A DNA stretch of 64,000 nucleotides from an uncultured bacterium. GTDB lineage: Bacteria > Acidobacteriota > Thermoanaerobaculia > Multivoradales > JAHZIX01. The DNA is taken from NCBI GenBank assembly GCA_965368975.1, contig CBDUPA010000023.1, positions 1 to 64,000 of the forward strand, in the 5' to 3' direction. Shown in pieces: positions 1-64,000 of the stretch; the stretch's first letter is position 1; each line of letters starts with the position of its first letter. A model generated the notes under the pieces. The model searched no databases. It had not been told where the DNA came from and worked only from the letters and a program-made list of their open reading frames with translations. The translations under genes were made by a program, and so were the position numbers.

Positions 1-78
1 TGTTCCTGGATGGGCTGTACGGGTTGTTCCTGGATGGGCTGTACGGGTTGTTCCTGGATAGGCTGTTCCTGTACGGGC
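1..78. repeat. 24-bp/15-bp tandem repeats encoding QPIQEQPV
   Basis: tgttcctggatgggctgtacgggt x2 plus degenerate copies. Confidence 0.85.
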
Positions 79-1226
79 TCTTCTGGCATTGGCTCCATTT
101 GCAGTGTCACGGGCTGTGCTGCGGCCACGACCGGTGCCTCTTCGGCCATCTCGGCTCCGGCGGGCGGAATGGGTGCGCGCGTGGCGACCACGCTCTGTGG
201 GTCGTTGTGATGGCTCCACAGGGTCTCGCCGGCGCTGGCGGCGGGCAGGGTTGCGGTAGCGTCCGGATCGAAGATGGCCATCGGCAGCTCGAGACGAGCG
301 ACGCGCAGCAGTTGCCACTTCCACATTTCCTGGCCATTCTGCAGACGCCAGCGGCGCAGCGGCATGTCGTCGAGCACGGCATACGGATTGACGTCGTCGC
401 CGTCGACCGGCGGAGCGATGCCGCGTTCGATGCTGGCGGTCAGGCGACGCAGGCGTACGGCGCGGTCGGTGACGCGACTGAGCCGCGACAAGAGGTCGCG
501 CGCCCAGACGGGAATGCCGGTCTCAGCCGCCGGTACCGTGCAGGCTCGCGAGACCTCACGCCGCTGCCGGCTGCCGTCAGAGGTCAGGCGCTCGCGCTCC
601 AGGCCGACCAGCCGGCAGGGCTGATCGTCGGTGTCCATGTCGAGGATTTCCTCCGGGGACAGTTCGCGCGTGTAGACCTCGTTGTAGCTGGTCAGGTAGT
701 GGCGATAAGCGGTGATGCGGGCCAGGATGTTCGCCTGCTGCGTGGCTTCCAGCTGCGCGGCCATGGTCTCGGACTCGTCCATCTGCTGTGCCAGCGTCGC
801 TTCCGCGAGCTCGATCATGCGCGCGCGGATTTCGGTCACCTCGCCGGTCTGTCGCTGGATCACCAGGAAGCGGTCTGGGTCGGCGAGGAAGATCAGGCTC
901 AGGTTGTCGACACTGCCCGTTGCCTGCGGTCCGGCTGTGCTGCTCGAAACGGTGTGCCCATCCAGGCGCATGTGCCCGGGAACCAGCAAGCCCAAGACTT
1001 CCGTCACGTCGCCGCCGCCCTCGCTCAGGTCGCTTTCCCGCCAGGTGATGAGCAGGCCTTCGGTGGTCTGCGCGCTGTCCAGCGTCGCGGGCTCCGCCTG
1101 GGGCTCCGCCTGGGCCGTGGCCGGGCCTGTCGAGGACCACGGTGCGGCCAGCAGGAGCGCGACGGTGGCAGCGGCGAAAGGACGGAGCAGAGACGGACAT
1201 CGGGGTAGGCAAGACTGGAGCATCAT
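1..1226 (-). CDS. Secreted hypothetical protein (3' end outside window) with Q/P/E-rich repeat linker
   Basis: Not in the ORF track because it has no stop in the window. Manual translation from ATG 1226 gives MMLQSCLPRCPSLLRPFAAATVALLLAAPWSSTGPATAQAEP..., open to position 1. It has a signal-peptide-like N-terminus and EPVQEQPIQEQPVQPIQE repeats. Confidence 0.7.
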   Translation of the reverse strand, partial: MMLQSCLPRCPSLLRPFAAATVALLLAAPWSSTGPATAQAEPQAEPATLDSAQTTEGLLITWRESDLSEGGGDVTEVLGLLVPGHMRLDGHTVSSSTAGPQATGSVDNLSLIFLADPDRFLVIQRQTGEVTEIRARMIELAEATLAQQMDESETMAAQLEATQQANILARITAYRHYLTSYNEVYTRELSPEEILDMDTDDQPCRLVGLERERLTSDGSRQRREVSRACTVPAAETGIPVWARDLLSRLSRVTDRAVRLRRLTASIERGIAPPVDGDDVNPYAVLDDMPLRRWRLQNGQEMWKWQLLRVARLELPMAIFDPDATATLPAASAGETLWSHHNDPQSVVATRAPIPPAGAEMAEEAPVVAAAQPVTLQMEPMPEEPVQEQPIQEQPVQPIQEQPVQPIQE

Positions 1227-1298
1227 GGGCACATTCTATACCGCCCGCACCTGATACCGCTGGCGGCAGACCGTTGTCGCCGCGCGTGCTGCACACGG

Positions 1299-1357
1299 GT
1301 CACGGGAATGCCATGCCGGTGTCACACCGGGCAGGCAGAGTCACGCTCATGTTCACG
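1299..1357 (+). promoter_or_regulatory. Possible PHO-box-like direct repeats upstream of the phoB-like gene
   Basis: GTCAC(1299)-GCCAT(1310)-GTCAC(1321) at 11-bp period, then GTCAC(1340) and GTTCAC(1351). Confidence 0.3.
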
Positions 1358-1567
1358 ACCTCGAGGTCCAGCAGCCTCCACGTCTCAACTCTACGTTGAC
1401 TCCTACCTTCATACTCCTGCTCTGAGCCTGCGACCCGGTGCCCACGCAGGTCGGCGAAGAGACCTATGCACAAGATCTTGGTTCATGCCCAGACCACGTT
1501 TCCTCCGCCCCCGCCGAGCCCTGTTCGCGGCCAGAGCCTCGACCGTGGCATGGTATCTTCAACCCTG

Positions 1568-2251
1568 ATGAGCGACCCTCGAATCTTCGTGGTGGAAGAC
1601 GAGCCGGACATCGCCGATGTACTGCGCTACAACCTGGAACGCGAAGGCTTCCAGGTCCAGGTCTATACCCGCGGCGACACCGCTTTGGAAGCGATCCGCG
1701 CCGAGATGCCAAACCTTCTGCTGCTCGACTTGCAACTGCCCGGGCTCAGTGGCCTGGAGCTGACGCGTCTGCTCAAGCGGGAGGAAAGCTTCGCCCGCCT
1801 GCCAGTGGTGATGCTGACAGCACGCAGCGACGAGGTCGACCGCATCGTCGGCTTCGAACTAGGTGCGGACGACTACATCAGCAAGCCCTTCAGCCCGCGG
1901 GAAGTGGTGCTGCGCGTCAAGGCGGTTCTGCGGCGCGCCAAGGCCGCGGCCGGCAAACAAGAAGCCCTGTCGGTCGGCGGTATCGTGCTCGACGTGCCCG
2001 GCCATCGCCTGTCCATCGACGGGCAAGAGGTTACCCTCACCGCCACCGAGTTCCGGTTGCTCAGACTGCTCATGGAACGGGCTGGCCGGGTGCAGACGCG
2101 CACTCAGCTGTTGTCGGACGTCTGGGGCTACGCCGAGGATGTCGACAGCCGTACCGTCGATACCCACATTCGCCGCTTGCGCCGCAAGCTGGGCGGCGAA
2201 GCGGAGCGCATCGAGACGGTGGTGGGCGTCGGCTACCGTCTGCGCGTGTGA
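1568..2251 (+). CDS. phoB: OmpR/PhoB-family response regulator
   Basis: Receiver domain (VVEDE, LLDLQLP, GADDYISKPF) plus winged helix (LTATEFRLL, RTVDTHIRRLRRKL, IETVVGVGY). Start trimmed to ATG 1568. Confidence 0.85.
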   Translation: MSDPRIFVVEDEPDIADVLRYNLEREGFQVQVYTRGDTALEAIRAEMPNLLLLDLQLPGLSGLELTRLLKREESFARLPVVMLTARSDEVDRIVGFELGADDYISKPFSPREVVLRVKAVLRRAKAAAGKQEALSVGGIVLDVPGHRLSIDGQEVTLTATEFRLLRLLMERAGRVQTRTQLLSDVWGYAEDVDSRTVDTHIRRLRRKLGGEAERIETVVGVGYRLRV

Positions 2252-2263
2252 AAGGAGGGCCGC

Positions 2264-4096
2264 GTGAGGCCCTTCCCCTTCTTTCGCTTACGCCTGACTA
2301 GCCTGTGGCCCGCTGTCGCGGCCTTGACGGCGGCGAGTGTTCTGCTGGGCTGGTGGCTGCTGCCGGACTTGGTGCAGCGCAACGCGGAAGAGCACTTGCT
2401 CGACTGGGTGCAAATCCTGACGCCGGTTGCTGCCGAGCAAGGGGCTGCTGAGCAAGGGGCCGACGAGCAAGGGGCCGACGAGTCGCGGCAGCTGCAGGCC
2501 TGGGTAGAGGAGTTGACGCGCAGCGGCACCCTACGCCTGACCGTCATCCGTGACGACGGCTTGGTGCTGGCCGACAGCGATCAGAGCTGGCAGGCTGTGC
2601 AGACGATGGACAATCACGCCGGCCGGCCCGAAGTCGCCAGCGCGCTCCAGGACGGCAGTGGTGCCGCTACCCGCACGTCGAAGACGACCGGTCTGGCCTA
2701 CGTCTATGCCGCGCGTGCCTATAGCGCCGGCAACCGCCGCCTGATCTTGCGCGTCGCCAAGCCGCTGCGGGACCTCGACCTGCTGCGCAATCGGTTGCTA
2801 CAAACGACCGCGGCGGCGGCGGCGCTCGGCCTGCTCGTGCTGGCGCTGACCTACTGGCGTCTCGACTCGCGTTTCTTCCGGCCGCTGAGCCAATTGCTCG
2901 ATGCCGCCGATCGGTTGGGCGGCGAGGAGCAGCAACAGCTGGAGCTGCCGCAGCAGCTCGACCTGGCACGGCTGGCGGCGGCGCTCAACCGGCTGGACCG
3001 GCGTGTCCATGAGCAGTTGGCGACGCTGCAGGACGAGCGCGACCACCTGCAGCGCATCCTCGCCAGCATGCACGAAGGCGTCCTGGTCACCGATCGTTCC
3101 GGCCGCGCACGCCTGGCCAACCAGGCCTTCCTGCGCCTCTTCCGGTTGGTCGATGCGGACTCGGTGATCGGACGCTTGCCGCTGGAACTCAGCCGCCAGC
3201 GCCAGCTGGCAGAGGTCATCGAAGCTTCGTTGTCGGGAACGGGGGAGTCTCAGCCGGAGCAGATCCTGGAAACGCCGCGCGACCGGGTTTTGGCGCTGAC
3301 CGGGACGGCATTGACCGGGGCTTCGTCCGTCGCTGGCGCGGCGGAGGTGGCAGGCGCCGTCGTGGTGGCGCGCGACATCACAGAGCAACAGCGGCTGACC
3401 CGGATGCGTCGCGACTTCGTGGCCAATGTCTCGCACGAGCTGAAGACGCCGCTGGCGGCCATCCGTGGCTACGCCGAGACGCTGCGCGACGGTGCCCTCG
3501 AAGACAAGCCGGCCGCCGAGCGCTTCACCGATCGCATCCTCGTCCAGTGCCAGCGCCTGCAGGTGCTGCTCGAGGACTTGCTGACGCTGTCACGCTTGGA
3601 AAGCGTGGCGCAGCAGCCGGACCTGGATCCTGTCGATCTGGTGCGTCTGGCCGAGCGCACCGCCGAGCTGGTGGTGCCGGTGGCGCAGGAGCAGAACGTC
3701 GAGCTGGCGCTGGCCCTGGAGCCGGTGCCGGCGATCGTCGGAATCCACAACGATCTCGAACGCTTGCTGCTCAACCTGTTGCACAACGCCATCAAGTACA
3801 ACCGTGCCGGCGGGCGTGTGACCTTGCGTCTGGCGCCGGTCGGCGACCAGGTATGCCTGGAAGTCGAGGACAGTGGCATCGGTATCCCGGTCGAGGTCCA
3901 GCCGCGGATCTTCGAGCGCTTCTATCGGGTCGACAAGGACCGCTCGCGCAGCGCCGGTGGTACAGGGCTGGGCTTGTCGATCGTCAAGCACATCGTGCAG
4001 GCGCACGAGGGGACGTTGGAAGTCGAGAGTACGCTCGGTGTTGGCTCGCGGTTCCGAGTCCTGCTGCCGATCGAGCCGCTCCAGCGTCCGGCCTGA
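2264..4096 (+). CDS. phoR: PhoR-like sensor histidine kinase (2 TM, HAMP, PAS, HisKA, HATPase)
   Basis: MDNHAGRPEV periplasmic motif, DFVANVSHELKTPL H-box, NLLHNAIKY, FERFYRVDKDRSR, GGTGLGLSIVKH. Confidence 0.85.
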   Translation: MRPFPFFRLRLTSLWPAVAALTAASVLLGWWLLPDLVQRNAEEHLLDWVQILTPVAAEQGAAEQGADEQGADESRQLQAWVEELTRSGTLRLTVIRDDGLVLADSDQSWQAVQTMDNHAGRPEVASALQDGSGAATRTSKTTGLAYVYAARAYSAGNRRLILRVAKPLRDLDLLRNRLLQTTAAAAALGLLVLALTYWRLDSRFFRPLSQLLDAADRLGGEEQQQLELPQQLDLARLAAALNRLDRRVHEQLATLQDERDHLQRILASMHEGVLVTDRSGRARLANQAFLRLFRLVDADSVIGRLPLELSRQRQLAEVIEASLSGTGESQPEQILETPRDRVLALTGTALTGASSVAGAAEVAGAVVVARDITEQQRLTRMRRDFVANVSHELKTPLAAIRGYAETLRDGALEDKPAAERFTDRILVQCQRLQVLLEDLLTLSRLESVAQQPDLDPVDLVRLAERTAELVVPVAQEQNVELALALEPVPAIVGIHNDLERLLLNLLHNAIKYNRAGGRVTLRLAPVGDQVCLEVEDSGIGIPVEVQPRIFERFYRVDKDRSRSAGGTGLGLSIVKHIVQAHEGTLEVESTLGVGSRFRVLLPIEPLQRPA

Positions 4097-4249
4097 CGGC
4101 TCGCCGCTGCAGGATCGTCGAGGCTCAGCGCAGCACGGAGCCCAGCGCGGTCATCGGGTGGACTTGTGGGTAGCCGTTCTCTTTGGAGCTGTTGTCTGCT
4201 ATTATTTGGCATCTTGTGCCTAAAACTTGACGAAGAAGATCAAGAAAAG

Positions 4250-5584
4250 ATGCCTGCTGACGACACTGTTGACTGTCCTGGCCCGGAAGAACTCGCCGAG
4301 CTGCTGGCGCATCGCCAGTCCCAGATCGCCGAAACTCCGGAGCCGATCCGAAACCTCCTGCAGCGCCTGGACCATTGGTTGCAGAGCTGTTCCACGTGCA
4401 AGCGCAACCTGCGCGAGATCCAGTACTGGCAGCGCGTGGTGGCGCATCCCGATCCACGCATCGCGGTACGGGAGTACCCGCGCATTCGCGAGCTGTGGTC
4501 GCGCCTCGAAGGACTCACGCCGCGCCAGCTGACCGAGAGGCTCGACGGACCGGCGCTGCGCGAGTTCGTGGAGCCGTGTCGCTGGGCGTTGGCGCAGCGC
4601 CTGCTGCGCGAGAGTCAGTCGACCGTCTCCTTCGACTACGAGCGCGCGTGCGAATTCGCCGAACTCTCCATCGCCCTCGTCATGCTCCTGCCGGTCGAAG
4701 AGTACGGCGAAGTGCCGCTGCGCGATCTGGAGATCCAGGCTCTGGCCTGCGCGGGCAATGCCCAGCGCGTCGGGGACCAGTTGAACGAGGCGCGCCTGCA
4801 CTTTGACCAGGCCCTGCGACGCATCGAGCGTCGACCACCGGTGCCGCTGCCCACGCAAGCCATGGTGGCGGACCTCTTCGGTTCCTTGCTGCGCGACATG
4901 CGCGAACTGCACGAGGCCGAGCAGACCTGGCTGCGGGCGGTGACCCTCTACCTGCACTTCGACGACCGGTCGATGGCCGGCAAGGTGCACCTCAACCTGG
5001 GCAACGTCTCCGAACTGCGCGGTGAGTTGCACTGCGGTGTGCGCTACCTGCGCAAGGCGCAGGGGTTGGTCGATCCGGGCTCGGATCCTTCCCTCTACGG
5101 CATCTGCCACCAGCACCTGCTCTACTTCTGCACCGAGGTCGAACTCCTCGACGAAGCGGAAGCGCTGTTGCCCCGCGTGCGCCGGCTGTGGCACCGCATG
5201 CGGCACCAGCACAATCTGGCGCTCACCCACTGGGTCGAGGGCCGTATCCGGCAGGCGCGCGGGGAGCTGGAAGAAGCCGAACGTATCTTCCGCGTGCTGA
5301 TCCGGACGTTCCATCGCCAGCATCGACCCTACGAAGTAGCCCTGCTCCACCTCGACCTTTCGGCCTTGTCGGCGGAGCAGGGCGATCTGGAGCACGCTCG
5401 AGATCTGGCGTCGCAGGCCTGCGCGACGCTCCAGCTGCTGCATGTCCCGAAGCAGGTCGAGTCGGCGCTGCAAGCCCTGGTCGATCTGGTCGAGACGGAA
5501 GAACTGACCGCGAACGCCTTGCGGGCGAGTCTGAAGCGGCTCCAGCGGATCGTGCGTGCGTCTCAAGATCCTCTGGTGCTATGA
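4250..5584 (+). CDS. Cytoplasmic TPR-like helical-repeat protein with N-terminal H-x4-C-x2-C knuckle
   Basis: HWLQSCSTC near the N-terminus; helical repeats (ALACAGNAQRVGDQLNEARLHF, KVHLNLGNV, EGRIRQARGELEEAE); no signal peptide. Start set at ATG 4250. Confidence 0.75.
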   Translation: MPADDTVDCPGPEELAELLAHRQSQIAETPEPIRNLLQRLDHWLQSCSTCKRNLREIQYWQRVVAHPDPRIAVREYPRIRELWSRLEGLTPRQLTERLDGPALREFVEPCRWALAQRLLRESQSTVSFDYERACEFAELSIALVMLLPVEEYGEVPLRDLEIQALACAGNAQRVGDQLNEARLHFDQALRRIERRPPVPLPTQAMVADLFGSLLRDMRELHEAEQTWLRAVTLYLHFDDRSMAGKVHLNLGNVSELRGELHCGVRYLRKAQGLVDPGSDPSLYGICHQHLLYFCTEVELLDEAEALLPRVRRLWHRMRHQHNLALTHWVEGRIRQARGELEEAERIFRVLIRTFHRQHRPYEVALLHLDLSALSAEQGDLEHARDLASQACATLQLLHVPKQVESALQALVDLVETEELTANALRASLKRLQRIVRASQDPLVL

Positions 5585-5616
5585 AGCGAACCTTGGATCT
5601 TGCGGCCGCCTACGGC

Positions 5617-5859
5617 TCAGCCGTTGGGGTCGATCATGGCACTTCGGCCGTTGGGGTCGATCATGGCACTGCGGCCGTTGGGGTCGATCATGGCACTGCG
5701 GCCGTTGGGATCGATCATCGCGCTGCGCGCCGCGCTGACAGCTGGGCTCGCCGGCACGTTGTTCGGGGCGGCAACCGCGGGCAGGGCGCACAGGGCTGAG
5801 CAGCAGACGGTCAAGGCCAGGGTGATCGCGGTGCGGAACAGGTGGGTGGTAGTGAACAT
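5617..5859 (-). CDS. Small secreted repeat prepropeptide (4x RSAMIDPNG)
   Basis: AAGGAGAG RBS; Sec signal ending ...LPAVA|A; four identical nonapeptides, the last ending exactly at the stop codon. Confidence 0.8.
   Translation of the reverse strand: MFTTTHLFRTAITLALTVCCSALCALPAVAAPNNVPASPAVSAARSAMIDPNGRSAMIDPNGRSAMIDPNGRSAMIDPNG
5620..5727. repeat. 27-bp tandem repeat x4 (coding)
   Basis: gccgttggggtcgatcatggcactgcg units; differences between copies are synonymous in the minus-strand frame. Confidence 0.95.
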
Positions 5860-6104
5860 GGTTGTACTCTCCTTGCAGGGTTCTGGTCATCTCCAGGCGG
5901 ACCCGAGTAGCTGAGATGTCCGACTTTCGATAGCCAATGTCTATTTTTCCGCAACAGAACAAAGATTGCGCTCTCTGTATCGATTGCAGGGTCTAACTCC
6001 TTCTTTTCAGAAAAAAGATAGGTTTCTGGCCCTTGCTTGTCAACTCGTCTGTGGATGGGGCGCTACAGCCGCGGAATCCAGGTAGGTTGCGTATACTGCC
6101 GGGC

Positions 6105-6896
6105 ATGAAAATCACGAGAGATCTGCCGTCTTTGGTGACTGGCGCTTCCTCTGGCATCGGCCGTGAGATCGCGCTCCAACTCGGCCGCCGAGGTTGCCGC
6201 GTGGCCCTGCTTGCTCGCTCGCGGGAGGCACTGGAAGCCGTCGCCCAAGAAGTCGAACAGGCGGGAGGGCAGGCTCTCGTCTTGCCCACGGATGTCACTC
6301 AGGAGGAGCAGGTCGCGGAGGCGGTACGACAAGCGGTCGAGCGCTTCGACGGTCTGCGGCTGGTGATCGCCAACGCTGGGCTGGGGCGCTATGGCCTGAT
6401 CGAAGAGCAACCCGCCGAGCATGTCGAGACCACCATCCTGACGAACTACGCCGGTCTCACTCGCGTCGTGCGCCACGCTCTGCCGCACCTGCTCGCGGCG
6501 ACCCCCGCGCATATCGTTGGCGTCACCTCTTCCGCCGGCCTCATCCCGCACCGCCTGGCCTCGGCCTACTGCGCCTCCAAGGCCGCCAGCAATGCCTACC
6601 TGGCGACACTGCGCCTGGAGGTCCTGGATCGCGGCGTTGGCGTCAGCTGGATCTGTCCAGGCCTGGTCGAGACTCCTTTCGTCGGCAAGGCGGATCTGGA
6701 TCCCGAGAAGGATCTACCGCTGCTGGCGCGCCTCCTGGTGCGGCCGTTGCAGCCCGAAGCCGTTGCTCGCGCCACGCTGCGGGCCGTCGAGCGAGGGCAG
6801 GGCGAGGTCGTGATGCCTCGGATGATGCGCTTCTTCGCCTGGACGCGACGCCTCGCCCCGGCGACGGCGGACTGGCTGAATCGCAAGACGGGATGA
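6105..6896 (+). CDS. Short-chain dehydrogenase/reductase
   Basis: VTGASSGIG, NAG, catalytic YCASK. Confidence 0.92.
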   Translation: MKITRDLPSLVTGASSGIGREIALQLGRRGCRVALLARSREALEAVAQEVEQAGGQALVLPTDVTQEEQVAEAVRQAVERFDGLRLVIANAGLGRYGLIEEQPAEHVETTILTNYAGLTRVVRHALPHLLAATPAHIVGVTSSAGLIPHRLASAYCASKAASNAYLATLRLEVLDRGVGVSWICPGLVETPFVGKADLDPEKDLPLLARLLVRPLQPEAVARATLRAVERGQGEVVMPRMMRFFAWTRRLAPATADWLNRKTG

Positions 6897-6940
6897 GTCG
6901 GGCCCGCCGCAAGCTCCTGACGGCTTGATAGACTTGGTAG

Positions 6941-7474
6941 ATGAAATTCGAAGTCGAAAATGTGTTTCCTACCTCGCCCGAAGAGGTCGCCCAAGCGGTC
7001 TTGGATGTCGAGTTCCAGGCTGAGTTGTACGAGGCTCTGGAGTACCCCCGCTGGCAGGAGACGAGCCGCACCGAGGAAGCGGACGGTGGTCTGCACCGGA
7101 CTCTCGAAGTGACACCACCGGTGGCACTGCCGGGTTTCATCCGCTCCGCGCTCGGCGACGCCACGGGTTACGGCGAGTCGCAGGTCTGGGCACCGGATCG
7201 TCTGTCCTACGCCTGGGACGTCGACTTCGAGCTCTCCTCTCGCATCGAGATGACCGGCCGCTGTACCTTCGAGCCTTGTGAGGTCGACGGTGGCGATGGT
7301 TGCCGGCGGGTGATTCGGGCCGAAGTCAAGGTCGGCATCCCGCTGCTCGGCGGTCGCATCGCCGCCTACCTGCGCGACGAGACGGTGAAGACGCAGACGG
7401 AAGCTGCAGAGGGGCTGGCCCAGTCGATGGCAGCGTCGCTGGCAGCGTCGCTGGCAGAGGGCTTGGCCGAGTAG
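6941..7474 (+). CDS. DUF2505 / START-like fold protein
   Basis: Size and C-terminal ...IRAEVKVGIPLLGGRIA motif typical of DUF2505. Confidence 0.65.
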   Translation: MKFEVENVFPTSPEEVAQAVLDVEFQAELYEALEYPRWQETSRTEEADGGLHRTLEVTPPVALPGFIRSALGDATGYGESQVWAPDRLSYAWDVDFELSSRIEMTGRCTFEPCEVDGGDGCRRVIRAEVKVGIPLLGGRIAAYLRDETVKTQTEAAEGLAQSMAASLAASLAEGLAE

Positions 7475-7502
7475 GCCCGGTGGTCGCCCAAAGGGAATTA
7501 TC

Positions 7503-8867
7503 ATGAGTGCCCACAAGCTCAGTGCGGTCGACAGCGCCTGGTTGCGCATGGAGGACCCCACCAACCTGATGACCATCACAGGCGTGATGACCTTCCGGGG
7601 GGTGGTGGAGTTCCAGCGCATCAAGCGGCTGATCGAAGACAAGCTGCTGGATCACCCGCGCTTCCGCCGCAAGGTGGTCGAAGCACGCTTCGGCGGGCCG
7701 CGCTGGCAGGACGACGACTACTTCGCCCTCAGTCATCACCTGCACCGCACCGCCTTGCCCAGCGAGGGCGGCAAGGAGCAGCTCGAGGAGCTGGTCAGCA
7801 GCCTGATGAGCACGCCGCTCGACTACGCGCGTCCCTTGTGGCAGTTTCACTTCATCGACAACTTTCAGGGCGGTTCGGCGCTGGTGCTGCGCGTGCACCA
7901 CTGCATTGGCGACGGCATGAGCTTGATGCAGGTGACGCTCGATCTCGCCGATGCGCAGAACGAAGCGTCCGCTGCGGTCGGTCATGCTGGCCGCCCACCC
8001 GGCGGCGACTCACCCGGAAGAGGCCAACCTGGCAGTAGCAAGCGCTCGCTCACCGAGACGCTGCTGCATGAAGGCGCCCAGGTGCTCGCCGACCCCGGCC
8101 GTATCCTGGACTTGTGGAAGACCGGCGGCGAAGCGGCGCGCGTGCTCGGCCGCCTGGTGGCCCTGCCCGCGGACACGCCGACCCCCTTGCGTGGTCGGCT
8201 CGGCACCCAGAAGCGTTGTGTCTGGTCCCGCCCCATCTCTCTACAGGGGGTCAAGGACATCGGCAAGGTGCTGGGGGCCACCGTCAACGATGTGCTGATG
8301 TCCGCTGTAGCCGGTGCCTTGCGCCGCTACCTCGTCGGCCGTGGACACACTCCGTCCGCCGACATGCGTGTCGTCGTGCCGGTGAACCTGCGCCCGCTCG
8401 ACGACCTCAGTCTGGGCAACAAGTTCGGGCTCGTCTTTCTCGCCCTGCCCGTGGGCGTCGAGGACCCGCGCGAACGCCTGCGGCAGACCAAGGAACGCAT
8501 GGACGCGATCAAGGAGTCTCCCGAGGCCTTCGTCGCCTTTGGCGTGCTGCAGGCCCTCGGCATGACCACCGCCGAGATCGAAGAGATGGTGCTCAACCTC
8601 TTCGGGCAGAAAGCCACCGGCGTCGCCACCAATGTTCCCGGCCCGCGTTCGCCGCTGCAACTCGCCGGCAGCGAGGTCGACGGGCTGATGTTCTGGGTGC
8701 CGCAGAGCGGGCGTCTCGGCCTGGGAATCAGCGTGCTCAGCTACAGTGGGCAGGTCCGCATCGGCATCGCGACGGACACGGGCCTGGCGCCGGATCCACA
8801 TTCGATCGTCGAGGGCTACCACCTGGCGCTGGAAGAGCTGATGGCGACCGCCGAAGCAGCCTCCTAG
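7503..8867 (+). CDS. Wax ester synthase / diacylglycerol acyltransferase (WS/DGAT)
   Basis: LSAVDSAWLRME, PLW, catalytic HHCIGDG, TVNDV, TNVPGP, SYSG. Confidence 0.93.
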   Translation: MSAHKLSAVDSAWLRMEDPTNLMTITGVMTFRGVVEFQRIKRLIEDKLLDHPRFRRKVVEARFGGPRWQDDDYFALSHHLHRTALPSEGGKEQLEELVSSLMSTPLDYARPLWQFHFIDNFQGGSALVLRVHHCIGDGMSLMQVTLDLADAQNEASAAVGHAGRPPGGDSPGRGQPGSSKRSLTETLLHEGAQVLADPGRILDLWKTGGEAARVLGRLVALPADTPTPLRGRLGTQKRCVWSRPISLQGVKDIGKVLGATVNDVLMSAVAGALRRYLVGRGHTPSADMRVVVPVNLRPLDDLSLGNKFGLVFLALPVGVEDPRERLRQTKERMDAIKESPEAFVAFGVLQALGMTTAEIEEMVLNLFGQKATGVATNVPGPRSPLQLAGSEVDGLMFWVPQSGRLGLGISVLSYSGQVRIGIATDTGLAPDPHSIVEGYHLALEELMATAEAAS

Positions 8868-10183
8868 CCGGCGGGAAGCGCGAAGCGCGTTGCACCGAGT
8901 GCCGCCGCGGGTCGCGCGAACAGATAGCCTTGCGCCAGCTCGACGTTCATGTCGCGCAGCACCCGGTAATCGTCCGCCGTCTCGACGCCCTCGGCGATCA
9001 CCCGGGCGCCCATCTCGGTGGCCATGGCGAGCAAGCTCTTCATCAGCCTCTGCTTGACCTCGCTCTTGTGCAGCTCGTGGATCAGCGAGCGGTCCACCTT
9101 CAGGTAGTGCGGCTCGACATCGGCCAACGACGACAGCGACGAGTAGCCGGAGCCCATGTCGTCGAGCGCGACCTGCAAGCCGATCAGGCGCAGGGCGGCG
9201 ACGCTGCGGCGGAACTTCTGCCAGGCGGTCATCGCCACCCGCTCGGTGATCTCGATCACGATGTCGCCCGGCTTCAGGCCGATCTTCTCGGCCTGCTCGA
9301 CCAGCGTATAGCCGAACAGTTCCGGGTCCGTGAAGCCAGGGGCCGAGCAGTTCAGGAACAGCTTCTGGGGTGCGCGCAGACCTTCGGCTCCCTGGATCGA
9401 CGCGAGCCGGCACAGACGTTCCAGTTCCAGTATGTGGTCGCTGCGTTCGGCGAAAGTGAACAGCATCTCGGTGGTCTCGAAGACGCCGCCGGACGGAATG
9501 CGGGTCAGGGCTTCGTAGCCCAGCACTTCGCCGGTGTGCAGGTGCACGATGGGCTGGTAGTGAATGTGCACGTCACCGCTGCGCACAATCCGTCGCAGCT
9601 CGCGTAGGCGATCACTGTGCTCGCTCTCGCGCTGGCGCCGGCAGCGGGAGCGGACGTTGTCGATGGCGTGGTAGAGCGCGCGCTCGGCTCGCACCATCGG
9701 TTCCACGAAGACCAGTTCCGAGTCGCTATCGACCGCCAGAGAACGCGTCGATTCGCCGCTCACTTGCACCGTCAGCTGGGCTTCCAGGAACTCCTGCAGT
9801 CGCAGGCGCTGGTGTTCGAGGTAGTGCTGGTGATCCTCGCCGCCAGGTAGGAAGACGAAGAGCACGAACTCGTCGCTGTGACTAGCGTACAGTGCCAAGC
9901 GCCCTTCGGCGTCGAGGTCGTCGCGCCGGAAGCTGTTGACCGCGTTGGCTACCTGCACGAGGAGCTGCTCGAAGGTCTCCCAGCCGTAGATCGACTCCAA
10001 CCGTGCCTCCGCCGACAAATCCAGATAGATCAGGCCCAAACGTCGGCCCTCGGCCAGAGCATCGACCAGATCGGGCAGCAGCGCGGCCAGCACCGGTAGG
10101 CCGGTGGTGTCGTCAACCGCCTGGATGCGCTGCTCGGCGCGCTGGCGTCTCAGGGCCTGGGTGTCGTCGAGGTCCATGCTCAT
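8864..10183 (-). CDS. c-di-GMP phosphodiesterase (degenerate GGDEF + EAL)
   Basis: YQPIV, GYEAL, IEITE, DDMGSGYSS, AEGVE and QGY are intact; the N-terminal domain has HSDEF in place of GGDEF. Confidence 0.88.
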   Translation of the reverse strand: MSMDLDDTQALRRQRAEQRIQAVDDTTGLPVLAALLPDLVDALAEGRRLGLIYLDLSAEARLESIYGWETFEQLLVQVANAVNSFRRDDLDAEGRLALYASHSDEFVLFVFLPGGEDHQHYLEHQRLRLQEFLEAQLTVQVSGESTRSLAVDSDSELVFVEPMVRAERALYHAIDNVRSRCRRQRESEHSDRLRELRRIVRSGDVHIHYQPIVHLHTGEVLGYEALTRIPSGGVFETTEMLFTFAERSDHILELERLCRLASIQGAEGLRAPQKLFLNCSAPGFTDPELFGYTLVEQAEKIGLKPGDIVIEITERVAMTAWQKFRRSVAALRLIGLQVALDDMGSGYSSLSSLADVEPHYLKVDRSLIHELHKSEVKQRLMKSLLAMATEMGARVIAEGVETADDYRVLRDMNVELAQGYLFARPAAALGATRFALPAG

Positions 10184-10192
10184 GAAGGCCGA

Positions 10193-11626
10193 TCAATCTC
10201 CTAGGCGAAAACTCTGTAGTGCCGCCAGCAGTGGATCCGGCGGGGAGTCGCCGAGGATCAGGACGAAGGGTTCGATGTCTCGGTGCGATGGCTGCGTTGA
10301 AAGCTTCCAGTACAGAATACCGCGCAGCGGTCCGCGCGTCACGTCCTGCTCTGCGGTGGCCTGGGTGCGCATTGCATGTACACGATGCAGCGCCTCGACC
10401 GCCCAAGCTCGCTCAAGGCGGTCGACCGGTTGCTCGGCCCACACCAGGGCGCGCTTCTCACCCTCGCCGAGCGGTTCGCCAGCCTCGTTCGTTTCCAGCT
10501 GCGGCGTCCACACGACGGTCATACCATCGCCCGCCCAGGGGGCCAGAGTGCCGTCGCGGCGCGGCGTGTAGCCCAGTTCCGTGAAGACGATCGGCAACTC
10601 CTCGATGCTCTGGTCGCCGCGGAAGGAATCGATGTCGTCGAAGACCTTGCGCCAGCCGGCCTCGAGCCGTGGACGCAGCACCTCGGCGCGCGCCTCGCCT
10701 TCGAGCTGGTGGGCTGCCGGTCCCAGCTCCTGGTCTAGAAAGTGCGTGCGCAGCGGGAAGTAGGCGTTGATGCCGATGACGTCGAGATGCTGCCAGAAAC
10801 CGACCTCGTGGTACTGGTCGAAGTTGGCGGCGTAGGTCAGCGGTCCCGCGTAGTGCTCGCGCACGCCGTCGATCAGCCACACCCAACACTCCTGTAGCAG
10901 CTGGCGCCGGGCGTTGATGCGCGCCAAGCGGTCGGGCGCACCGCCGCCGGTCATCGTCGAGGCCCAGGCACGGTTCTTGGCGATCTCGGCTCGCACCTCG
11001 TCGGCCGCGTCCGGACCGCGCTGCGCCAGGACGTCGCGCAGGTGGATCTGCTGCTGTTCTTCGTCCAGGTAATAGGCCACCAGAGGCGGGATCTCGTCCA
11101 CCGGCAACGTCGACGCCAGCGCGTTCAGTTCGCTCCCCACGCCCAGCAGGTCGACCCCCTCGGCCTGAGCGATCACCGCCCACTCGTTGACGAAGCGGGC
11201 GTAGCGCCGGAACCAGGTGCGTACCTGTTCGTCGGTGCCGGGCATGACCATGCCGTGCCATAGAAAGCGGTTGGCGTCGTACGCGTGATCGAGTGCCAGG
11301 CGCAGGATCAGCACCACTTCGAGCCCTGCCTGCTTGGCCGTGCGGATCTCGTGCAGCACCCACTTGTTGTCTTCGTCGAACCACAGGTGATCGGTGTCCC
11401 AGTTGCCCTGGTGAGCGTAAACCGTCACCGCGACGGTGTTGAGACCGTGCGCGTCGAGCGAGGTCACCCAGGCGTCGTGATCCGGCTCGTTGACCTGGAT
11501 GCCGCCGAGCAGGAAGCTGTCGAGTTTCGTGTCCGTCACGGTGGGTCTTGGGGGCATGGCGTCGGGGGTGTTTTGGGTGCAGGCGGTGAGCAGCAGGAGG
11601 AGCGGGAGAAAGAGGGTCTTGCGCAT
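10193..11626 (-). CDS. Lipoprotein, GH113-like TIM-barrel glycoside hydrolase
   Basis: Lipobox LLTAC; motifs GVGSEL, LTYAANFD, LDVIGINAYFPL, VFTELGY. Confidence 0.65.
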   Translation of the reverse strand: MRKTLFLPLLLLLTACTQNTPDAMPPRPTVTDTKLDSFLLGGIQVNEPDHDAWVTSLDAHGLNTVAVTVYAHQGNWDTDHLWFDEDNKWVLHEIRTAKQAGLEVVLILRLALDHAYDANRFLWHGMVMPGTDEQVRTWFRRYARFVNEWAVIAQAEGVDLLGVGSELNALASTLPVDEIPPLVAYYLDEEQQQIHLRDVLAQRGPDAADEVRAEIAKNRAWASTMTGGGAPDRLARINARRQLLQECWVWLIDGVREHYAGPLTYAANFDQYHEVGFWQHLDVIGINAYFPLRTHFLDQELGPAAHQLEGEARAEVLRPRLEAGWRKVFDDIDSFRGDQSIEELPIVFTELGYTPRRDGTLAPWAGDGMTVVWTPQLETNEAGEPLGEGEKRALVWAEQPVDRLERAWAVEALHRVHAMRTQATAEQDVTRGPLRGILYWKLSTQPSHRDIEPFVLILGDSPPDPLLAALQSFRLGD

Positions 11627-11681
11627 GGCGGGCGATTGTATCGTGGTGCCCCCTGCAGGGGACAGCAGGTACACTGGCACC

Positions 11682-12824
11682 ATGCTTGCCTTCCTCCTCT
11701 CCCTGCTGCTGATTGCGGACACGCCACCTCTACCGCCGGATCCCCCCACGCTTCTCGCCGAGGCTCAGCGTGCCCTGGATGCGGGCGATGCTGCCAGCGC
11801 CGAAGCGAGCTTTCGTCGCTTGCTCGACATCGCCCCCACCTGGGTCGATGCGCACCAGGGGCTGGCGTCGGCGCTCGCGGCGCAGGGAAGGGTGGCCGAG
11901 GCGCGGACACATCTGCTGCAGGTCGCCGGAGCGCTGTGGCAGGTGGAGGCTCTGGAGCCGGCAGTGGCGGTCCTGGAGCAGGGGCTGCAGTTGGCCGGCA
12001 CACCCATCGAGACGGTACCGTTCCATGGCTTGTTGGGGAGGATTCTCAGTCGGCAGCGAGCGTATCCCGACGCCGTCGAGCACCTGCGGACTGCGTTGGA
12101 AGCCCTGCCCGCGGCGGCGGGGCAGCGAGAGCTGGAAGAGGAGCTTCTTCGTCTGCGGCTCTATCTGGGTGCCGCGCTGTGGGAAAGTGGGCGTCCCGGT
12201 GCGGCGGAAGGCGTGTTGCAGGAAGCAGTGGCACGGCCGGGTGTGTGGCAGCTGTCCGCAGCGCCGACCGCGGTGTACCAGTTGGGACGGCTGCAGCTGT
12301 GGCAGGGGCGAGCGCGGGAGGCAGCCTCGTCGCTGCTTGCTGTCGCCGAGCGTCGACCCGAAGATCCGGCCGTGCAACTCGATCTTGGACGTGCCTACGA
12401 AACTGTCAAGAACCTGCAGGGTGCTCTCGCCGCCTTCGAGCGCGCTGCCGAGCTGGCGCCGCAGTCGTCAGCGCCGCACTATGGCTTGGCGCGTGTCTAC
12501 CAGCTCCAGCGCAACCCAGAAGCCGCGCAGGCTGCCATGGCGCGCTACCGCGAACTCCTTGCCGCCGAGCAACAGCGCCGCCGTGACGCCGGGCGCCAGC
12601 GAGCGGCGCTGGATCAAGGTTGGGTGTTGCTGCGCGAGGGGAAGGCTGTGGCCGCGGCGGCGCAGTTCAGTGGATTGCTGGACAGCGTCGAGGCGCTGGT
12701 GGGGGCGGCGGCGGCGTACCAGACGCTGGGAGAGATCGAGACGGCGGTCGAGAAGCTGGAGCGGGCCGTCGTGCTGGCGCCGGAGCGGGAGGACTTGCGC
12801 TTGAGGCTGGCCGATCTGAAGTAG
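11682..12824 (+). CDS. Exported tetratricopeptide repeat protein
   Basis: Hydrophobic N-terminus MLAFLLSLLLIA; multiple TPR motifs (AVYQLGRL, LDLGRAY, HYGLARVY). Confidence 0.8.
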   Translation: MLAFLLSLLLIADTPPLPPDPPTLLAEAQRALDAGDAASAEASFRRLLDIAPTWVDAHQGLASALAAQGRVAEARTHLLQVAGALWQVEALEPAVAVLEQGLQLAGTPIETVPFHGLLGRILSRQRAYPDAVEHLRTALEALPAAAGQRELEEELLRLRLYLGAALWESGRPGAAEGVLQEAVARPGVWQLSAAPTAVYQLGRLQLWQGRAREAASSLLAVAERRPEDPAVQLDLGRAYETVKNLQGALAAFERAAELAPQSSAPHYGLARVYQLQRNPEAAQAAMARYRELLAAEQQRRRDAGRQRAALDQGWVLLREGKAVAAAAQFSGLLDSVEALVGAAAAYQTLGEIETAVEKLERAVVLAPEREDLRLRLADLK

Positions 12825-14123
12825 CTACGGTAGCAGCTTGCGCTCCTTCGCCGTCCGCTCCAAATCCTCTCGGAAGTCTGGATGCGCGATGCCGATCAAG
12901 GCCTCGACCCGCTGGCGCAGATTGCGGCCGAAGAGGTTCGCGGCGCCGAATTCGGTGACCACGTAGTGGACGTCGGCGCGGCTGGTGACGACGCCGGAGC
13001 CGGGTTTGAGTTCTGGTACGATCCGGCTCAGGGTTCCACGCTTGGCGGTGGCGGGCAGGGCGATGATCGGCTTGCCGCCTTTGGAGCGCGCGGCACCGCG
13101 GATGAAGTCGACCTGGCCGCCGAAGCCGGAGTAGATGTAGGTACCCATCGAGTCCGAGCAAACCTGCCCCGTCAGGTCGACCTCGATCGCCGAGTTGACG
13201 GCGACGAGATTGTCGTTCTGACTGGCCACGAACGGGTCGTTGACGTGATCGACCGGGTGGGCCTCGATCAGCGGGTTGTTGTCGAGGAAGTCGTACAGGG
13301 TCTCGGTGCCGAGTGCGAAGGTGACGATGACCTTGCCCGGGTGCAGGCTCTTGCGGTTGCCAGTGACGACGCCGCGTTCGATGGCGGCCATGGCGCCATC
13401 GGAGATCATCTCGGTGTGGATGCCCAGATCCATGGGGCCGTCGAGGGCGGCGTAGACGGCGTCGGGGATGCCGCCGATGCCCATCTGCATGGTGGCGCCT
13501 GGCTGGATCAGGCTCAGCACGTGACGGCCGATGGCGGTTTCGACCTCGCTCGGTGGCTTGGGCTGTAGCTCGGGCAGGGGCTCGGTGGCCTCGACGAAGG
13601 CGTCGACGCGGTTGACGTGCAGAAAGGAGTCGCCGAGCACGCGCGGCATATTCTCGTTGACCTGTACGATCACCTTCTTGGCTTGCTGGCAGGCCGTCTT
13701 GGACGCCAGCACCTCGACGCCGAGGCTGAGGAAGCCGTGTTCGTCAGGCGGCGAGCACTGCACCATGGCGACATCGAGTGGCACGATGCCGTCGCGGAAC
13801 AGGCGCGGGATCTGGTGCAGGAAGATCGGTGTGTAGTCGGCGCGGCCGTCGTTGACCGCCTGGCGATCTGCGGGGCCGACGAAGAGGGAGTTGTGGCGGA
13901 AGTGCCCTTCCATGCCCGGCGCCGACAGCGGATCGTCTCCGAGCAGCAACACGTGGCTCAGCTGCACGTTCTCCAACGCGTCGCGCTGCTGCGCCAGCGC
14001 GCGGACCAGGGTTTGTGGAATGGCGGCATTGCCGCCGTAGTAGACGCTGTCACCACTCTGCACGAGCGAGACGGCTTCTATCGGGGTCTTGAGCTTGGCT
14101 TTGTAGTCGTCCAGCCACTTCAT
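12825..14123 (-). CDS. Acetyl-CoA hydrolase / 4-hydroxybutyrate CoA-transferase family
   Basis: QMGIGGIP, GIHTEMISDG, SGFGGQVDF, VVTEFG. Confidence 0.92.
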   Translation of the reverse strand: MKWLDDYKAKLKTPIEAVSLVQSGDSVYYGGNAAIPQTLVRALAQQRDALENVQLSHVLLLGDDPLSAPGMEGHFRHNSLFVGPADRQAVNDGRADYTPIFLHQIPRLFRDGIVPLDVAMVQCSPPDEHGFLSLGVEVLASKTACQQAKKVIVQVNENMPRVLGDSFLHVNRVDAFVEATEPLPELQPKPPSEVETAIGRHVLSLIQPGATMQMGIGGIPDAVYAALDGPMDLGIHTEMISDGAMAAIERGVVTGNRKSLHPGKVIVTFALGTETLYDFLDNNPLIEAHPVDHVNDPFVASQNDNLVAVNSAIEVDLTGQVCSDSMGTYIYSGFGGQVDFIRGAARSKGGKPIIALPATAKRGTLSRIVPELKPGSGVVTSRADVHYVVTEFGAANLFGRNLRQRVEALIGIAHPDFREDLERTAKERKLLP

Positions 14124-15253
14124 GGCGTCGGAGCTTCCTTCTGCAACAGGAGGTCGAGCTGTTCAGCCGGCAGATCGAGCGTATCGGCGGCGTCGCGATG
14201 GACCAAGCAGCCCCGGTAGAGGTAGACGCCCTGGCGCAGGCCAGCGTCGGCGCGTAGCGCTGCGGCGCCGTCCGCAGCCAGAGCGGTGAGGGTGGGCAGC
14301 GCGGCGTTGGCGAGCGCGCGGCAAGCGGTGCGGGCGATGTTGGCCGTCATGTTGGGCACACAGTAGTGAATCACGCCGTGCGCTTCAAAGGTCGGATGCT
14401 GCAGATTCGTCGGCCGGCTGGTCTCGACGCAGCCGCCCTGGTCGACGGCGACGTCAATGATCACGCTGCCCGGTTTCATGCCGCGCACCATTTCCTCGCT
14501 GAGCACGAAGGGGGCCCGCCGGCCGGGGATCAGGACCGCTCCTATGACGACGTCGGCGATGGTGGCGAAGCGAGCCAGCCGCTGCTGTCCAGGCGTTGCT
14601 GTGACGACCTGGCCGTGCAGCTCTTGGTTGAGGTGGCGCAGCTTGCTGAGGTCGTGGTCCACCACGATGACGTGCGCACCGATGGCCGCTGCCTGGCGCG
14701 CGGCGGTGCTGCCAACGGTGCCGGCGCCCAGGATCAGAACGGTCGGTGGTGGCACGCCAGGCACATTGCCAAGCAGGATCCCGCGTCCGCCGGATTCGTT
14801 CTGTAGATGGTACGCGGCCGTGTGCACGGCCAGTTGACCGGCCAGTTCCGACAGTGGCAGTAGCACCGGCATGCCACCCTCGGCGTCGCGGACGATCTCG
14901 TAGCCGATCACGGTGGCTTCCAGCTGCTGCAGGGTCTCGACGTGCGCTCGCGGTGCCACGGCCAGATGGTGGAAGCCGCAAATCCACTGGCCGGGACGCA
15001 GCAGATCCAGTTCGTCGGCACTCAGGGGGCCGACCCGTGCCAGCAAGTCGGGACGGCCATAGGCTTCGTCCCGGTCGTAGACGATGCGGGCGCCTGCTTG
15101 CTGATAGTCGGCGTCCCGAAAGTGGGCATCGTTGCCCGCGCCAGCTTCGATCAGCACCTCGTGGCCTTGGCGGCACAGGTGGCCGGCTGCGGACGGGGTC
15201 AATCCAACTCTGTGTTCGTGGCGGTGGCTCTCGCGGGGCACTCCGATCAGCAT
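14120..15253 (-). CDS. ald: Alanine dehydrogenase
   Basis: MLIGVPRE, GRGILLG, GAGTVG, DVAVDQGGCVET, HYCVPNM; 4-bp overlap with the CoA-transferase gene. Confidence 0.88.
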   Translation of the reverse strand: MLIGVPRESHRHEHRVGLTPSAAGHLCRQGHEVLIEAGAGNDAHFRDADYQQAGARIVYDRDEAYGRPDLLARVGPLSADELDLLRPGQWICGFHHLAVAPRAHVETLQQLEATVIGYEIVRDAEGGMPVLLPLSELAGQLAVHTAAYHLQNESGGRGILLGNVPGVPPPTVLILGAGTVGSTAARQAAAIGAHVIVVDHDLSKLRHLNQELHGQVVTATPGQQRLARFATIADVVIGAVLIPGRRAPFVLSEEMVRGMKPGSVIIDVAVDQGGCVETSRPTNLQHPTFEAHGVIHYCVPNMTANIARTACRALANAALPTLTALAADGAAALRADAGLRQGVYLYRGCLVHRDAADTLDLPAEQLDLLLQKEAPTP

Positions 15254-15331
15254 AGTGACTCCTGGCGAAACGCTATCACGCGATCCACGATCTTCCGAAC
15301 AAGAGATTCGAGAGCAGAGGAGTCCAGAGAC

Positions 15332-15367
15332 AAAAAAGGCGGGTGCGGTGCCGGTTACCGCGCCCGC
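15332..15367 (-). terminator. Intrinsic terminator in the ald upstream region
   Basis: Minus strand gcgggcgcggt-aaccggc-accgcacccgc followed by cT6. Confidence 0.7.
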
Positions 15368-15462
15368 ATTTCCCCACGGAAGGGGTGGTTGTCGGACTCA
15401 ACAAAGTCATAGTACAGAGACAGGAGTTTTGCGAAACCCCTCCCGTGGGTGGTCTTGTGTCT

Positions 15463-15498
15463 GCCTTCGGGCCAACCCTTTGGGGTGGGCCCGAAGGC
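15463..15498. terminator. Stem-loop downstream of the ADOP permease
   Basis: gccttcgggcc...ggcccgaaggc, an 11-bp perfect stem. Confidence 0.6.
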
Positions 15499-15531
15499 GA
15501 CAGTGCCGCTGTGGTGCGGGGGCGGCTGACG

Positions 15532-17940
15532 CTACTCGGTGCGCAGCGCGATCACCGGATCGACGCGCGCGGCCCGACGGGCCGGCACCAGGCATGCCAG
15601 GTGGGCGACCAGCATCAGGAGCAGGGTCATGCCGGCGAAGCTCACCACATCGGTCGTCTGAACTTCGAAGAGGAGCTCACTGAGCAGGCTGCTGGCGACC
15701 TGCGCTGCAGCCCAGGTAGCGATCAGGCCGACGGCGACGCCGGAGGCTACCAGGCGTGTGCTCTGCTGCAGGACCAAGCGCAGCACGTCACGGGTGCGAG
15801 CGCCGATGGCCATGCGCACGCCGATTTCCTGGGTGCGCTGCGCCACGGAGTAGGACACCACGCCATAGAGCCCGATGCTGGCCAGCATGAGGGCGAGCAA
15901 GGCGAAGAGGCTGGTCAGGATGGCGTAGAAGCGTGGCCTTGACGTCGAGCCCCGGACCAGGTCGCGGAGCAGGAAGGAGCGCCAGATCGGCTGGTACGGA
16001 GCGACAGCCCACAACTGCTCCTGTGCCAGGGAGAGCATGCGCTGCGGATCGCTGGTGGTCCGTGCCACGAAGCTCATGGTGCCGCCAGTGCTCTGGGTGA
16101 ACGGCTGGTAGAGTTCCGGTGTGGGGGCCATGGCCATGCCGTCCTGACGCACGTCGTTGACCACGCCGACGATGGTGATCGGCTGCTCGTAGATGTTGAC
16201 GATCTGGGCGCCGAGCGGGTCTGCGCCGTTGAAGAAGCGGTCGACGGCGGTCTGGTTGAGTAGGGCCACCTTCGGTGCGCCGCCGCGGTCGTCGTTGTTG
16301 AACAGGCGTCCGCGTAGCAGGCGCATGCGGAGCGTCGTCAAGTAGCCGGAGTCAACCGCGTTGTAGCCGATCTGCTCTTTCTCGTCCTCGCTGCGGCCGG
16401 CGAAACAAACCGGCATAGAGCCACCCTGGATCACGCTCAGCGGTACCGCATTGGTGAGGCCGGCGGACTCGATCCCGGGCAGCGCGCGCAATCTCTCCAA
16501 GACTTGTTCGCCGAAGGCCAGCTGTTGCGCCGGCTCGCGGTAGCGCTCACCGTAGGCGAAGACCTGCAGGACCAGCACGGATTCGGCGTCGTAGCCGGGG
16601 TCTTGTAAGGCGAGCTTGCCGAAACTCCGCAGCATCAAACCTGCACCGATCAGCAGGAGCAGTGACAGGGCAACCTGGGCGATGGTCAGCGTGCTGCGAC
16701 TGCGCAGGCCGCGGCGGTCACCTTGGACCGCGCGGTCGTTGCCGCGCAAGGTGTCGTTCAAGTCGAGGCGGGAGGCCTGCAGCGCCGGAATCAGGCCGAA
16801 GAATAGGCCGGAGACGAGGGACACGCCGACAGTGAACAGCAAGACTTGGCGATCGATCCCTACCTCGTGGACGCGTGGCAGGTCCGGTGCCGCGGCCAGG
16901 AGCAAGTCGAGTCCCCAGAGGGCTAGCAACAGGCCCAGGCCGCCGCCGATCAGGGCGAGCAGCACGCTCTCGGTGAGCAGCAAGCGCAGCAGGCGTCGTC
17001 GCGAGGCACCGAAGGCGGCACGAAGGGCCACCTCCCGGCGGCGTGTGGCACCGCGCGCCAGCAGCAGGTTGGCGACATTGACGCAGGCGATCAGCAGTAC
17101 CAGTACGGTAGCGCCGAGCAGCGCCCACAGGGCCGGCCGTACCGGCTGTACCAAGTTTTCCTGGACGCTGACGGTGCGGATCGTCCAGCCTTGGTTGCTC
17201 TCTGGATACTGTTCCTGCAAGGCGGCGGCCAGGTTGGTGAGTTCGCTTTGCGCTTGCTTGAGTGTGACCCCGGGAGCCAGACGGGCGAAGGTGTTCAGGC
17301 CGCGATTGTCGCGCGGCAGGTGTTCTGGGTGGAGCGTGTGAGGAGCATAGACTTCGATACCCAGGACTGGGAAGTCGACCGTCGGCGGCAGCACGCCGAT
17401 GACCGAGTAGTCGACGTTGTCCAGGTTGAGTGTTTGCCCGACCAGGCCGGGATCGCCGCCGAATTGCCGTTGCCAGAACCCGTGCCCCAGCAGCACTACG
17501 CGGTCCTTGCCCGGTTCTTCTTCCTCGGGCGCGAAGAGGCGGCCGTGCAGCGGTTCGACACCGAGCTGGTGCAGCAGTCCGGGCGTCACCAGCACGGTCG
17601 ACAGTTCGCGTGGCTGTTCCTCTCCGGTCAGCGCCAGGCCGTACCAATTCTGGACACCCATGTACTGCAGCGTTTGTGTCCGTTCCCTCAGGTCGACGAA
17701 GTCGGCGGGGGACACGCCGGCCTGAAAGATACTCTGGTCTGCCTTCTCGGCGAACACGTGCACCAGGCGGTCGGGTTCCGGGTAGGGCAGCGGAGTCAGC
17801 AGTACCGCGTGTACGACGCTGAACAAGGCCGTCGTCGTACCGATGCCGAGCGCCAGCGTCAAGACGGCAATGACGGTGATCGAGCCATTCTTGCGCAGGG
17901 TGCGGAAAGCGTAGACGAGGTCGGCGCGCAGGGTGTCCAT
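15532..17940 (-). CDS. ABC permease, ADOP-type (duplicated MacB/FtsX orphan permease)
   Basis: MDTLRADLVYAFRTLRK, LALGIG, LIACVNVANLLLAR, RTQEIGVRMAIGA, PARRAARVDPVIALRTE; no adjacent ATPase. Confidence 0.92.
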   Translation of the reverse strand: MDTLRADLVYAFRTLRKNGSITVIAVLTLALGIGTTTALFSVVHAVLLTPLPYPEPDRLVHVFAEKADQSIFQAGVSPADFVDLRERTQTLQYMGVQNWYGLALTGEEQPRELSTVLVTPGLLHQLGVEPLHGRLFAPEEEEPGKDRVVLLGHGFWQRQFGGDPGLVGQTLNLDNVDYSVIGVLPPTVDFPVLGIEVYAPHTLHPEHLPRDNRGLNTFARLAPGVTLKQAQSELTNLAAALQEQYPESNQGWTIRTVSVQENLVQPVRPALWALLGATVLVLLIACVNVANLLLARGATRRREVALRAAFGASRRRLLRLLLTESVLLALIGGGLGLLLALWGLDLLLAAAPDLPRVHEVGIDRQVLLFTVGVSLVSGLFFGLIPALQASRLDLNDTLRGNDRAVQGDRRGLRSRSTLTIAQVALSLLLLIGAGLMLRSFGKLALQDPGYDAESVLVLQVFAYGERYREPAQQLAFGEQVLERLRALPGIESAGLTNAVPLSVIQGGSMPVCFAGRSEDEKEQIGYNAVDSGYLTTLRMRLLRGRLFNNDDRGGAPKVALLNQTAVDRFFNGADPLGAQIVNIYEQPITIVGVVNDVRQDGMAMAPTPELYQPFTQSTGGTMSFVARTTSDPQRMLSLAQEQLWAVAPYQPIWRSFLLRDLVRGSTSRPRFYAILTSLFALLALMLASIGLYGVVSYSVAQRTQEIGVRMAIGARTRDVLRLVLQQSTRLVASGVAVGLIATWAAAQVASSLLSELLFEVQTTDVVSFAGMTLLLMLVAHLACLVPARRAARVDPVIALRTE

Positions 17941-18122
17941 CGATGTCTCCTTCGGGGCGGTTCTCGGTCGGAGTACCGACATTGCACGATCCGTGCCGGG
18001 CTGGAAGTCCCTGGCTCCGGGTGGCGCCTCGCGGCGAGTGTCCGTTTTCGGACAGGTACCGATCGGATTGCCGACAGCTGCAGGCATGTGTGAGTGCGGA
18101 CATCCGATTCTGTTACACGAGA

Positions 18123-18151
18123 AAGCCCGGCCCCGCGACGCGGAACCGGGC
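18123..18151 (-). terminator. Terminator-like hairpin after the nuclease gene
   Basis: agcccgg...ccgggct inverted repeat with a short T-run on the minus strand. Confidence 0.5.
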
Positions 18152-18194
18152 TCGTTCGAAGTCAGTACGGTCTTACCGCGTGATCAGGGAGAGA

Positions 18195-21110
18195 TCACTG
18201 GCAAGACGCGTTCTGCGGGCAGGCGTCCTGGTCGTCCGGGACGCCGTCGGCGTCAAAGTCGGACATGACGTAGAGCACCAGGCCATCGTGGTCCGAGGAG
18301 CGCAGCGGCGTGGTGTCGTCGTTGATCAGGTCGCGGGCGGCGTCGGCGTTGCCGCGGCCGTAGGCCATGCCGCGGGCGAAGGTGTTGAGCGCCGAGCTGG
18401 TCAGCGCGTGGTCGAGCACCTGGGCGGTGCCGCCGAAGATGAACGAGTAGCGGTCGGCGGCGGGCAGACCGAGCACCTGGTTGGTCAGGTTGGGGCTGAC
18501 CAGGTCGGGACCGGACAGCAAGTTGTCGCCGGGCACGAAGTCGCCCATGATCTGGCCCACGGCGTCGACGTAGCCGTCGGTGAACTGGTAGGCGTTGAAG
18601 TCCCCGGTGACGACCAGCCGGACATTGGGATCGGCGCTCTGTTCATTCTGCACCATGGTGGCGATCGACTGTGCCTGCTCGAGACGTTTGTTGCGCACGC
18701 GCGGGCCGCTGGTTGGGTCGTCGATCCCGCCCAGAGAGCGGTTGTGGACCACCAGCACCGAGATGTCGAAGGCGGCACCGTTGCCGGTGTAGCTGGCTTC
18801 CAGCAGCAGCGGCGGACGGTCGTGGAGCAGGGTGTTGTCGAAGGTGTGCAGCTCGGAGGCGCCGAGCTGGGTCACGGCGGTGACGCTGACCGTGTTGCGG
18901 ACCAGGAAGCCAACGTCGATGCCGCCGACGTCGTTTCCTTCTACCAGGTAGCCGTTGTAGATCGCGGCTGGATCATCGCTGGCGATCTCGGCCGCCAGGT
19001 CTTGCAGCACGCCGAGCTTCTCGACCTCCTGCACGGCCAGAATGTCCGGCGCGTCGAGAACGCCCAAGATGTACTGGCTAAACTTGCTCAGGCGGATGTT
19101 GTACTCGGCGGTCGTGACCACCGTCTCACCGCCGTCGGCGACGTCATCGAACAGACGGAAGAGGTTGAGCGAGCCGACGGTGAACTCACCCGCGTTGCGA
19201 GCCCCGACGGCCAGCGGCAGGGAGGTGGGAGTGGTGGTGAGGCTGGTGGCCCAGATCTCGTAGTCGCCGAACTCGTAGGCCAGCACACCTTCGGCGGTGA
19301 AGCTGGAGCCGGCCGGGATGGTCTGGTTGGCCAGGCCCAGCTTGTCGGGGTCGAGCTCGAATACCTCGGGGTTGCCGTCCCACACGGGCAGACCGGCGAG
19401 ACCGGGGTACTCGATGCCGGGCTCACGGTAGGCGCGTGTGCCGCCGGCGACGATGTGGACCTCGGCGACCGGATCGGTGGTGAAGCTCTGGTTCGGGCCC
19501 GAGACGGCGCCGCCGGTGACGCTCACCCGCATGCCCTCGTAGCGCTCGAATTCGGTGGCCGACAGCGGCGCGACGGGTGATGGTGTCGAGCCATCGAAGG
19601 TGACCGCGGTGGGCAGGGTCTGGCCCGTGGCGGTGACGGTGACGCTGGAGGCTGGGCTGATCTCGGTGAAGTCGAAGTACTCGACCACCGTGCCGCTGAC
19701 GTCCACCAGGTCGCCGACGCTCACCGTCGGGGCCGTGCCGGTGTAGACCAAGATGCCGTTGGAGGTCTCGGGGTCGGCGTCGGCCCGGTTGTCCGGCGTC
19801 TGGATGAAGAAGCCATCGACGCCGACCGCCGTGACCACGTTGGCCTCGGTGGTGACGCTCTGGCCGGCGTAGGTCGAGGCCAGGCCATTGCCCTGGATGT
19901 CGAAGATCTCGACGCTGCTGCCCGGTCCCGGACCGCTGCCGCAGTTGGCGGTATGGCTGCCCAGGTCGTCGAAGGTGTTACGGCTGAAGCCGTCCCACTC
20001 GACACTGGGGTCGAAGGCGTCGGTCTCGGTGGTGTCACCGGCGCAGACGGTGTCGAGACGGCGCAGGGTGTTGTCCTTGGTCGAGATCAGGCCGGAGCCC
20101 CACTCCTGGCCCGGATCGACGCCGACCTGCCCGAGGCTGTCGACGATCGGGCCGCCGGCGCCCTTGCGCAGGACCACCGCGTCGTCCCCGTTGAAGGTCA
20201 CGCCGCCGGACGTCTGGTCGGCAACGCTGGTGACGGCGCCGCTGGCGTTGGAGTTGGCCAGCACGTAGGTGGCGCCGTCGGCGACGGTGCCGGTGAGTGC
20301 GATGGTCTGACCGGCGGAGGTCGAACCGTTGAAGTAGATCTCGACCTGGTAGCCGTCGGCCGCGAGGTCGATGCTGGCGCCGGTGCCGTTGTAGAACTCG
20401 AGCGCCTTGTTGTTCGAGCTACCCTCGACGTACTCGGACAGCAGCAGGTCGCTCAGACCACCACCGCCGGGGCCACCGGTGCCGCCGCAGGAGGCGGTGT
20501 GACTGCCGAGGCCGCTGAAGTCGTCGGTGGCGAAGCCGTCCCACTCGGTGGTGGGGTCGAAGGAGTTGGTCTCGTTGCTGTCGCCAGCGCACACCGTGCT
20601 CTGGCGGCGCAAGGTGTTGTCCGCCGTCGAGACGGTGCCCGAGCCCCACTGCGAGCCGGGGTCGAAGCCGACTTCACCGAAGCTGTCGACGATCATGCCC
20701 GTGGCGCCGCCCTTGCGCAGCACGATAGCGTCGTCGCCGTTGAAGAAGGAGTTGCTGGGGGTCGAGTCGGCCACCGCCAGGACGGCCGGGTCGGCGCTGT
20801 CGTCGGCGATCACGTAGACGTCGCCCGCGGCGATGGTGCCGCTCAGGCTGAGCGTCGTGCCGGCGGACAGGTTGCCGTTGAAGTAGAACTGCAGCGTGTA
20901 GCCACCAGCGGCGAGGTCGATGCTGGCGCCGGTGCCGTTGTAGAGTTCGACCGCCTTGTTGAAGGAGCTGCCTTCGACCACCTCGGAGAGAATCAAGTCC
21001 GAGGTCTGGGCGCCGGCGGGTTGGACCACGCAGAGCAGAGCCAGCGCCGACAGCGCGATGGCCAACAGTGTCTTTGTAGCAGTGGACGCAGTTGTCCGTG
21101 GGATTCGCAT
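18195..21110 (-). CDS. ExeM/NucH-like extracellular nuclease (2 lamin-tail domains, OB-fold, EEP domain, TSP3-like tail)
   Basis: GAGGAGG RBS before ATG 21110; signal peptide; two LTD copies (SEyVEGSSxNKAxE); GFFIQ; AVQEVE, GDFNAY, VLDH, SSDHD; DADGVPDDQDACP tail. Confidence 0.9.
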   Translation of the reverse strand: MRIPRTTASTATKTLLAIALSALALLCVVQPAGAQTSDLILSEVVEGSSFNKAVELYNGTGASIDLAAGGYTLQFYFNGNLSAGTTLSLSGTIAAGDVYVIADDSADPAVLAVADSTPSNSFFNGDDAIVLRKGGATGMIVDSFGEVGFDPGSQWGSGTVSTADNTLRRQSTVCAGDSNETNSFDPTTEWDGFATDDFSGLGSHTASCGGTGGPGGGGLSDLLLSEYVEGSSNNKALEFYNGTGASIDLAADGYQVEIYFNGSTSAGQTIALTGTVADGATYVLANSNASGAVTSVADQTSGGVTFNGDDAVVLRKGAGGPIVDSLGQVGVDPGQEWGSGLISTKDNTLRRLDTVCAGDTTETDAFDPSVEWDGFSRNTFDDLGSHTANCGSGPGPGSSVEIFDIQGNGLASTYAGQSVTTEANVVTAVGVDGFFIQTPDNRADADPETSNGILVYTGTAPTVSVGDLVDVSGTVVEYFDFTEISPASSVTVTATGQTLPTAVTFDGSTPSPVAPLSATEFERYEGMRVSVTGGAVSGPNQSFTTDPVAEVHIVAGGTRAYREPGIEYPGLAGLPVWDGNPEVFELDPDKLGLANQTIPAGSSFTAEGVLAYEFGDYEIWATSLTTTPTSLPLAVGARNAGEFTVGSLNLFRLFDDVADGGETVVTTAEYNIRLSKFSQYILGVLDAPDILAVQEVEKLGVLQDLAAEIASDDPAAIYNGYLVEGNDVGGIDVGFLVRNTVSVTAVTQLGASELHTFDNTLLHDRPPLLLEASYTGNGAAFDISVLVVHNRSLGGIDDPTSGPRVRNKRLEQAQSIATMVQNEQSADPNVRLVVTGDFNAYQFTDGYVDAVGQIMGDFVPGDNLLSGPDLVSPNLTNQVLGLPAADRYSFIFGGTAQVLDHALTSSALNTFARGMAYGRGNADAARDLINDDTTPLRSSDHDGLVLYVMSDFDADGVPDDQDACPQNASCQ

Positions 21111-21377
21111 TCTCGTTTCCTCCTCGAAACGCAGTTGGGGTGGGCCCGGTACTAGTTGGTCCGGGTAGTTCTTCTCGGCGAAGAAATGGGATGAAGCAGG
21201 AGATGGGATGAGATACTGCGGCGGCTGCCGCGCGCAGAAAGTAGCAGGATGGAGCGCGGGGGGCAAGACGCGGGGGTCTTCCTGCCAAGCTGGGTGACCG
21301 GCTGTCACCCTGGCGCCACCTCTGTCACACCATCGGATCCAATGCCGGATGTAAACCTCACTCTCTCGGAGACTCGG

Positions 21378-22358
21378 ATGTCCCAGATCGATGTAGCTCT
21401 GTTGACGGAAGACCGCTATGAGCGGCTGGACTTCGGCGACTCTGCAGCGGGCAGTGCACCTGCCAGAGAAGCCAACGGCGGCATGCCCGAGTGGTATGTG
21501 CGCCAGATTCTCGACGAGGACGCGCTGCTGCGCGCGGCCCTGGAGCGGCGTGGCCTGAGCGTCGAGCGGCTGTCCTGGAGCCGGGACGTCGACTGGAGTC
21601 GTTTCCGCTGTGCCGTCTTCCGGACCACCTGGGACTACTCCTGGCGTCGCGCCGAGTTCGATGCCTGGCTGCAGCGCGCGTCGCAGGCCACGCGATTGCT
21701 CAATCCGCCCGAAGTCGTACTTTGGAACCTCGACAAGCGGTATCTGTCCGAGCTGCCGAAGCGCGGCGTCAACGTGGTGCCGCAGCACGTGGTGGAAACC
21801 GGAGAGCACGTCGCTCTGCTCGACATCCTCGTGGCGCGCGACTGGCAAGAGGCGGTCGTCAAGCCCGTTGTCTCGGCGGCTGGTCGCGACACCTTCCGTG
21901 TCGATCAGGTCACCGCGGGAGAGCTGGAGGAGCGCTTCCAGGAGTGCCTGGAGCGCGAAGCGATGATGGTGCAGCCCTTCCAGGCGTCGATCCTGCGGGA
22001 TGGCGAGCTGTCCTTGATGGTGATCGACGGGGTGACCACACATGCGGTCCGCAAGTTGGCCAAAGAGGGTGAGTTCCGCGTTCAGGACGATCACGGAGGG
22101 ACCGTCCACGAGCACGCGCCGAGCGCCGAAGAGGCCGCCTTCGCCGAGGCGGCGGCCCATGCCGCGGTACCGGCTGCGGTGCCGGAGACTGGCGGCGGAG
22201 ATCTGCTCTACGCCCGCGTCGACGTGGTGCGCGACGCGGGTGGAGCTTTGAGCGTCATGGAGCTGGAGCTGGTCGAGCCCGAACTCTTCCTACGCTTCCA
22301 CCCACCGGCCGCCGAGGAGCTGGCGGCGGGGATTGCAAAGCGGTTGCAGAGGGGCTAG
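21378..22358 (+). CDS. ATP-grasp ligase (RimK/GshB-like, DcsG-like subfamily)
   Basis: RTTWDY, WNLDKRYL, VVKP, FRVQDDHGG, YARVD, MELELVEPELF. Confidence 0.82.
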   Translation: MSQIDVALLTEDRYERLDFGDSAAGSAPAREANGGMPEWYVRQILDEDALLRAALERRGLSVERLSWSRDVDWSRFRCAVFRTTWDYSWRRAEFDAWLQRASQATRLLNPPEVVLWNLDKRYLSELPKRGVNVVPQHVVETGEHVALLDILVARDWQEAVVKPVVSAAGRDTFRVDQVTAGELEERFQECLEREAMMVQPFQASILRDGELSLMVIDGVTTHAVRKLAKEGEFRVQDDHGGTVHEHAPSAEEAAFAEAAAHAAVPAAVPETGGGDLLYARVDVVRDAGGALSVMELELVEPELFLRFHPPAAEELAAGIAKRLQRG

Positions 22359-22368
22359 AGACGTCGAT

Positions 22369-22400
22369 TGCTCTCCTCTCTTGCGCCAGAGAGGAGAGCA
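22369..22400. terminator. Perfect 13-bp stem-loop between convergent genes
   Basis: tgctctcctctct-tgcgcc-agagaggagagca. Confidence 0.7.
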
Positions 22401-22418
22401 GGGCTGTAGACCTTGGGG

Positions 22419-22610
22419 CTACTGGCAGGCGACCGTGTTGCACAGAATGCAGTTGGAGCAATCCGACTGGTCGGCGCAGCAGCCGGCCGCGCAGTAGGTC
22501 CAGACGCCCCAGTACGAGTTGGTCGTACCGCCGGCAGCCTGTTCGAGCTGCTGTTCTTCGGTTAGCGTCTCGCGCTTCAGGGTGAGCTTCTTCCGGGTAC
22601 GCTTCTTCAT
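22419..22610 (-). CDS. RiPP (lanthipeptide-like) precursor peptide with double-glycine leader
   Basis: AGAGGAG RBS; leader KKLTLKRETL...LEQAAGG; 35-aa core with 7 Cys and 7 Ser/Thr. Confidence 0.8.
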   Translation of the reverse strand: MKKRTRKKLTLKRETLTEEQQLEQAAGGTTNSYWGVWTYCAAGCCADQSDCSNCILCNTVACQ

Positions 22611-22665
22611 TGCGAATCTCCTCTACTTGAATTGTCGGGAACATCTGCGAGAGTGCGATACAGAA

Positions 22666-22694
22666 TTTCTATAGCAGGCTACTCTCTGTGTCAA
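22666..22694 (-). promoter_or_regulatory. Sigma70-like promoter of the RiPP precursor
   Basis: TTGACA-N17-TAGAAA on the minus strand. Confidence 0.55.
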
Positions 22695-22806
22695 TGAGGT
22701 GTTTTGTTCAGGCTTTGCGTGAGCCATGGTGAGGTGCGGGAATCCAGAGCTGTGATGGGTTGTTCTCACTGGCGACACACTCTGTCCAGAAATTAGGAGG
22801 TGCTTC

Positions 22807-25800
22807 GTGCGCCAGGTGGCTGTTCTGCTCCGTTTCATCGTTCCGCTGCTCCTTCTCGTGCCGGCAGTCGAGCCGGTGCAAGCCTGCAACGCCCGCCAAG
22901 CGGATTCGATCCACGCCCACTCGCACCTCGCACCCGCCAAGCGTGCGTTCACCGTTGGCAAGTCCGAATTCGGACTCACCGAGTGTCGCGGCGGCCAGGC
23001 GGGAATCTACCCATGCCGAGGTGTTGACCTGCTGGCCTTTGTGCCGTTGGGGGAGATGGGGGGGACGACGCAGACCACGGCCAACGACGTCTGGGGCTGG
23101 ACGGATCCGGTGACGGAGAAGGAATACGCGATCGTCGCGCACTCGGACGGCGTCGCCTTCTTGGACATCAGCGACCCGCAGCGTCCGAGGTACCTCGGCA
23201 AGCTGCCGACAAATACCATCGCGACCGGCTGGCGCGACACCAAGGTCTACCGCGATCACGCGTTCGTGGTCGCCGATGCGGCGCAGCAGCACGGGGTGCA
23301 AGTCTTCGACCTGAAGCGCCTGCGCGGCCAGACGAGCGCCAAGACTTGGAATGCCGACACCGTCTACGGTCGTCTCGGTTCGTCGCACAACATCGCGATC
23401 AACGAGACCACCGGCTTCGCCTATGCCGTGGGTTCGGACACCTGCGAGGGTGGCCTGCACATGATTGATATCCGGGCGCCCAAGAATCCGACGTTCGCTG
23501 GTTGTTTCGACGCCGACGGCTACACCCATGATGTCCAGTGCGTGATCTACCGCGGCGCCGACGCGGACTATTTCAACCGAGAAGTCTGCTTCGCCAGCAA
23601 CGAGGACACGTTGACCGTCGTCGACGTGCAGAACAAGAGCGCGCCGCGCATGGTGTCGCGCATCGGCTATGGTGGTTCCGGCTACACGCACCAGGCCTGG
23701 TTGACCGAGAACCACCGCTTCCTGCTGATGGACGACGAGGCCGACGAGCGCCAGCAGGGCCACCGCACCCGCACCTACGTGTGGGACGTGCGTGACCTCG
23801 ACGCACCGAAGCTGATTGGCCGCTATAACGCCTCCACTGGTTCGATCGACCACAACCTCTACATTCGCGGCGACCACGCCTTCCAGGCCAACTACCTGGC
23901 GGGCCTGCGCATTCTCGACCTCGATCGCGTCGGCCAGGGGAAGCTGACCGAGATCGCCTACTTCGATGTCGCTCCCGGCCGCGACAGTACCGGCTTCAGC
24001 GGCAGCTGGAGCGTCTACCCCTTCTTCGAGAGTGGCGTGGTGCTGCTCACCGACATCAGCCAGGGCGTGTTCCTGCTGCGTCCGGACGTGTTACCGGCGC
24101 CGGTCGAGGTTGCCACAGTCAGCGCGCAGCCGGCGCAGGCCAACGGTAGTCCGAACCCCGGCGGTGCATTGCTCGCTGGCCGGCCGATTCGCTTCGAAGT
24201 GCCGTTTACCGGGCCGGGCATCGAGGCGAGCTGGACCTTCGGCGACGACGGCATGGCCTTGCCCGCCGGGCCGTGCGACGCTCAGGAATTCTGCGCTACG
24301 CACATCTTCCCGGAGGCCGGCAGTTACTCGGTGCGCGTCGCGGTGCGCGGCGACAAGGGACAGCTGGCCGAAGCGACGAAGCAGGTGCAGGTGATCGACG
24401 GCGAGCTGAGCCAGCTTTCGGAAGCCGCCTTCCTGCAGAGCGTCATCCTCGGCCCGCGCGGCAATACCGGCACCTTCCGCAGCAACGTCTGGGTCCACAA
24501 CGCCGGCAAGCTGGCCGCTTCCGTCGACTTCATCTTCCTGCCGCGCGGTATCGGCTCCGCCGAGGCGGTGCTCAAGCGTCTGACCATCCTGCCCGACGCC
24601 ACCCTCTTCGTGCCCGACGTGCTGAACTCGGTCTTCGGCATCGACAACGGCCAGGGCTCGATCTTGCTCAACTACCGCGCCGAGCTGATCGGCGGCGATG
24701 CCGAATCGGGGCCGCACCTGGCCGCGATCAGTCGCTCGTTCGTCGAGGCGGCGGAGGTCGAAGGCAGCTTCGGCCAACTGGTGGCCGAGGATCGGGTCTT
24801 CTCCTTCAACGCCGAGTCCAAGACTACCGCCGGCATCCTTGAGGGCGACGGTTTCATCACCACCCTGCTAGCCGCCAACCTCGACGGCTCCCAGGGACTC
24901 GTGACCGTCGAGCTGTTTGACGCTGCTGGTGTCCAGGTGGGCAGTGAACAGAATCTGCCCCTCGGGCCGGGTGTCAGCCGCATCCGCCGGCTTTTGCAGC
25001 TGTTCCCCGAGGTAGTCGACCACCAAGGTCCTTTCACCGCGCGCTTCCGCTCCAACGGCATCGCCTTCGCTGCCTCCGCGACTCTGCTCGAAGCCGAGAG
25101 CGAGGACCAGGTCTTCGTGCCCGCCAGCGAGCCGACTTCCGACTCCGTCCTCTACCTGCCGCGCGTGGTGCGAGCCACGGGCCAGTTCGATGTCCAGCTC
25201 TCCAGCTGGTTGGTGGTGGTCAACGAGAGCACGGACGCCACCCAGCTGATCGGCGAGCTGCTGCTACGCGGTGCCAACAACAGCGATCCCCAGCGCGCCA
25301 CCCGTACGCTGGCGGCGGGCGAGACGCTGGTGTTGCAGGACGTCATTCAAGACCTCTTCGGCCTCGATGTCGCTACCGGTGCCTTGCGCGTCAACTGGAG
25401 CAATGCCGACGGCGTCGCCCCACGGTTGCTCAGCTACGGCTTTGCCCGCACGCCGACTCCGGAGGGTGCTGCGGACGGAGAAGCAGGCGCCCGCTTCGGC
25501 ATGCGCATCGGCACCCTCACCGCGGCAGACGCCATCGCTACCGAGGGCGTCCAGTTCGCTGCTGAGCAGAGCGATCTCTTCCGCTCCAGCTACGGCGCCG
25601 TCAACCTGCACGACCGCGGCACCGTCCTGAGTCTGGAACTGGTCGACGGCGCCGGTGCTGTGCTGCGACAGGCCGAGGTCAATCTCAGGCCCTTCCAACA
25701 CCTGGAGCGCAACTTCGCGGGCATCTTCGACAGTTTGGGCAATGGCAGCAACTGGACGGTGCGCACGACGGTCATCTCCGGCGGTCCAGTGCTCACCTAC

Positions 25801-25869
25801 CTGGCCAACATCAATGCCAGCGGTGACGTGTTCTTCGTGCCGGGGGCGCCACAGCCGGGGGCGCCCTAG
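22807..25869 (+). CDS. Choice-of-anchor B family (LVIVD beta-propeller) surface protein with PKD-like and C-terminal beta domains
   Basis: AGGAGG RBS; signal peptide; ANDVWGWTDP, WRDTKVY, SHNIAIN, YTHDVQC, YTHQAWL, IDHNLY, GSWSVYPFF; WTFGD...HIFPEAGSY PKD. Confidence 0.85.
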   Translation: MRQVAVLLRFIVPLLLLVPAVEPVQACNARQADSIHAHSHLAPAKRAFTVGKSEFGLTECRGGQAGIYPCRGVDLLAFVPLGEMGGTTQTTANDVWGWTDPVTEKEYAIVAHSDGVAFLDISDPQRPRYLGKLPTNTIATGWRDTKVYRDHAFVVADAAQQHGVQVFDLKRLRGQTSAKTWNADTVYGRLGSSHNIAINETTGFAYAVGSDTCEGGLHMIDIRAPKNPTFAGCFDADGYTHDVQCVIYRGADADYFNREVCFASNEDTLTVVDVQNKSAPRMVSRIGYGGSGYTHQAWLTENHRFLLMDDEADERQQGHRTRTYVWDVRDLDAPKLIGRYNASTGSIDHNLYIRGDHAFQANYLAGLRILDLDRVGQGKLTEIAYFDVAPGRDSTGFSGSWSVYPFFESGVVLLTDISQGVFLLRPDVLPAPVEVATVSAQPAQANGSPNPGGALLAGRPIRFEVPFTGPGIEASWTFGDDGMALPAGPCDAQEFCATHIFPEAGSYSVRVAVRGDKGQLAEATKQVQVIDGELSQLSEAAFLQSVILGPRGNTGTFRSNVWVHNAGKLAASVDFIFLPRGIGSAEAVLKRLTILPDATLFVPDVLNSVFGIDNGQGSILLNYRAELIGGDAESGPHLAAISRSFVEAAEVEGSFGQLVAEDRVFSFNAESKTTAGILEGDGFITTLLAANLDGSQGLVTVELFDAAGVQVGSEQNLPLGPGVSRIRRLLQLFPEVVDHQGPFTARFRSNGIAFAASATLLEAESEDQVFVPASEPTSDSVLYLPRVVRATGQFDVQLSSWLVVVNESTDATQLIGELLLRGANNSDPQRATRTLAAGETLVLQDVIQDLFGLDVATGALRVNWSNADGVAPRLLSYGFARTPTPEGAADGEAGARFGMRIGTLTAADAIATEGVQFAAEQSDLFRSSYGAVNLHDRGTVLSLELVDGAGAVLRQAEVNLRPFQHLERNFAGIFDSLGNGSNWTVRTTVISGGPVLTYLANINASGDVFFVPGAPQPGAP

Positions 25870-25899
25870 CCGGGGGCGCCACAGTCGGGGGCGCCATAG
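25840..25899. repeat. 15-bp tandem repeat x4 spanning the stop codon
   Basis: ccgggggcgccacag/ccgggggcgccctag/ccgggggcgccacag/tcgggggcgccatag. Confidence 0.9.
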
Positions 25900-25933
25900 C
25901 CCGCCTCGCTGGCAATGCCGATGCCGAGATGTT

Positions 25934-27040
25934 CTACCGGCCGGGGAGCCGTGCTGACCGTCGCCAGACGGTTGCTTCGCGCCGGAGCTGCAACTGAAGC
26001 TGTGTCGAGTCACGATCGACTGTGGAGAACTGGACGTTGCCCATCGCGCTGCCAGCTCCGCGGCCGTCTTGGAACAGGAAGCGCTCTCGCGTCACCGCGA
26101 TCAAGCGCTCTCGGGGCTTTGCCGGCAGCTGAATCCACAGCTCGCCCTGGTGCCTGGAGATCGTGAGGGAGGTTCCGTCCAGTTCGTAGGTTCCTGCCAG
26201 GCGCCGCAACTGCTGCTCCGAGAGCTCGGGTGCTGCGGGTGGTCGGAAGGCACTGTCCGGGATCTCGACGTTGATTTCCAGGGACTCGACGACGTTGATG
26301 TGACGCTCATCGGGCGGAAAGAGGGATTCCGTACGGTGCGGCAGGATCGGCAAGTTCTCCGTCTGGTTGCCGACCCGGCGGTACTCGAACAGGCGATAGC
26401 GGCTGAGCGCCGTGCCTTGAGAGGTTTCGAGGGTGCGGGTGACTTCGCGCGGCAGGCCGGTGTCGGCAGTGAAGTAGACATCGGCCTGGCGTGGCGCGTC
26501 GAGCTGCGGGTCCGGTGTCAGGTAGCGCAGGTGATCGACGACTTCGCCGTCGAGTTCTTCGCGCCCGACGTACGAGACCTGCACACCGCGTTCGCACAGG
26601 GTGAAGTAGAAGGGGTGCGCTTCTTCGTCACGCTTGAAGCCCTCGGCCGGGGGGAGGGCATAGGGAGCGAGAGCGCCATCGTTCTGCGTCCAGGAGGTCG
26701 TGCCGTCGGTGGCGAAGATGAGCTTCTCGGTAAACGGCGGCAGGTTGGCCGGAGTTTCGAGATAGCTCTGGTTCGGGCTCTTCTGTAGGCGCAGGTATGA
26801 CGCTTCGCGGAAGACCTCGCCACGCAAGAGGATGGTCTGGGTGCCGGTTTCCCGACGGCTGTGCTCGGAACGTAGGGCGGCCTCACCGCCTTGCGCCTGA
26901 ACGGCACGCTGAATCACTTGCAGTGCGTGTGCTTCGATGCCGTCGCACGCGGGTTCCCGGATCGGAGCGCGATCTACGGCGGAGGACGGTTGTGAGGAAA
27001 GCAGGAAAAGCAGGACGATGACGACAGGGCGAACAGGCAT
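25934..27040 (-). CDS. Secreted hypothetical protein (LolA-like/zinc-protease-associated domain plus DUF3471-like C-terminus)
   Basis: Signal peptide; VIQRAVQAQGGEAAL, YFTADTGLP, YRRVG..LPH, INVEIPDSAF; LSEQQLRRLAGTY. Confidence 0.6.
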   Translation of the reverse strand: MPVRPVVIVLLFLLSSQPSSAVDRAPIREPACDGIEAHALQVIQRAVQAQGGEAALRSEHSRRETGTQTILLRGEVFREASYLRLQKSPNQSYLETPANLPPFTEKLIFATDGTTSWTQNDGALAPYALPPAEGFKRDEEAHPFYFTLCERGVQVSYVGREELDGEVVDHLRYLTPDPQLDAPRQADVYFTADTGLPREVTRTLETSQGTALSRYRLFEYRRVGNQTENLPILPHRTESLFPPDERHINVVESLEINVEIPDSAFRPPAAPELSEQQLRRLAGTYELDGTSLTISRHQGELWIQLPAKPRERLIAVTRERFLFQDGRGAGSAMGNVQFSTVDRDSTQLQLQLRREATVWRRSARLPGR

Positions 27041-27140
27041 GGATGGGCTCCCTTCGTGGTTGTGGCATGGGGCGATCCGCGGCGAAGGCCGTGGGTTCAG
27101 GAGCCAGTACGCGGCGTCGTACGTTCGGTTGGCGGTGGCG

Positions 27141-27171
27141 GGATAAGTGGGACTGAGGGTGGGGCGAGCGG
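27141..27171 (-). promoter_or_regulatory. Putative LytTR-binding direct repeat
   Basis: Minus-strand ccgctcgccc and ccacttatcc at 21-bp period, between the LytTR gene and the secreted-protein gene. Confidence 0.45.
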
Positions 27172-27193
27172 TGGTGCGACAGTTTCCGGATCG

Positions 27194-28141
27194 CTAGCCG
27201 AGGCTGTCGAGATCGCTCAGGCTGGAGCGGTAGCGGCGGCTGACGCGGAGCTCCGTGCCGTCCTGAAGCCGTAGATGAGCGTCACCATGGCCGACCGCTC
27301 GCAGCTCCCTCACGCGTGCCGTGTTGACCAGGGTGGAGCGATGGATACGCCGGAAGCCGTGGACCTGCAAGCGGTGGTGGAGGTCTTTCAGCGGTTCGCG
27401 CAGCAGGTAGCTCGAAGGCCCTACGTGTAGGCGGCTGTAGTTGCCGTCGGCCGCGACCCAATCGACCTCCGCGGCATCGACCAGACGCGTCCGGTCGCCG
27501 ACGCGGACGCTCAGGCGTGGCGGCGTGTCCACTGGCTGTCGCAGCAAACCCTCGAGTCGCAGCTCGAGTTTGAGTGCCTGTAGCTGGGCTTCGCTGAGCT
27601 GAGCTTGGAGCGCGGCGGTCTCCAAGCGCCTGAGTTGCTGGCGGCGTAGCAGGTCGTAGGCTAGACCGGCGGCGCCGATGGCTGCGTAGCCGAGCAGGAA
27701 GAGCACGAAGCCGACGCTCATGTAGTGCAGCCAGCCGAGCCACAGGCTGCGTACCGACGCCTGGCTCAGCGTGCCTGCATGCCACATGTGGAGCAGTGCC
27801 AGGTAGGTGGAGTAGAGACAAGCCCAGCCGGCCGCCGTGCTGCTGTGCAGGGCGAACTCGCCGATATGCCTCGACCACTTCGCGCCTTGTTCTCCCGCGT
27901 CTTCACGCTGCCAGCGGCGGTGTAAGATCCAGTGCAGGAGGGCCGCAGAGGCGGCGGCCCAGGGCCACCACAGCAGGAGAGCGTCGGTCAACTCCCGCCA
28001 TATGGAGGCGGGCTTCTGTCCGAACACCAGGGAGACATACCCCTGTGCCGCGGTGGCGAGAACCAGCAGAAGCCAGGCGGCCCAGAAGACGAGTCGGCCC
28101 GGGGGCGCCGGAGTGTCGGTGCCTCGAAGGCGCGACAGCAT
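27194..28141 (-). CDS. Membrane-tethered LytTR regulator (LytS-type TM sensor fused directly to LytTR)
   Basis: About 4 TM helices, then the LQAQLSEAQLQALK coiled coil, then LytTR (VDWVAADGNYSRLH, FRRIHRSTLVN, LRVSRRY). ATG 28141 overlaps the upstream TGA. Confidence 0.82.
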   Translation of the reverse strand: MLSRLRGTDTPAPPGRLVFWAAWLLLVLATAAQGYVSLVFGQKPASIWRELTDALLLWWPWAAASAALLHWILHRRWQREDAGEQGAKWSRHIGEFALHSSTAAGWACLYSTYLALLHMWHAGTLSQASVRSLWLGWLHYMSVGFVLFLLGYAAIGAAGLAYDLLRRQQLRRLETAALQAQLSEAQLQALKLELRLEGLLRQPVDTPPRLSVRVGDRTRLVDAAEVDWVAADGNYSRLHVGPSSYLLREPLKDLHHRLQVHGFRRIHRSTLVNTARVRELRAVGHGDAHLRLQDGTELRVSRRYRSSLSDLDSLG

Positions 28142-29007
28142 CAGTTCGCGGACGAAGGCTGGCGCACTTCGTAGCGCAGCACCTGCTCGCCCATGGACAC
28201 CTGCAGCGTCCACGACCCTGCCGGCAAGATTTGCGCCGGCACGGTGAGCGTGAAGTGACCATCGGTGTTGCGCAGCAGGCCGTCACTACGCCAGGCTGGT
28301 TCGCCTCCGGCATCGAGGATCTCGACGCTGGCACCGGAGGTCTGTGACGTGCCCAGAGCGCCGTCGAGCAGGACCAGCGTCAGCAACGGGCTGTTGGGCG
28401 GAATCTCGACGTCGTTGACGTAGGCAGCTTCGGCTGGGGGGCGAGAACCGCGGGAGACGGCGGTCGGGGTGCTGGCGAGCAGGTTGACGACCGGCGTGTT
28501 GAGCAAGGGGCCGAGGTCGTCGGTGGTGATCTGCGGAGCGAGCAGGCTGTAGATCAAGGCGACCGCGAGCACGACGGCGATCAGCGAGGCCGCCAGGGCC
28601 CAACGACGCCACGATTGGGCGCTGCGGCTCACACCTGGCTCCTGTGGACGACGGAAGGGCAAGGGAGCTGCATCCTCGGCTGTAGGCTCACAAACCAGTT
28701 CGAGTTCCTGCTGGCACTCGGCACACGCTTCGAGGTGATTGCGTACCAGCGTCAAGCGCGGGCTGGCCTCCAATTGCCCGAGGGCGAAGTCGACCAGGTC
28801 TTCCGCCGGTACGTGACCAGCATGCAGATCGCGGGCGCGGCGCGTGGCCCGCAATTCCTCGCGGCACGCATCACAGGTGCGCAAGTGTTGCTCCACCAGC
28901 CGCGCTTCGTGCTTGTCGAGGGTGCCATTCAACCACCAGGGCAGCAATTCGCTCACCGTCCGGCACTCGAGGCCCGAGGTCCCGCTCGACGCGGCCTGTT
29001 CCGACAT
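28141..29007 (-). CDS. Anti-sigma factor with two zf-HC2 domains, one TM helix and an extracytoplasmic domain
   Basis: HLRTCDAC and HLEACAEC; WALAASLIAVVLAVALIY TM helix. Confidence 0.88.
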   Translation of the reverse strand: MSEQAASSGTSGLECRTVSELLPWWLNGTLDKHEARLVEQHLRTCDACREELRATRRARDLHAGHVPAEDLVDFALGQLEASPRLTLVRNHLEACAECQQELELVCEPTAEDAAPLPFRRPQEPGVSRSAQSWRRWALAASLIAVVLAVALIYSLLAPQITTDDLGPLLNTPVVNLLASTPTAVSRGSRPPAEAAYVNDVEIPPNSPLLTLVLLDGALGTSQTSGASVEILDAGGEPAWRSDGLLRNTDGHFTLTVPAQILPAGSWTLQVSMGEQVLRYEVRQPSSAN

Positions 29008-29011
29008 GAGC

Positions 29012-29614
29012 CTACTTTACAGCTTGACGGCGTTCTGGGGAACCCTCGTCGTGTGCTGGCTGTTTCGGCTCACCGTGGTGCGTCTGCCACCAAGCCAGGG
29101 CGCGTCGACGGCAACGCAGCACGCGCACGCGCAACGTGCCGGTCGCGATGCCCAGCTCGTCGCTCATCTCGCGGTAACTCTTGCCGGCCAGAATCAGCGT
29201 CCACAGCCGGCGGCAGTCGGCGGGCATCTGGTGCATCAGGTGGTGTAGCCGGGTCACGGCTTGGGCCTCTTCGATACGCCGCAGCACGGAGGGTCCGCGC
29301 GCCCGTGGCTCGGGCAGGTTGTCGTCCTCTGCGCTGACTTCGCGCGAGCGTTTCTGGTCACGCAGCAAGTTGAGACACGTACACTGTGTGACTCGCCACA
29401 GGTAGGTGCGCAGCCGCGAGTCGCCGCGGAAGGATCCGGTGCGCAGCAGGCTGGTGACTTCGAGCAGTAGCTCCTGCTCGACATCCTCCCAGGGCATGCG
29501 CAGCGACACCCGGAAGCGCCTGCCTGCCTGCCCCAACCACTGCCGAATCTGGGCCACTGCGTTGGCGTCGCCGTTCAGGAAGTCCGCGATGAGCTGCTGA
29601 TCGTCTCCGTGCAT
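29012..29614 (-). CDS. ECF RNA polymerase sigma factor
   Basis: EDVEQE, FRGDSRLRTYLWRV (region 2); KSYREMSDELGIATGTLRVRVLRCR (region 4). Confidence 0.9.
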   Translation of the reverse strand: MHGDDQQLIADFLNGDANAVAQIRQWLGQAGRRFRVSLRMPWEDVEQELLLEVTSLLRTGSFRGDSRLRTYLWRVTQCTCLNLLRDQKRSREVSAEDDNLPEPRARGPSVLRRIEEAQAVTRLHHLMHQMPADCRRLWTLILAGKSYREMSDELGIATGTLRVRVLRCRRRALAWWQTHHGEPKQPAHDEGSPERRQAVK

Positions 29615-29758
29615 GATCCCCGGTGTCAGGAGCTGTGCTCGAGTGTCTTGGTGCTTGTCACTAGTGAAGTTGTCATTAGTGAAATAGACATTCGTACACG
29701 GGGAATTCCCGCGATAGCTCTGGTGTGAGCACTCCAAGGGTGCTTCACGAATAGGCAG

Positions 29759-29789
29759 TGTAACGCTTCCGGGCGCTTCGGTGACTAAC
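29759..29789 (+). promoter_or_regulatory. Putative ECF-type promoter upstream of the defensin-like gene
   Basis: TGTAAC -35 (AAC motif) followed about 17 nt later by TGACTAA. Confidence 0.45.
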
Positions 29790-29865
29790 CCTCTACGAGG
29801 TTCAGCCCGTTCAGCGTGAGCGGCATCCTCAGGTCACTTTCTACGAACCAAGGAGGTTCAACACC

Positions 29866-30198
29866 ATGAAGAACACTTTCCTCAGTCTGCTCGCCGTCCT
29901 GTGTCTGGCCGCGCTGATCTTTGCGCCGCTGACCTTCGCCAACGAAGCCCCTGCCGACGTGCCGGTTGCCAACCAGACGCTGGATCTCGCGGATATCGTC
30001 AACCCCCAGTCGAGCGTCGAGACTACGGGCGCCGAGATGTCCACGGACACCCCGAGTCCCGACTTCATGCAGGGTCCCTATCCTGGGCACGCTGCCTGCT
30101 TCGACTTCCACGACGAGTGCAGCATCTACTGTGCCCTCCAAGGCTATCTGTACTACAGCGCCAACTGCAACAATATGACCTGCAGCTGCTACAGCTGA
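29866..30198 (+). CDS. Secreted prepropeptide with CSαβ defensin-like six-Cys C-terminal domain
   Basis: AAGGAGG RBS; signal peptide (..LTFA|N); acidic pro-region; C-x6-C-x3-C-x11-C-x4-C-x-C. Confidence 0.78.
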   Translation: MKNTFLSLLAVLCLAALIFAPLTFANEAPADVPVANQTLDLADIVNPQSSVETTGAEMSTDTPSPDFMQGPYPGHAACFDFHDECSIYCALQGYLYYSANCNNMTCSCYS

Positions 30199-30281
30199 TC
30201 GTCATGTCTGTCGGATGAACGTCCTGCCCGTAGGATGTTCGATAGGGGGGTCTCCTTGAGGGGGGAGGCTCTTCTTTGCAT

Positions 30282-33200
30282 CTAGCGCCAATCGCCGTTC
30301 AGCTGAAAGCCTGCCCAGTGGAACGGGTGTGCTGCTCCCGGCAGAGCCAGCAGGTCCATCTTGGCGAGTCGCAGAGATTCGGCCTTGTTCTTTCCTTGCC
30401 TGAGGTAGTGATAGAAGCGTTGCATCAGCTGGCTGGTCGAGGCATCGTCGACCTGCCACTGCGACGCGAGCACCGAGCGCGCACCCGCGAACTGGAAAGC
30501 TCGAGTCAAGCCGATGAGGCCCTCGCCGCCGGCTTCCGTGCCGAGTGCGGTGTCGCACGCCGAGAGGGTGACCAGATCGGCGTCGAGCCGCAGCTCTTCG
30601 AAGATTTCCCATACTTGCAGCAGGCCGTTTTCCCGCTCTTCTCGTCCTGGCTCCGGCAAGTTCTCATTCTTGGGTAAAGCCAGCGCCAGCGCTGACTCGA
30701 AAGGGGAGCGGTCGTTGAGTAGGCCGTGGCAGGCGAAGTGCACCAAGTCGGCCTGCCCGGCCAGGGCCTTGACGCGCTCTTCTGTCGCGGCGTCGCCGAG
30801 GAACCCCAGGGATTCGGGGAAGAGACGCTGCAGGGCACGCACTTCGGCGCGGCTTCCCGGTAGCTGAGGCAAGCTGCCTGACGCAGGTGTACCGGCCACG
30901 GCTTCACGGGTGTACTCGGGGTCGCCGAAAGCGACCAGGCGTTGTGCGGAGTCCGCCCGTCGACGATCCTTCAGCTGGGCGAGGACCGTCACCGAGGCGG
31001 CAAAGTGCAGTGACTTGCTCTGGGCCAGGTAGCGTGGTGGTCCGGGGACGGACGGATCGGCGAGGACGCCGAACGGCAGCCGGTGCAACGGACCATCGGC
31101 GACAAGCAGCAGGCGCTCGGCGCGGTGGATCTGGTCTGTCGCCGGCGCCAGCAGCAGCGCACTCAGACGCCGGCTGTGCGCCAGCACCGGTTCGACGCGC
31201 GCGTCCGTGGTGCCGCGTGCCAGCAGCCCGCGCAGGCGTTCGACCTCGGCGGCCAGTGGCTCGTGGCTCGTGGTTAGCTCGAACATGGCGAAGTCCGAGC
31301 GCCCCGGTCCAACCGCGAACAGGAAACTCGTCGCCTCGCCGATGACGTACGACAGCAGCAAGGTGCCCGGGTCGAGCGCGGCCCGTGCAGCTGTCAGGTC
31401 GAGGGGGACGGCGTGGTCGAGGTCGGCGAGCTTCGGGGCTTCCGTCCGGATGCGCGATGCCAGCTCGTGCTGCTCTTGGCGCACTCGGATCAGTCGCTGT
31501 CGCAGCTCTTCGCCGCGCTCTTGCGAGACCGGGGTCGTGGTCAGTTCGGCGTACAGGCGATCGTACTCGGCGTTGACGAGCCGCCGCTCACGTTGCAGCG
31601 CTGCAGGTAGCTCCTGGTCGAAGCTCAGGTCCCGGCGCGCCATCAGGCGCAGCAGTCCGCGGGCTCGGTAGCGTTCCGAGATCTCGAAGGCTGTTGCTTG
31701 CCACGCTGGTGGCCTTGCCTGCTGCAGCAACTCGATCATCTCGTGGTAGTAGGCTGAAAACTCAACGGCGAAGAGGCTGTGGTTCTCGGCGGATCCGCCA
31801 GCGCGCAGCTGCTGGGCTTCCAGTGCTCGCAGGGCTCTCTGGTGCAAGGACAGGGCGTGCGTCAGCTGGCCTTGCTGCCGGTAGAGACGCGCCAGCTGCA
31901 GCGCCGCCTCGGCTTCTTCCAAGGTGCCGGCAGGACGAAGGAAGCTGGGGCCCAAGGATTCCTCTAGCAGAGCCACGGCTGTCGCGGCGTCGGAGTGGCT
32001 CAAGACGGTCGCCAACAAGTGCAGGCTGCGCGCTACGGACAGGCTGTTCGGGTCGATCGCCCGTTGGATCTCCAGTGCCTGACGCTGGTAGCGCTCGGCT
32101 GCGTCGAGTTCCCCCTGGCGCAGGGCGAGCTGGCCCAGATTGTGGAGACCAAGGCTATACGGCAGGCTGTCGGGCAGCCGTTTTTCCAGAAGAGCCTGTG
32201 CGCGTTCCTGGTAGGCGCGAGCTTGCAGCAGCTGACCGCGTCGTGCGGCGACGTCGGAGAGATTGCTCAGGTTCAGGCTGACGTTTGGGCTGCCGGGGGA
32301 GAGCTGGCGGTTGATCTCCAGCGCCTGCAGGTGGTAGGCCTCCGCAGCTTCCAGGTCGGAGCGTACAAAGGCGATCGAGCCGAGCAGACTCAGGCAGCCC
32401 GCGGCCCCGAGGCTCTGTGGTGCTTCCCGTTCGAGGCTGCGGCGCACCAAGGTCTCGGCACCTTCCAGGTCACCGCGAAAATACGAGACTGTCCCCAGGT
32501 TGTACAAGACTCGAGTTCTTTCCGGGCTGCGCGGATCGGTCTGCTCTGTGATGTCCAGAGCACGCTGGAGGTATGTCTGGGCGGTCACCAGGTCTCCGCG
32601 AGTCTGCTGCAGGAGTCCCAGATTCATCAGCGCTCGCACCACCGACATGCTGTTGGGCGTCCAGTGCTCGGCCAGGTCGAGACTGCGCTTGAAGTACATC
32701 TCGCTTTGCTCGAGGTCGCCGAGCCGGCGGTGGACGATGCCCAGGTTGTTGAGCACGGTCGCAGTGGACTGTCCTTCCGGGGCCAGGTCGAGACAGATTT
32801 CGAGCGCCTGGTTGAGCAGGATGCCCGCTTCGTGCACCTTGCCGTGGCGCCCGGTGGCGACGCCCAGGAAGTTGAGCACGCGCGCAACGCCCAGACTCTG
32901 TGGCTCCTGCTGCTGGCGCAGATCCAGCGCGGCATGGTAGTACTTGAGAGCCTTGCCCAGCTGGTCGAAACGCTCGGCGATGCGTCCCCGGGTCTCGACG
33001 ACATGGATCTGTACCAGAGTGTCCCCAGACTGCACGGCGGCCCGCGCAGCCGCGTCGAGCGGCTCCTCGGCGGCCGCCCAGCCGGTATCCGCCGGTATCT
33101 GCCGCGCTGTCAGTACGTAGAGCCAGGCCGCCGTGCCGTGGTCTCCCGCCGTCTGCAGCTGCTGCGCCAACCGCGTCCAGGCATCGTTGACCGGGCCCCG

Positions 33201-33722
33201 CTGCACATCAGCTTGCCGGCTCCAGCCTTGCTGGTAGAGCGCCCGGTCGTCCGGGTGCAAGAAGGCTCGCACCGTGAAGTCCCAGGCTTCGGGACCGACG
33301 GTCCAGACTCTGGGCAAACCACCGCGCTGTCCGTGTAGGACGACCGGCCCCAGCGGTCCGTGTTCGAGTTCGACCTCGTCGAAGTGAAACGGCGTGAGCA
33401 GCGGTCCGGACGCCGCCGCTGGCAGGCGCGGAGAGGTCGGTAGCCGTTGCCAGGAGAGTAGTTCGTCTCCCGGTCGCAGCCCTGCCGCGGCGGCGGCAGA
33501 TTCCGGGTTGCAGGACTCGACCACGATGCGCTGCAGCTGTGCGCTGGGTTCGCGGTTGGCAGCCGGCGGCGGGTTGGAAGTTGCTGGTGCAGCGGCCGCG
33601 GAGGTCAGCCACAGCAGCAAGATCCACGCCCAGCTCAGCAGGGCCGTGGTCGGTGCACGGGTGGCGTCAGTGCGGTGGGTCTGCGGGGTTCCTCGTCTCT
33701 GTCGACGTTCGATAGCGGTCAT
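30282..33722 (-). CDS. Exported PDZ-TPR-CHAT (caspase-like, clan CD) protease
   Basis: N-terminal hydrophobic segment; PDZ-like AAAAAGLRPGDELL; many ~42-aa TPRs; CHAT motifs DGPLHRLPF, HFACHG (His), LVTLSACDT (Cys), HPFHWAGF. Confidence 0.92.
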   Translation of the reverse strand: MTAIERRQRRGTPQTHRTDATRAPTTALLSWAWILLLWLTSAAAAPATSNPPPAANREPSAQLQRIVVESCNPESAAAAAGLRPGDELLSWQRLPTSPRLPAAASGPLLTPFHFDEVELEHGPLGPVVLHGQRGGLPRVWTVGPEAWDFTVRAFLHPDDRALYQQGWSRQADVQRGPVNDAWTRLAQQLQTAGDHGTAAWLYVLTARQIPADTGWAAAEEPLDAAARAAVQSGDTLVQIHVVETRGRIAERFDQLGKALKYYHAALDLRQQQEPQSLGVARVLNFLGVATGRHGKVHEAGILLNQALEICLDLAPEGQSTATVLNNLGIVHRRLGDLEQSEMYFKRSLDLAEHWTPNSMSVVRALMNLGLLQQTRGDLVTAQTYLQRALDITEQTDPRSPERTRVLYNLGTVSYFRGDLEGAETLVRRSLEREAPQSLGAAGCLSLLGSIAFVRSDLEAAEAYHLQALEINRQLSPGSPNVSLNLSNLSDVAARRGQLLQARAYQERAQALLEKRLPDSLPYSLGLHNLGQLALRQGELDAAERYQRQALEIQRAIDPNSLSVARSLHLLATVLSHSDAATAVALLEESLGPSFLRPAGTLEEAEAALQLARLYRQQGQLTHALSLHQRALRALEAQQLRAGGSAENHSLFAVEFSAYYHEMIELLQQARPPAWQATAFEISERYRARGLLRLMARRDLSFDQELPAALQRERRLVNAEYDRLYAELTTTPVSQERGEELRQRLIRVRQEQHELASRIRTEAPKLADLDHAVPLDLTAARAALDPGTLLLSYVIGEATSFLFAVGPGRSDFAMFELTTSHEPLAAEVERLRGLLARGTTDARVEPVLAHSRRLSALLLAPATDQIHRAERLLLVADGPLHRLPFGVLADPSVPGPPRYLAQSKSLHFAASVTVLAQLKDRRRADSAQRLVAFGDPEYTREAVAGTPASGSLPQLPGSRAEVRALQRLFPESLGFLGDAATEERVKALAGQADLVHFACHGLLNDRSPFESALALALPKNENLPEPGREERENGLLQVWEIFEELRLDADLVTLSACDTALGTEAGGEGLIGLTRAFQFAGARSVLASQWQVDDASTSQLMQRFYHYLRQGKNKAESLRLAKMDLLALPGAAHPFHWAGFQLNGDWR

Positions 33723-33730
33723 GGCGCATG

Positions 33731-36700
33731 CTACAGCAGCTCGTTGACGTCCGCCTCTGACATCTCTTCGATCTCTGTGAGCAGGTCATCCAGGTCGTCC
33801 ACTCCGACGACTTCGGCTTGCTCACGCGCCACGCGCACGCTCAGGCCGGCGACGGTGGGGGCTTCGAAGACGGCGCGCAGGGGCACTTCGACGCCGATCT
33901 GATCGCGGATGGCGGTGACCACTCGGCCGGCGAGCAGGCTGTGGCCGCCGAGGTCGAAGAAGTCATCACGCACGCCGACGCGTTCGACGCCGAGCAAGCC
34001 TTGCCAGATGTCGCACAGGGTGTGCTCGAGGTGGCTGCGCGGTGCCAGGTAGGCAGCGGTGGTGCTGCCCGGCCAGCCACGGTCGCGCAGCGAGCCGCGG
34101 TCCAGTTTGCCGTTGGGCAGATGGGGGAGGCTACGCTCAGCGACAAGGGCGGCGGGTACCTGGTGGCTGGATAGGGCGGCTTCGAGCTGCTGGCGGATAG
34201 CGTCGAGGTCCAGATCCTCGGACGGGTCACCTTCCGGGACGACACCTTCCGGGACGATATAGGCCGCCAGGCGGGTGTCGCCCTCGACCTGGATTGGTAC
34301 TACGGCGGCCTCGCTGATCTGTGGCAGGCCGGCGAGTACGGTTTCGGTCTCGCCGGGTTCGACGCGCACCCCGCGCACTTTGACCTGCTGGTCGAGACGG
34401 CCGATGAACTCGAGTTCGCCGAGCGGATTCCAACGCACCAGGTCGCCGGTGCGGTAGAGGCGCCGGCCACCCGTACCCGTACCAGAGCCAGTCCCGGAGG
34501 CGGGATCGGGGACGAAGCGCTCGGCGGTGAGGGCAGGGCGGCCGAGGTAGCCGCGCGCCAGTCCGTCGCCACCGGCACACAACTCGCCGGCACAACCGAT
34601 CGGTACTGGTTGGCCGTGGCGGTCGAGCAGAGAGACGTGGGTGTGCGGCAGGGGCCGGCCGATCGGTACGGTGCGTGCTCCGGCCGGGACGCGACGCACG
34701 CGGCCGGCGGTGGTGTAGGTGGTGTTCTCGGTCGGGCCGTAGACGTGCAGCAGGCGCTCGGGGCCGCCGGGAGATTCGCTGAGCACGCGGCGGATGCGTG
34801 CCGGGTCGACCAGCTCGGCGCCGTACTGCACCTGAGTGATGGCGGCGAGGGCATCTGGAGCGAGCTCCTGCATCTGGTAGAGCACCGAGGTGAGGACGAA
34901 GAGGTTGCTCACGCCTTGCTGGCGCAGCGCGCGCGCCAGGCGTGCCGGGTCGCGTTGCAGCCGGCGGCGAATGCCGACGATGGTACCGCCAGTGAGCAGC
35001 GGCGCCCACAGCTCCCAGGTGGCGGCGTCGAAGGCAATGTTGGCGACCAGGGCGACGCGTTCGCCGGCTGCGGGTAGCGTTTGTGGAACGCCGTGTAGTC
35101 CTTCACTGGGTAGCCCTCCACCGGGTAACCCCTCACTGGATAATAGGCCACCGCCGAGCACCAGGCGGTGGACGGCGCGGTGGGGGATCGCGGCGCCTTT
35201 GGGGCGGCCAGTGGAGCCGGAGGTGTAGATGACGTAGGCTAGGCTGTCGGCCCGGGCTTGCTCCGAGATTCTCTCGGTCTTAGCGGGAGAATCCGTGAAT
35301 TGTGCGGCGACAATGTTTAGGGCCGAAGATTCGTCGGTAGACGGGGCGAATTTCTGCTCTTCTTCCGCCATGTAGCGTGACGCGGGCAGTTCCAGGGCGT
35401 CGAGATGCCTTGGGTGGCCGAGGACGCAGACGGCGCCGCTGTCTTCGAGCAGGAAGCGTTGGCGCTCGACGGGATCGTCGGGGTCGAGCGGCAGGTAGGC
35501 GCCGCCGGTGTGCAACACGGCGAGGACGGCGATGATCAGCTCGGGGGAGCGGCTGAAGCACAGACCGACGCGCACATCCGGGCCCAGCGGTAGCTCGTGG
35601 GTAGCGGCTTGGCGCCGCAGTCGGGCGGCCTGGTGGCGCGCCCGGGCGTCGAGCTGGAGGTAGCTGAGATGAAGTCTGCCATAGACCACGGCGACGGAGT
35701 CCGGCTGCCGATGCACGATAGCTTCGAAGGCGGGCAGCAGGGTCAGGTCGTCGTGTCTGCTCGTGGACTGCCTTCTCGCGGACTGTCTTCTCGCGGACTG
35801 TAGCGTCGCTGAGGAGCACTCGGCGACGCTGCTCCATTCGTGGAGCAGCTGGTGCCGCTCACTGGCGTGCAGCCACTCCAGGTGTTGCACCGGCGTGTAC
35901 GGTTGTTCGAGTCCGGCGCTGAGCAGGGCCTGGTAGTGGCGCATCCAGCGCGCGACGGTGGTAGCGTCGAACAGGTCGGCATCGTAGGAGGCAGCGCCGC
36001 TGAAGCCGCCTCCGGGTCGGCTCTGGAAGTGGACTTCCAGGTCGAAGTGGGTGGCGTGGAAGTCGAGCGGCAGCGGTTCGAGCTGCAGAGCTTCCGTCGC
36101 CTCGCCGCCGAAGTCGACGCGCGGCTGCGGCAGGTCTTGCAGCGCGAAGCTGACCTGCAGTAGCGGCGTGCGCGACAGGTCGCGCTGCGGCGAAAGTTCT
36201 TCGACCAACTTCTCGAACGGCAGGTCCTGGTGCTCGTAGGCGCCCAGCGCGGTGTCGCGGATCTGCTCCACCAGCTGCTCGAAGGAGAGTTCCCGGCGCC
36301 CGCCCTCGTCGTCTTCGGTGCGCAGTCGACAGCGCAGCGCCAAGGTGTTGACGAAGAAACCGATCAGCCGTTCCAGCTCGGCCAGCGGCCGGCCGGCTAT
36401 CGGCGAACCGATGACCACGTCGTCCCGTCCGTCGACGGCACCCGCGAGGCGGCCGGCGGTGGCGGCGAAGCCGGCGAGCAGTGCCATGAAGGGTGTCAGG
36501 CCTCGGCGCTGGCTGAAGGCGTGCAGGTGGTGACTGAGGTCGTCGGGCAGGTGGACGGCCAGGCCTCGGCCGCGGAAGCGCTGCAGACTGCGGCGCGGGC
36601 GGTCGGTGGGGAGTTCGAGCGGCGGCGGCAGGCTGGCGGCTGGGCTGGTACCGTCTGGATTGGTACCGTCTGGATTGGTACCGTCTGGATTGGTACCGTC

Positions 36701-39700
36701 TGGATTGGTACCGTTTGGATTGGTCAGAGTCTGGCGCCACCACTGCATCTGACGTTCCAGTTCGTTGCCAGCCAGCCACGCGCGTTGCCATTGGGAGTAG
36801 TCGACATACTGCACGGGGAGGGGAGCGAGGGGCTCACCGCGATACGCCTGGGCCCAATCCGCCAGCAGCACACCCATCGACCAGCCGTCCGAGACGATGT
36901 GGTGCTGACTCACCAGCAGTGCGTGCTCGTCCGCCGCCAGGCGCACGAGCACGGCACGCAGCAGGGGTGCAGTGGTGAGGTCGAAGGGGCGGCGAACCCA
37001 GGCGGTCGCCAGGCGTACCGCTTCTACCGTGCGCCGCGTGGGGCACAGCCGACTCAGATCCAGACGCCTCCTGGGCTGCGGCCGCGCGGGCTCGACGATC
37101 TGCTCGGGGTCGCGGTCGCGGCTACTGCTGAAGCGGGTGCGCAGGCTGCCGTGGCGGGCAACCACGGTGTCGAGGGCCGCCTCCAGGCGCGCCGGATCGA
37201 GCGCGCCGCGCAGGCGCCAGGCGGCGGGTAAGTTGTAGGTGTCGTTGTCAGGGTCGAGGCGGTCGAGGAACCACAGGCGTTGCTGGGCGAAGGAGACCGG
37301 TGCGCGGAATACGCTGTCTGCGGGCCGCGGCTGCGTGCCGATCGGTGGTCTCCGTTCGCTCGACGCACGTCGCAGGCGCTCGGCCAGATCGGCGACGGTG
37401 GGGGCCTCGAAGACCGTGCGCATGGGCAGTCGGCGGCCGAGCCGGCGGTCGATGTGAGCGACCAGGCGGGTGGCGAGCAGGCTGTGACCGCCTAGCTCGA
37501 AGAAGTTGTCGCGCACGCTGACGCGCGGCACGTCGAGCAGCTCGACGAAGAGCGCCGCCAGCTGGGCTTCGAGGCTGGTGCGGGGAGCGGTGAACGGACG
37601 CTCGCCGCCGCCCAACTCTTCCAGTGCGGCGCGTAGCTCAGGTGCCGCGCGCCGCGCCAGCGCCCGGCGGTCGAGCTTGCCGTTGGCGGTCAGCGGCAGG
37701 GCGGTGGCGGGCAGAAAAACCGTGGGGATCATGTAGTCGGGGAGCCGCTGGCCGAGGAAGAGGCGCAGCTCGGCGGTTTCCGGCGCGATGCCGGTAGTGA
37801 CGAAGACGGCGGCCAGCCGGGCGTCCCCCTGGCTCGGCCCGCCTGCGCGCTGCCGTTCGGCGACAACGGCGGCGGCGCTCACCGCCGGATGCTCAGTGAG
37901 TACGGCCTCGATCTCTTCCAATTCGACGCGGAAGCCACGCACCTTCACCTGGGCGTCGGCGCGGCCGAGGATCTCCAGCCGGCCGTCGTGCAGATGGCGC
38001 ACCAGGTCGCCGGTGTGGAACAGGCGCGCGCCGGGAGAACCGGCGGCTGGACCAGCGGGCGCGTGACCGTCGGGACGGAAGCGGCCGGCAGTGAGCGCGG
38101 GCTGGTGCAGGTAGCCTCGGCCGACGCCGCTGCCGCCCAGGCACAGCTCCCCGGCGCAACCGAGGGAGACGGGATGGCCGCGGCGGTCGAGCAGCAGCGC
38201 GCGCACGCCCGGCAACGGCCGTCCGATGTCGGGGTCGGTACCGCGCGTGTGGCTGCCCTCGGCGCGACGCGGCACGGCACCGCTGGTGGTCAGGATAGTG
38301 GTCTCGCTGGGACCGTAGTCGTTGATCAGGCGCAGGTGGGGTAGCCGGCGGCTGTACTCGGCGGCGTCGCGGTGCAGGCGGTCGCCCCCCGGATACAGCT
38401 GGCGCAGGCAGGCGAGCGTGGGTAGGGGACCGGGGGGCTCTCGTGGTACGTCCCGTAGCAGCGCTTCGAGCATCGGGGTTGGTCCGTAGATGCCGCTGCA
38501 GCCGAGGCGTTCTAGCCAGGCACGCAGCAGTCGCGGGTCGAGGCGCGCACTCGACGGTGGCACGCAGACGGTGGCGCCGCTGGTCAGGGGGGCGCCGAGG
38601 CCGAGCAGGGAAGCGTCGAAGCCGGGGCCGTAGGCTTGGGCGATTCGCTGGCTTGGGCACACGGTCGGGCCGCTGCTGGGTGGCGTCTCGTGCCGCCGCA
38701 CCGCCATGCGGGCGGCATAGCTGCCGCACGAGATGCCGTTGCCCTTGGGTCGGCCACTGGAGCCCGAGGTGTAGACGATGTAGGCGAGGTGCTGGTGCGG
38801 TCGTCGTTGTGGTGCTGATAGGGAGGACGAGACGTTAGCTGCTCGGCGGGGCAGGTCGTGGCGTTGCCAGATCTGCTCCTTCCTCACGACCAGTCCTGCA
38901 ACCAGCTCGGCTTGCAGCCCCTGGTTCTTGGAGGCACCTTGGCCTGGTTCGGCGTCGACCAGGACCGCCACCGGTCGTGACTCTCGCAGCATGTCGAGCA
39001 GCCGTTGGACCGGCACGCTAGGGTCGAGCGGCAGGAAAGGGACGCCGGCATAGAGCGCGGTGACCTGGGTCAGCACCTGCTCGGCACAGCCCGGCACGCA
39101 CAGGGCGACTGGCTGCTCCGGCTTGGCAGATTCGCATGGGATCTCGGTGGCCAGCCGTAGGGCGAGCCGGTGCAGGCCGCCATAGCTCAGGTGCAACCGC
39201 TGGTCGTGGACGGCGATACGGTCCGGCACGCGCGTGCCGTGGTCGGCGATGCGCTCGGCGATACCCGGTGCGTCCGCTTCGCTGGTGCCTGTCCAATCCT
39301 TGGCGCCCGTCCCATCCGCCGCGAGGTCACCCTCGGCGGCCGGCGTGGTCGTGACCCATTCGTGCAACACTTGCTGGCGTTCGCCGATCTTCAGCATCGA
39401 CGCTTCGCCGATGGGCAGATCTGGATCGGCGGCGAAGCCTTCGAGCAGCGAAGCGAGAGCGTACAGCCAGCGGTGGATGGTGGTGTCGTCGAACAGGTCG
39501 GTATTGAACTCCATCTGCGGCACCGACAGCGAGCGCCGATCTGACGCGTCGTGGCCGGTGGAGACGTCGGTGAACAGGATCAGGTCGACCTGCGTGACAT
39601 GGTTCTGCACGAAGTTGCTGTCCACCGTCACCTCGCCCAACTGCAGCGGTGGCATTTCGATGTTCTGCAAGCTGAACACCGCCTGGTAGACCGGCGAGTA

Positions 39701-40947
39701 CGCCAGATCGCGCTGGGGCTGCAGCGCCTCGACCAGGCGGTCGAAGGGCAGGGCCTGGTGCTCGTAGACGGCGAACACGCGCTCACGTACCTCGGCGAGG
39801 AAGTCGCGGAAGCGCTGGGCCGGGTCGAGCTGGCCGCGCAGCACGATGGTGTTGACGAAGAAGCCGAGCATGCGCTCGGAGCCGGGCATGGCGCGGCCGG
39901 CGGCCGGCGAGCCGACGAGCAGGTCGCGCTGACCGGTGAGGCGGTAGAGCAGCACCTGGTAGGCCGCCAGGATCACCATGAAGAGGCTGGCACCGCCTTG
40001 CATCTGCAACTCCACGGCGGCTACTTCCAGGCGTGGCGAGGCGTAGTGGATGATGCGCTTGCCGTGTGTGGTCTGGGCCGGCGGGCGCGGCCGGTCGGTG
40101 GGTAGCGGCAGGATCATCGGTGCGTCTTGCAGCTGCGCGCGCCAGAAGCTCAGTTCGGTTTCCAGCTCCCGTCGGCCGAGCCACTCGTGCTGCCAGCGTG
40201 CAAAGTCCTGGTACTGCAGCTTGGGTACCGGCAGCGGGCAGGGCAGGCCCTGACGGCGCGCGTCGTAGATCTTGTTGACCTCGTCGTAGAAGACGCCCAG
40301 CGACCAGCCGTCGGAAATAATGTGATGCTTGAGGATCACCAGCAGGTGGTACTGCGTCTGGGCGCGGGGCGCCTCGACACGGAACGCCTTGATACGGAAG
40401 AGAGTGCAGCGCCACAGTGGCCCGGCTTCCAGGTCGAAAGGCCGTTGGCCCTCACGGCCAGCCAGATCCTCGGCCAGCTCGAGGGCGGTCTTGGGAGGCA
40501 GGCGGTGCAAGTCGACCACGGGCAGCGGCATCTGCATCGGCAGGGGTAGGGTCCGTTCGGATGCCGGATGGATGACCTGCCGTGGCCAGTGCTCGCCGGC
40601 GGCGTCCTCGACCTGCTGGAAGGTGGTGCGCAGCGACTCGTGACGCCGCTCCATGTCGCTCAGGGTCTGGTGCAGCGACGCTACCTGCAACGGGCCATGC
40701 AGGTCGAAGGCGAGGATCGGCAGGCTGTAGGCCAGGGTGCCAGGTTCCAGGCGGTCGGCCAGCCACAGGCGCTGCTGCATCAGGGAGAGGGGGGCTGAAG
40801 CCCCTTTGGCTGAAGACGTATGGGTTGGAGGCTCTCGAGCCGGATCTTGTCGACCTGGAGGTTGCTGCTGTTGCCGGCGTTGGCGAGCCAGGGCGGCCCG
40901 CTGCTCGGGGGTGAGCTGGGAGATGCGGCGATACAGATCCTTCAGGC

Positions 40948-40951
<4 letters not shown>
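33731..40951 (-). CDS. NRPS, 2 modules (C-A-T-C-A-T), no TE
   Basis: HHIISDG and HHIVSDG; YTSGSSG and YTSGSTG; YGPSE and YGPTE; two LGGHSLL; GTG start overlaps the upstream stop. Confidence 0.95.
36646..36724. repeat. 15-bp tandem repeat x5 (TNPDG) inside an NRPS C domain
   Basis: tggtaccgtctggat x5. Confidence 0.95.
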
Positions 40952-54810
<13,859 letters not shown>

Positions 54811-54977
54811 TGGAAAGCTCCCCCTAGCACACGCCCGAAACGAACGACTCACCGAAGGCGGGTGTTGGAATGAACAAGCGAGACTTCGAAGTTACGCGGA
54901 ACGAAAGGGTTCCGACTCATCAGATACCGAGCAGTCTATCTTGTTGTCCGTGCTGGGAGGAGAAGCGATAAGGCGGG

Positions 54978-55856
54978 TCAGCGACCGTAGCGGCGATGCC
55001 GCTCGGCGAAGGAGCGCAGTGCGCGCAGAAAGTCGATCTTGCGGAAGGCGGGCCAGTTGGAGTCGCAGAAGTAGTACTCCGAATACGCACTTTGCCACAG
55101 CAGGAAGCCGCTCATCCGTACCTCGCCGCTGGTGCGCAGGATCAAGTCCGGCTCTGGCTGGCCGTAGGTGTAGAGGTACGGCTCGATCGAACGCGCCGTG
55201 AACGTCTCGGCCACTTGCTCCAGCGAATGCCCACGCTCGGCCTCGTCTTCGAGATAGCTGCGCAGCGCATCGGCGATCTCTTCACGGCCGCCGTAGGCCA
55301 TGGCGATGTTGAGGCAGAAGCGATCGTAGCCCGCGGTCACCTGTTCGACGTGCTGGATCTCTTGGCGCAAGCTGTCCGGCAGCAATTCCAGTCGCCCGAT
55401 ATAGCGCACCCGCACCTTGTTTTCGTGCACATCCGAGTGGTCGGCCATCTCGCGCGTCTTGTCCTCGAACAGCTGCAGCAGCGCCTGCACTTCTTCGTGC
55501 CCGCGCTGGAAGTTGTCGAGAGAGAAGCACCAAACCGTGACCACCGGGATCTCGGCGTTGTAGCACCAGGACAGCAGCTCTTGGAGCTTGTCCGCTCCCC
55601 GTTGATGTCCGAAGTTGGTCGTGCCCGCCCCCATCTCACGCGCGAAACGGCGGTTGCCGTCCATGATCACGCCGATGTGCTGCGGGCGGTGCCAGCTGGC
55701 AACCTGGCCTTCGAGGTGGTGTTCGTAGACTTTATAGAAAGGCCACTTGATCACCGACTTGAGCAGCCTCCAACCGAGTTTGAAGATCGAAGTCGGCAAA
55801 GCCAGGGGGCGTGCGGGAGGGGAAGCTGCTTGCTGTGTCGTCGTGCCGTTGGCCAT
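54978..55856 (-). CDS. uppS: cis-Isoprenyl (undecaprenyl / Z-farnesyl) diphosphate synthase
   Basis: HIGVIMDGNRR, FSLDNFQR, YGGREEI, DLILRTSGEVRMSGFLLWQSAYSE, RRYGR. Confidence 0.88.
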   Translation of the reverse strand: MANGTTTQQAASPPARPLALPTSIFKLGWRLLKSVIKWPFYKVYEHHLEGQVASWHRPQHIGVIMDGNRRFAREMGAGTTNFGHQRGADKLQELLSWCYNAEIPVVTVWCFSLDNFQRGHEEVQALLQLFEDKTREMADHSDVHENKVRVRYIGRLELLPDSLRQEIQHVEQVTAGYDRFCLNIAMAYGGREEIADALRSYLEDEAERGHSLEQVAETFTARSIEPYLYTYGQPEPDLILRTSGEVRMSGFLLWQSAYSEYYFCDSNWPAFRKIDFLRALRSFAERHRRYGR

Positions 55857-56029
55857 CTTGCGAGTGTACTCCTAGCGCAGAGAGTATCAGAGGGCTCTCC
55901 CCGGCCGGGAACTTTCTCGACACCCCCTCTGTCCAATCACTACGAACGGGGTCGCGACCCTCCGAACTTCTGACCACCAGCCTTGACGGTAAGAAAAAGG
56001 ACCTTGCGGAAAGGTCGAGGAGGCACGCC

Positions 56030-56785
56030 ATGCGCGACAAGAACTCAGCTACTCCCAATCTAGATACATCGAGTCTAGAGACATCGAGTTCAGATACATC
56101 GAGCCCCGACGCTCCAAGTCCCGACGACAACTTGATTCCGTCGTACCTGATCGAGAACGACACTAGCCGTGGCACGCGCCGCGCCGCGATCGCACTGGCG
56201 GTGGTTTTCCACATCGCGCTGCTGGCTTTCAGCGTGCCGGAAGCGACGACGGAAGCCTTCGAGCCGGAGCCGCCGAAGGTCTACGTGGTCGAGCAGGTGC
56301 GCTTCAAGCCGCCGGTGGTCGACCCTGTGACGCCGCCGACACCGCGCGAGCGGCGGGTGCCTGTACCGGACCCGACACCGGACGATCCGGAACCAGACCT
56401 GCGCAACATCGAGATCGAGCCGATCTACGAACTGCCGAGTCCTGACGTCATTTATGACGCCATCCCAGAAGGTCCGCCGGCGCCGGAGATCACCGGGCCG
56501 ATCGAGATCAGCGGGGCGGTCGTGCCGCCGATAAAGATCTACCACCCGAATCCGGCCTACACCGAGGTGGCGCGCAGAGCACGCATCGAAGGCGTAGTGG
56601 TGGTCGAGGCGATCGTCGATGTCGAAGGCAACGTGACGAAGGCCGAGATCATCAAGCCGCTGCCGATGGGTCTCGACCAATCGACGCTGCAGACCGTTGT
56701 GAACTGGAAGTTCGAGCCGGCAACGCTGCGCGGCAAGCCGGTTCCAGTGATCTATCGCTTCTCGGTGACGTTCAGTTTGAACTGA
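56030..56785 (+). CDS. tonB: TonB-family energy transducer
   Basis: GAGGAGG RBS; TM with AVVFHIALL; Pro-rich linker; YTEVARRARIEGVV...WKFEPA. Confidence 0.85.
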   Translation: MRDKNSATPNLDTSSLETSSSDTSSPDAPSPDDNLIPSYLIENDTSRGTRRAAIALAVVFHIALLAFSVPEATTEAFEPEPPKVYVVEQVRFKPPVVDPVTPPTPRERRVPVPDPTPDDPEPDLRNIEIEPIYELPSPDVIYDAIPEGPPAPEITGPIEISGAVVPPIKIYHPNPAYTEVARRARIEGVVVVEAIVDVEGNVTKAEIIKPLPMGLDQSTLQTVVNWKFEPATLRGKPVPVIYRFSVTFSLN

Positions 56786-56894
56786 AGCCCTCCCCTCTCC
56801 TTCCACCCTGGTCCTGTCTACGGGCCCGGCTCGCGAGTACTCCACCTCGAGTGCTCCGAGCCGGGCCTTCTCTCGTTCCACGCAGCTGTGGGCG

Positions 56895-57605
56895 ATGTGG
56901 CAGAATCCAGATATGGATGCCCCTGCCGTTTCTTTCGACTTACCTGGGTGGACGCTGGTCTGGGCGTCGTTTGTGCGCGCCGCCCAACTCGACGAGAGCA
57001 CTCGACTCGACGAGAACGCTCAGCTTGAAAGCACAGTCGAGCGTGTGCTCGCCGAAGTGCGGGAGCAGCGCGCAGGGCAGCCGCTGATCAGCGATCCGGC
57101 GATTGCGGCGCTGCGCAAGCTGCTGCGGGCAGCGGGGTGTGATCCGACGCGCTACCGCTCGTCACCGGAAGCGCTACTGCGCCGGTTGCTCAAGGGCGAA
57201 GATCTGCCGCGCATCCATCCCCTGGTCGACATCGGCAACCTGCTGTCGGCGCGTCTGGGCATCCCCTGCTGCATGCTGGACATCGACCGCCTGAAGCCGC
57301 CCTTCACCCTGCGTGCCGGCCGTGACGGTGAGCGCTACGAGTCCCTGCGCGGCGACTTCAACCTGGCGGGCAAGCCGCTGCTCGCCGACGTCGACGGTCC
57401 GTGCGACACACCGATCACCGGCAGCCGGCGTGCGGGGGTGACGGCGGCGACCGAGCGCGCCTGGTTCGTCGCCTACCTGCCGGCAGCCCTGGCCGAAGAA
57501 GGGGGCGTCGATGCAACTGCGGTTGAGCGGGAACTCCGGCAGCTGGTGGCGGCGGTGCCAGCGTGGACTCTGGAATCCGTCGCGGTCGTCGCGGAGGAGA
57601 GCTGA
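56895..57605 (+). CDS. B3/B4 domain protein (PheRS beta editing-like)
   Basis: DPTRYRSSPEALLRR, LPRIHPLVDIGN. Confidence 0.8.
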   Translation: MWQNPDMDAPAVSFDLPGWTLVWASFVRAAQLDESTRLDENAQLESTVERVLAEVREQRAGQPLISDPAIAALRKLLRAAGCDPTRYRSSPEALLRRLLKGEDLPRIHPLVDIGNLLSARLGIPCCMLDIDRLKPPFTLRAGRDGERYESLRGDFNLAGKPLLADVDGPCDTPITGSRRAGVTAATERAWFVAYLPAALAEEGGVDATAVERELRQLVAAVPAWTLESVAVVAEES

Positions 57606-57606
57606 C

Positions 57607-59082
57607 ATGCCCCCCAGACCGCTCCTCTTGAAGGAGATGGACGCGCAAGCCGTGCTGTTGGTGCGCGCCTTCGAGCAGGCGGACCCGGAAGGCGTCGTGC
57701 TGGCGCGCTCTGTGCGTGAACGTGCCGACGCGGAAGCACCGCAGAACAAAGAGAAGCCGCAGGCGTGGCTGGTCCGACGAGCGCGCACGTTGTCGGCGGA
57801 GATTGAAACCCAGGTGCCGCTGGTACCTGGCCTGCGCCGCGTGACGCGACTGGCCGGCCGGCTGGGGCCGCTGCTGCTGATCGTGGCTTTCGTCCTCGGC
57901 CTCGCCTCGAACCTCGTCGGCCCGGCGCGCCACATCAACTTGCTGTCGGTGCCGCTGCTCGGGATTCTGGCCTGGAACCTGCTGATGTACGCCATCTTCG
58001 TCCTGGTGTGGGTGCTCAAGGGCCGGGCTCAGAAGCCAGGGCGCGGGGCCGCCCGCGTGCTGGCGCCGGTGTCGACCTTGCTCTATCTGCGACGCAGGCT
58101 CGGCGGGCTCGACCGTAGCGAGGCGGCCTCCGCCGTGACCGCTGGCGGCGTCCGGGGCTACCTCGACGCCTGGCGCACCGCCGGAGCCGCGCTGGTCGAG
58201 GCGCGCGGCCGGCGGCTGATGCACCTGGCGGCGATGGTGCTGATGCTCGGTGCCGTCGCCGGCATGTACGTGCGAGGCCTGATCTTCGAGTACCGCGCCA
58301 CCTGGGAGAGCACCTTCTTCGACGCGCTCACCGTGCGGGACCTGCTGCACGGCATTCTCGGTCCCGCGGCGTCGATCCTGGGCGTCGAGATCCCGCCGCT
58401 GCTACCTCTGCGAGTTCCCGGCGACGGGCCCGCGGCCTTGTGGATCCATCTCTTCGCCGTCACGGCTGTCCTCTTCGTGGTGTTGCCACGCGGCTTGCTG
58501 GCGCTGGTCGAGGCACTGCGTCTGCTACGCCTGTCGCGCCGGGTGCCGATGCCCGAGGGCGACCCCTACCTACGCCGCCTACTGGCCACGGGACGCGCCG
58601 AGCCGCCGGCTGTCGAGCTGTGGCCGTACAGCCTGGAGCTGTCGATCCAGCGTCGCGAGCAGCTGCTCGAAGCCTTGCACGACGCCTTCGGCCGCCGCGC
58701 CGACATCCGGCTCCAACCCGTACTGGCCTACGGAGAGGACGTGCCAGTTCTGGCGGAGGAGTCGGAGAGCGGTGACGCGGTCCTCACGCAACCCCTCGTC
58801 CTGTTCAATCTCGCCCAGACGCCCGAAGCCGAGGTGCATGGCGAGCTTCTGCGAGCCCTCGCCGCGCGCCACGGGGAACCGCCACGCGCGCTGATCGAGG
58901 TCAGTGCCTACCGTCAGCGCTTGCACGGCGACGAAACGCGGCTGCAAGGACGCAAGGCGACCTGGACGCAGGTCGTCGAGGCCGCGGGGGCGCGGGCGAC
59001 CTTCGTCGATCTCGAGGCGATGGACCGGGGCGCCCTCGCGGCTGCCCTCGGCGACGAGCGCGAGGAGTCCGAGCGTGGCTGA
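57607..59082 (+). CDS. DUF2868-family membrane protein
   Basis: INLLSVPLLGILAWNL, GMYVRGLIFEYRATWESTF, LFNLAQTPEAEVHG. Confidence 0.75.
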   Translation: MPPRPLLLKEMDAQAVLLVRAFEQADPEGVVLARSVRERADAEAPQNKEKPQAWLVRRARTLSAEIETQVPLVPGLRRVTRLAGRLGPLLLIVAFVLGLASNLVGPARHINLLSVPLLGILAWNLLMYAIFVLVWVLKGRAQKPGRGAARVLAPVSTLLYLRRRLGGLDRSEAASAVTAGGVRGYLDAWRTAGAALVEARGRRLMHLAAMVLMLGAVAGMYVRGLIFEYRATWESTFFDALTVRDLLHGILGPAASILGVEIPPLLPLRVPGDGPAALWIHLFAVTAVLFVVLPRGLLALVEALRLLRLSRRVPMPEGDPYLRRLLATGRAEPPAVELWPYSLELSIQRREQLLEALHDAFGRRADIRLQPVLAYGEDVPVLAEESESGDAVLTQPLVLFNLAQTPEAEVHGELLRALAARHGEPPRALIEVSAYRQRLHGDETRLQGRKATWTQVVEAAGARATFVDLEAMDRGALAAALGDEREESERG

Positions 59083-60493
59083 TCCACAGAGCGATCCGAA
59101 CCTCGCTGCCGGCAGCGTCTTGCACCTGAGCCTGATCTCGCACACCAACGTCGGCAAGACCACCCTCGCACGCACCCTGCTGCGCCGCGACGTCGGCGAA
59201 GTGCTCGACCGCGCGCACGTCACCCTCGAACCCGCAGCCTACGAGCTGATCACTGCTGGTCCGCACCGCCTCGAACTGTGGGATACCCCCGGCTTCGGCG
59301 ACAGCATCCGCCTGCTGCGTCGCCTGCACACCGAGCAGTTCCCGATCCGCTGGTTTCTGCAACAGACCTGGGACCGCTTCACCGATCGCGCCTTTTGGTC
59401 CGGCCAGCAAGCCGTCCTGCACCTGCGCGAGCAGGCCCACATTGTGCTCTACCTGGTCAATGCCATGGAGCACCCGAGCGAAGCCGGTTACGTCGACCCG
59501 GAGCTCGAGCTGCTCGGCTGGATGGGTCGCCCGGTCTTGTTGCTGCTCAACCAGACCGGTCCCGCCGGCAGCGACACCCGCGCCGCCGAACGCGCCTGGC
59601 GCGACTACGCGCAGCGTTATGAAGTGGTCAAGGACGTCCTGACGCTCGACGCCTTCACCCGCTGCTGGGTGCAAGAGAACGAACTCCTACGCCGCGTCCA
59701 GGCCGTTCTGCCAGCGGAGAAGCAGCCTGTCATGGCCGCCCTCGCCGACGCCTGGGAAGCGCGCAACCAAGAGATCTTCCGCCGCTCTCTGGGCCACGTC
59801 ACCACCTACCTGGCGACCACCGCTACGGATCGTGAAGCTTTGACTAGCAAGCGTCCGAGCAAGGTCGAGTCGACCCGAGCGATGCAGACACTTGCAGAGC
59901 GTCTGGAAGCCGAGACCAGGAAGCTCATGGACCGCCTGATCCGCGAGCATGGCCTAGAAGGCCGCAGCGAGGCCAAGCTCTACCGCCAATTGGATGACGT
60001 CCTGCTCCAGGGAACCACCAAGCTGAGCACCGAGCAAGGCGCCTTCTGGGGCGGCCTGGTTAGCGGTGCTCTCGGTGGCCTGATGGCCGACTTCCTGGCC
60101 GGCGGCCTCACCTTCGGCGGCGGTGCGGTCGCGGGGGCGATTCTCGGCGTGCTCGGTGGTGCCGGCCTGAGCCGCGCGCACGAGCTGATCCAGTTCGGCG
60201 GCGAGCCCGCTGCTAGCTGGTCATCGGAGTTCCTGCACGAGTTGCTGCGTCAAAGCCTGCTGCGCTACCTCGCCGTCGCTCACTTCGGGCGTGGACGGGG
60301 TGTGTTCGAAGAAGGCGAGATGCCGGAAGTCTGGCGGCGGGAGGTGGATGCGGTGCTGCAGAAGGTGGACGTCAAGGAGATGTTGAAGACTTGGCGTCGG
60401 TGGGGGAAGGAAGATCGCGGGCTCGTCGAGCGGGAGTTGGGGCCGCAGGTGGAGCGGTGGGTGTCGGGGGTGTTGGGGCGGCTGTATCGGTAG
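59075..60493 (+). CDS. DUF3482-associated P-loop GTPase (TRAFAC / dynamin-like)
   Basis: SHTNVGKTT G1 and DTPG G3; Gly-rich hydrophobic hairpin GALGGLMADFLAGGLTFGGG; GTG start overlaps the upstream gene. Confidence 0.8.
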   Translation: MADPQSDPNLAAGSVLHLSLISHTNVGKTTLARTLLRRDVGEVLDRAHVTLEPAAYELITAGPHRLELWDTPGFGDSIRLLRRLHTEQFPIRWFLQQTWDRFTDRAFWSGQQAVLHLREQAHIVLYLVNAMEHPSEAGYVDPELELLGWMGRPVLLLLNQTGPAGSDTRAAERAWRDYAQRYEVVKDVLTLDAFTRCWVQENELLRRVQAVLPAEKQPVMAALADAWEARNQEIFRRSLGHVTTYLATTATDREALTSKRPSKVESTRAMQTLAERLEAETRKLMDRLIREHGLEGRSEAKLYRQLDDVLLQGTTKLSTEQGAFWGGLVSGALGGLMADFLAGGLTFGGGAVAGAILGVLGGAGLSRAHELIQFGGEPAASWSSEFLHELLRQSLLRYLAVAHFGRGRGVFEEGEMPEVWRREVDAVLQKVDVKEMLKTWRRWGKEDRGLVERELGPQVERWVSGVLGRLYR

Positions 60494-60655
60494 AAGCCCT
60501 TTGCAGCACGAGATCAGTTAGTGTTTGTCAGGTTGTGCTTGAGGCAATCGAAGGTTCAAGGTTCGGGTTGCTCTTTCCTGTGATGTATGGTTTACTCCGG
60601 TTTGTAAGTTGTATTCAGCGATAATTGGGGCGGTTCAGATTCTGAAAGTCATGGT

Positions 60656-61342
60656 ATGCGCGCGAGTGTAGTGAATCTTGGGGCGGCATTGATCTCGCTA
60701 TTTGCAGCCATTATTGGCTGGCATTTAGCAGAGTGGAATTATAAGAAAGAGAAGGAAGGGTTTGAGGCTCAAATTGCCGAGATGCGCCGTGTGAATGTTG
60801 AGAATGGAAAACTGCAGCAGAAGATGCAGAGGCAAGATCTAGAGATACAAGGCCTCACTCGAGATTTTCAATCTTTAGAGATTTCACTGGAGGCGTCGAG
60901 GTTGCAGGTTGAAGACTTAGAGGAAAAATGGGGTCGTTGTACGTCACCAGATGGTTTGATTAATATAGTCAGTACACTGGAATCTGCAGGTAGAGTTCGA
61001 GTAAGGACGGGTTCGGCTTTAGAGTTTCCAATGACGTATTCTTCTCTCTTCGCTAGGATTGTAAGGATTAGTGAGTGGGGCCCCGTTGTAGCGATCGAGA
61101 ATTGTGACTTTGTGAAGGCTCTTGATGGTAATCGGAGTTCTGCAGATGGCGAGAATAGCTATCTCATGACTCCTGACCAGGGCTTGGTGTTGTTCGCATC
61201 CAGTAAGTGCTGTGAAGTTGGGTTCGATGTTTGCAGAGAGGGGACCACAGAGAGGATCGAGCTAACTGTCGAAGAGATGGATGTTGATCATCAGGAGGCA
61301 TTCATCAACTATGAGAAAGAATTCATCAGCCTGGAGTTGTAG
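60656..61342 (+). CDS. Hypothetical protein: N-terminal TM, coiled coil, Cys-containing C-terminal domain (low GC)
   Basis: Long ORF in an AT-richer segment; VVNLGAALISLFAAIIGW TM helix; heptad-rich region. Confidence 0.65.
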   Translation: MRASVVNLGAALISLFAAIIGWHLAEWNYKKEKEGFEAQIAEMRRVNVENGKLQQKMQRQDLEIQGLTRDFQSLEISLEASRLQVEDLEEKWGRCTSPDGLINIVSTLESAGRVRVRTGSALEFPMTYSSLFARIVRISEWGPVVAIENCDFVKALDGNRSSADGENSYLMTPDQGLVLFASSKCCEVGFDVCREGTTERIELTVEEMDVDHQEAFINYEKEFISLEL

Positions 61343-61705
61343 ATGCGAATTTCAAGAGCATTGAAGTACGCTTCTGTCTTGTGCATGTTGATCACGTGCT
61401 CCTGTGCCAGCACGTCTGAGTTTGAAGCGCTCTCGTTGCAGGTGGAGAGGCAGGACTCTCGGTTTCGCTCCTATTCAGACCAACAAGCAATTACCGTGGC
61501 TCAGTTGATTCTTAGACTTGATGAGCTTTCGACTGACATCCAAGCTCTAGAGGAAGCGATCAAGCTTGAAGCTCTAAAGAGAGAGGAGTTTGGCGAGGCC
61601 ACGAAGAGTCAACTTGCTTCAAGTCAGGAGCGTCTGCAGCAGATGGCTAGTGTCGTGGCAGAGATGCGTCTTAGATTAGGCGAACTGGCTCGGGCACTTC
61701 GTTAG
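61343..61705 (+). CDS. Hypothetical coiled-coil lipoprotein (low GC)
   Basis: Lipobox-like LITCSC; helical heptad pattern; abuts the upstream stop. Confidence 0.6.
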   Translation: MRISRALKYASVLCMLITCSCASTSEFEALSLQVERQDSRFRSYSDQQAITVAQLILRLDELSTDIQALEEAIKLEALKREEFGEATKSQLASSQERLQQMASVVAEMRLRLGELARALR

Positions 61706-61794
61706 TTTTGGCATTAACTTTCTGCGTACTCGAAGTGGTCTGGTCTCGGTCACTGGTGTCGCACTGTGGGTTCAGTCGAACACCGCCCAGAGAG

Positions 61795-62073
61795 CTAGGT
61801 CCCCGCCTCGAAGTCGTCCGTAAAGATCGACGCCGACCCTCCCGGCTCGAAACGCAGGTAATAGACTTCCTGCTCGCTGTTGAATGTCGACGCAGACTCC
61901 AAGTGCGCAGCGTCGTTGAAGGAGACGATGTCGTAGTAGTCGCCGATCTTTGTCCTGATTGCGGAATCCGAGGTGCGGATCCCTAGGCGGGGGGGCAGGG
62001 GTCGTTGGCCGACCTGCCCGATCTCGATTGGCTCTTCGAAGTTCGCGCCGGCGGCGGTGGAGCGGTTGAACAT
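61795..62073 (-). pseudogene. C-terminal remnant of a secreted beta-propeller protein
   Basis: KIGDYYDIVS..AHL..TFNSEQEVYY plus terminal IFTDDFEAG sorting-like motif; no signal peptide or N-terminal part. Confidence 0.5.
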
Positions 62074-62159
62074 GGCCGGTGAGCAGCAGCCGATGGAGTT
62101 GGGATCACGCGTGGAGGCGTGAGTGTCGGGTTTGGGGCGGTTGTAGCGGTGAAACCGAG

Positions 62160-62570
62160 TCAGCTCTCCCAGGGATTGATTACTTCGACTCCACAGTGCC
62201 GAAACCCACCCTCATCCCGCGTAGCGATTCCCGCACTATGGACGCGTGCAATAGCCGCGATCTGGCAGTCGACGGTTCCAATCGGTTCTCCCGACTTGCG
62301 ACGATCTGCTGCCAACACGGAATACATCTCCGCAGCCTGCTCACCGAAGGGTAAGACGTGCAGTCTGCTCTGAAAGTGAGCGAAGCGTTCAGCCAGCTGA
62401 GTCCGTCTCTTGCCTTGAGGCAGGATTCGAATACCGAATAGAACTTCGGCAACTCCTGGTGCGGCTAATGCCACTGCGGATTCCCGGACTTCTTGCATCC
62501 AGGCGACGACAGCTGGATCTGGTCGACTCTTCATCAACTCCGAGACGACATTGGTATCAAGGATGATCAC
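62160..62570 (-). CDS. vapC: PIN-domain toxin (FitB/VapC)
   Basis: IILDTNVVSELMK, DCQIAAIA, ATRD, INPW. Confidence 0.92.
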   Translation of the reverse strand: MIILDTNVVSELMKSRPDPAVVAWMQEVRESAVALAAPGVAEVLFGIRILPQGKRRTQLAERFAHFQSRLHVLPFGEQAAEMYSVLAADRRKSGEPIGTVDCQIAAIARVHSAGIATRDEGGFRHCGVEVINPWES

Positions 62571-62576
62571 CGTAGC

Positions 62577-62831
62577 TCAATCCTCGAAATCCGGCGGCTC
62601 GCGCATGGGCTCTCGAGCGGGAAGATAAGGCGCCAAGTCGAAGCCGTGCGCAGGGCCGAAGCACTCCATTGCCAGGTCTGCCAGGGACCTACCGGAAGCT
62701 TCCTCCTCTGTGAGAGCCGAACGCAAGATCGCCCGCGCTTCAGCTTCCATGGAGCGTCCATGCTCGGCCGCGCGACTGCGCAAGCGCAGTTTGAGGCTGT
62801 CTTCTAGGTTTCGAACGATCAGGCTGGCCAT
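62577..62831 (-). CDS. Ribbon-helix-helix antitoxin (FitA-like)
   Basis: MASLIVRNLEDSLKLRLRSRAAEHGRSMEAEARAIL. Confidence 0.9.
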   Translation of the reverse strand: MASLIVRNLEDSLKLRLRSRAAEHGRSMEAEARAILRSALTEEEASGRSLADLAMECFGPAHGFDLAPYLPAREPMREPPDFED

Positions 62832-62903
62832 AGTGCCTCCAGGTTCAAGTTCAGCTCGATGATATCAGTGATAGCGCTTCATGGCTGCCCTGGTGTGTCG
62901 ACA

Positions 62904-64000
62904 CTACTTCGTGAGTCGACGCTGCAGGCTGGCGGCAGCGGCCACGTCCGGTGGTTGGTAGAGCAGGTCGCCGCGGGCGCCGCGGTTGGACAGCTCGGCG
63001 GCGTTGGCTTCGTCGGTGTCTATGTGCATCTCCAGCACATAGCTGTCCTTGACCCGGATCAGCACGTCGCCGAAAGTCAGGTCCCTATCGCCTCCTTCAA
63101 TGGCGACCTCCACCTGGTCGCCGTTCTCGACGCCATAGGCTTCGGCGTCTTTCTGGGTCATGTGGATGTGGCGCCAGGCGCAGATCAGGCCCTCGTCCAA
63201 GTGCAGCGTGCCGGCGGGACCGACCAAGGTGATCGGCGCCGAACCTCGGATGTTGCCCGACGCTCGAATCGGCGCGTCGACCCCCAGCGCAAACTCGTCG
63301 GTTCGGGAAATCTCGACCTGGGTTGCCTTGCGCAACGGCCCGAGCACGCGAACGCCTTCGATACGTCCTCGCGGCCCCACCAGAGTGACGGTTTCGTGGG
63401 CGGCGAACTGACCGGGTTGCGACAGGTTGCGGTAGACCGTGAGCTCGCTTCCCGCGCCGAAGAGAGCGTCCATCGAGGCCCGGTCGAGATGCGTGTGACG
63501 ACCACTGATGGCGATCGGAATCGGTCCGGGTGAGCGGACTTCCGTCTCGCCCTGCACCACCCGGGCGGTCTGGCGAGCGGTCATCAACTCCTCGTTGGTC
63601 TTGACCACCAGGGTCCGGACCAGTGCCCGGCCGGCACTGATGTCGACCACCGGAGCATCGGCACGGAGCTTCACGTCCTGGTTGCGGTCGTCGTCGAGTC
63701 GGACGCCCAGGAAGTCGAGCTGCTGGAGGATGCGGTGGCGCATCTGAGCGCTGTTCTCACCGATGCCGCCGGCCAGAACGATGCCGTCGACACCGCCCAT
63801 GGCGGCCGCGTAGGCGCCGATGTAGCGGCGCACGGCGTGGGCATAGACGGTGATGGCGAGACGAGCACGGTCGTTGCCGGCCGCCGCTTGCGCTTCGATA
63901 TCCCGCAGGTCGTTGCCCAGACCACTCAGGCCAGCCAGGCCGCTCTCGTGATTGAGCAGGCGATCCGTTTCGTCGACGCCGAACTCGCGGACCAGTTGCA
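62904..64000 (-). CDS. ackA: Acetate/propionate kinase–PduL phosphotransacylase fusion (5' end outside window)
   Basis: LNHESGLAGLSG, GGIGENS and KTNEELM (AckA) run in frame into ISGRHTHL, LSQPGQFA, RHIHM and EMHIDTDEANA (PduL). Confidence 0.88.
   Translation of the reverse strand, partial: QLVREFGVDETDRLLNHESGLAGLSGLGNDLRDIEAQAAAGNDRARLAITVYAHAVRRYIGAYAAAMGGVDGIVLAGGIGENSAQMRHRILQQLDFLGVRLDDDRNQDVKLRADAPVVDISAGRALVRTLVVKTNEELMTARQTARVVQGETEVRSPGPIPIAISGRHTHLDRASMDALFGAGSELTVYRNLSQPGQFAAHETVTLVGPRGRIEGVRVLGPLRKATQVEISRTDEFALGVDAPIRASGNIRGSAPITLVGPAGTLHLDEGLICAWRHIHMTQKDAEAYGVENGDQVEVAIEGGDRDLTFGDVLIRVKDSYVLEMHIDTDEANAAELSNRGARGDLLYQPPDVAAAASLQRRLTK

Follow-up and report, generated by a model that had tools for sequence, protein, structure and literature searches.

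Among described systems, the RRNPP-type peptide signalling pairs are closest in organization to the gene pair analysed here. Ribosomal peptide signals with cytoplasmic TPR receptors have been described from Bacillota and their mobile elements. In the available text of PMC10075063, their signature comprises a propeptide of 10-100 aa that is exported (Sec type as predicted by SignalP, or PptAB type) and a TPR receptor of 250-500 aa, whose gene is a direct neighbour at a distance of -60 to 400 bp. The active part of RRNPP propeptides is C-terminal and sometimes tandemly duplicated, as stated in the accessible portion of PMC11343458. In the same portions of both sources, RRNPP(A) pairs are treated as systems of Bacillota (PMC10075063, PMC11343458).

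Anti-sigma factors of the ZAS type (zf-HC2; RsiW, RslA) are characterized by an N-terminal helical domain with conserved His and Cys-x2-Cys, preceded by an upstream His or Cys. RsrA and ChrR are further zinc-binding anti-sigma factors. In actinomycete lantibiotic clusters, peptide autoinduction proceeds through ECF sigma/anti-sigma pairs, namely MibX/MibW for microbisporicin and PspX/PspW for planosporicin. The ribosomal peptide is thought to release the sigma factor in these clusters, which results in feed-forward control. Anti-sigma factors of the MibW/PspW type reside in the membrane and detect the peptide on its outer side, and the peptides themselves are heavily modified by large clusters.

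The gene pair was detected in a stretch of 64,000 nucleotides from an uncultured bacterium of the phylum Acidobacteriota; this whole stretch is referred to as the window. Similarly to Rap-Phr and other RRNPP(A) pairs, it consists of a small, presumably Sec-type propeptide with a putative active part at the C-terminus and an adjacent cytoplasmic TPR protein of 250-500 aa. The 80-aa propeptide, the 444-aa candidate receptor, its TPRs and the convergent spacing of 32 bp all lie within the signature as given in the available text of PMC10075063. With respect to the export feature in that text (PMC10075063), Sec-type traits were recognized in the window precursor by inspection, and several members of the family are devoid of an obvious signal peptide. 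As in Rap, a DNA-binding domain is absent from the putative window receptor, whose effect would come from its hold on a second protein. Further points shared with RRNPP(A) are the multiplicity of paralogous pairs within a genome and the occurrence of one copy in a prophage-like region.

On the contrary, the host is a diderm acidobacterium, unlike the hosts of RRNPP(A) in Bacillota and their phages. The head of the window protein is of His/Cys zinc type, in place of the three-helix bundle of Rap or an HTH. Further differences from RRNPP(A) are the usual gene order, with the peptide gene ahead of the receptor gene or convergent to it, and the DP(N/D)G core common to all paralogues. The initial annotation had proposed an RRNPP-like architecture at this locus. 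Sizes, TPRs and adjacency agree with this. As to receptor homology, a generic likeness of TPR folds was seen; sequence homology to RRNPP receptors was not found, and RRNPP families of Pfam and NCBIfam were unmatched.

Organization of the gene pair

Features of the locus are as follows (coordinates in the window, strand, feature, basis).

4250..5584, plus strand: soluble TPR protein, 444 aa; putative peptide receptor and anti-sigma-like regulator (ORF; Pfam TPR_MalT, 1.9e-13)
4250..4549, plus strand: N-terminal head, residues 1-100; resembles a divergent ZAS-type (zf-HC2-like) domain (residue conservation)
4274-4276, 4373-4375, 4388-4390 and 4397-4399, plus strand: head residues C9, H42, C47 and C50, respectively (sequence)
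4550..5560, plus strand: TPR superhelix of about 8 helix pairs, residues ~101-437 (helices in the structure model)
5585..5616, no strand: gap of 32 bp between two convergent stop codons (ORF coordinates)
5617..5859, minus strand: precursor gene, 80 aa (ORF; GC3 0.84; motif relatives in own genome and metagenomes)
5620..5727, minus strand: four identical RSAMIDPNG units, residues 45-80, the last one at the stop; putative mature signal units (repeat finding and match to family-wide nonamer)
5728..5769, minus strand: Ala/Pro/Ser-rich spacer, residues 31-44 (translation)
5770..5859, minus strand: Sec-type signal peptide, residues 1-30, predicted cut after AVA (sequence and hydropathy, by inspection)
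5867..5874, minus strand: RBS AAGGAGAG, 7 nt upstream of ATG (upstream sequence)
6015..6043, minus strand: promoter-like TTGACA-17-TATCTT upstream of the peptide gene (consensus match only)

ORF and translation confirmed what had been read for the smaller gene, i.e. an 80-aa product with signal peptide, Ala/Pro spacer and four nonapeptides up to the stop, and the proposed RBS is present as well. The product displays a charged N-terminus, a hydrophobic core, an AVA|AP site, the 14-residue spacer and four RSAMIDPNG units followed by the stop codon. For its hydrophobic core of ~20 residues, Kyte-Doolittle hydropathy averaged over 11 residues amounts to 1.9-2.3 between residues 11 and 31; the signal peptide was assigned by eye and hydropathy. 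Pfam and NCBIfam searches with the window peptide returned only sub-threshold matches. Concerning the promoter-like site, a consensus scan found one, compared with 0.2 expected in shuffles.

The repeat was delimited by Tandem Repeats Finder at 5620-5732 (period 27 nt, 4.1 copies, 94% matches). DNA of the four copies differs at four sites, all of them third codon positions and all synonymous, as had been claimed. Of the 81 single-base changes that a repeat unit can undergo, no more than 18 are synonymous, so that the chance of four silent changes in a row is ~0.002, a rough estimate that ignores gene conversion.

The neighbouring gene is convergent, as initially described: the stop codons are separated by the 32-bp gap, and its product is cytoplasmic in character, lacking any hydrophobic segment (19-residue hydropathy peaks at 1.28). 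A terminator-like site was looked for in the gap and none was found. The TPR ORF encodes 444 aa from its ATG, and orthologues begin at the same point. In orthologues of the window TPR gene (31-33% identity), the convergent motif peptide gene is kept in three of four related genera. Synteny around the four orthologous loci is not conserved beyond the pair itself.

The nonamer family and its linkage to TPR genes

The genome from which the window originates contains 20 short TPR paralogues. The strict peptide motif occurs within 800 bp of these genes at 10 loci, compared with 0.31 expected (Poisson P 1.7e-12). By listing, a small ORF with hydrophobic-DPxG neighbours 14 of the 20 paralogues, 11 times upstream on the same strand and three times in convergent orientation. 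The same association was observed in other genomes. Five genomes of the same family have a motif ORF at 15/30 loci, while reversed-sequence controls gave 0/30. At order level, a motif ORF was found at 19 of the 29 best loci (0/29 in reversed sequences). Order loci outside the family carry it in 16 of 24 cases. With a wider search, in which the DGNG variant was accepted as well, the count is 22 of 24.

Since 10 loci were found in place of 0.31 and reversed controls gave 0/30, pairing of peptides with TPR genes is not due to chance. Whether DPNG peptides are linked to the TPR family in genomes was a check set beforehand, and its outcome is strongly positive over paralogues, genera and families of the order. 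One copy of the pair, on contig C7, is located in a prophage-like region. When clustered at 50% identity, the TPR family comprises at least 5,200 clusters; it reaches 16 or more copies per genome and is confined to one order among the genomes sampled. The peptide-plus-TPR module is very large, and it is without a name so far. Searches of the literature, supplementary files aside, for a peptide-TPR pair, including RRNPP in Acidobacteria/Acidobacteriota, retrieved no description. Nothing relevant to IDPNG was recognized by title and start of abstract, and literature on Thermoanaerobaculia quorum sensing, propeptides, TPRs and anti-sigma factors yielded nothing on a peptide-TPR system.

The conserved unit of these peptides is the nonamer (A/R)(G/S)xx-hydrophobic-D-P-(N/D)-G. 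Among 81 units, 77 have G or S at position -7, and the D..G residues are invariant in 81/81. The motif touches the stop codon in 11 of 32 precursors. Units are uniform within a precursor and differ between precursors, with a DP(N/D)G core that is nearly identical in all paralogues. Because of this near-invariance, only ~4 residues are left for specificity among ~16 channels per genome. Many family peptides consist of a single unit within 25-50 aa; one member has 17-18 units in ~200 aa. Most order precursors contain a conserved amphipathic W-helix between signal peptide and repeats. In the window precursor this helix is missing.

The tandem 9-residue DP[ND]G pattern has 18 matches in the own genome, none in five genomes of the same family, and 1-2 matches each in 7 of 400 other genomes of the phylum, the latter probably by chance. 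These counts indicate that exact 27-nt phasing is specific to the own genome; in relatives, units are spaced differently or occur singly. Against Pfam and NCBIfam, a 212-aa frame of contig C7 gave sub-threshold matches only, and none of 12 order-level precursor frames scored above threshold.

TPR protein and its Cys/His head

The TPR protein matches Pfam TPR_MalT with 50.8 bits (cut-off 45). Its AlphaFold2 model is all-alpha with pLDDT of 91.7. In a Foldseek search with this model, TPRs of LGN/Pins were the best matches (E 4e-7, TM 0.54-0.57 over ~350 columns). Rap proteins followed with E of 2e-5 to 1.5e-4; RapF (4i9c) ranked 27th, with E 2.4e-5 and TM 0.45. Peptide-binding TPRs make up the structural matches, among them pheromone-bound structures of RapF, RapJ and phage Rap. 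Likeness to Rap is generic for the TPR fold, and LGN/Pins ranks above it. Proteins of LGN/Pins and MalT type, the best structural and Pfam matches, respectively, bind extended peptides in the inner groove. The former are eukaryotic polarity proteins and the latter STAND ATPases, so that the common feature is the fold, not the function. Asn170 and Arg173, situated in the groove region of the superhelix, are at least 90% conserved across the family. Co-folding of the full-length TPR protein with precursor residues 31-80, run without controls, gave a score of 0.00, which speaks neither for nor against binding.

The N-terminal head of the window protein carries H42-x4-C47-x2-C50. Residues C9, W43, C47 and C50 are invariant in 6/6 sequences of the orthogroup, and C47 and C50 in 15/15 heads; the knuckle His is missing in four of the six orthogroup members. 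Among 100 representatives of the whole TPR family, the H..H-x4-C-x2-C arrangement is at least 90% conserved (family positions H5, H30, C35 and C38).

These residues resemble those of ZAS proteins, but spacing in the acidobacterial head is H-x4-C-x2-C, and the ZAS motif H-x3-C-x2-C is not present in the window protein. Pfam zf-HC2 (PF13490) matches 7 of the 100 family representatives at E up to 0.01 (best 2.8e-4), has no match in the window protein and matches 0/18 heads at E up to 1. When a profile of the head was compared with PDB sequences, RsiW (E 0.12) and RslA (E 0.3) were aligned on the motif. The head model (pLDDT 85.2) could be superimposed on the cytoplasmic anti-sigma domain of PupR (5cam_A; Z 4.4, rmsd 2.6, 53 residues on a 55-residue chain), a match that is tied with unrelated helical proteins. 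A wide structural search with the head model (VIA-align) found nothing at Z 5 or more. In ESM Atlas, residues 1-110 gave a best score of 0.78 with small Acidobacteriota proteins, 13-40% of which have zf-HC2; as the score is below the meaningful level, this match is taken as a lead only.

Further, we examined sigma genes in the neighbourhood. An ECF sigma gene is located immediately upstream of the TPR gene, or overlaps it, in 8 of 21 order-level loci, a trait shared with ZAS genes. At least four of these eight (L095, L097-L099) have the order sigma-peptide-TPR. In the own genome, only one of the 20 TPR paralogues (on contig C2) adjoins a sigma gene, and none of the 32 Sigma70_r2 matches of the genome falls on the window's contig. 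The proposed resemblance of the knuckle to an anti-sigma zinc finger is thus supported at the level of the family, by zf-HC2 matches and upstream sigma genes, and not for the window protein itself, which is unmatched by the Pfam model and not adjoined by a sigma gene. Also unlike ZAS proteins, the acidobacterial protein is soluble; where these have a transmembrane or periplasmic portion, it has a TPR body of 340 residues. In the available part of the ECF classification, TPRs are mentioned only as the ECF42 extension and in connection with an ECF267 FecR-like factor (PMC7826278).

Possible roles of the pair

What is seen directly comprises the genes, the conserved nonamer, linkage, conservation of the His/Cys head and, in relatives, operons of sigma-TPR or sigma-peptide-TPR order; from here on we infer export, cleavage sites, re-entry, binding and anti-sigma action. 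We tentatively favour, at slightly less than an even chance, a reading in which the TPR protein is a peptide-responsive, anti-sigma-like receptor with RRNPP-like logic, forming one conserved module with the precursor gene. The precursor would be exported via Sec and cut into nonamers ending ...DPNG-COOH. The nonamers would build up outside the cell, re-enter it and occupy the TPR groove. This binding might alter the grip of the head on an ECF sigma factor or another partner, by which the regulon would be switched.

Such a module would resemble lantibiotic autoinduction in having a ribosomal peptide encoded with a sigma/anti-sigma pair, and would differ from it in that the candidate anti-sigma factor is cytoplasmic, equipped with a TPR sensor and free of a modification cluster. 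We know of no precedent for such peptides crossing two membranes back into the cell. Five OppA-type binding-protein genes in the genome offer a possible import route; they are not specific to the peptide-TPR system. Cleavage at Arg, as initially proposed, is no feature of the family, because Arg occupies the respective position in only 20 of 81 units. A cis-acting leader-peptide (uORF) reading was also considered and rejected, since the window orthogroup is convergent and the peptides have signal peptides and repeats.

The strongest competitor, unlikely in our view although it deserves attention, is that the peptide is an exported effector (antimicrobial, metal-binding, calcium-binding or surface-located) and that the TPR protein, together with the sigma factor where present, is its dedicated regulator sensing another input. 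Presumed co-transcription of peptide with regulators in sigma-peptide-TPR operons is reminiscent of bacteriocin and lantibiotic genes, and a double-glycine leader, as is usual in exported peptides of bacteriocin type, was seen in one relative from a metagenome. The near-invariant D-P-(N/D)-G is easier to reconcile with a chemical or structural role common to all peptides than with numerous private signals, and the member with 17-18 units resembles a repeat protein more than a pheromone precursor. On the other hand, a cytoplasmic TPR sensor without other input domain would have no evident ligand under this scheme, and no immunity, transporter or modification gene is conserved beside the pairs. 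Pairing of ~16 paralogues per genome with one peptide each, together with units that are alike inside a precursor and vary from precursor to precursor, fits ligand-receptor pairs. TPR proteins are commonly chaperones, and it is conceivable, with rather low probability, that this one serves in the cytoplasm as a chaperone, an adaptor for export or a scaffold for maturation, and binds the unexported precursor, e.g. by its W-helix, in place of a mature peptide coming back into the cell. Conservation of the W-helix in most order precursors would agree with this, as would peptides without signal peptide, which could remain cytoplasmic. The window precursor nevertheless has a TPR partner while lacking the W-helix, and the conserved part of precursors is the C-terminal nonamer. 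Moreover, the anti-sigma-like head and upstream sigma genes point to regulation, and with its 440 aa the protein greatly exceeds in size the TPR secretion chaperones known to us.

Even less probable is a multi-core RiPP precursor, the alternative raised by the initial annotation, whose DP(N/D)G would be modified (Asn-Gly succinimide, isoAsp, Asx cyclisation) by enzymes encoded elsewhere. Tandem identical cores behind a leader-like N-terminal part are in accord with it, and Asx-Gly is a chemically reactive junction. The cores are devoid of Cys, Ser and Thr patterns, though, and precursor frames scanned against family libraries gave nothing above threshold. No conserved modifying enzyme adjoins the pairs in the window (where the neighbours are a two-component system, SDR, DUF2505 and WS/DGAT), in the four orthologous loci or in the 21 order loci, among which no enzyme recurs (46 of 74 frames scanned). 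Finally, the nine-residue period recalls beta-roll repeats of RTX type, as would be expected if a periplasmic structural repeat protein merely happened to lie beside an unrelated TPR gene. We give this coincidence hardly any credence. Linkage statistics from three independent sets, each with its control, count strongly against it, and many members are single-unit peptides. RSAMIDPNG does not fit the RTX consensus GGxGxDxUx, and no Pfam calcium-binding repeat was detected (HemolysinCabind, no match at E up to 0.1).

The favoured reading, a peptide-responsive TPR receptor with an anti-sigma-like head, can be extended to quorum sensing or kin signalling throughout the order. Soluble anti-sigma factors would then serve as intracellular pheromone receptors, and re-entering nonamers would free ECF sigma factors. 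Each genome would possess ~16 private channels, with arbitrium-like copies in prophages, and RRNPP logic would have arisen independently. This wider scheme is possible, and we regard it as more doubtful than the module as such.

Since genomes of one order of soil Acidobacteriota contain the gene pair in many copies, it may represent a gene switch that is operated by peptides in diderm bacteria. The host order is part of a soil phylum that is abundant and of which few members have been cultured. Should the peptides be signals, they would constitute the first peptide-pheromone family of RRNPP type in diderm bacteria and reveal a new control of ECF sigma factors, in which a TPR anti-sigma factor is soluble and has a peptide as its ligand. 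They would also give access to the social behaviour of Acidobacteriota and to the decisions of their prophages. If the peptides are effectors instead, the family still represents a class of secreted nonapeptides that is new and open to testing.

Window precursor gene and its surroundings

The 80-aa ORF proposed in the initial annotation is real; it carries four identical RSAMIDPNG units with the stop codon directly after the last one. Features of this gene and its surroundings are as follows.

5617-5859 (-): precursor gene, 80 aa; charged N-terminus, hydrophobic core of ~20 residues (11-residue hydropathy means 1.9-2.3), putative cleavage site between AVA and AP, 14-residue spacer of Ala/Pro/Ser, four units
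5620-5732: repeat DNA, period 27 nt, 4.1 copies, 94% identity (Tandem Repeats Finder)
6043-6015: TTGACA-17-TATCTT upstream of the precursor gene (consensus match only)
4250-5584 (+): convergent TPR gene, 444 aa; stop codons of the pair 32 bp apart
1466-4096 (+): OmpR/PhoB-type response regulator and PAS histidine kinase, directly upstream of the TPR gene (153-bp gap)
6033-8867 (+): row of short-chain dehydrogenase, DUF2505 and WS/DGAT wax-ester/triacylglycerol synthase
3-1232 (-): 410-aa ORF with signal-like start and no Pfam family; Pro/Gln/Glu-rich short repeats continue past the window end

The precursor ATG is preceded by AAGGAGAG 7 nt upstream, and GC3 of the frame is 0.84. Four DNA sites vary among the unit copies, all of them silent third codon positions. 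Since 18 of 81 possible single-base changes per unit are silent, the chance of an all-silent pattern is roughly 0.002 (a rough figure).

The TPR protein matches Pfam TPR_MalT (50.8 bits, cut-off 45), contains H42-x4-C47-x2-C50 and has no hydrophobic segment. The two-component pair upstream is not kept beside orthologues of the TPR gene. The dehydrogenase-DUF2505-WS/DGAT row is possibly a storage-lipid cluster; the nearest public relatives of the WS/DGAT product (47-52% identity) come from Holophagae, Thermoanaerobaculia and Thermoanaerobaculales MAGs, in keeping with an acidobacterial source.

Peptide family and its linkage to TPR genes

Linkage between DP(N/D)G peptides and this TPR family, raised in the initial annotation, was borne out in the source genome (the window's own), and against reversed controls in genomes of the same family and in the order. 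The source genome (7.13 Mb, 59 contigs) encodes 20 short (<=520 aa) proteins related to the TPR protein. A six-frame search of this genome for the strict motif [ILVMFY]DP[ND]G gave 93 occurrences at 69 loci, versus 46 occurrences after reversal. Of the 69 loci, ten are no more than 800 bp from one of the 20 TPR genes, against an expectation of 0.31 (Poisson P 1.7e-12). An ORF with a hydrophobic-DPxG motif adjoins 14 of these genes, upstream on the same strand in 11 cases and convergently in three; convergent pairs are those of the window and of contigs C28 and C7. Unit number varies: contig C7 has a ~200-aa frame with 17-18 units followed by a one-unit peptide, and peptides on contigs C6 and C1 have three and two units, respectively.

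In precursors typical of the order, the signal peptide is followed by an amphipathic helix containing Trp, a linker and 1-6 units; the helix is absent from the window precursor. Across 81 units of 32 loci, counts in which the 18-unit protein and related genomes carry extra weight, the conserved unit is [A28/R20]-[G52/S25]-x-x-hydrophobic-D81-[P68/G13]-[N52/D22]-G81. This consensus coincides exactly with the nine residues of the window peptide's unit, and the last unit abuts the stop in 11 of 32 precursors. Units of the form (G)AMIDP(N/D)G occur in relatives from metagenomes, one of which has a double-glycine leader. No Pfam or NCBIfam model matched the window peptide, the C7 multi-unit frame or 12 order-level precursor frames above threshold.

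Each of the other five same-family genomes contains 7-14 TPR relatives (E <=1e-8). A strict-motif ORF lies within 800 bp at 15 of the 30 loci listed, versus 0/30 in reversed DNA; two of the 15 ORFs are doubtful, and one locus depends on a doubtful ORF alone. The four best matches are orthologues of the window TPR protein (31-33% identity). A downstream, convergent peptide gene encoding a signal peptide is retained at three of these loci (3x RGSFVDPNG at one, a single unit at two) and absent at the fourth. Apart from the pair itself, no conserved neighbours were found around the four orthologous loci.

At order level, the family profile matches 75 of 101 genomes at E <=1e-40, many with at least 16 copies; two families, of 11 and 10 genomes, have no such match. 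An upstream same-strand motif ORF is present at 19 of 29 best loci (the best 30 without the source-genome locus; five repeat same-family loci), versus 0/29 reversed. Without the same-family loci the count is 16/24; on broader inspection it rises to 22/24, through three loci with DPxG peptides and three with 3x GIQIDGNG, a Pro-to-Gly variant. Among 151 phylum genomes, each at least 90% complete, seven match at E <=1e-40: the source genome, two of the order and four of the class (1e-43 to 1e-48), with none outside the class. In a library of 1.84 billion proteins, at least 5,200 cluster representatives match at E <=1e-30; lengths of 430-470 aa predominate among the best 150.

At C7:252985-255307 of the source genome (L017:6986-9269 in our locus extract), a 469-aa TPR-family gene is convergent with the one-unit and 17-18-unit (~200 aa) peptide genes, and the region matches phage families (phrog_2045, 3193, 1761/5120, endolysin phrog_894/Peptidase_M15). 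This could be an arbitrium-like copy borne by a prophage. Small ORFs at C12:226619-226858 (-) and C21:93192-93395 (-), each near a TPR paralogue with its own DPxG ORF, have a basic Leu-rich leader of double-glycine type ending in GG and a Cys-rich tail; judged by these traits, they are a second kind of putative exported peptide. Pentapeptide-repeat proteins occur near two of four multi-unit loci (L017:11187-12245 (-), Pfam 4e-27; L019:8089-8994 (-), 1.4e-33). The multi-unit locus at ~682 kb of contig C1, with a pentapeptide-repeat gene nearby, adjoins a VapBC-like pair and has no TPR neighbour. XRE-type HTH-like genes, recognised by sequence, stand beside TPR paralogues without a clear motif peptide (C44:3858-5005, C1:306531-307235), and the same TPR type is fused to an XRE HTH in P0017, a relative from metagenomes. 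Just upstream of the C6 pair, L018:338-8162 (C6:257337-265161) encodes a 1072-aa CHAT-domain protein, a trypsin-like peptidase and three proteins without Pfam match.

TPR fold, zinc-type head and sigma-factor neighbours

The AlphaFold2 model of the 444-aa protein is confident (pLDDT 91.7) and all-alpha. Among solved structures it matches LGN/Pins TPR domains best (E 4e-7, TM 0.54-0.57), followed by RapF, RapJ and phage Rap proteins with bound pheromone (E 2e-5 to 1.5e-4). This likeness is generic among peptide-binding TPR proteins and does not indicate common descent.

Across 100 family representatives, conservation reaches at least 90% for H5, H30, C35 and C38 (H-x4-C-x2-C) in the N-terminal head and for one Asn, one Arg and one Trp in the TPR body. 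The window orthogroup has an N-terminal Cys (C9) in place of the first His, and H42 is kept in two of six members. The anti-sigma zinc-finger model of Pfam, zf-HC2, matches seven of the 100 representatives at E <=0.01, but neither the window protein nor any of 18 same-family heads. The 13 weak PDB matches of the head profile include RsiW (E 0.12) and RslA (E 0.3), aligned on the motif. At Z >=5 the head model (pLDDT 85.2) has no structural match; the PupR anti-sigma domain reaches Z 4.4, tied with unrelated entries. Heads of some same-family paralogues (L060, L070, L071, L077) have two H-L-x3-C-x2-C motifs.

At eight of 21 order-level loci (46 of 74 flanking frames scanned), the TPR gene directly follows or overlaps a gene for an ECF-type sigma factor (Sigma70_r2, alone or with r4_2). 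Gene order is sigma-peptide-TPR at L095 and L097-L099; L087 has sigma, peptide and a frame running past the locus end. The contig C2 locus of the source genome likewise has an ECF-type sigma gene, preceded by the motif peptide gene. One of the 20 source-genome TPR genes adjoins one of its 32 Sigma70_r2 matches, none of which is on the window's contig.

Putative ligand-receptor pair

Linkage, the conserved C-terminal nonamer and a TPR body of peptide-binding type together fit a ligand and its receptor. We favour this reading tentatively, at a little short of an even chance; its main rival, in which the peptide would serve as an exported effector with the TPR protein as no more than its regulator, appears rather unlikely. 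For a ligand-receptor pair, the precursor would be exported and cleaved, and the peptide would re-enter the cell and bind the TPR protein, a putative sigma inhibitor. Five OppA-type genes are present in the source genome.

Of the five computable features of the RRNPP signature (PMC10075063), the pair shows propeptide size, receptor length, TPRs and direct adjacency; for the fifth, export of the propeptide, a putative signal peptide is recognised by inspection and hydropathy. Tandem pheromone copies are known from Rap systems (PMC11343458), and an ECF classification states that soluble anti-sigma factors so far undetected probably exist (PMC7826278). No published description of the peptide-TPR module was found in the literature, supplementary files aside.

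Release of a sigma factor is the output suggested by the anti-sigma-like head together with the operons of sigma-peptide-TPR order. The proposed logic would resemble Rap-Phr, in that a receptor without DNA-binding domain would hold another protein, but with other parts and in a diderm phylum.

Follow-up and report, generated by a model that had tools for sequence, protein, structure and literature searches.

Single-pass anti-sigma factors can undergo regulated intramembrane proteolysis, as known for the RseA/DegS/RseP and RsiW/PrsW/RasP systems. In Craspase, the cytoplasmic protease Csx29, bound to the RNA-guided effector Cas7-11, cleaves Csx30 resulting in the release of an RpoE-like sigma factor. 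TPR-CHAT proteases freeing sigma factors are known from two settings, i.e. this cytoplasmic CRISPR Craspase and the fused anti-sigma factor DdvA of M. xanthus. The type III-E CRISPR Craspase combines Cas7-11 with the TPR-CHAT protein Csx29 (PMC10028731). DdvA unites a ZAS domain with a TM helix and a TPR-CHAT part located in the periplasm on one polypeptide, and its authors propose self-cleavage by the CHAT domain followed by RseP, the cleavage being a proposal only (PMC11506125). For ECF54-type sigma factors, genes encoding CHAT, subtilase and carboxypeptidase proteins were described in a conserved context, and proteolytic control was proposed (PMC8999054). Here, we analyse a locus from the window, i.e. 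the whole stretch of 64,000 nucleotides of Acidobacteriota-like DNA, in which a TPR-CHAT protein predicted to be exported and an ECF/anti-sigma pair are encoded by separate genes (Table 1).

Features of the locus

Table 1. Features of the analysed locus, with positions in the window; domain boundaries are residue numbers.
Feature	Position	Strand	Length	Description	Basis
Membrane protein with C-terminal LytTR DNA-binding domain	27194..28141	-	315 aa from ATG 28141		PF04397
Single-pass anti-sigma factor	28141..29007	-	288 aa	two tandem ZAS motifs; TM 128-156; disordered juxtamembrane stretch 157-173; Ig-like ectodomain 173-282	Pfam, NCBIfam, model
ECF sigma factor	29012..29614	-	200 aa from ATG 29614		TIGR02937 above cut-off
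Two tandem 15-bp copies	29655..29684	.		each with a 10-bp palindrome, TCACTAGTGA / TCATTAGTGA; candidate operator	
TGTAAC hexamer	29759..29764	+		putative ECF -35 element of the sequence-only reading	
Secreted six-Cys peptide gene	29866..30198	+	110 aa		ORF, SD sequence, GC3
Exported PDZ-like/TPR/CHAT caspase-like protein (predicted)	30282..33722	-	1146 aa	signal segment ~27-50; beta domain 66-153; TPR 157-640; helical linker 645-780; CHAT 787-1146; codons His999 30726-30728, Cys1056 30555-30557	Pfam, alignment, AlphaFold2, Foldseek
NRPS gene, C-A-T modules	33731..40951	-		context	Pfam Condensation, AMP-binding, PP-binding

The Pfam scan assigns a full-length CHAT domain to the CHAT protein (PF12770, residues 850-1144, E 9e-69; 232.5 bits versus a cut-off of 24, covering profile positions 4-289 of 289) and six TPR_12 stretches (E 3e-53). 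Within the catalytic pair, H999 is invariant and C1056 is conserved in at least 90% of an alignment of 36 homologues; the columns C270 and H213 are invariant in a CHAT-domain alignment of 26 sequences, and the pair aligns with H862 and the LAAC Cys of DdvA. A hydrophobic N-terminal segment and an AAA-AP site are predicted, fitting export, and a signal or lipoprotein segment is present at the N-terminus of 52 of the 72 CHAT family members. The PDZ match of the window protein is sub-threshold (PF17820, 18.5 bits versus 27), the PDZ family being present in about 20 of the 120 homologues listed. The AlphaFold2 model (pLDDT 81, pTM 0.74) contains the beta domain preceding the TPR array and matches separase, DdvA and Csx29 in Foldseek with E values of 1e-13 to 1e-15. 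DdvA is second in the Foldseek list (E 1.6e-14) showing the highest identity among the CHAT-protein hits (17%), and it also ranks best in a comparison of the CHAT-domain profile with the PDB, with the dyad aligned and a marginal sequence similarity (E 0.024). The CHAT protein is a TPR-CHAT protein of the separase/craspase fold in the model and is predicted from its export segment to be located outside the cytoplasm.

The ECF sigma factor matches TIGR02937 (sigma70-ECF) with 58.5 bits versus a cut-off of 42.9, Sigma70_r2 and r4_2 being just under the Pfam cut-offs, and its sequence fits a sigma factor with regions 2 and 4 only. The longest ORF extends to 29737, the alignment suggesting the start listed in Table 1 as the likely one. 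The ECF gene is located directly upstream of the anti-sigma gene with a gap of 4 nt between stop and start. In the anti-sigma factor, zf-HC2 (PF13490; residues 15-49, E 1e-12, 48 bits) is accompanied by a second ZAS-like stretch at residues 65-106 matched by TIGR02451, with C15/H41/C45/C48 and H65/H91/C95/C98 as the two sets of putative zinc ligands. The model of this protein consists of helices at residues 15-106, the TM helix and a beta-sandwich ectodomain, in a topology placing the beta domain outside the membrane. The H-x3-C-x2-C motifs and the single predicted TM helix characterise the two proteins as a putative ECF/class I ZAS pair. Among solved anti-sigma factors, the anti-sigma profile matches RsiW best (E 0.003), the N-terminus of DdvA matching with E 0.7; the N-terminus of the window anti-sigma factor is a generic ZAS domain. 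A search for a longer fused relative of the anti-sigma factor found none, which is weak evidence.

The operon contains a third gene absent from the sequence-only reading. Its ATG overlaps the anti-sigma stop codon as TGATG at 28141, indicating translational coupling, and it encodes a protein with hydrophobic segments and a LytTR domain (PF04397, E 2e-19, 70.1 bits versus a cut-off of 22.6, residues 240-333 of the long ORF). No homologue of this membrane protein was found in the 72 related loci; the gene is an addition specific to the window genome and outside the conserved core.

The anti-sigma and CHAT genes are on the same strand about 1.3 kb apart, and the oppositely oriented peptide gene separates CHAT from ECF, the CHAT gene being outside the sigma operon. 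The NRPS stop codon, not remarked upon before, is positioned only 8 nt ahead of the CHAT ATG, and the CHAT gene is therefore probably co-transcribed with the NRPS gene. PADLOC identified no cas, CBASS or other defence-system proteins among the five proteins of the module, and the Pfam scan of the other window ORFs, leaving out a 4634-aa ORF, revealed no Cas or CBASS families. A sequence-only reading of the locus had described a CRISPR-independent module of an exported PDZ-TPR-CHAT protease with intact His and Cys, an ECF sigma factor and a double zf-HC2 anti-sigma factor with an extracytoplasmic domain. Our data agree with CRISPR independence and support the sigma factor by the TIGR02937 match as well as the anti-sigma factor by both zinc motifs, the TM helix and the modelled outer beta-sandwich; the protease is recovered with its TPR and CHAT parts, the dyad and a predicted export signal, its PDZ domain staying below threshold.

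Genomic neighbourhood in related loci

We compared 72 related Acidobacteriota loci, all retrieved from the CHAT side by similarity to the CHAT protein. The nearest relatives L003, L004 and L009 retain the CHAT/anti-sigma/ECF adjacency. In each of them, a window-type anti-sigma gene immediately adjoins the CHAT gene (phmmer E 7e-26 to 1e-40), and in L003 (E 1e-43) and L004 (E 5e-51) an orthologous ECF gene is next to it. In these three loci, the sigma operon is oriented opposite to that of the window and the CHAT gene is outside the sigma operon there too. Their CHAT genes and that of the window belong to a common starred (97) clade of nine rows. Within this clade, ECF/anti-sigma genes are present in four loci and absent in two, i.e. 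L008 and L031, which contain paralogous CHAT genes of the clade without the sigma pair; L001 and L005 are unreadable in this respect as their contigs end too soon. Adjacency of CHAT genes and sigma pairs also recurs in related soil bacteria, and other CHAT branches carry other ECF/ZAS pairs within three genes. An ECF and/or ZAS anti-sigma gene is found at most three called genes from the CHAT gene in 12 of the 72 loci, spread over six or more places on the CHAT tree. ECF genes account for 11/389 genes at a distance of at most three versus 3/438 genes further out (OR 4.2, Fisher p 0.027), a modest enrichment among loci that are phylogenetically related. No Cas families were detected among the 270 neighbours scanned in the 72 loci. 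Several TPR-CHAT paralogues per MAG occur among the loci, Acidobacteriota carrying many of them, and subtilases as well as small RTX proteins are repeatedly encoded in the vicinity of CHAT family members.

A different cassette is more frequent. A secreted protein of ~300 aa, here called mid protein, is encoded in 37 of the 72 loci, 30 of these also encoding a CHASE2 Ser/Thr kinase. These 37 loci and the 12 ECF-linked loci show zero overlap (hypergeometric P 5e-5, calculated without correction for relatedness), neither cassette being present in 23 of the 72 loci. Many ORFs encode the mid protein as a fusion to the CHAT N-terminus (17 of the 38 matching ORFs comprise at least 900 aa), and the fusion also occurs in an NCBI-annotated protein of 1352 aa (hhalign E 3e-66, residues 5-267). 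The Ig-like part of the mid protein matches the ectodomain of a second type of CHAT-linked anti-sigma factor (93%, E 2.8e-7), and this second type is similar to the ectodomain of the window type (77%, E 2e-5). A direct comparison of the latter with the mid protein gives a weak match (11%, E 0.0026).

Peptide gene and control region

The peptide gene is preceded by AAGGAGG 8 nt upstream of its ATG, encodes a signal peptide and has a GC3 of 0.82, supporting the earlier suggestion of a real gene for a secreted Cys peptide. An acidic pro-region is followed by six Cys within the last 34 residues, spaced C-x6-C-x3-C-x11-C-x4-C-x-C. The six-Cys spacing CxxxC ... CxC is the pattern of CS-alpha-beta defensins, and the peptide, presumably with a mature domain of ~35 aa, corresponds to this motif. 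As in the CS-alpha-beta defensins actifensins and AdDLP (PMC6989792, PMC5116183), its C-terminus stands behind a signal and a pro-region; unlike these, it has no detectable sequence homology to anything. Searches of Pfam and NCBIfam gave no match, and among 1.84 billion (1.84e9) representatives the peptide itself was the only match, with no homologue. Scorpion short-toxin clusters are nearest in the Atlas with a feature score of 0.75, which is below the level for more than a lead. A small secreted Cys-rich ORF within 4 kb of the ECF gene is absent in all 12 other ECF-linked loci, and a counterpart of the peptide is missing from all related loci. Of the neighbourhood conservation proposed for checking, the link of CHAT, zf-HC2 anti-sigma factor and ECF (L003, L004 and L009; 12/72 loci) is present and the peptide is not; judged by sequence, the latter is apparently an orphan confined to the window genome and outside the conserved core.

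The tandem palindrome repeat is flanked by the ECF ATG on one side and by the peptide gene on the other. Its pattern has two matches in the window versus 0.07 expected and, allowing one mismatch, a single match elsewhere in the 72 loci, within L061 at 2939; the repeat is an addition specific to the window genome, not part of the conserved core. The TGTAAC hexamer, previously suggested as an ECF promoter element driving the peptide gene, is present but not commoner than chance (2 copies in the window versus 5.3 expected from shuffles), and neither a -10 partner nor conservation is demonstrable for the copy at 29759, so that this suggestion is not upheld.

Discussion

We tentatively favour a model according to which the exported CHAT protein is the periplasmic partner of the anti-sigma factor, the window encoding a two-polypeptide, i.e. 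split, version of M. xanthus DdvA. This model is based on the adjacency in L003, L004 and L009 and its recurrence in 12/72 loci, on the complementary cassettes together with the fusion of the mid protein to CHAT, on the ectodomain type common to the mid protein and CHAT-linked anti-sigma factors, on the matching compartments, with export segments in CHAT and the anti-sigma beta domain outside the membrane, and on the published fused precedent DdvA (PMC11506125). The CHAT protein would recognise the Ig-like ectodomain or the disordered juxtamembrane stretch of the anti-sigma factor, and an envelope signal entering via the TPR or PDZ-like part would cause CHAT to remove or release the ectodomain as the site-1 step. 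Intramembrane proteolysis would next free the ECF sigma factor, which would transcribe its own operon and further targets. The exported CHAT protein might thus act as the site-1 protease of the anti-sigma factor; we infer the physical contact, the cleavage, the direction of signalling and the regulon of the CHAT/anti-sigma/ECF system.

Several observations count against the split-DdvA model. The window CHAT gene follows an NRPS gene and is not in the sigma operon, and the majority pairing in the family is with CHASE2 kinases (37/72 loci), not with sigma factors. The sequence similarity to DdvA is marginal and the anti-sigma N-terminus is generic, and the window-type ectodomain matches the mid protein weakly when the two are compared directly. 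L008 and L031 have no sigma pair, the ECF enrichment is modest and comes from related loci, all of which were found from the CHAT side, and the missing fused anti-sigma relative counts as weak evidence.

Alternatively, the CHAT protein could be an output, i.e. an exported protease or scaffold that is part of the ECF regulon or co-regulated with it and acts on other envelope or extracellular proteins, not on the anti-sigma factor. Neighbouring genes usually belong to ECF regulons, and in L037, L057, L061 and L066 the ECF, anti-sigma and CHAT genes are arranged head-to-tail on one strand as co-transcribed regulon members would be; the subtilases and small RTX proteins near family members hint at an extracellular proteolytic role. 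However, CHAT as an output leaves unexplained both the mutual exclusion of the ECF/anti-sigma and CHASE2-kinase/mid cassettes (0/12) and the fusion of CHAT to a mid protein with an anti-sigma-like Ig part, and the CHAT gene is outside the sigma operon in the window, L003, L004 and L009; we consider this unlikely. Similarly improbable is that the CHAT protein and the sigma pair are not functionally coupled in the window, CHAT belonging to the NRPS transcription unit (with a role e.g. in export, self-protection or regulation for the NRPS product) and the sigma operon being adjacent but unrelated to it, in a genome rich in ECF genes. The 8 nt between NRPS stop and CHAT start leave no room for a promoter of CHAT's own, the peptide gene on the other strand interrupts the CHAT and ECF genes, and the many TPR-CHAT paralogues in Acidobacteriota as well as the two clade members without a sigma pair would fit. 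Yet the CHAT genes of L003, L004 and L009 have no adjoining NRPS gene and keep the orthologous anti-sigma and ECF genes despite the inverted arrangement, and across the 72 loci ECF genes are concentrated around the CHAT genes.

The full cascade of the sequence-only reading, in which a ligand-activated CHAT cuts the anti-sigma factor, the freed ECF sigma factor uses the TGTAAC promoter to express the peptide gene and the propeptide is matured by CHAT as well, is very unlikely. It draws on a peptide gene that looks real by its SD sequence, signal peptide and GC3, on the divergent orientation of this gene and the ECF operon across a common 250-nt control region, on a pro-region needing removal and on the predicted export of both the CHAT protein and the peptide. 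However, the peptide has neither a homologue nor a counterpart in any of the other 12 loci linked to an ECF gene, TGTAAC shows no enrichment and lacks a demonstrable -10 element, and the unique palindrome pair and the window-specific LytTR regulator could equally control the peptide gene. The defensin-like orphan is a separate curiosity, and its so far unsupported tie to the CHAT/sigma module would need evidence.

Extending the split-DdvA model to the family, the exported PDZ-TPR-CHAT proteins of Acidobacteriota would serve transmembrane signal transducers as a general module for input or processing in the periplasm, docking on and cutting a shared Ig-like ectodomain. This ectodomain would either belong to a ZAS anti-sigma factor, forming its outer part as in the window, or be a secreted FecR/Ig-like protein accompanying a CHASE2 Ser/Thr kinase and often fused to the protease, with DdvA as a fused offshoot. 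We regard this generalisation as doubtful; if true, one caspase-like protease family would gate signalling through sigma factors as well as kinases from the extracytoplasmic side. The two mutually exclusive cassettes point to a widespread, unstudied envelope signalling module in Acidobacteriota, for which, to our knowledge, very few signalling pathways are characterised. In a split version, protease and anti-sigma factor would be separate, individually expressible proteins and a simpler system to test a caspase-fold site-1 protease of regulated intramembrane proteolysis.

Comparison with known systems

The locus resembles ECF54 systems in that an ECF sigma factor is genomically associated with a CHAT-domain protein (PMC8999054). 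ECF54 is described as lacking an anti-sigma factor, a description from which the window locus differs by its ZAS anti-sigma factor. With Craspase, it shares the TPR-CHAT fold (Foldseek E ~1e-13, TM to target ~0.53 to Csx29) and, as proposed here, the principle that a sigma factor is freed by a caspase-like cut. In contrast to Craspase, no Cas7-11 (gRAMP), Csx30-like gene or CRISPR array is found among the annotated window ORFs, and unlike Csx29 the CHAT protein has an export signal, its presumed substrate being a membrane ZAS anti-sigma factor. The annotated window ORFs, with no Cas7-11/CRISPR array, and the export signal of the TPR-CHAT protein do not fit a type III-E Craspase, and the Csx29/Csx30 analogy is looser than that to DdvA because Csx29 is cytoplasmic and bound to Cas7-11, whereas the window protein carries an export signal. 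As in the RseA and RsiW systems, a single-pass ZAS-type anti-sigma factor with an ectodomain is combined with a separate periplasmic protease, predicted here, with a PDZ-like domain; unlike in these, the site-1 candidate is neither a serine protease nor a metallo-protease but a Cys protease of the caspase fold that carries a long TPR array.

DdvA is the closest solved bacterial relative of the window system. In both, a ZAS anti-sigma factor, an ECF sigma factor and an extracytoplasmic TPR-CHAT part with a His-Cys dyad are encoded together, and a site-1-like role is proposed for CHAT (for DdvA in PMC11506125); the cognate ECF gene adjoins the anti-sigma gene in either case. The two separate genes rule out a one-polypeptide DdvA-type anti-sigma factor in the window. 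Unlike DdvA, a myxococcal protein with a CBASS/CRISPR-Cas regulon, the Acidobacteriota-like window has no CBASS or CRISPR nearby, its TPR-CHAT part is a separate, predictedly exported protein with an N-terminal PDZ-like domain, and its anti-sigma factor has a small Ig-like ectodomain of its own and two ZAS motifs.

Organization of the CHAT locus

The sequence-only reading had described an exported PDZ-TPR-CHAT protein, an ECF sigma factor, a double zinc-finger anti-sigma factor and a secreted Cys peptide, and this gene content stands, with the PDZ domain being probable rather than certain (sub-threshold, 18.5 vs 27 bits). Its inventory left out the membrane LytTR gene and did not register that the CHAT gene is coupled, across an 8-nt gap, to the upstream NRPS gene. 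Every one of the listed gene frames, NRPS genes included, shows a coding signature with GC3 far above GC2 (window GC 66%). The sigma operon has the LytTR gene in third place, translationally coupled to the anti-sigma gene, and in this genome only the NRPS transcription unit probably ends with the CHAT gene (junction 33722-33733). CRISPR, Cas or other PADLOC system proteins were not found in the module, in which PADLOC matched a generic TPR model alone, and none appeared among the other scanned window ORFs, with the first NRPS gene left out.

Genes and sequence features of the window
Feature	Coordinates	Strand	Remarks
NRPS gene 1	40948-54852	-	4634 aa; from the ORF listing; left out of the family scan
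NRPS gene 2	33731-40951	-	2406 aa; C-A-T modules confirmed
TPR-CHAT gene	30282-33722	-	1146 aa; ATG 8 nt past the NRPS stop
Peptide gene	29866-30198	+	110 aa
TGTAAC hexamer	29759-29764		2 copies in window vs 5.3 expected
Tandem 15-bp repeats	29655-29684		candidate operator
ECF sigma gene	29012-29737	-	likely ATG at 29614
Anti-sigma gene	28141-29007	-	starts 4 nt past the ECF stop
Membrane LytTR gene	27194-28141	-	TGATG overlap of its ATG (28141) with the anti-sigma stop
Exported protein gene	25934-27040	-	368 aa; sub-threshold DUF3471 match; just downstream of the sigma operon
Choice-of-anchor B family gene	22807-25869	+	1020 aa; PKD domain; TIGR04312 E 1e-141; just downstream of the sigma operon
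Low-GC patch	60001-62000		GC 0.54 vs ~0.66-0.70; possibly foreign DNA
Two ORFs in the patch	60656-61342; 61343-61705		GC3 0.49-0.54; no Pfam match

Domain structure and family of the CHAT protein

The window protein carries a CHAT domain (E 9e-69) and TPR_12 in six stretches according to Pfam, and its AlphaFold2 model (pLDDT 81, pTM 0.74) places a beta domain at 66-153 and the TPRs at 157-640, joined through a helical linker to the CHAT fold at 787-1146; H999 and C1056 are conserved. The protein is a member of a large family, a search with it retaining 924 of 8000 candidates at E<=0.001. The best 120 of these 924 are 34-53% identical to it and have as named sources Acidobacteriota, Thermoanaerobaculia, one Deltaproteobacteria MAG and one unclassified bacterium; roughly 20 of these 120 carry a PDZ family.

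ECF and anti-sigma genes in related loci

Three products make up the conserved core: an exported PDZ-like/TPR/CHAT protein, an ECF sigma factor and a ZAS anti-sigma factor having an Ig-like ectodomain. Scanning a 36-sequence alignment against one genome per species yielded 72 related loci (numbered with the prefix L), of which all titles naming a taxon refer to Acidobacteriota MAGs and one reads 'uncultured bacterium'. Gene calling relied on the GC3-GC2 difference, a rule that recovers the window genes. Pfam was then run on the ORFs up to two genes away from CHAT, 270 of 279 in all, the nine ORFs above 1000 aa being omitted. ECF and/or ZAS anti-sigma genes lie near CHAT in 12 of the 72 loci (L003, L004, L009, L037, L050, L051, L055, L057, L061, L065, L066 and L069). 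Using a profile built from the loci, we counted 11 ECF genes among 389 called genes within three genes of CHAT vs 3 among 438 further away (OR 4.2, p 0.027), a modest enrichment in loci that are not independent of each other.

Anti-sigma genes orthologous to that of the window are present in L003, L004 and L009 (E 7e-26 to 1e-40) and orthologous ECF genes in L003 and L004 (E 1e-43 and 5e-51), the L009 contig ending inside the anti-sigma gene; in all three loci the pair is convergent with the CHAT gene, unlike the arrangement in the window. When 72 CHAT ORFs of at least 900 aa were placed in a FastTree tree, one starred clade of nine rows united the window CHAT gene with those of L003, L004 and L009. 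Four loci of this clade have the pair and two, L008 and L031, lack it, the contigs of L001 and L005 being too short to show it. Automatic tree labels put L004_2 and L050_8 in 'none' because a second CHAT gene lies nearer the ECF gene, and the label-change counts (ECF 10; 78 of 500 shuffles as low), which understate clustering, are not used as evidence. L004 has its anti-sigma/ECF pair between two different CHAT genes (2786-11786; CHAT genes at 2786-6100 and 8811-11786), and two tandem CHAT genes lie upstream of the pair in L003 (2-6292).

The anti-sigma factor of the window contains two zinc motifs in tandem, one formed by C15/H41/C45/C48 and the other by H65/H91/C95/C98. In its model, a TM helix (128-156) leads through a juxtamembrane stretch of low confidence (157-173) to an ectodomain with a beta-sandwich fold (173-282). 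A fold search with this model returned generic Ig-like matches alone (best E 2.7e-4). Its N-terminus is a generic ZAS (RsiW E 0.003, RslA E 0.01, ChrR E 0.13, DdvA N-terminus E 0.7), and a search for a longer, fused relative found none, which counts as weak evidence. Since the L003 orthologue (6539-7456, minus strand) has lost both Cys of the first motif (ESSAGR for CxxC) and kept the second motif, the latter may be the essential one. CHAT-linked anti-sigma factors comprise two sequence types, the window type (window, L003, L004, L009, L037, L065, L066) and a shorter type (L050, L051, L057, L061, L069). A GWxTD-domain gene is located between the short-type anti-sigma gene and CHAT in L051 (8536-9678) and L069 (8533-9804) and directly after CHAT in L050 (13344-14558; region 8609-9187), and may be a further conserved member of the short-type sub-cassette.

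A kinase-linked cassette and its probable relation to the anti-sigma ectodomain

A second neighbourhood is built around a Ser/Thr kinase of ~680 aa with a CHASE2 domain, encoded in 31 loci, with 30 of 31 CHASE2 genes lying within three genes of CHAT (p 1e-9). The kinase is nearly always accompanied by a conserved secreted protein of ~300 aa, here termed mid, which occurs in 37 loci. The Pfam matches of mid all stay below threshold, being Ig-like in 6 of 9 members (best E 0.002) and FecR-like in 2 of 9 (best E 0.011). The mid module runs in frame into the CHAT protein in 17 of 38 matching ORFs, and the same fusion exists in an NCBI-annotated protein of 1352 aa (E 3e-66). Neither mid nor the CHASE2 kinase was found in any of the 12 ECF-linked loci (hypergeometric P 5e-5, relatedness ignored), and 23 loci, some on short contigs, have neither cassette. 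The cassette order is kinase, mid and PDZ-TPR-CHAT, as in L021 (7110-13264), L002 (7062-13045) and L068 (6365-9342), the latter two parts often forming a single fused ORF (1300-1700 aa). Other recurrent neighbours are small RTX (HemolysinCabind) proteins, GAF sigma-54 activators and S8 subtilases. In L030 (5607-9796) and L035 (5710-9669), whose CHAT genes are linked to neither cassette, a TIR-SIR2 protein and a WD40 NTPase (nSTAND1 match in L035) are encoded directly upstream of CHAT, a neighbourhood that looks like anti-phage defence.

Profile-profile comparison relates the short-type ectodomain to the Ig-like part of mid (93%, E 2.8e-7, 83 columns) and to the window-type ectodomain (77%, E 2e-5, 63 columns); the direct match of the window-type ectodomain to mid is weak, with the same region in register (11%, E 0.0026, 55 columns). 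This link is seen solely at the profile-profile level, plain hmmsearch of mid against the anti-sigma factors giving no match at E<=1. We infer that the module fused to CHAT in kinase-linked loci probably resembles the anti-sigma ectodomain of sigma-linked loci, a chain of reasoning built on distant similarity and fusion logic, which is not proof of contact.

A possible role of the CHAT protein in sigma factor control

We tentatively favour a split DdvA-like mechanism, according to which the CHAT protein would be the periplasmic partner of the anti-sigma factor and would act on it as its probable site-1 protease. Our confidence stays short of an even balance because the window CHAT gene follows an NRPS gene in operon structure, because the statistics are modest and phylogenetically dependent, and because the loci were ascertained from the CHAT side only. 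A complex prediction with CHAT residues 280-1146 and anti-sigma residues 158-288 as alignments, from which the PDZ-like domain and first TPRs are absent, gave a score of 0.00 (mark 0.32) and speaks neither for nor against the pairing.

Two other readings appear unlikely, and to a similar degree. The CHAT protein could be an output of the ECF regulon, a view against which the likeness between the anti-sigma ectodomain and a module fused to CHAT speaks. Alternatively, the two might be mere neighbours, with CHAT belonging to the NRPS unit; the tight junction in this genome agrees with this, and the convergent pairs of L003, L004 and L009 speak for an association beyond it.

The peptide gene and its control region

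The peptide gene has a strong SD, and its product shows a signal peptide followed by an acidic pro-region and a six-Cys tail (CxxxC...CxC). The peptide has no Pfam or NCBIfam match and no homologue among 1.84 billion representative proteins, its nearest Atlas feature clusters being scorpion short-toxin families (0.75, the level of a lead). The 72 loci contain no relative of the peptide, nor of the LytTR protein, a membrane protein whose C-terminal part is a LytTR DNA-binding domain. When ORFs up to 4 kb from the ECF gene were searched for small, secreted, Cys-rich products, 1 of 13 loci had one, the window itself.

The two tandem 15-bp repeats (13 of 15 positions identical), each with a 10-bp palindrome (TCACTAGTGA / TCATTAGTGA), form an AT-rich patch in the GC-rich intergenic stretch that separates the ECF start from the peptide gene. 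The pair is unique in the window (2 matches vs 0.07 expected), and elsewhere a single 1-mismatch match lies in L061. Control of peptide genes through repeats is common among LytTR regulators, for which reason the LytTR protein may be at least as good a candidate for controlling the peptide gene as the ECF factor, and the repeats are a candidate operator, perhaps for this protein. Peptide, LytTR gene and palindromes together look like a local add-on. The TGTAAC proposed earlier as the ECF promoter amounts to a hexamer that is not enriched in the window. A sigma-70 scan gave 0 sites in 27000-34200. As a shared ECF promoter of the window, L003 and L004 upstream regions, GGAATT-N15-TCTAT on the window minus strand and scattered TACGA(A)T were considered by eye and rejected, the spacing being inconsistent. 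The full cascade of the sequence-only reading, in which CHAT cleavage of the anti-sigma factor leads to ECF-driven expression of the peptide, matches the local gene content and is, given a peptide confined to the window among these loci, the least probable of the readings.

Comparison with known systems

Searches of the open-access literature, a scope that does not extend to the ECF classification paper, turned up neither a ZAS anti-sigma factor paired with an exported TPR-CHAT protein encoded separately nor a CHASE2-kinase/CHAT cassette. ECF54, according to a review (PMC8999054), has CHAT, subtilase and carboxypeptidase genes in conserved context and is a group without anti-sigma factor. The top match of a Foldseek search with the CHAT protein is human separase (E 7.9e-15), followed by DdvA of M. 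xanthus (8rw5, 8rot; E 1.6e-14, 17% identity) and Csx29 of the Craspase (E ~1e-13), and a CHAT-domain profile against the PDB gives DdvA as best match, which is marginal (E 0.024), with the catalytic His and Cys aligned. DdvA, according to PMC11506125, is an anti-sigma factor combining ZAS, TM and periplasmic TPR-CHAT.
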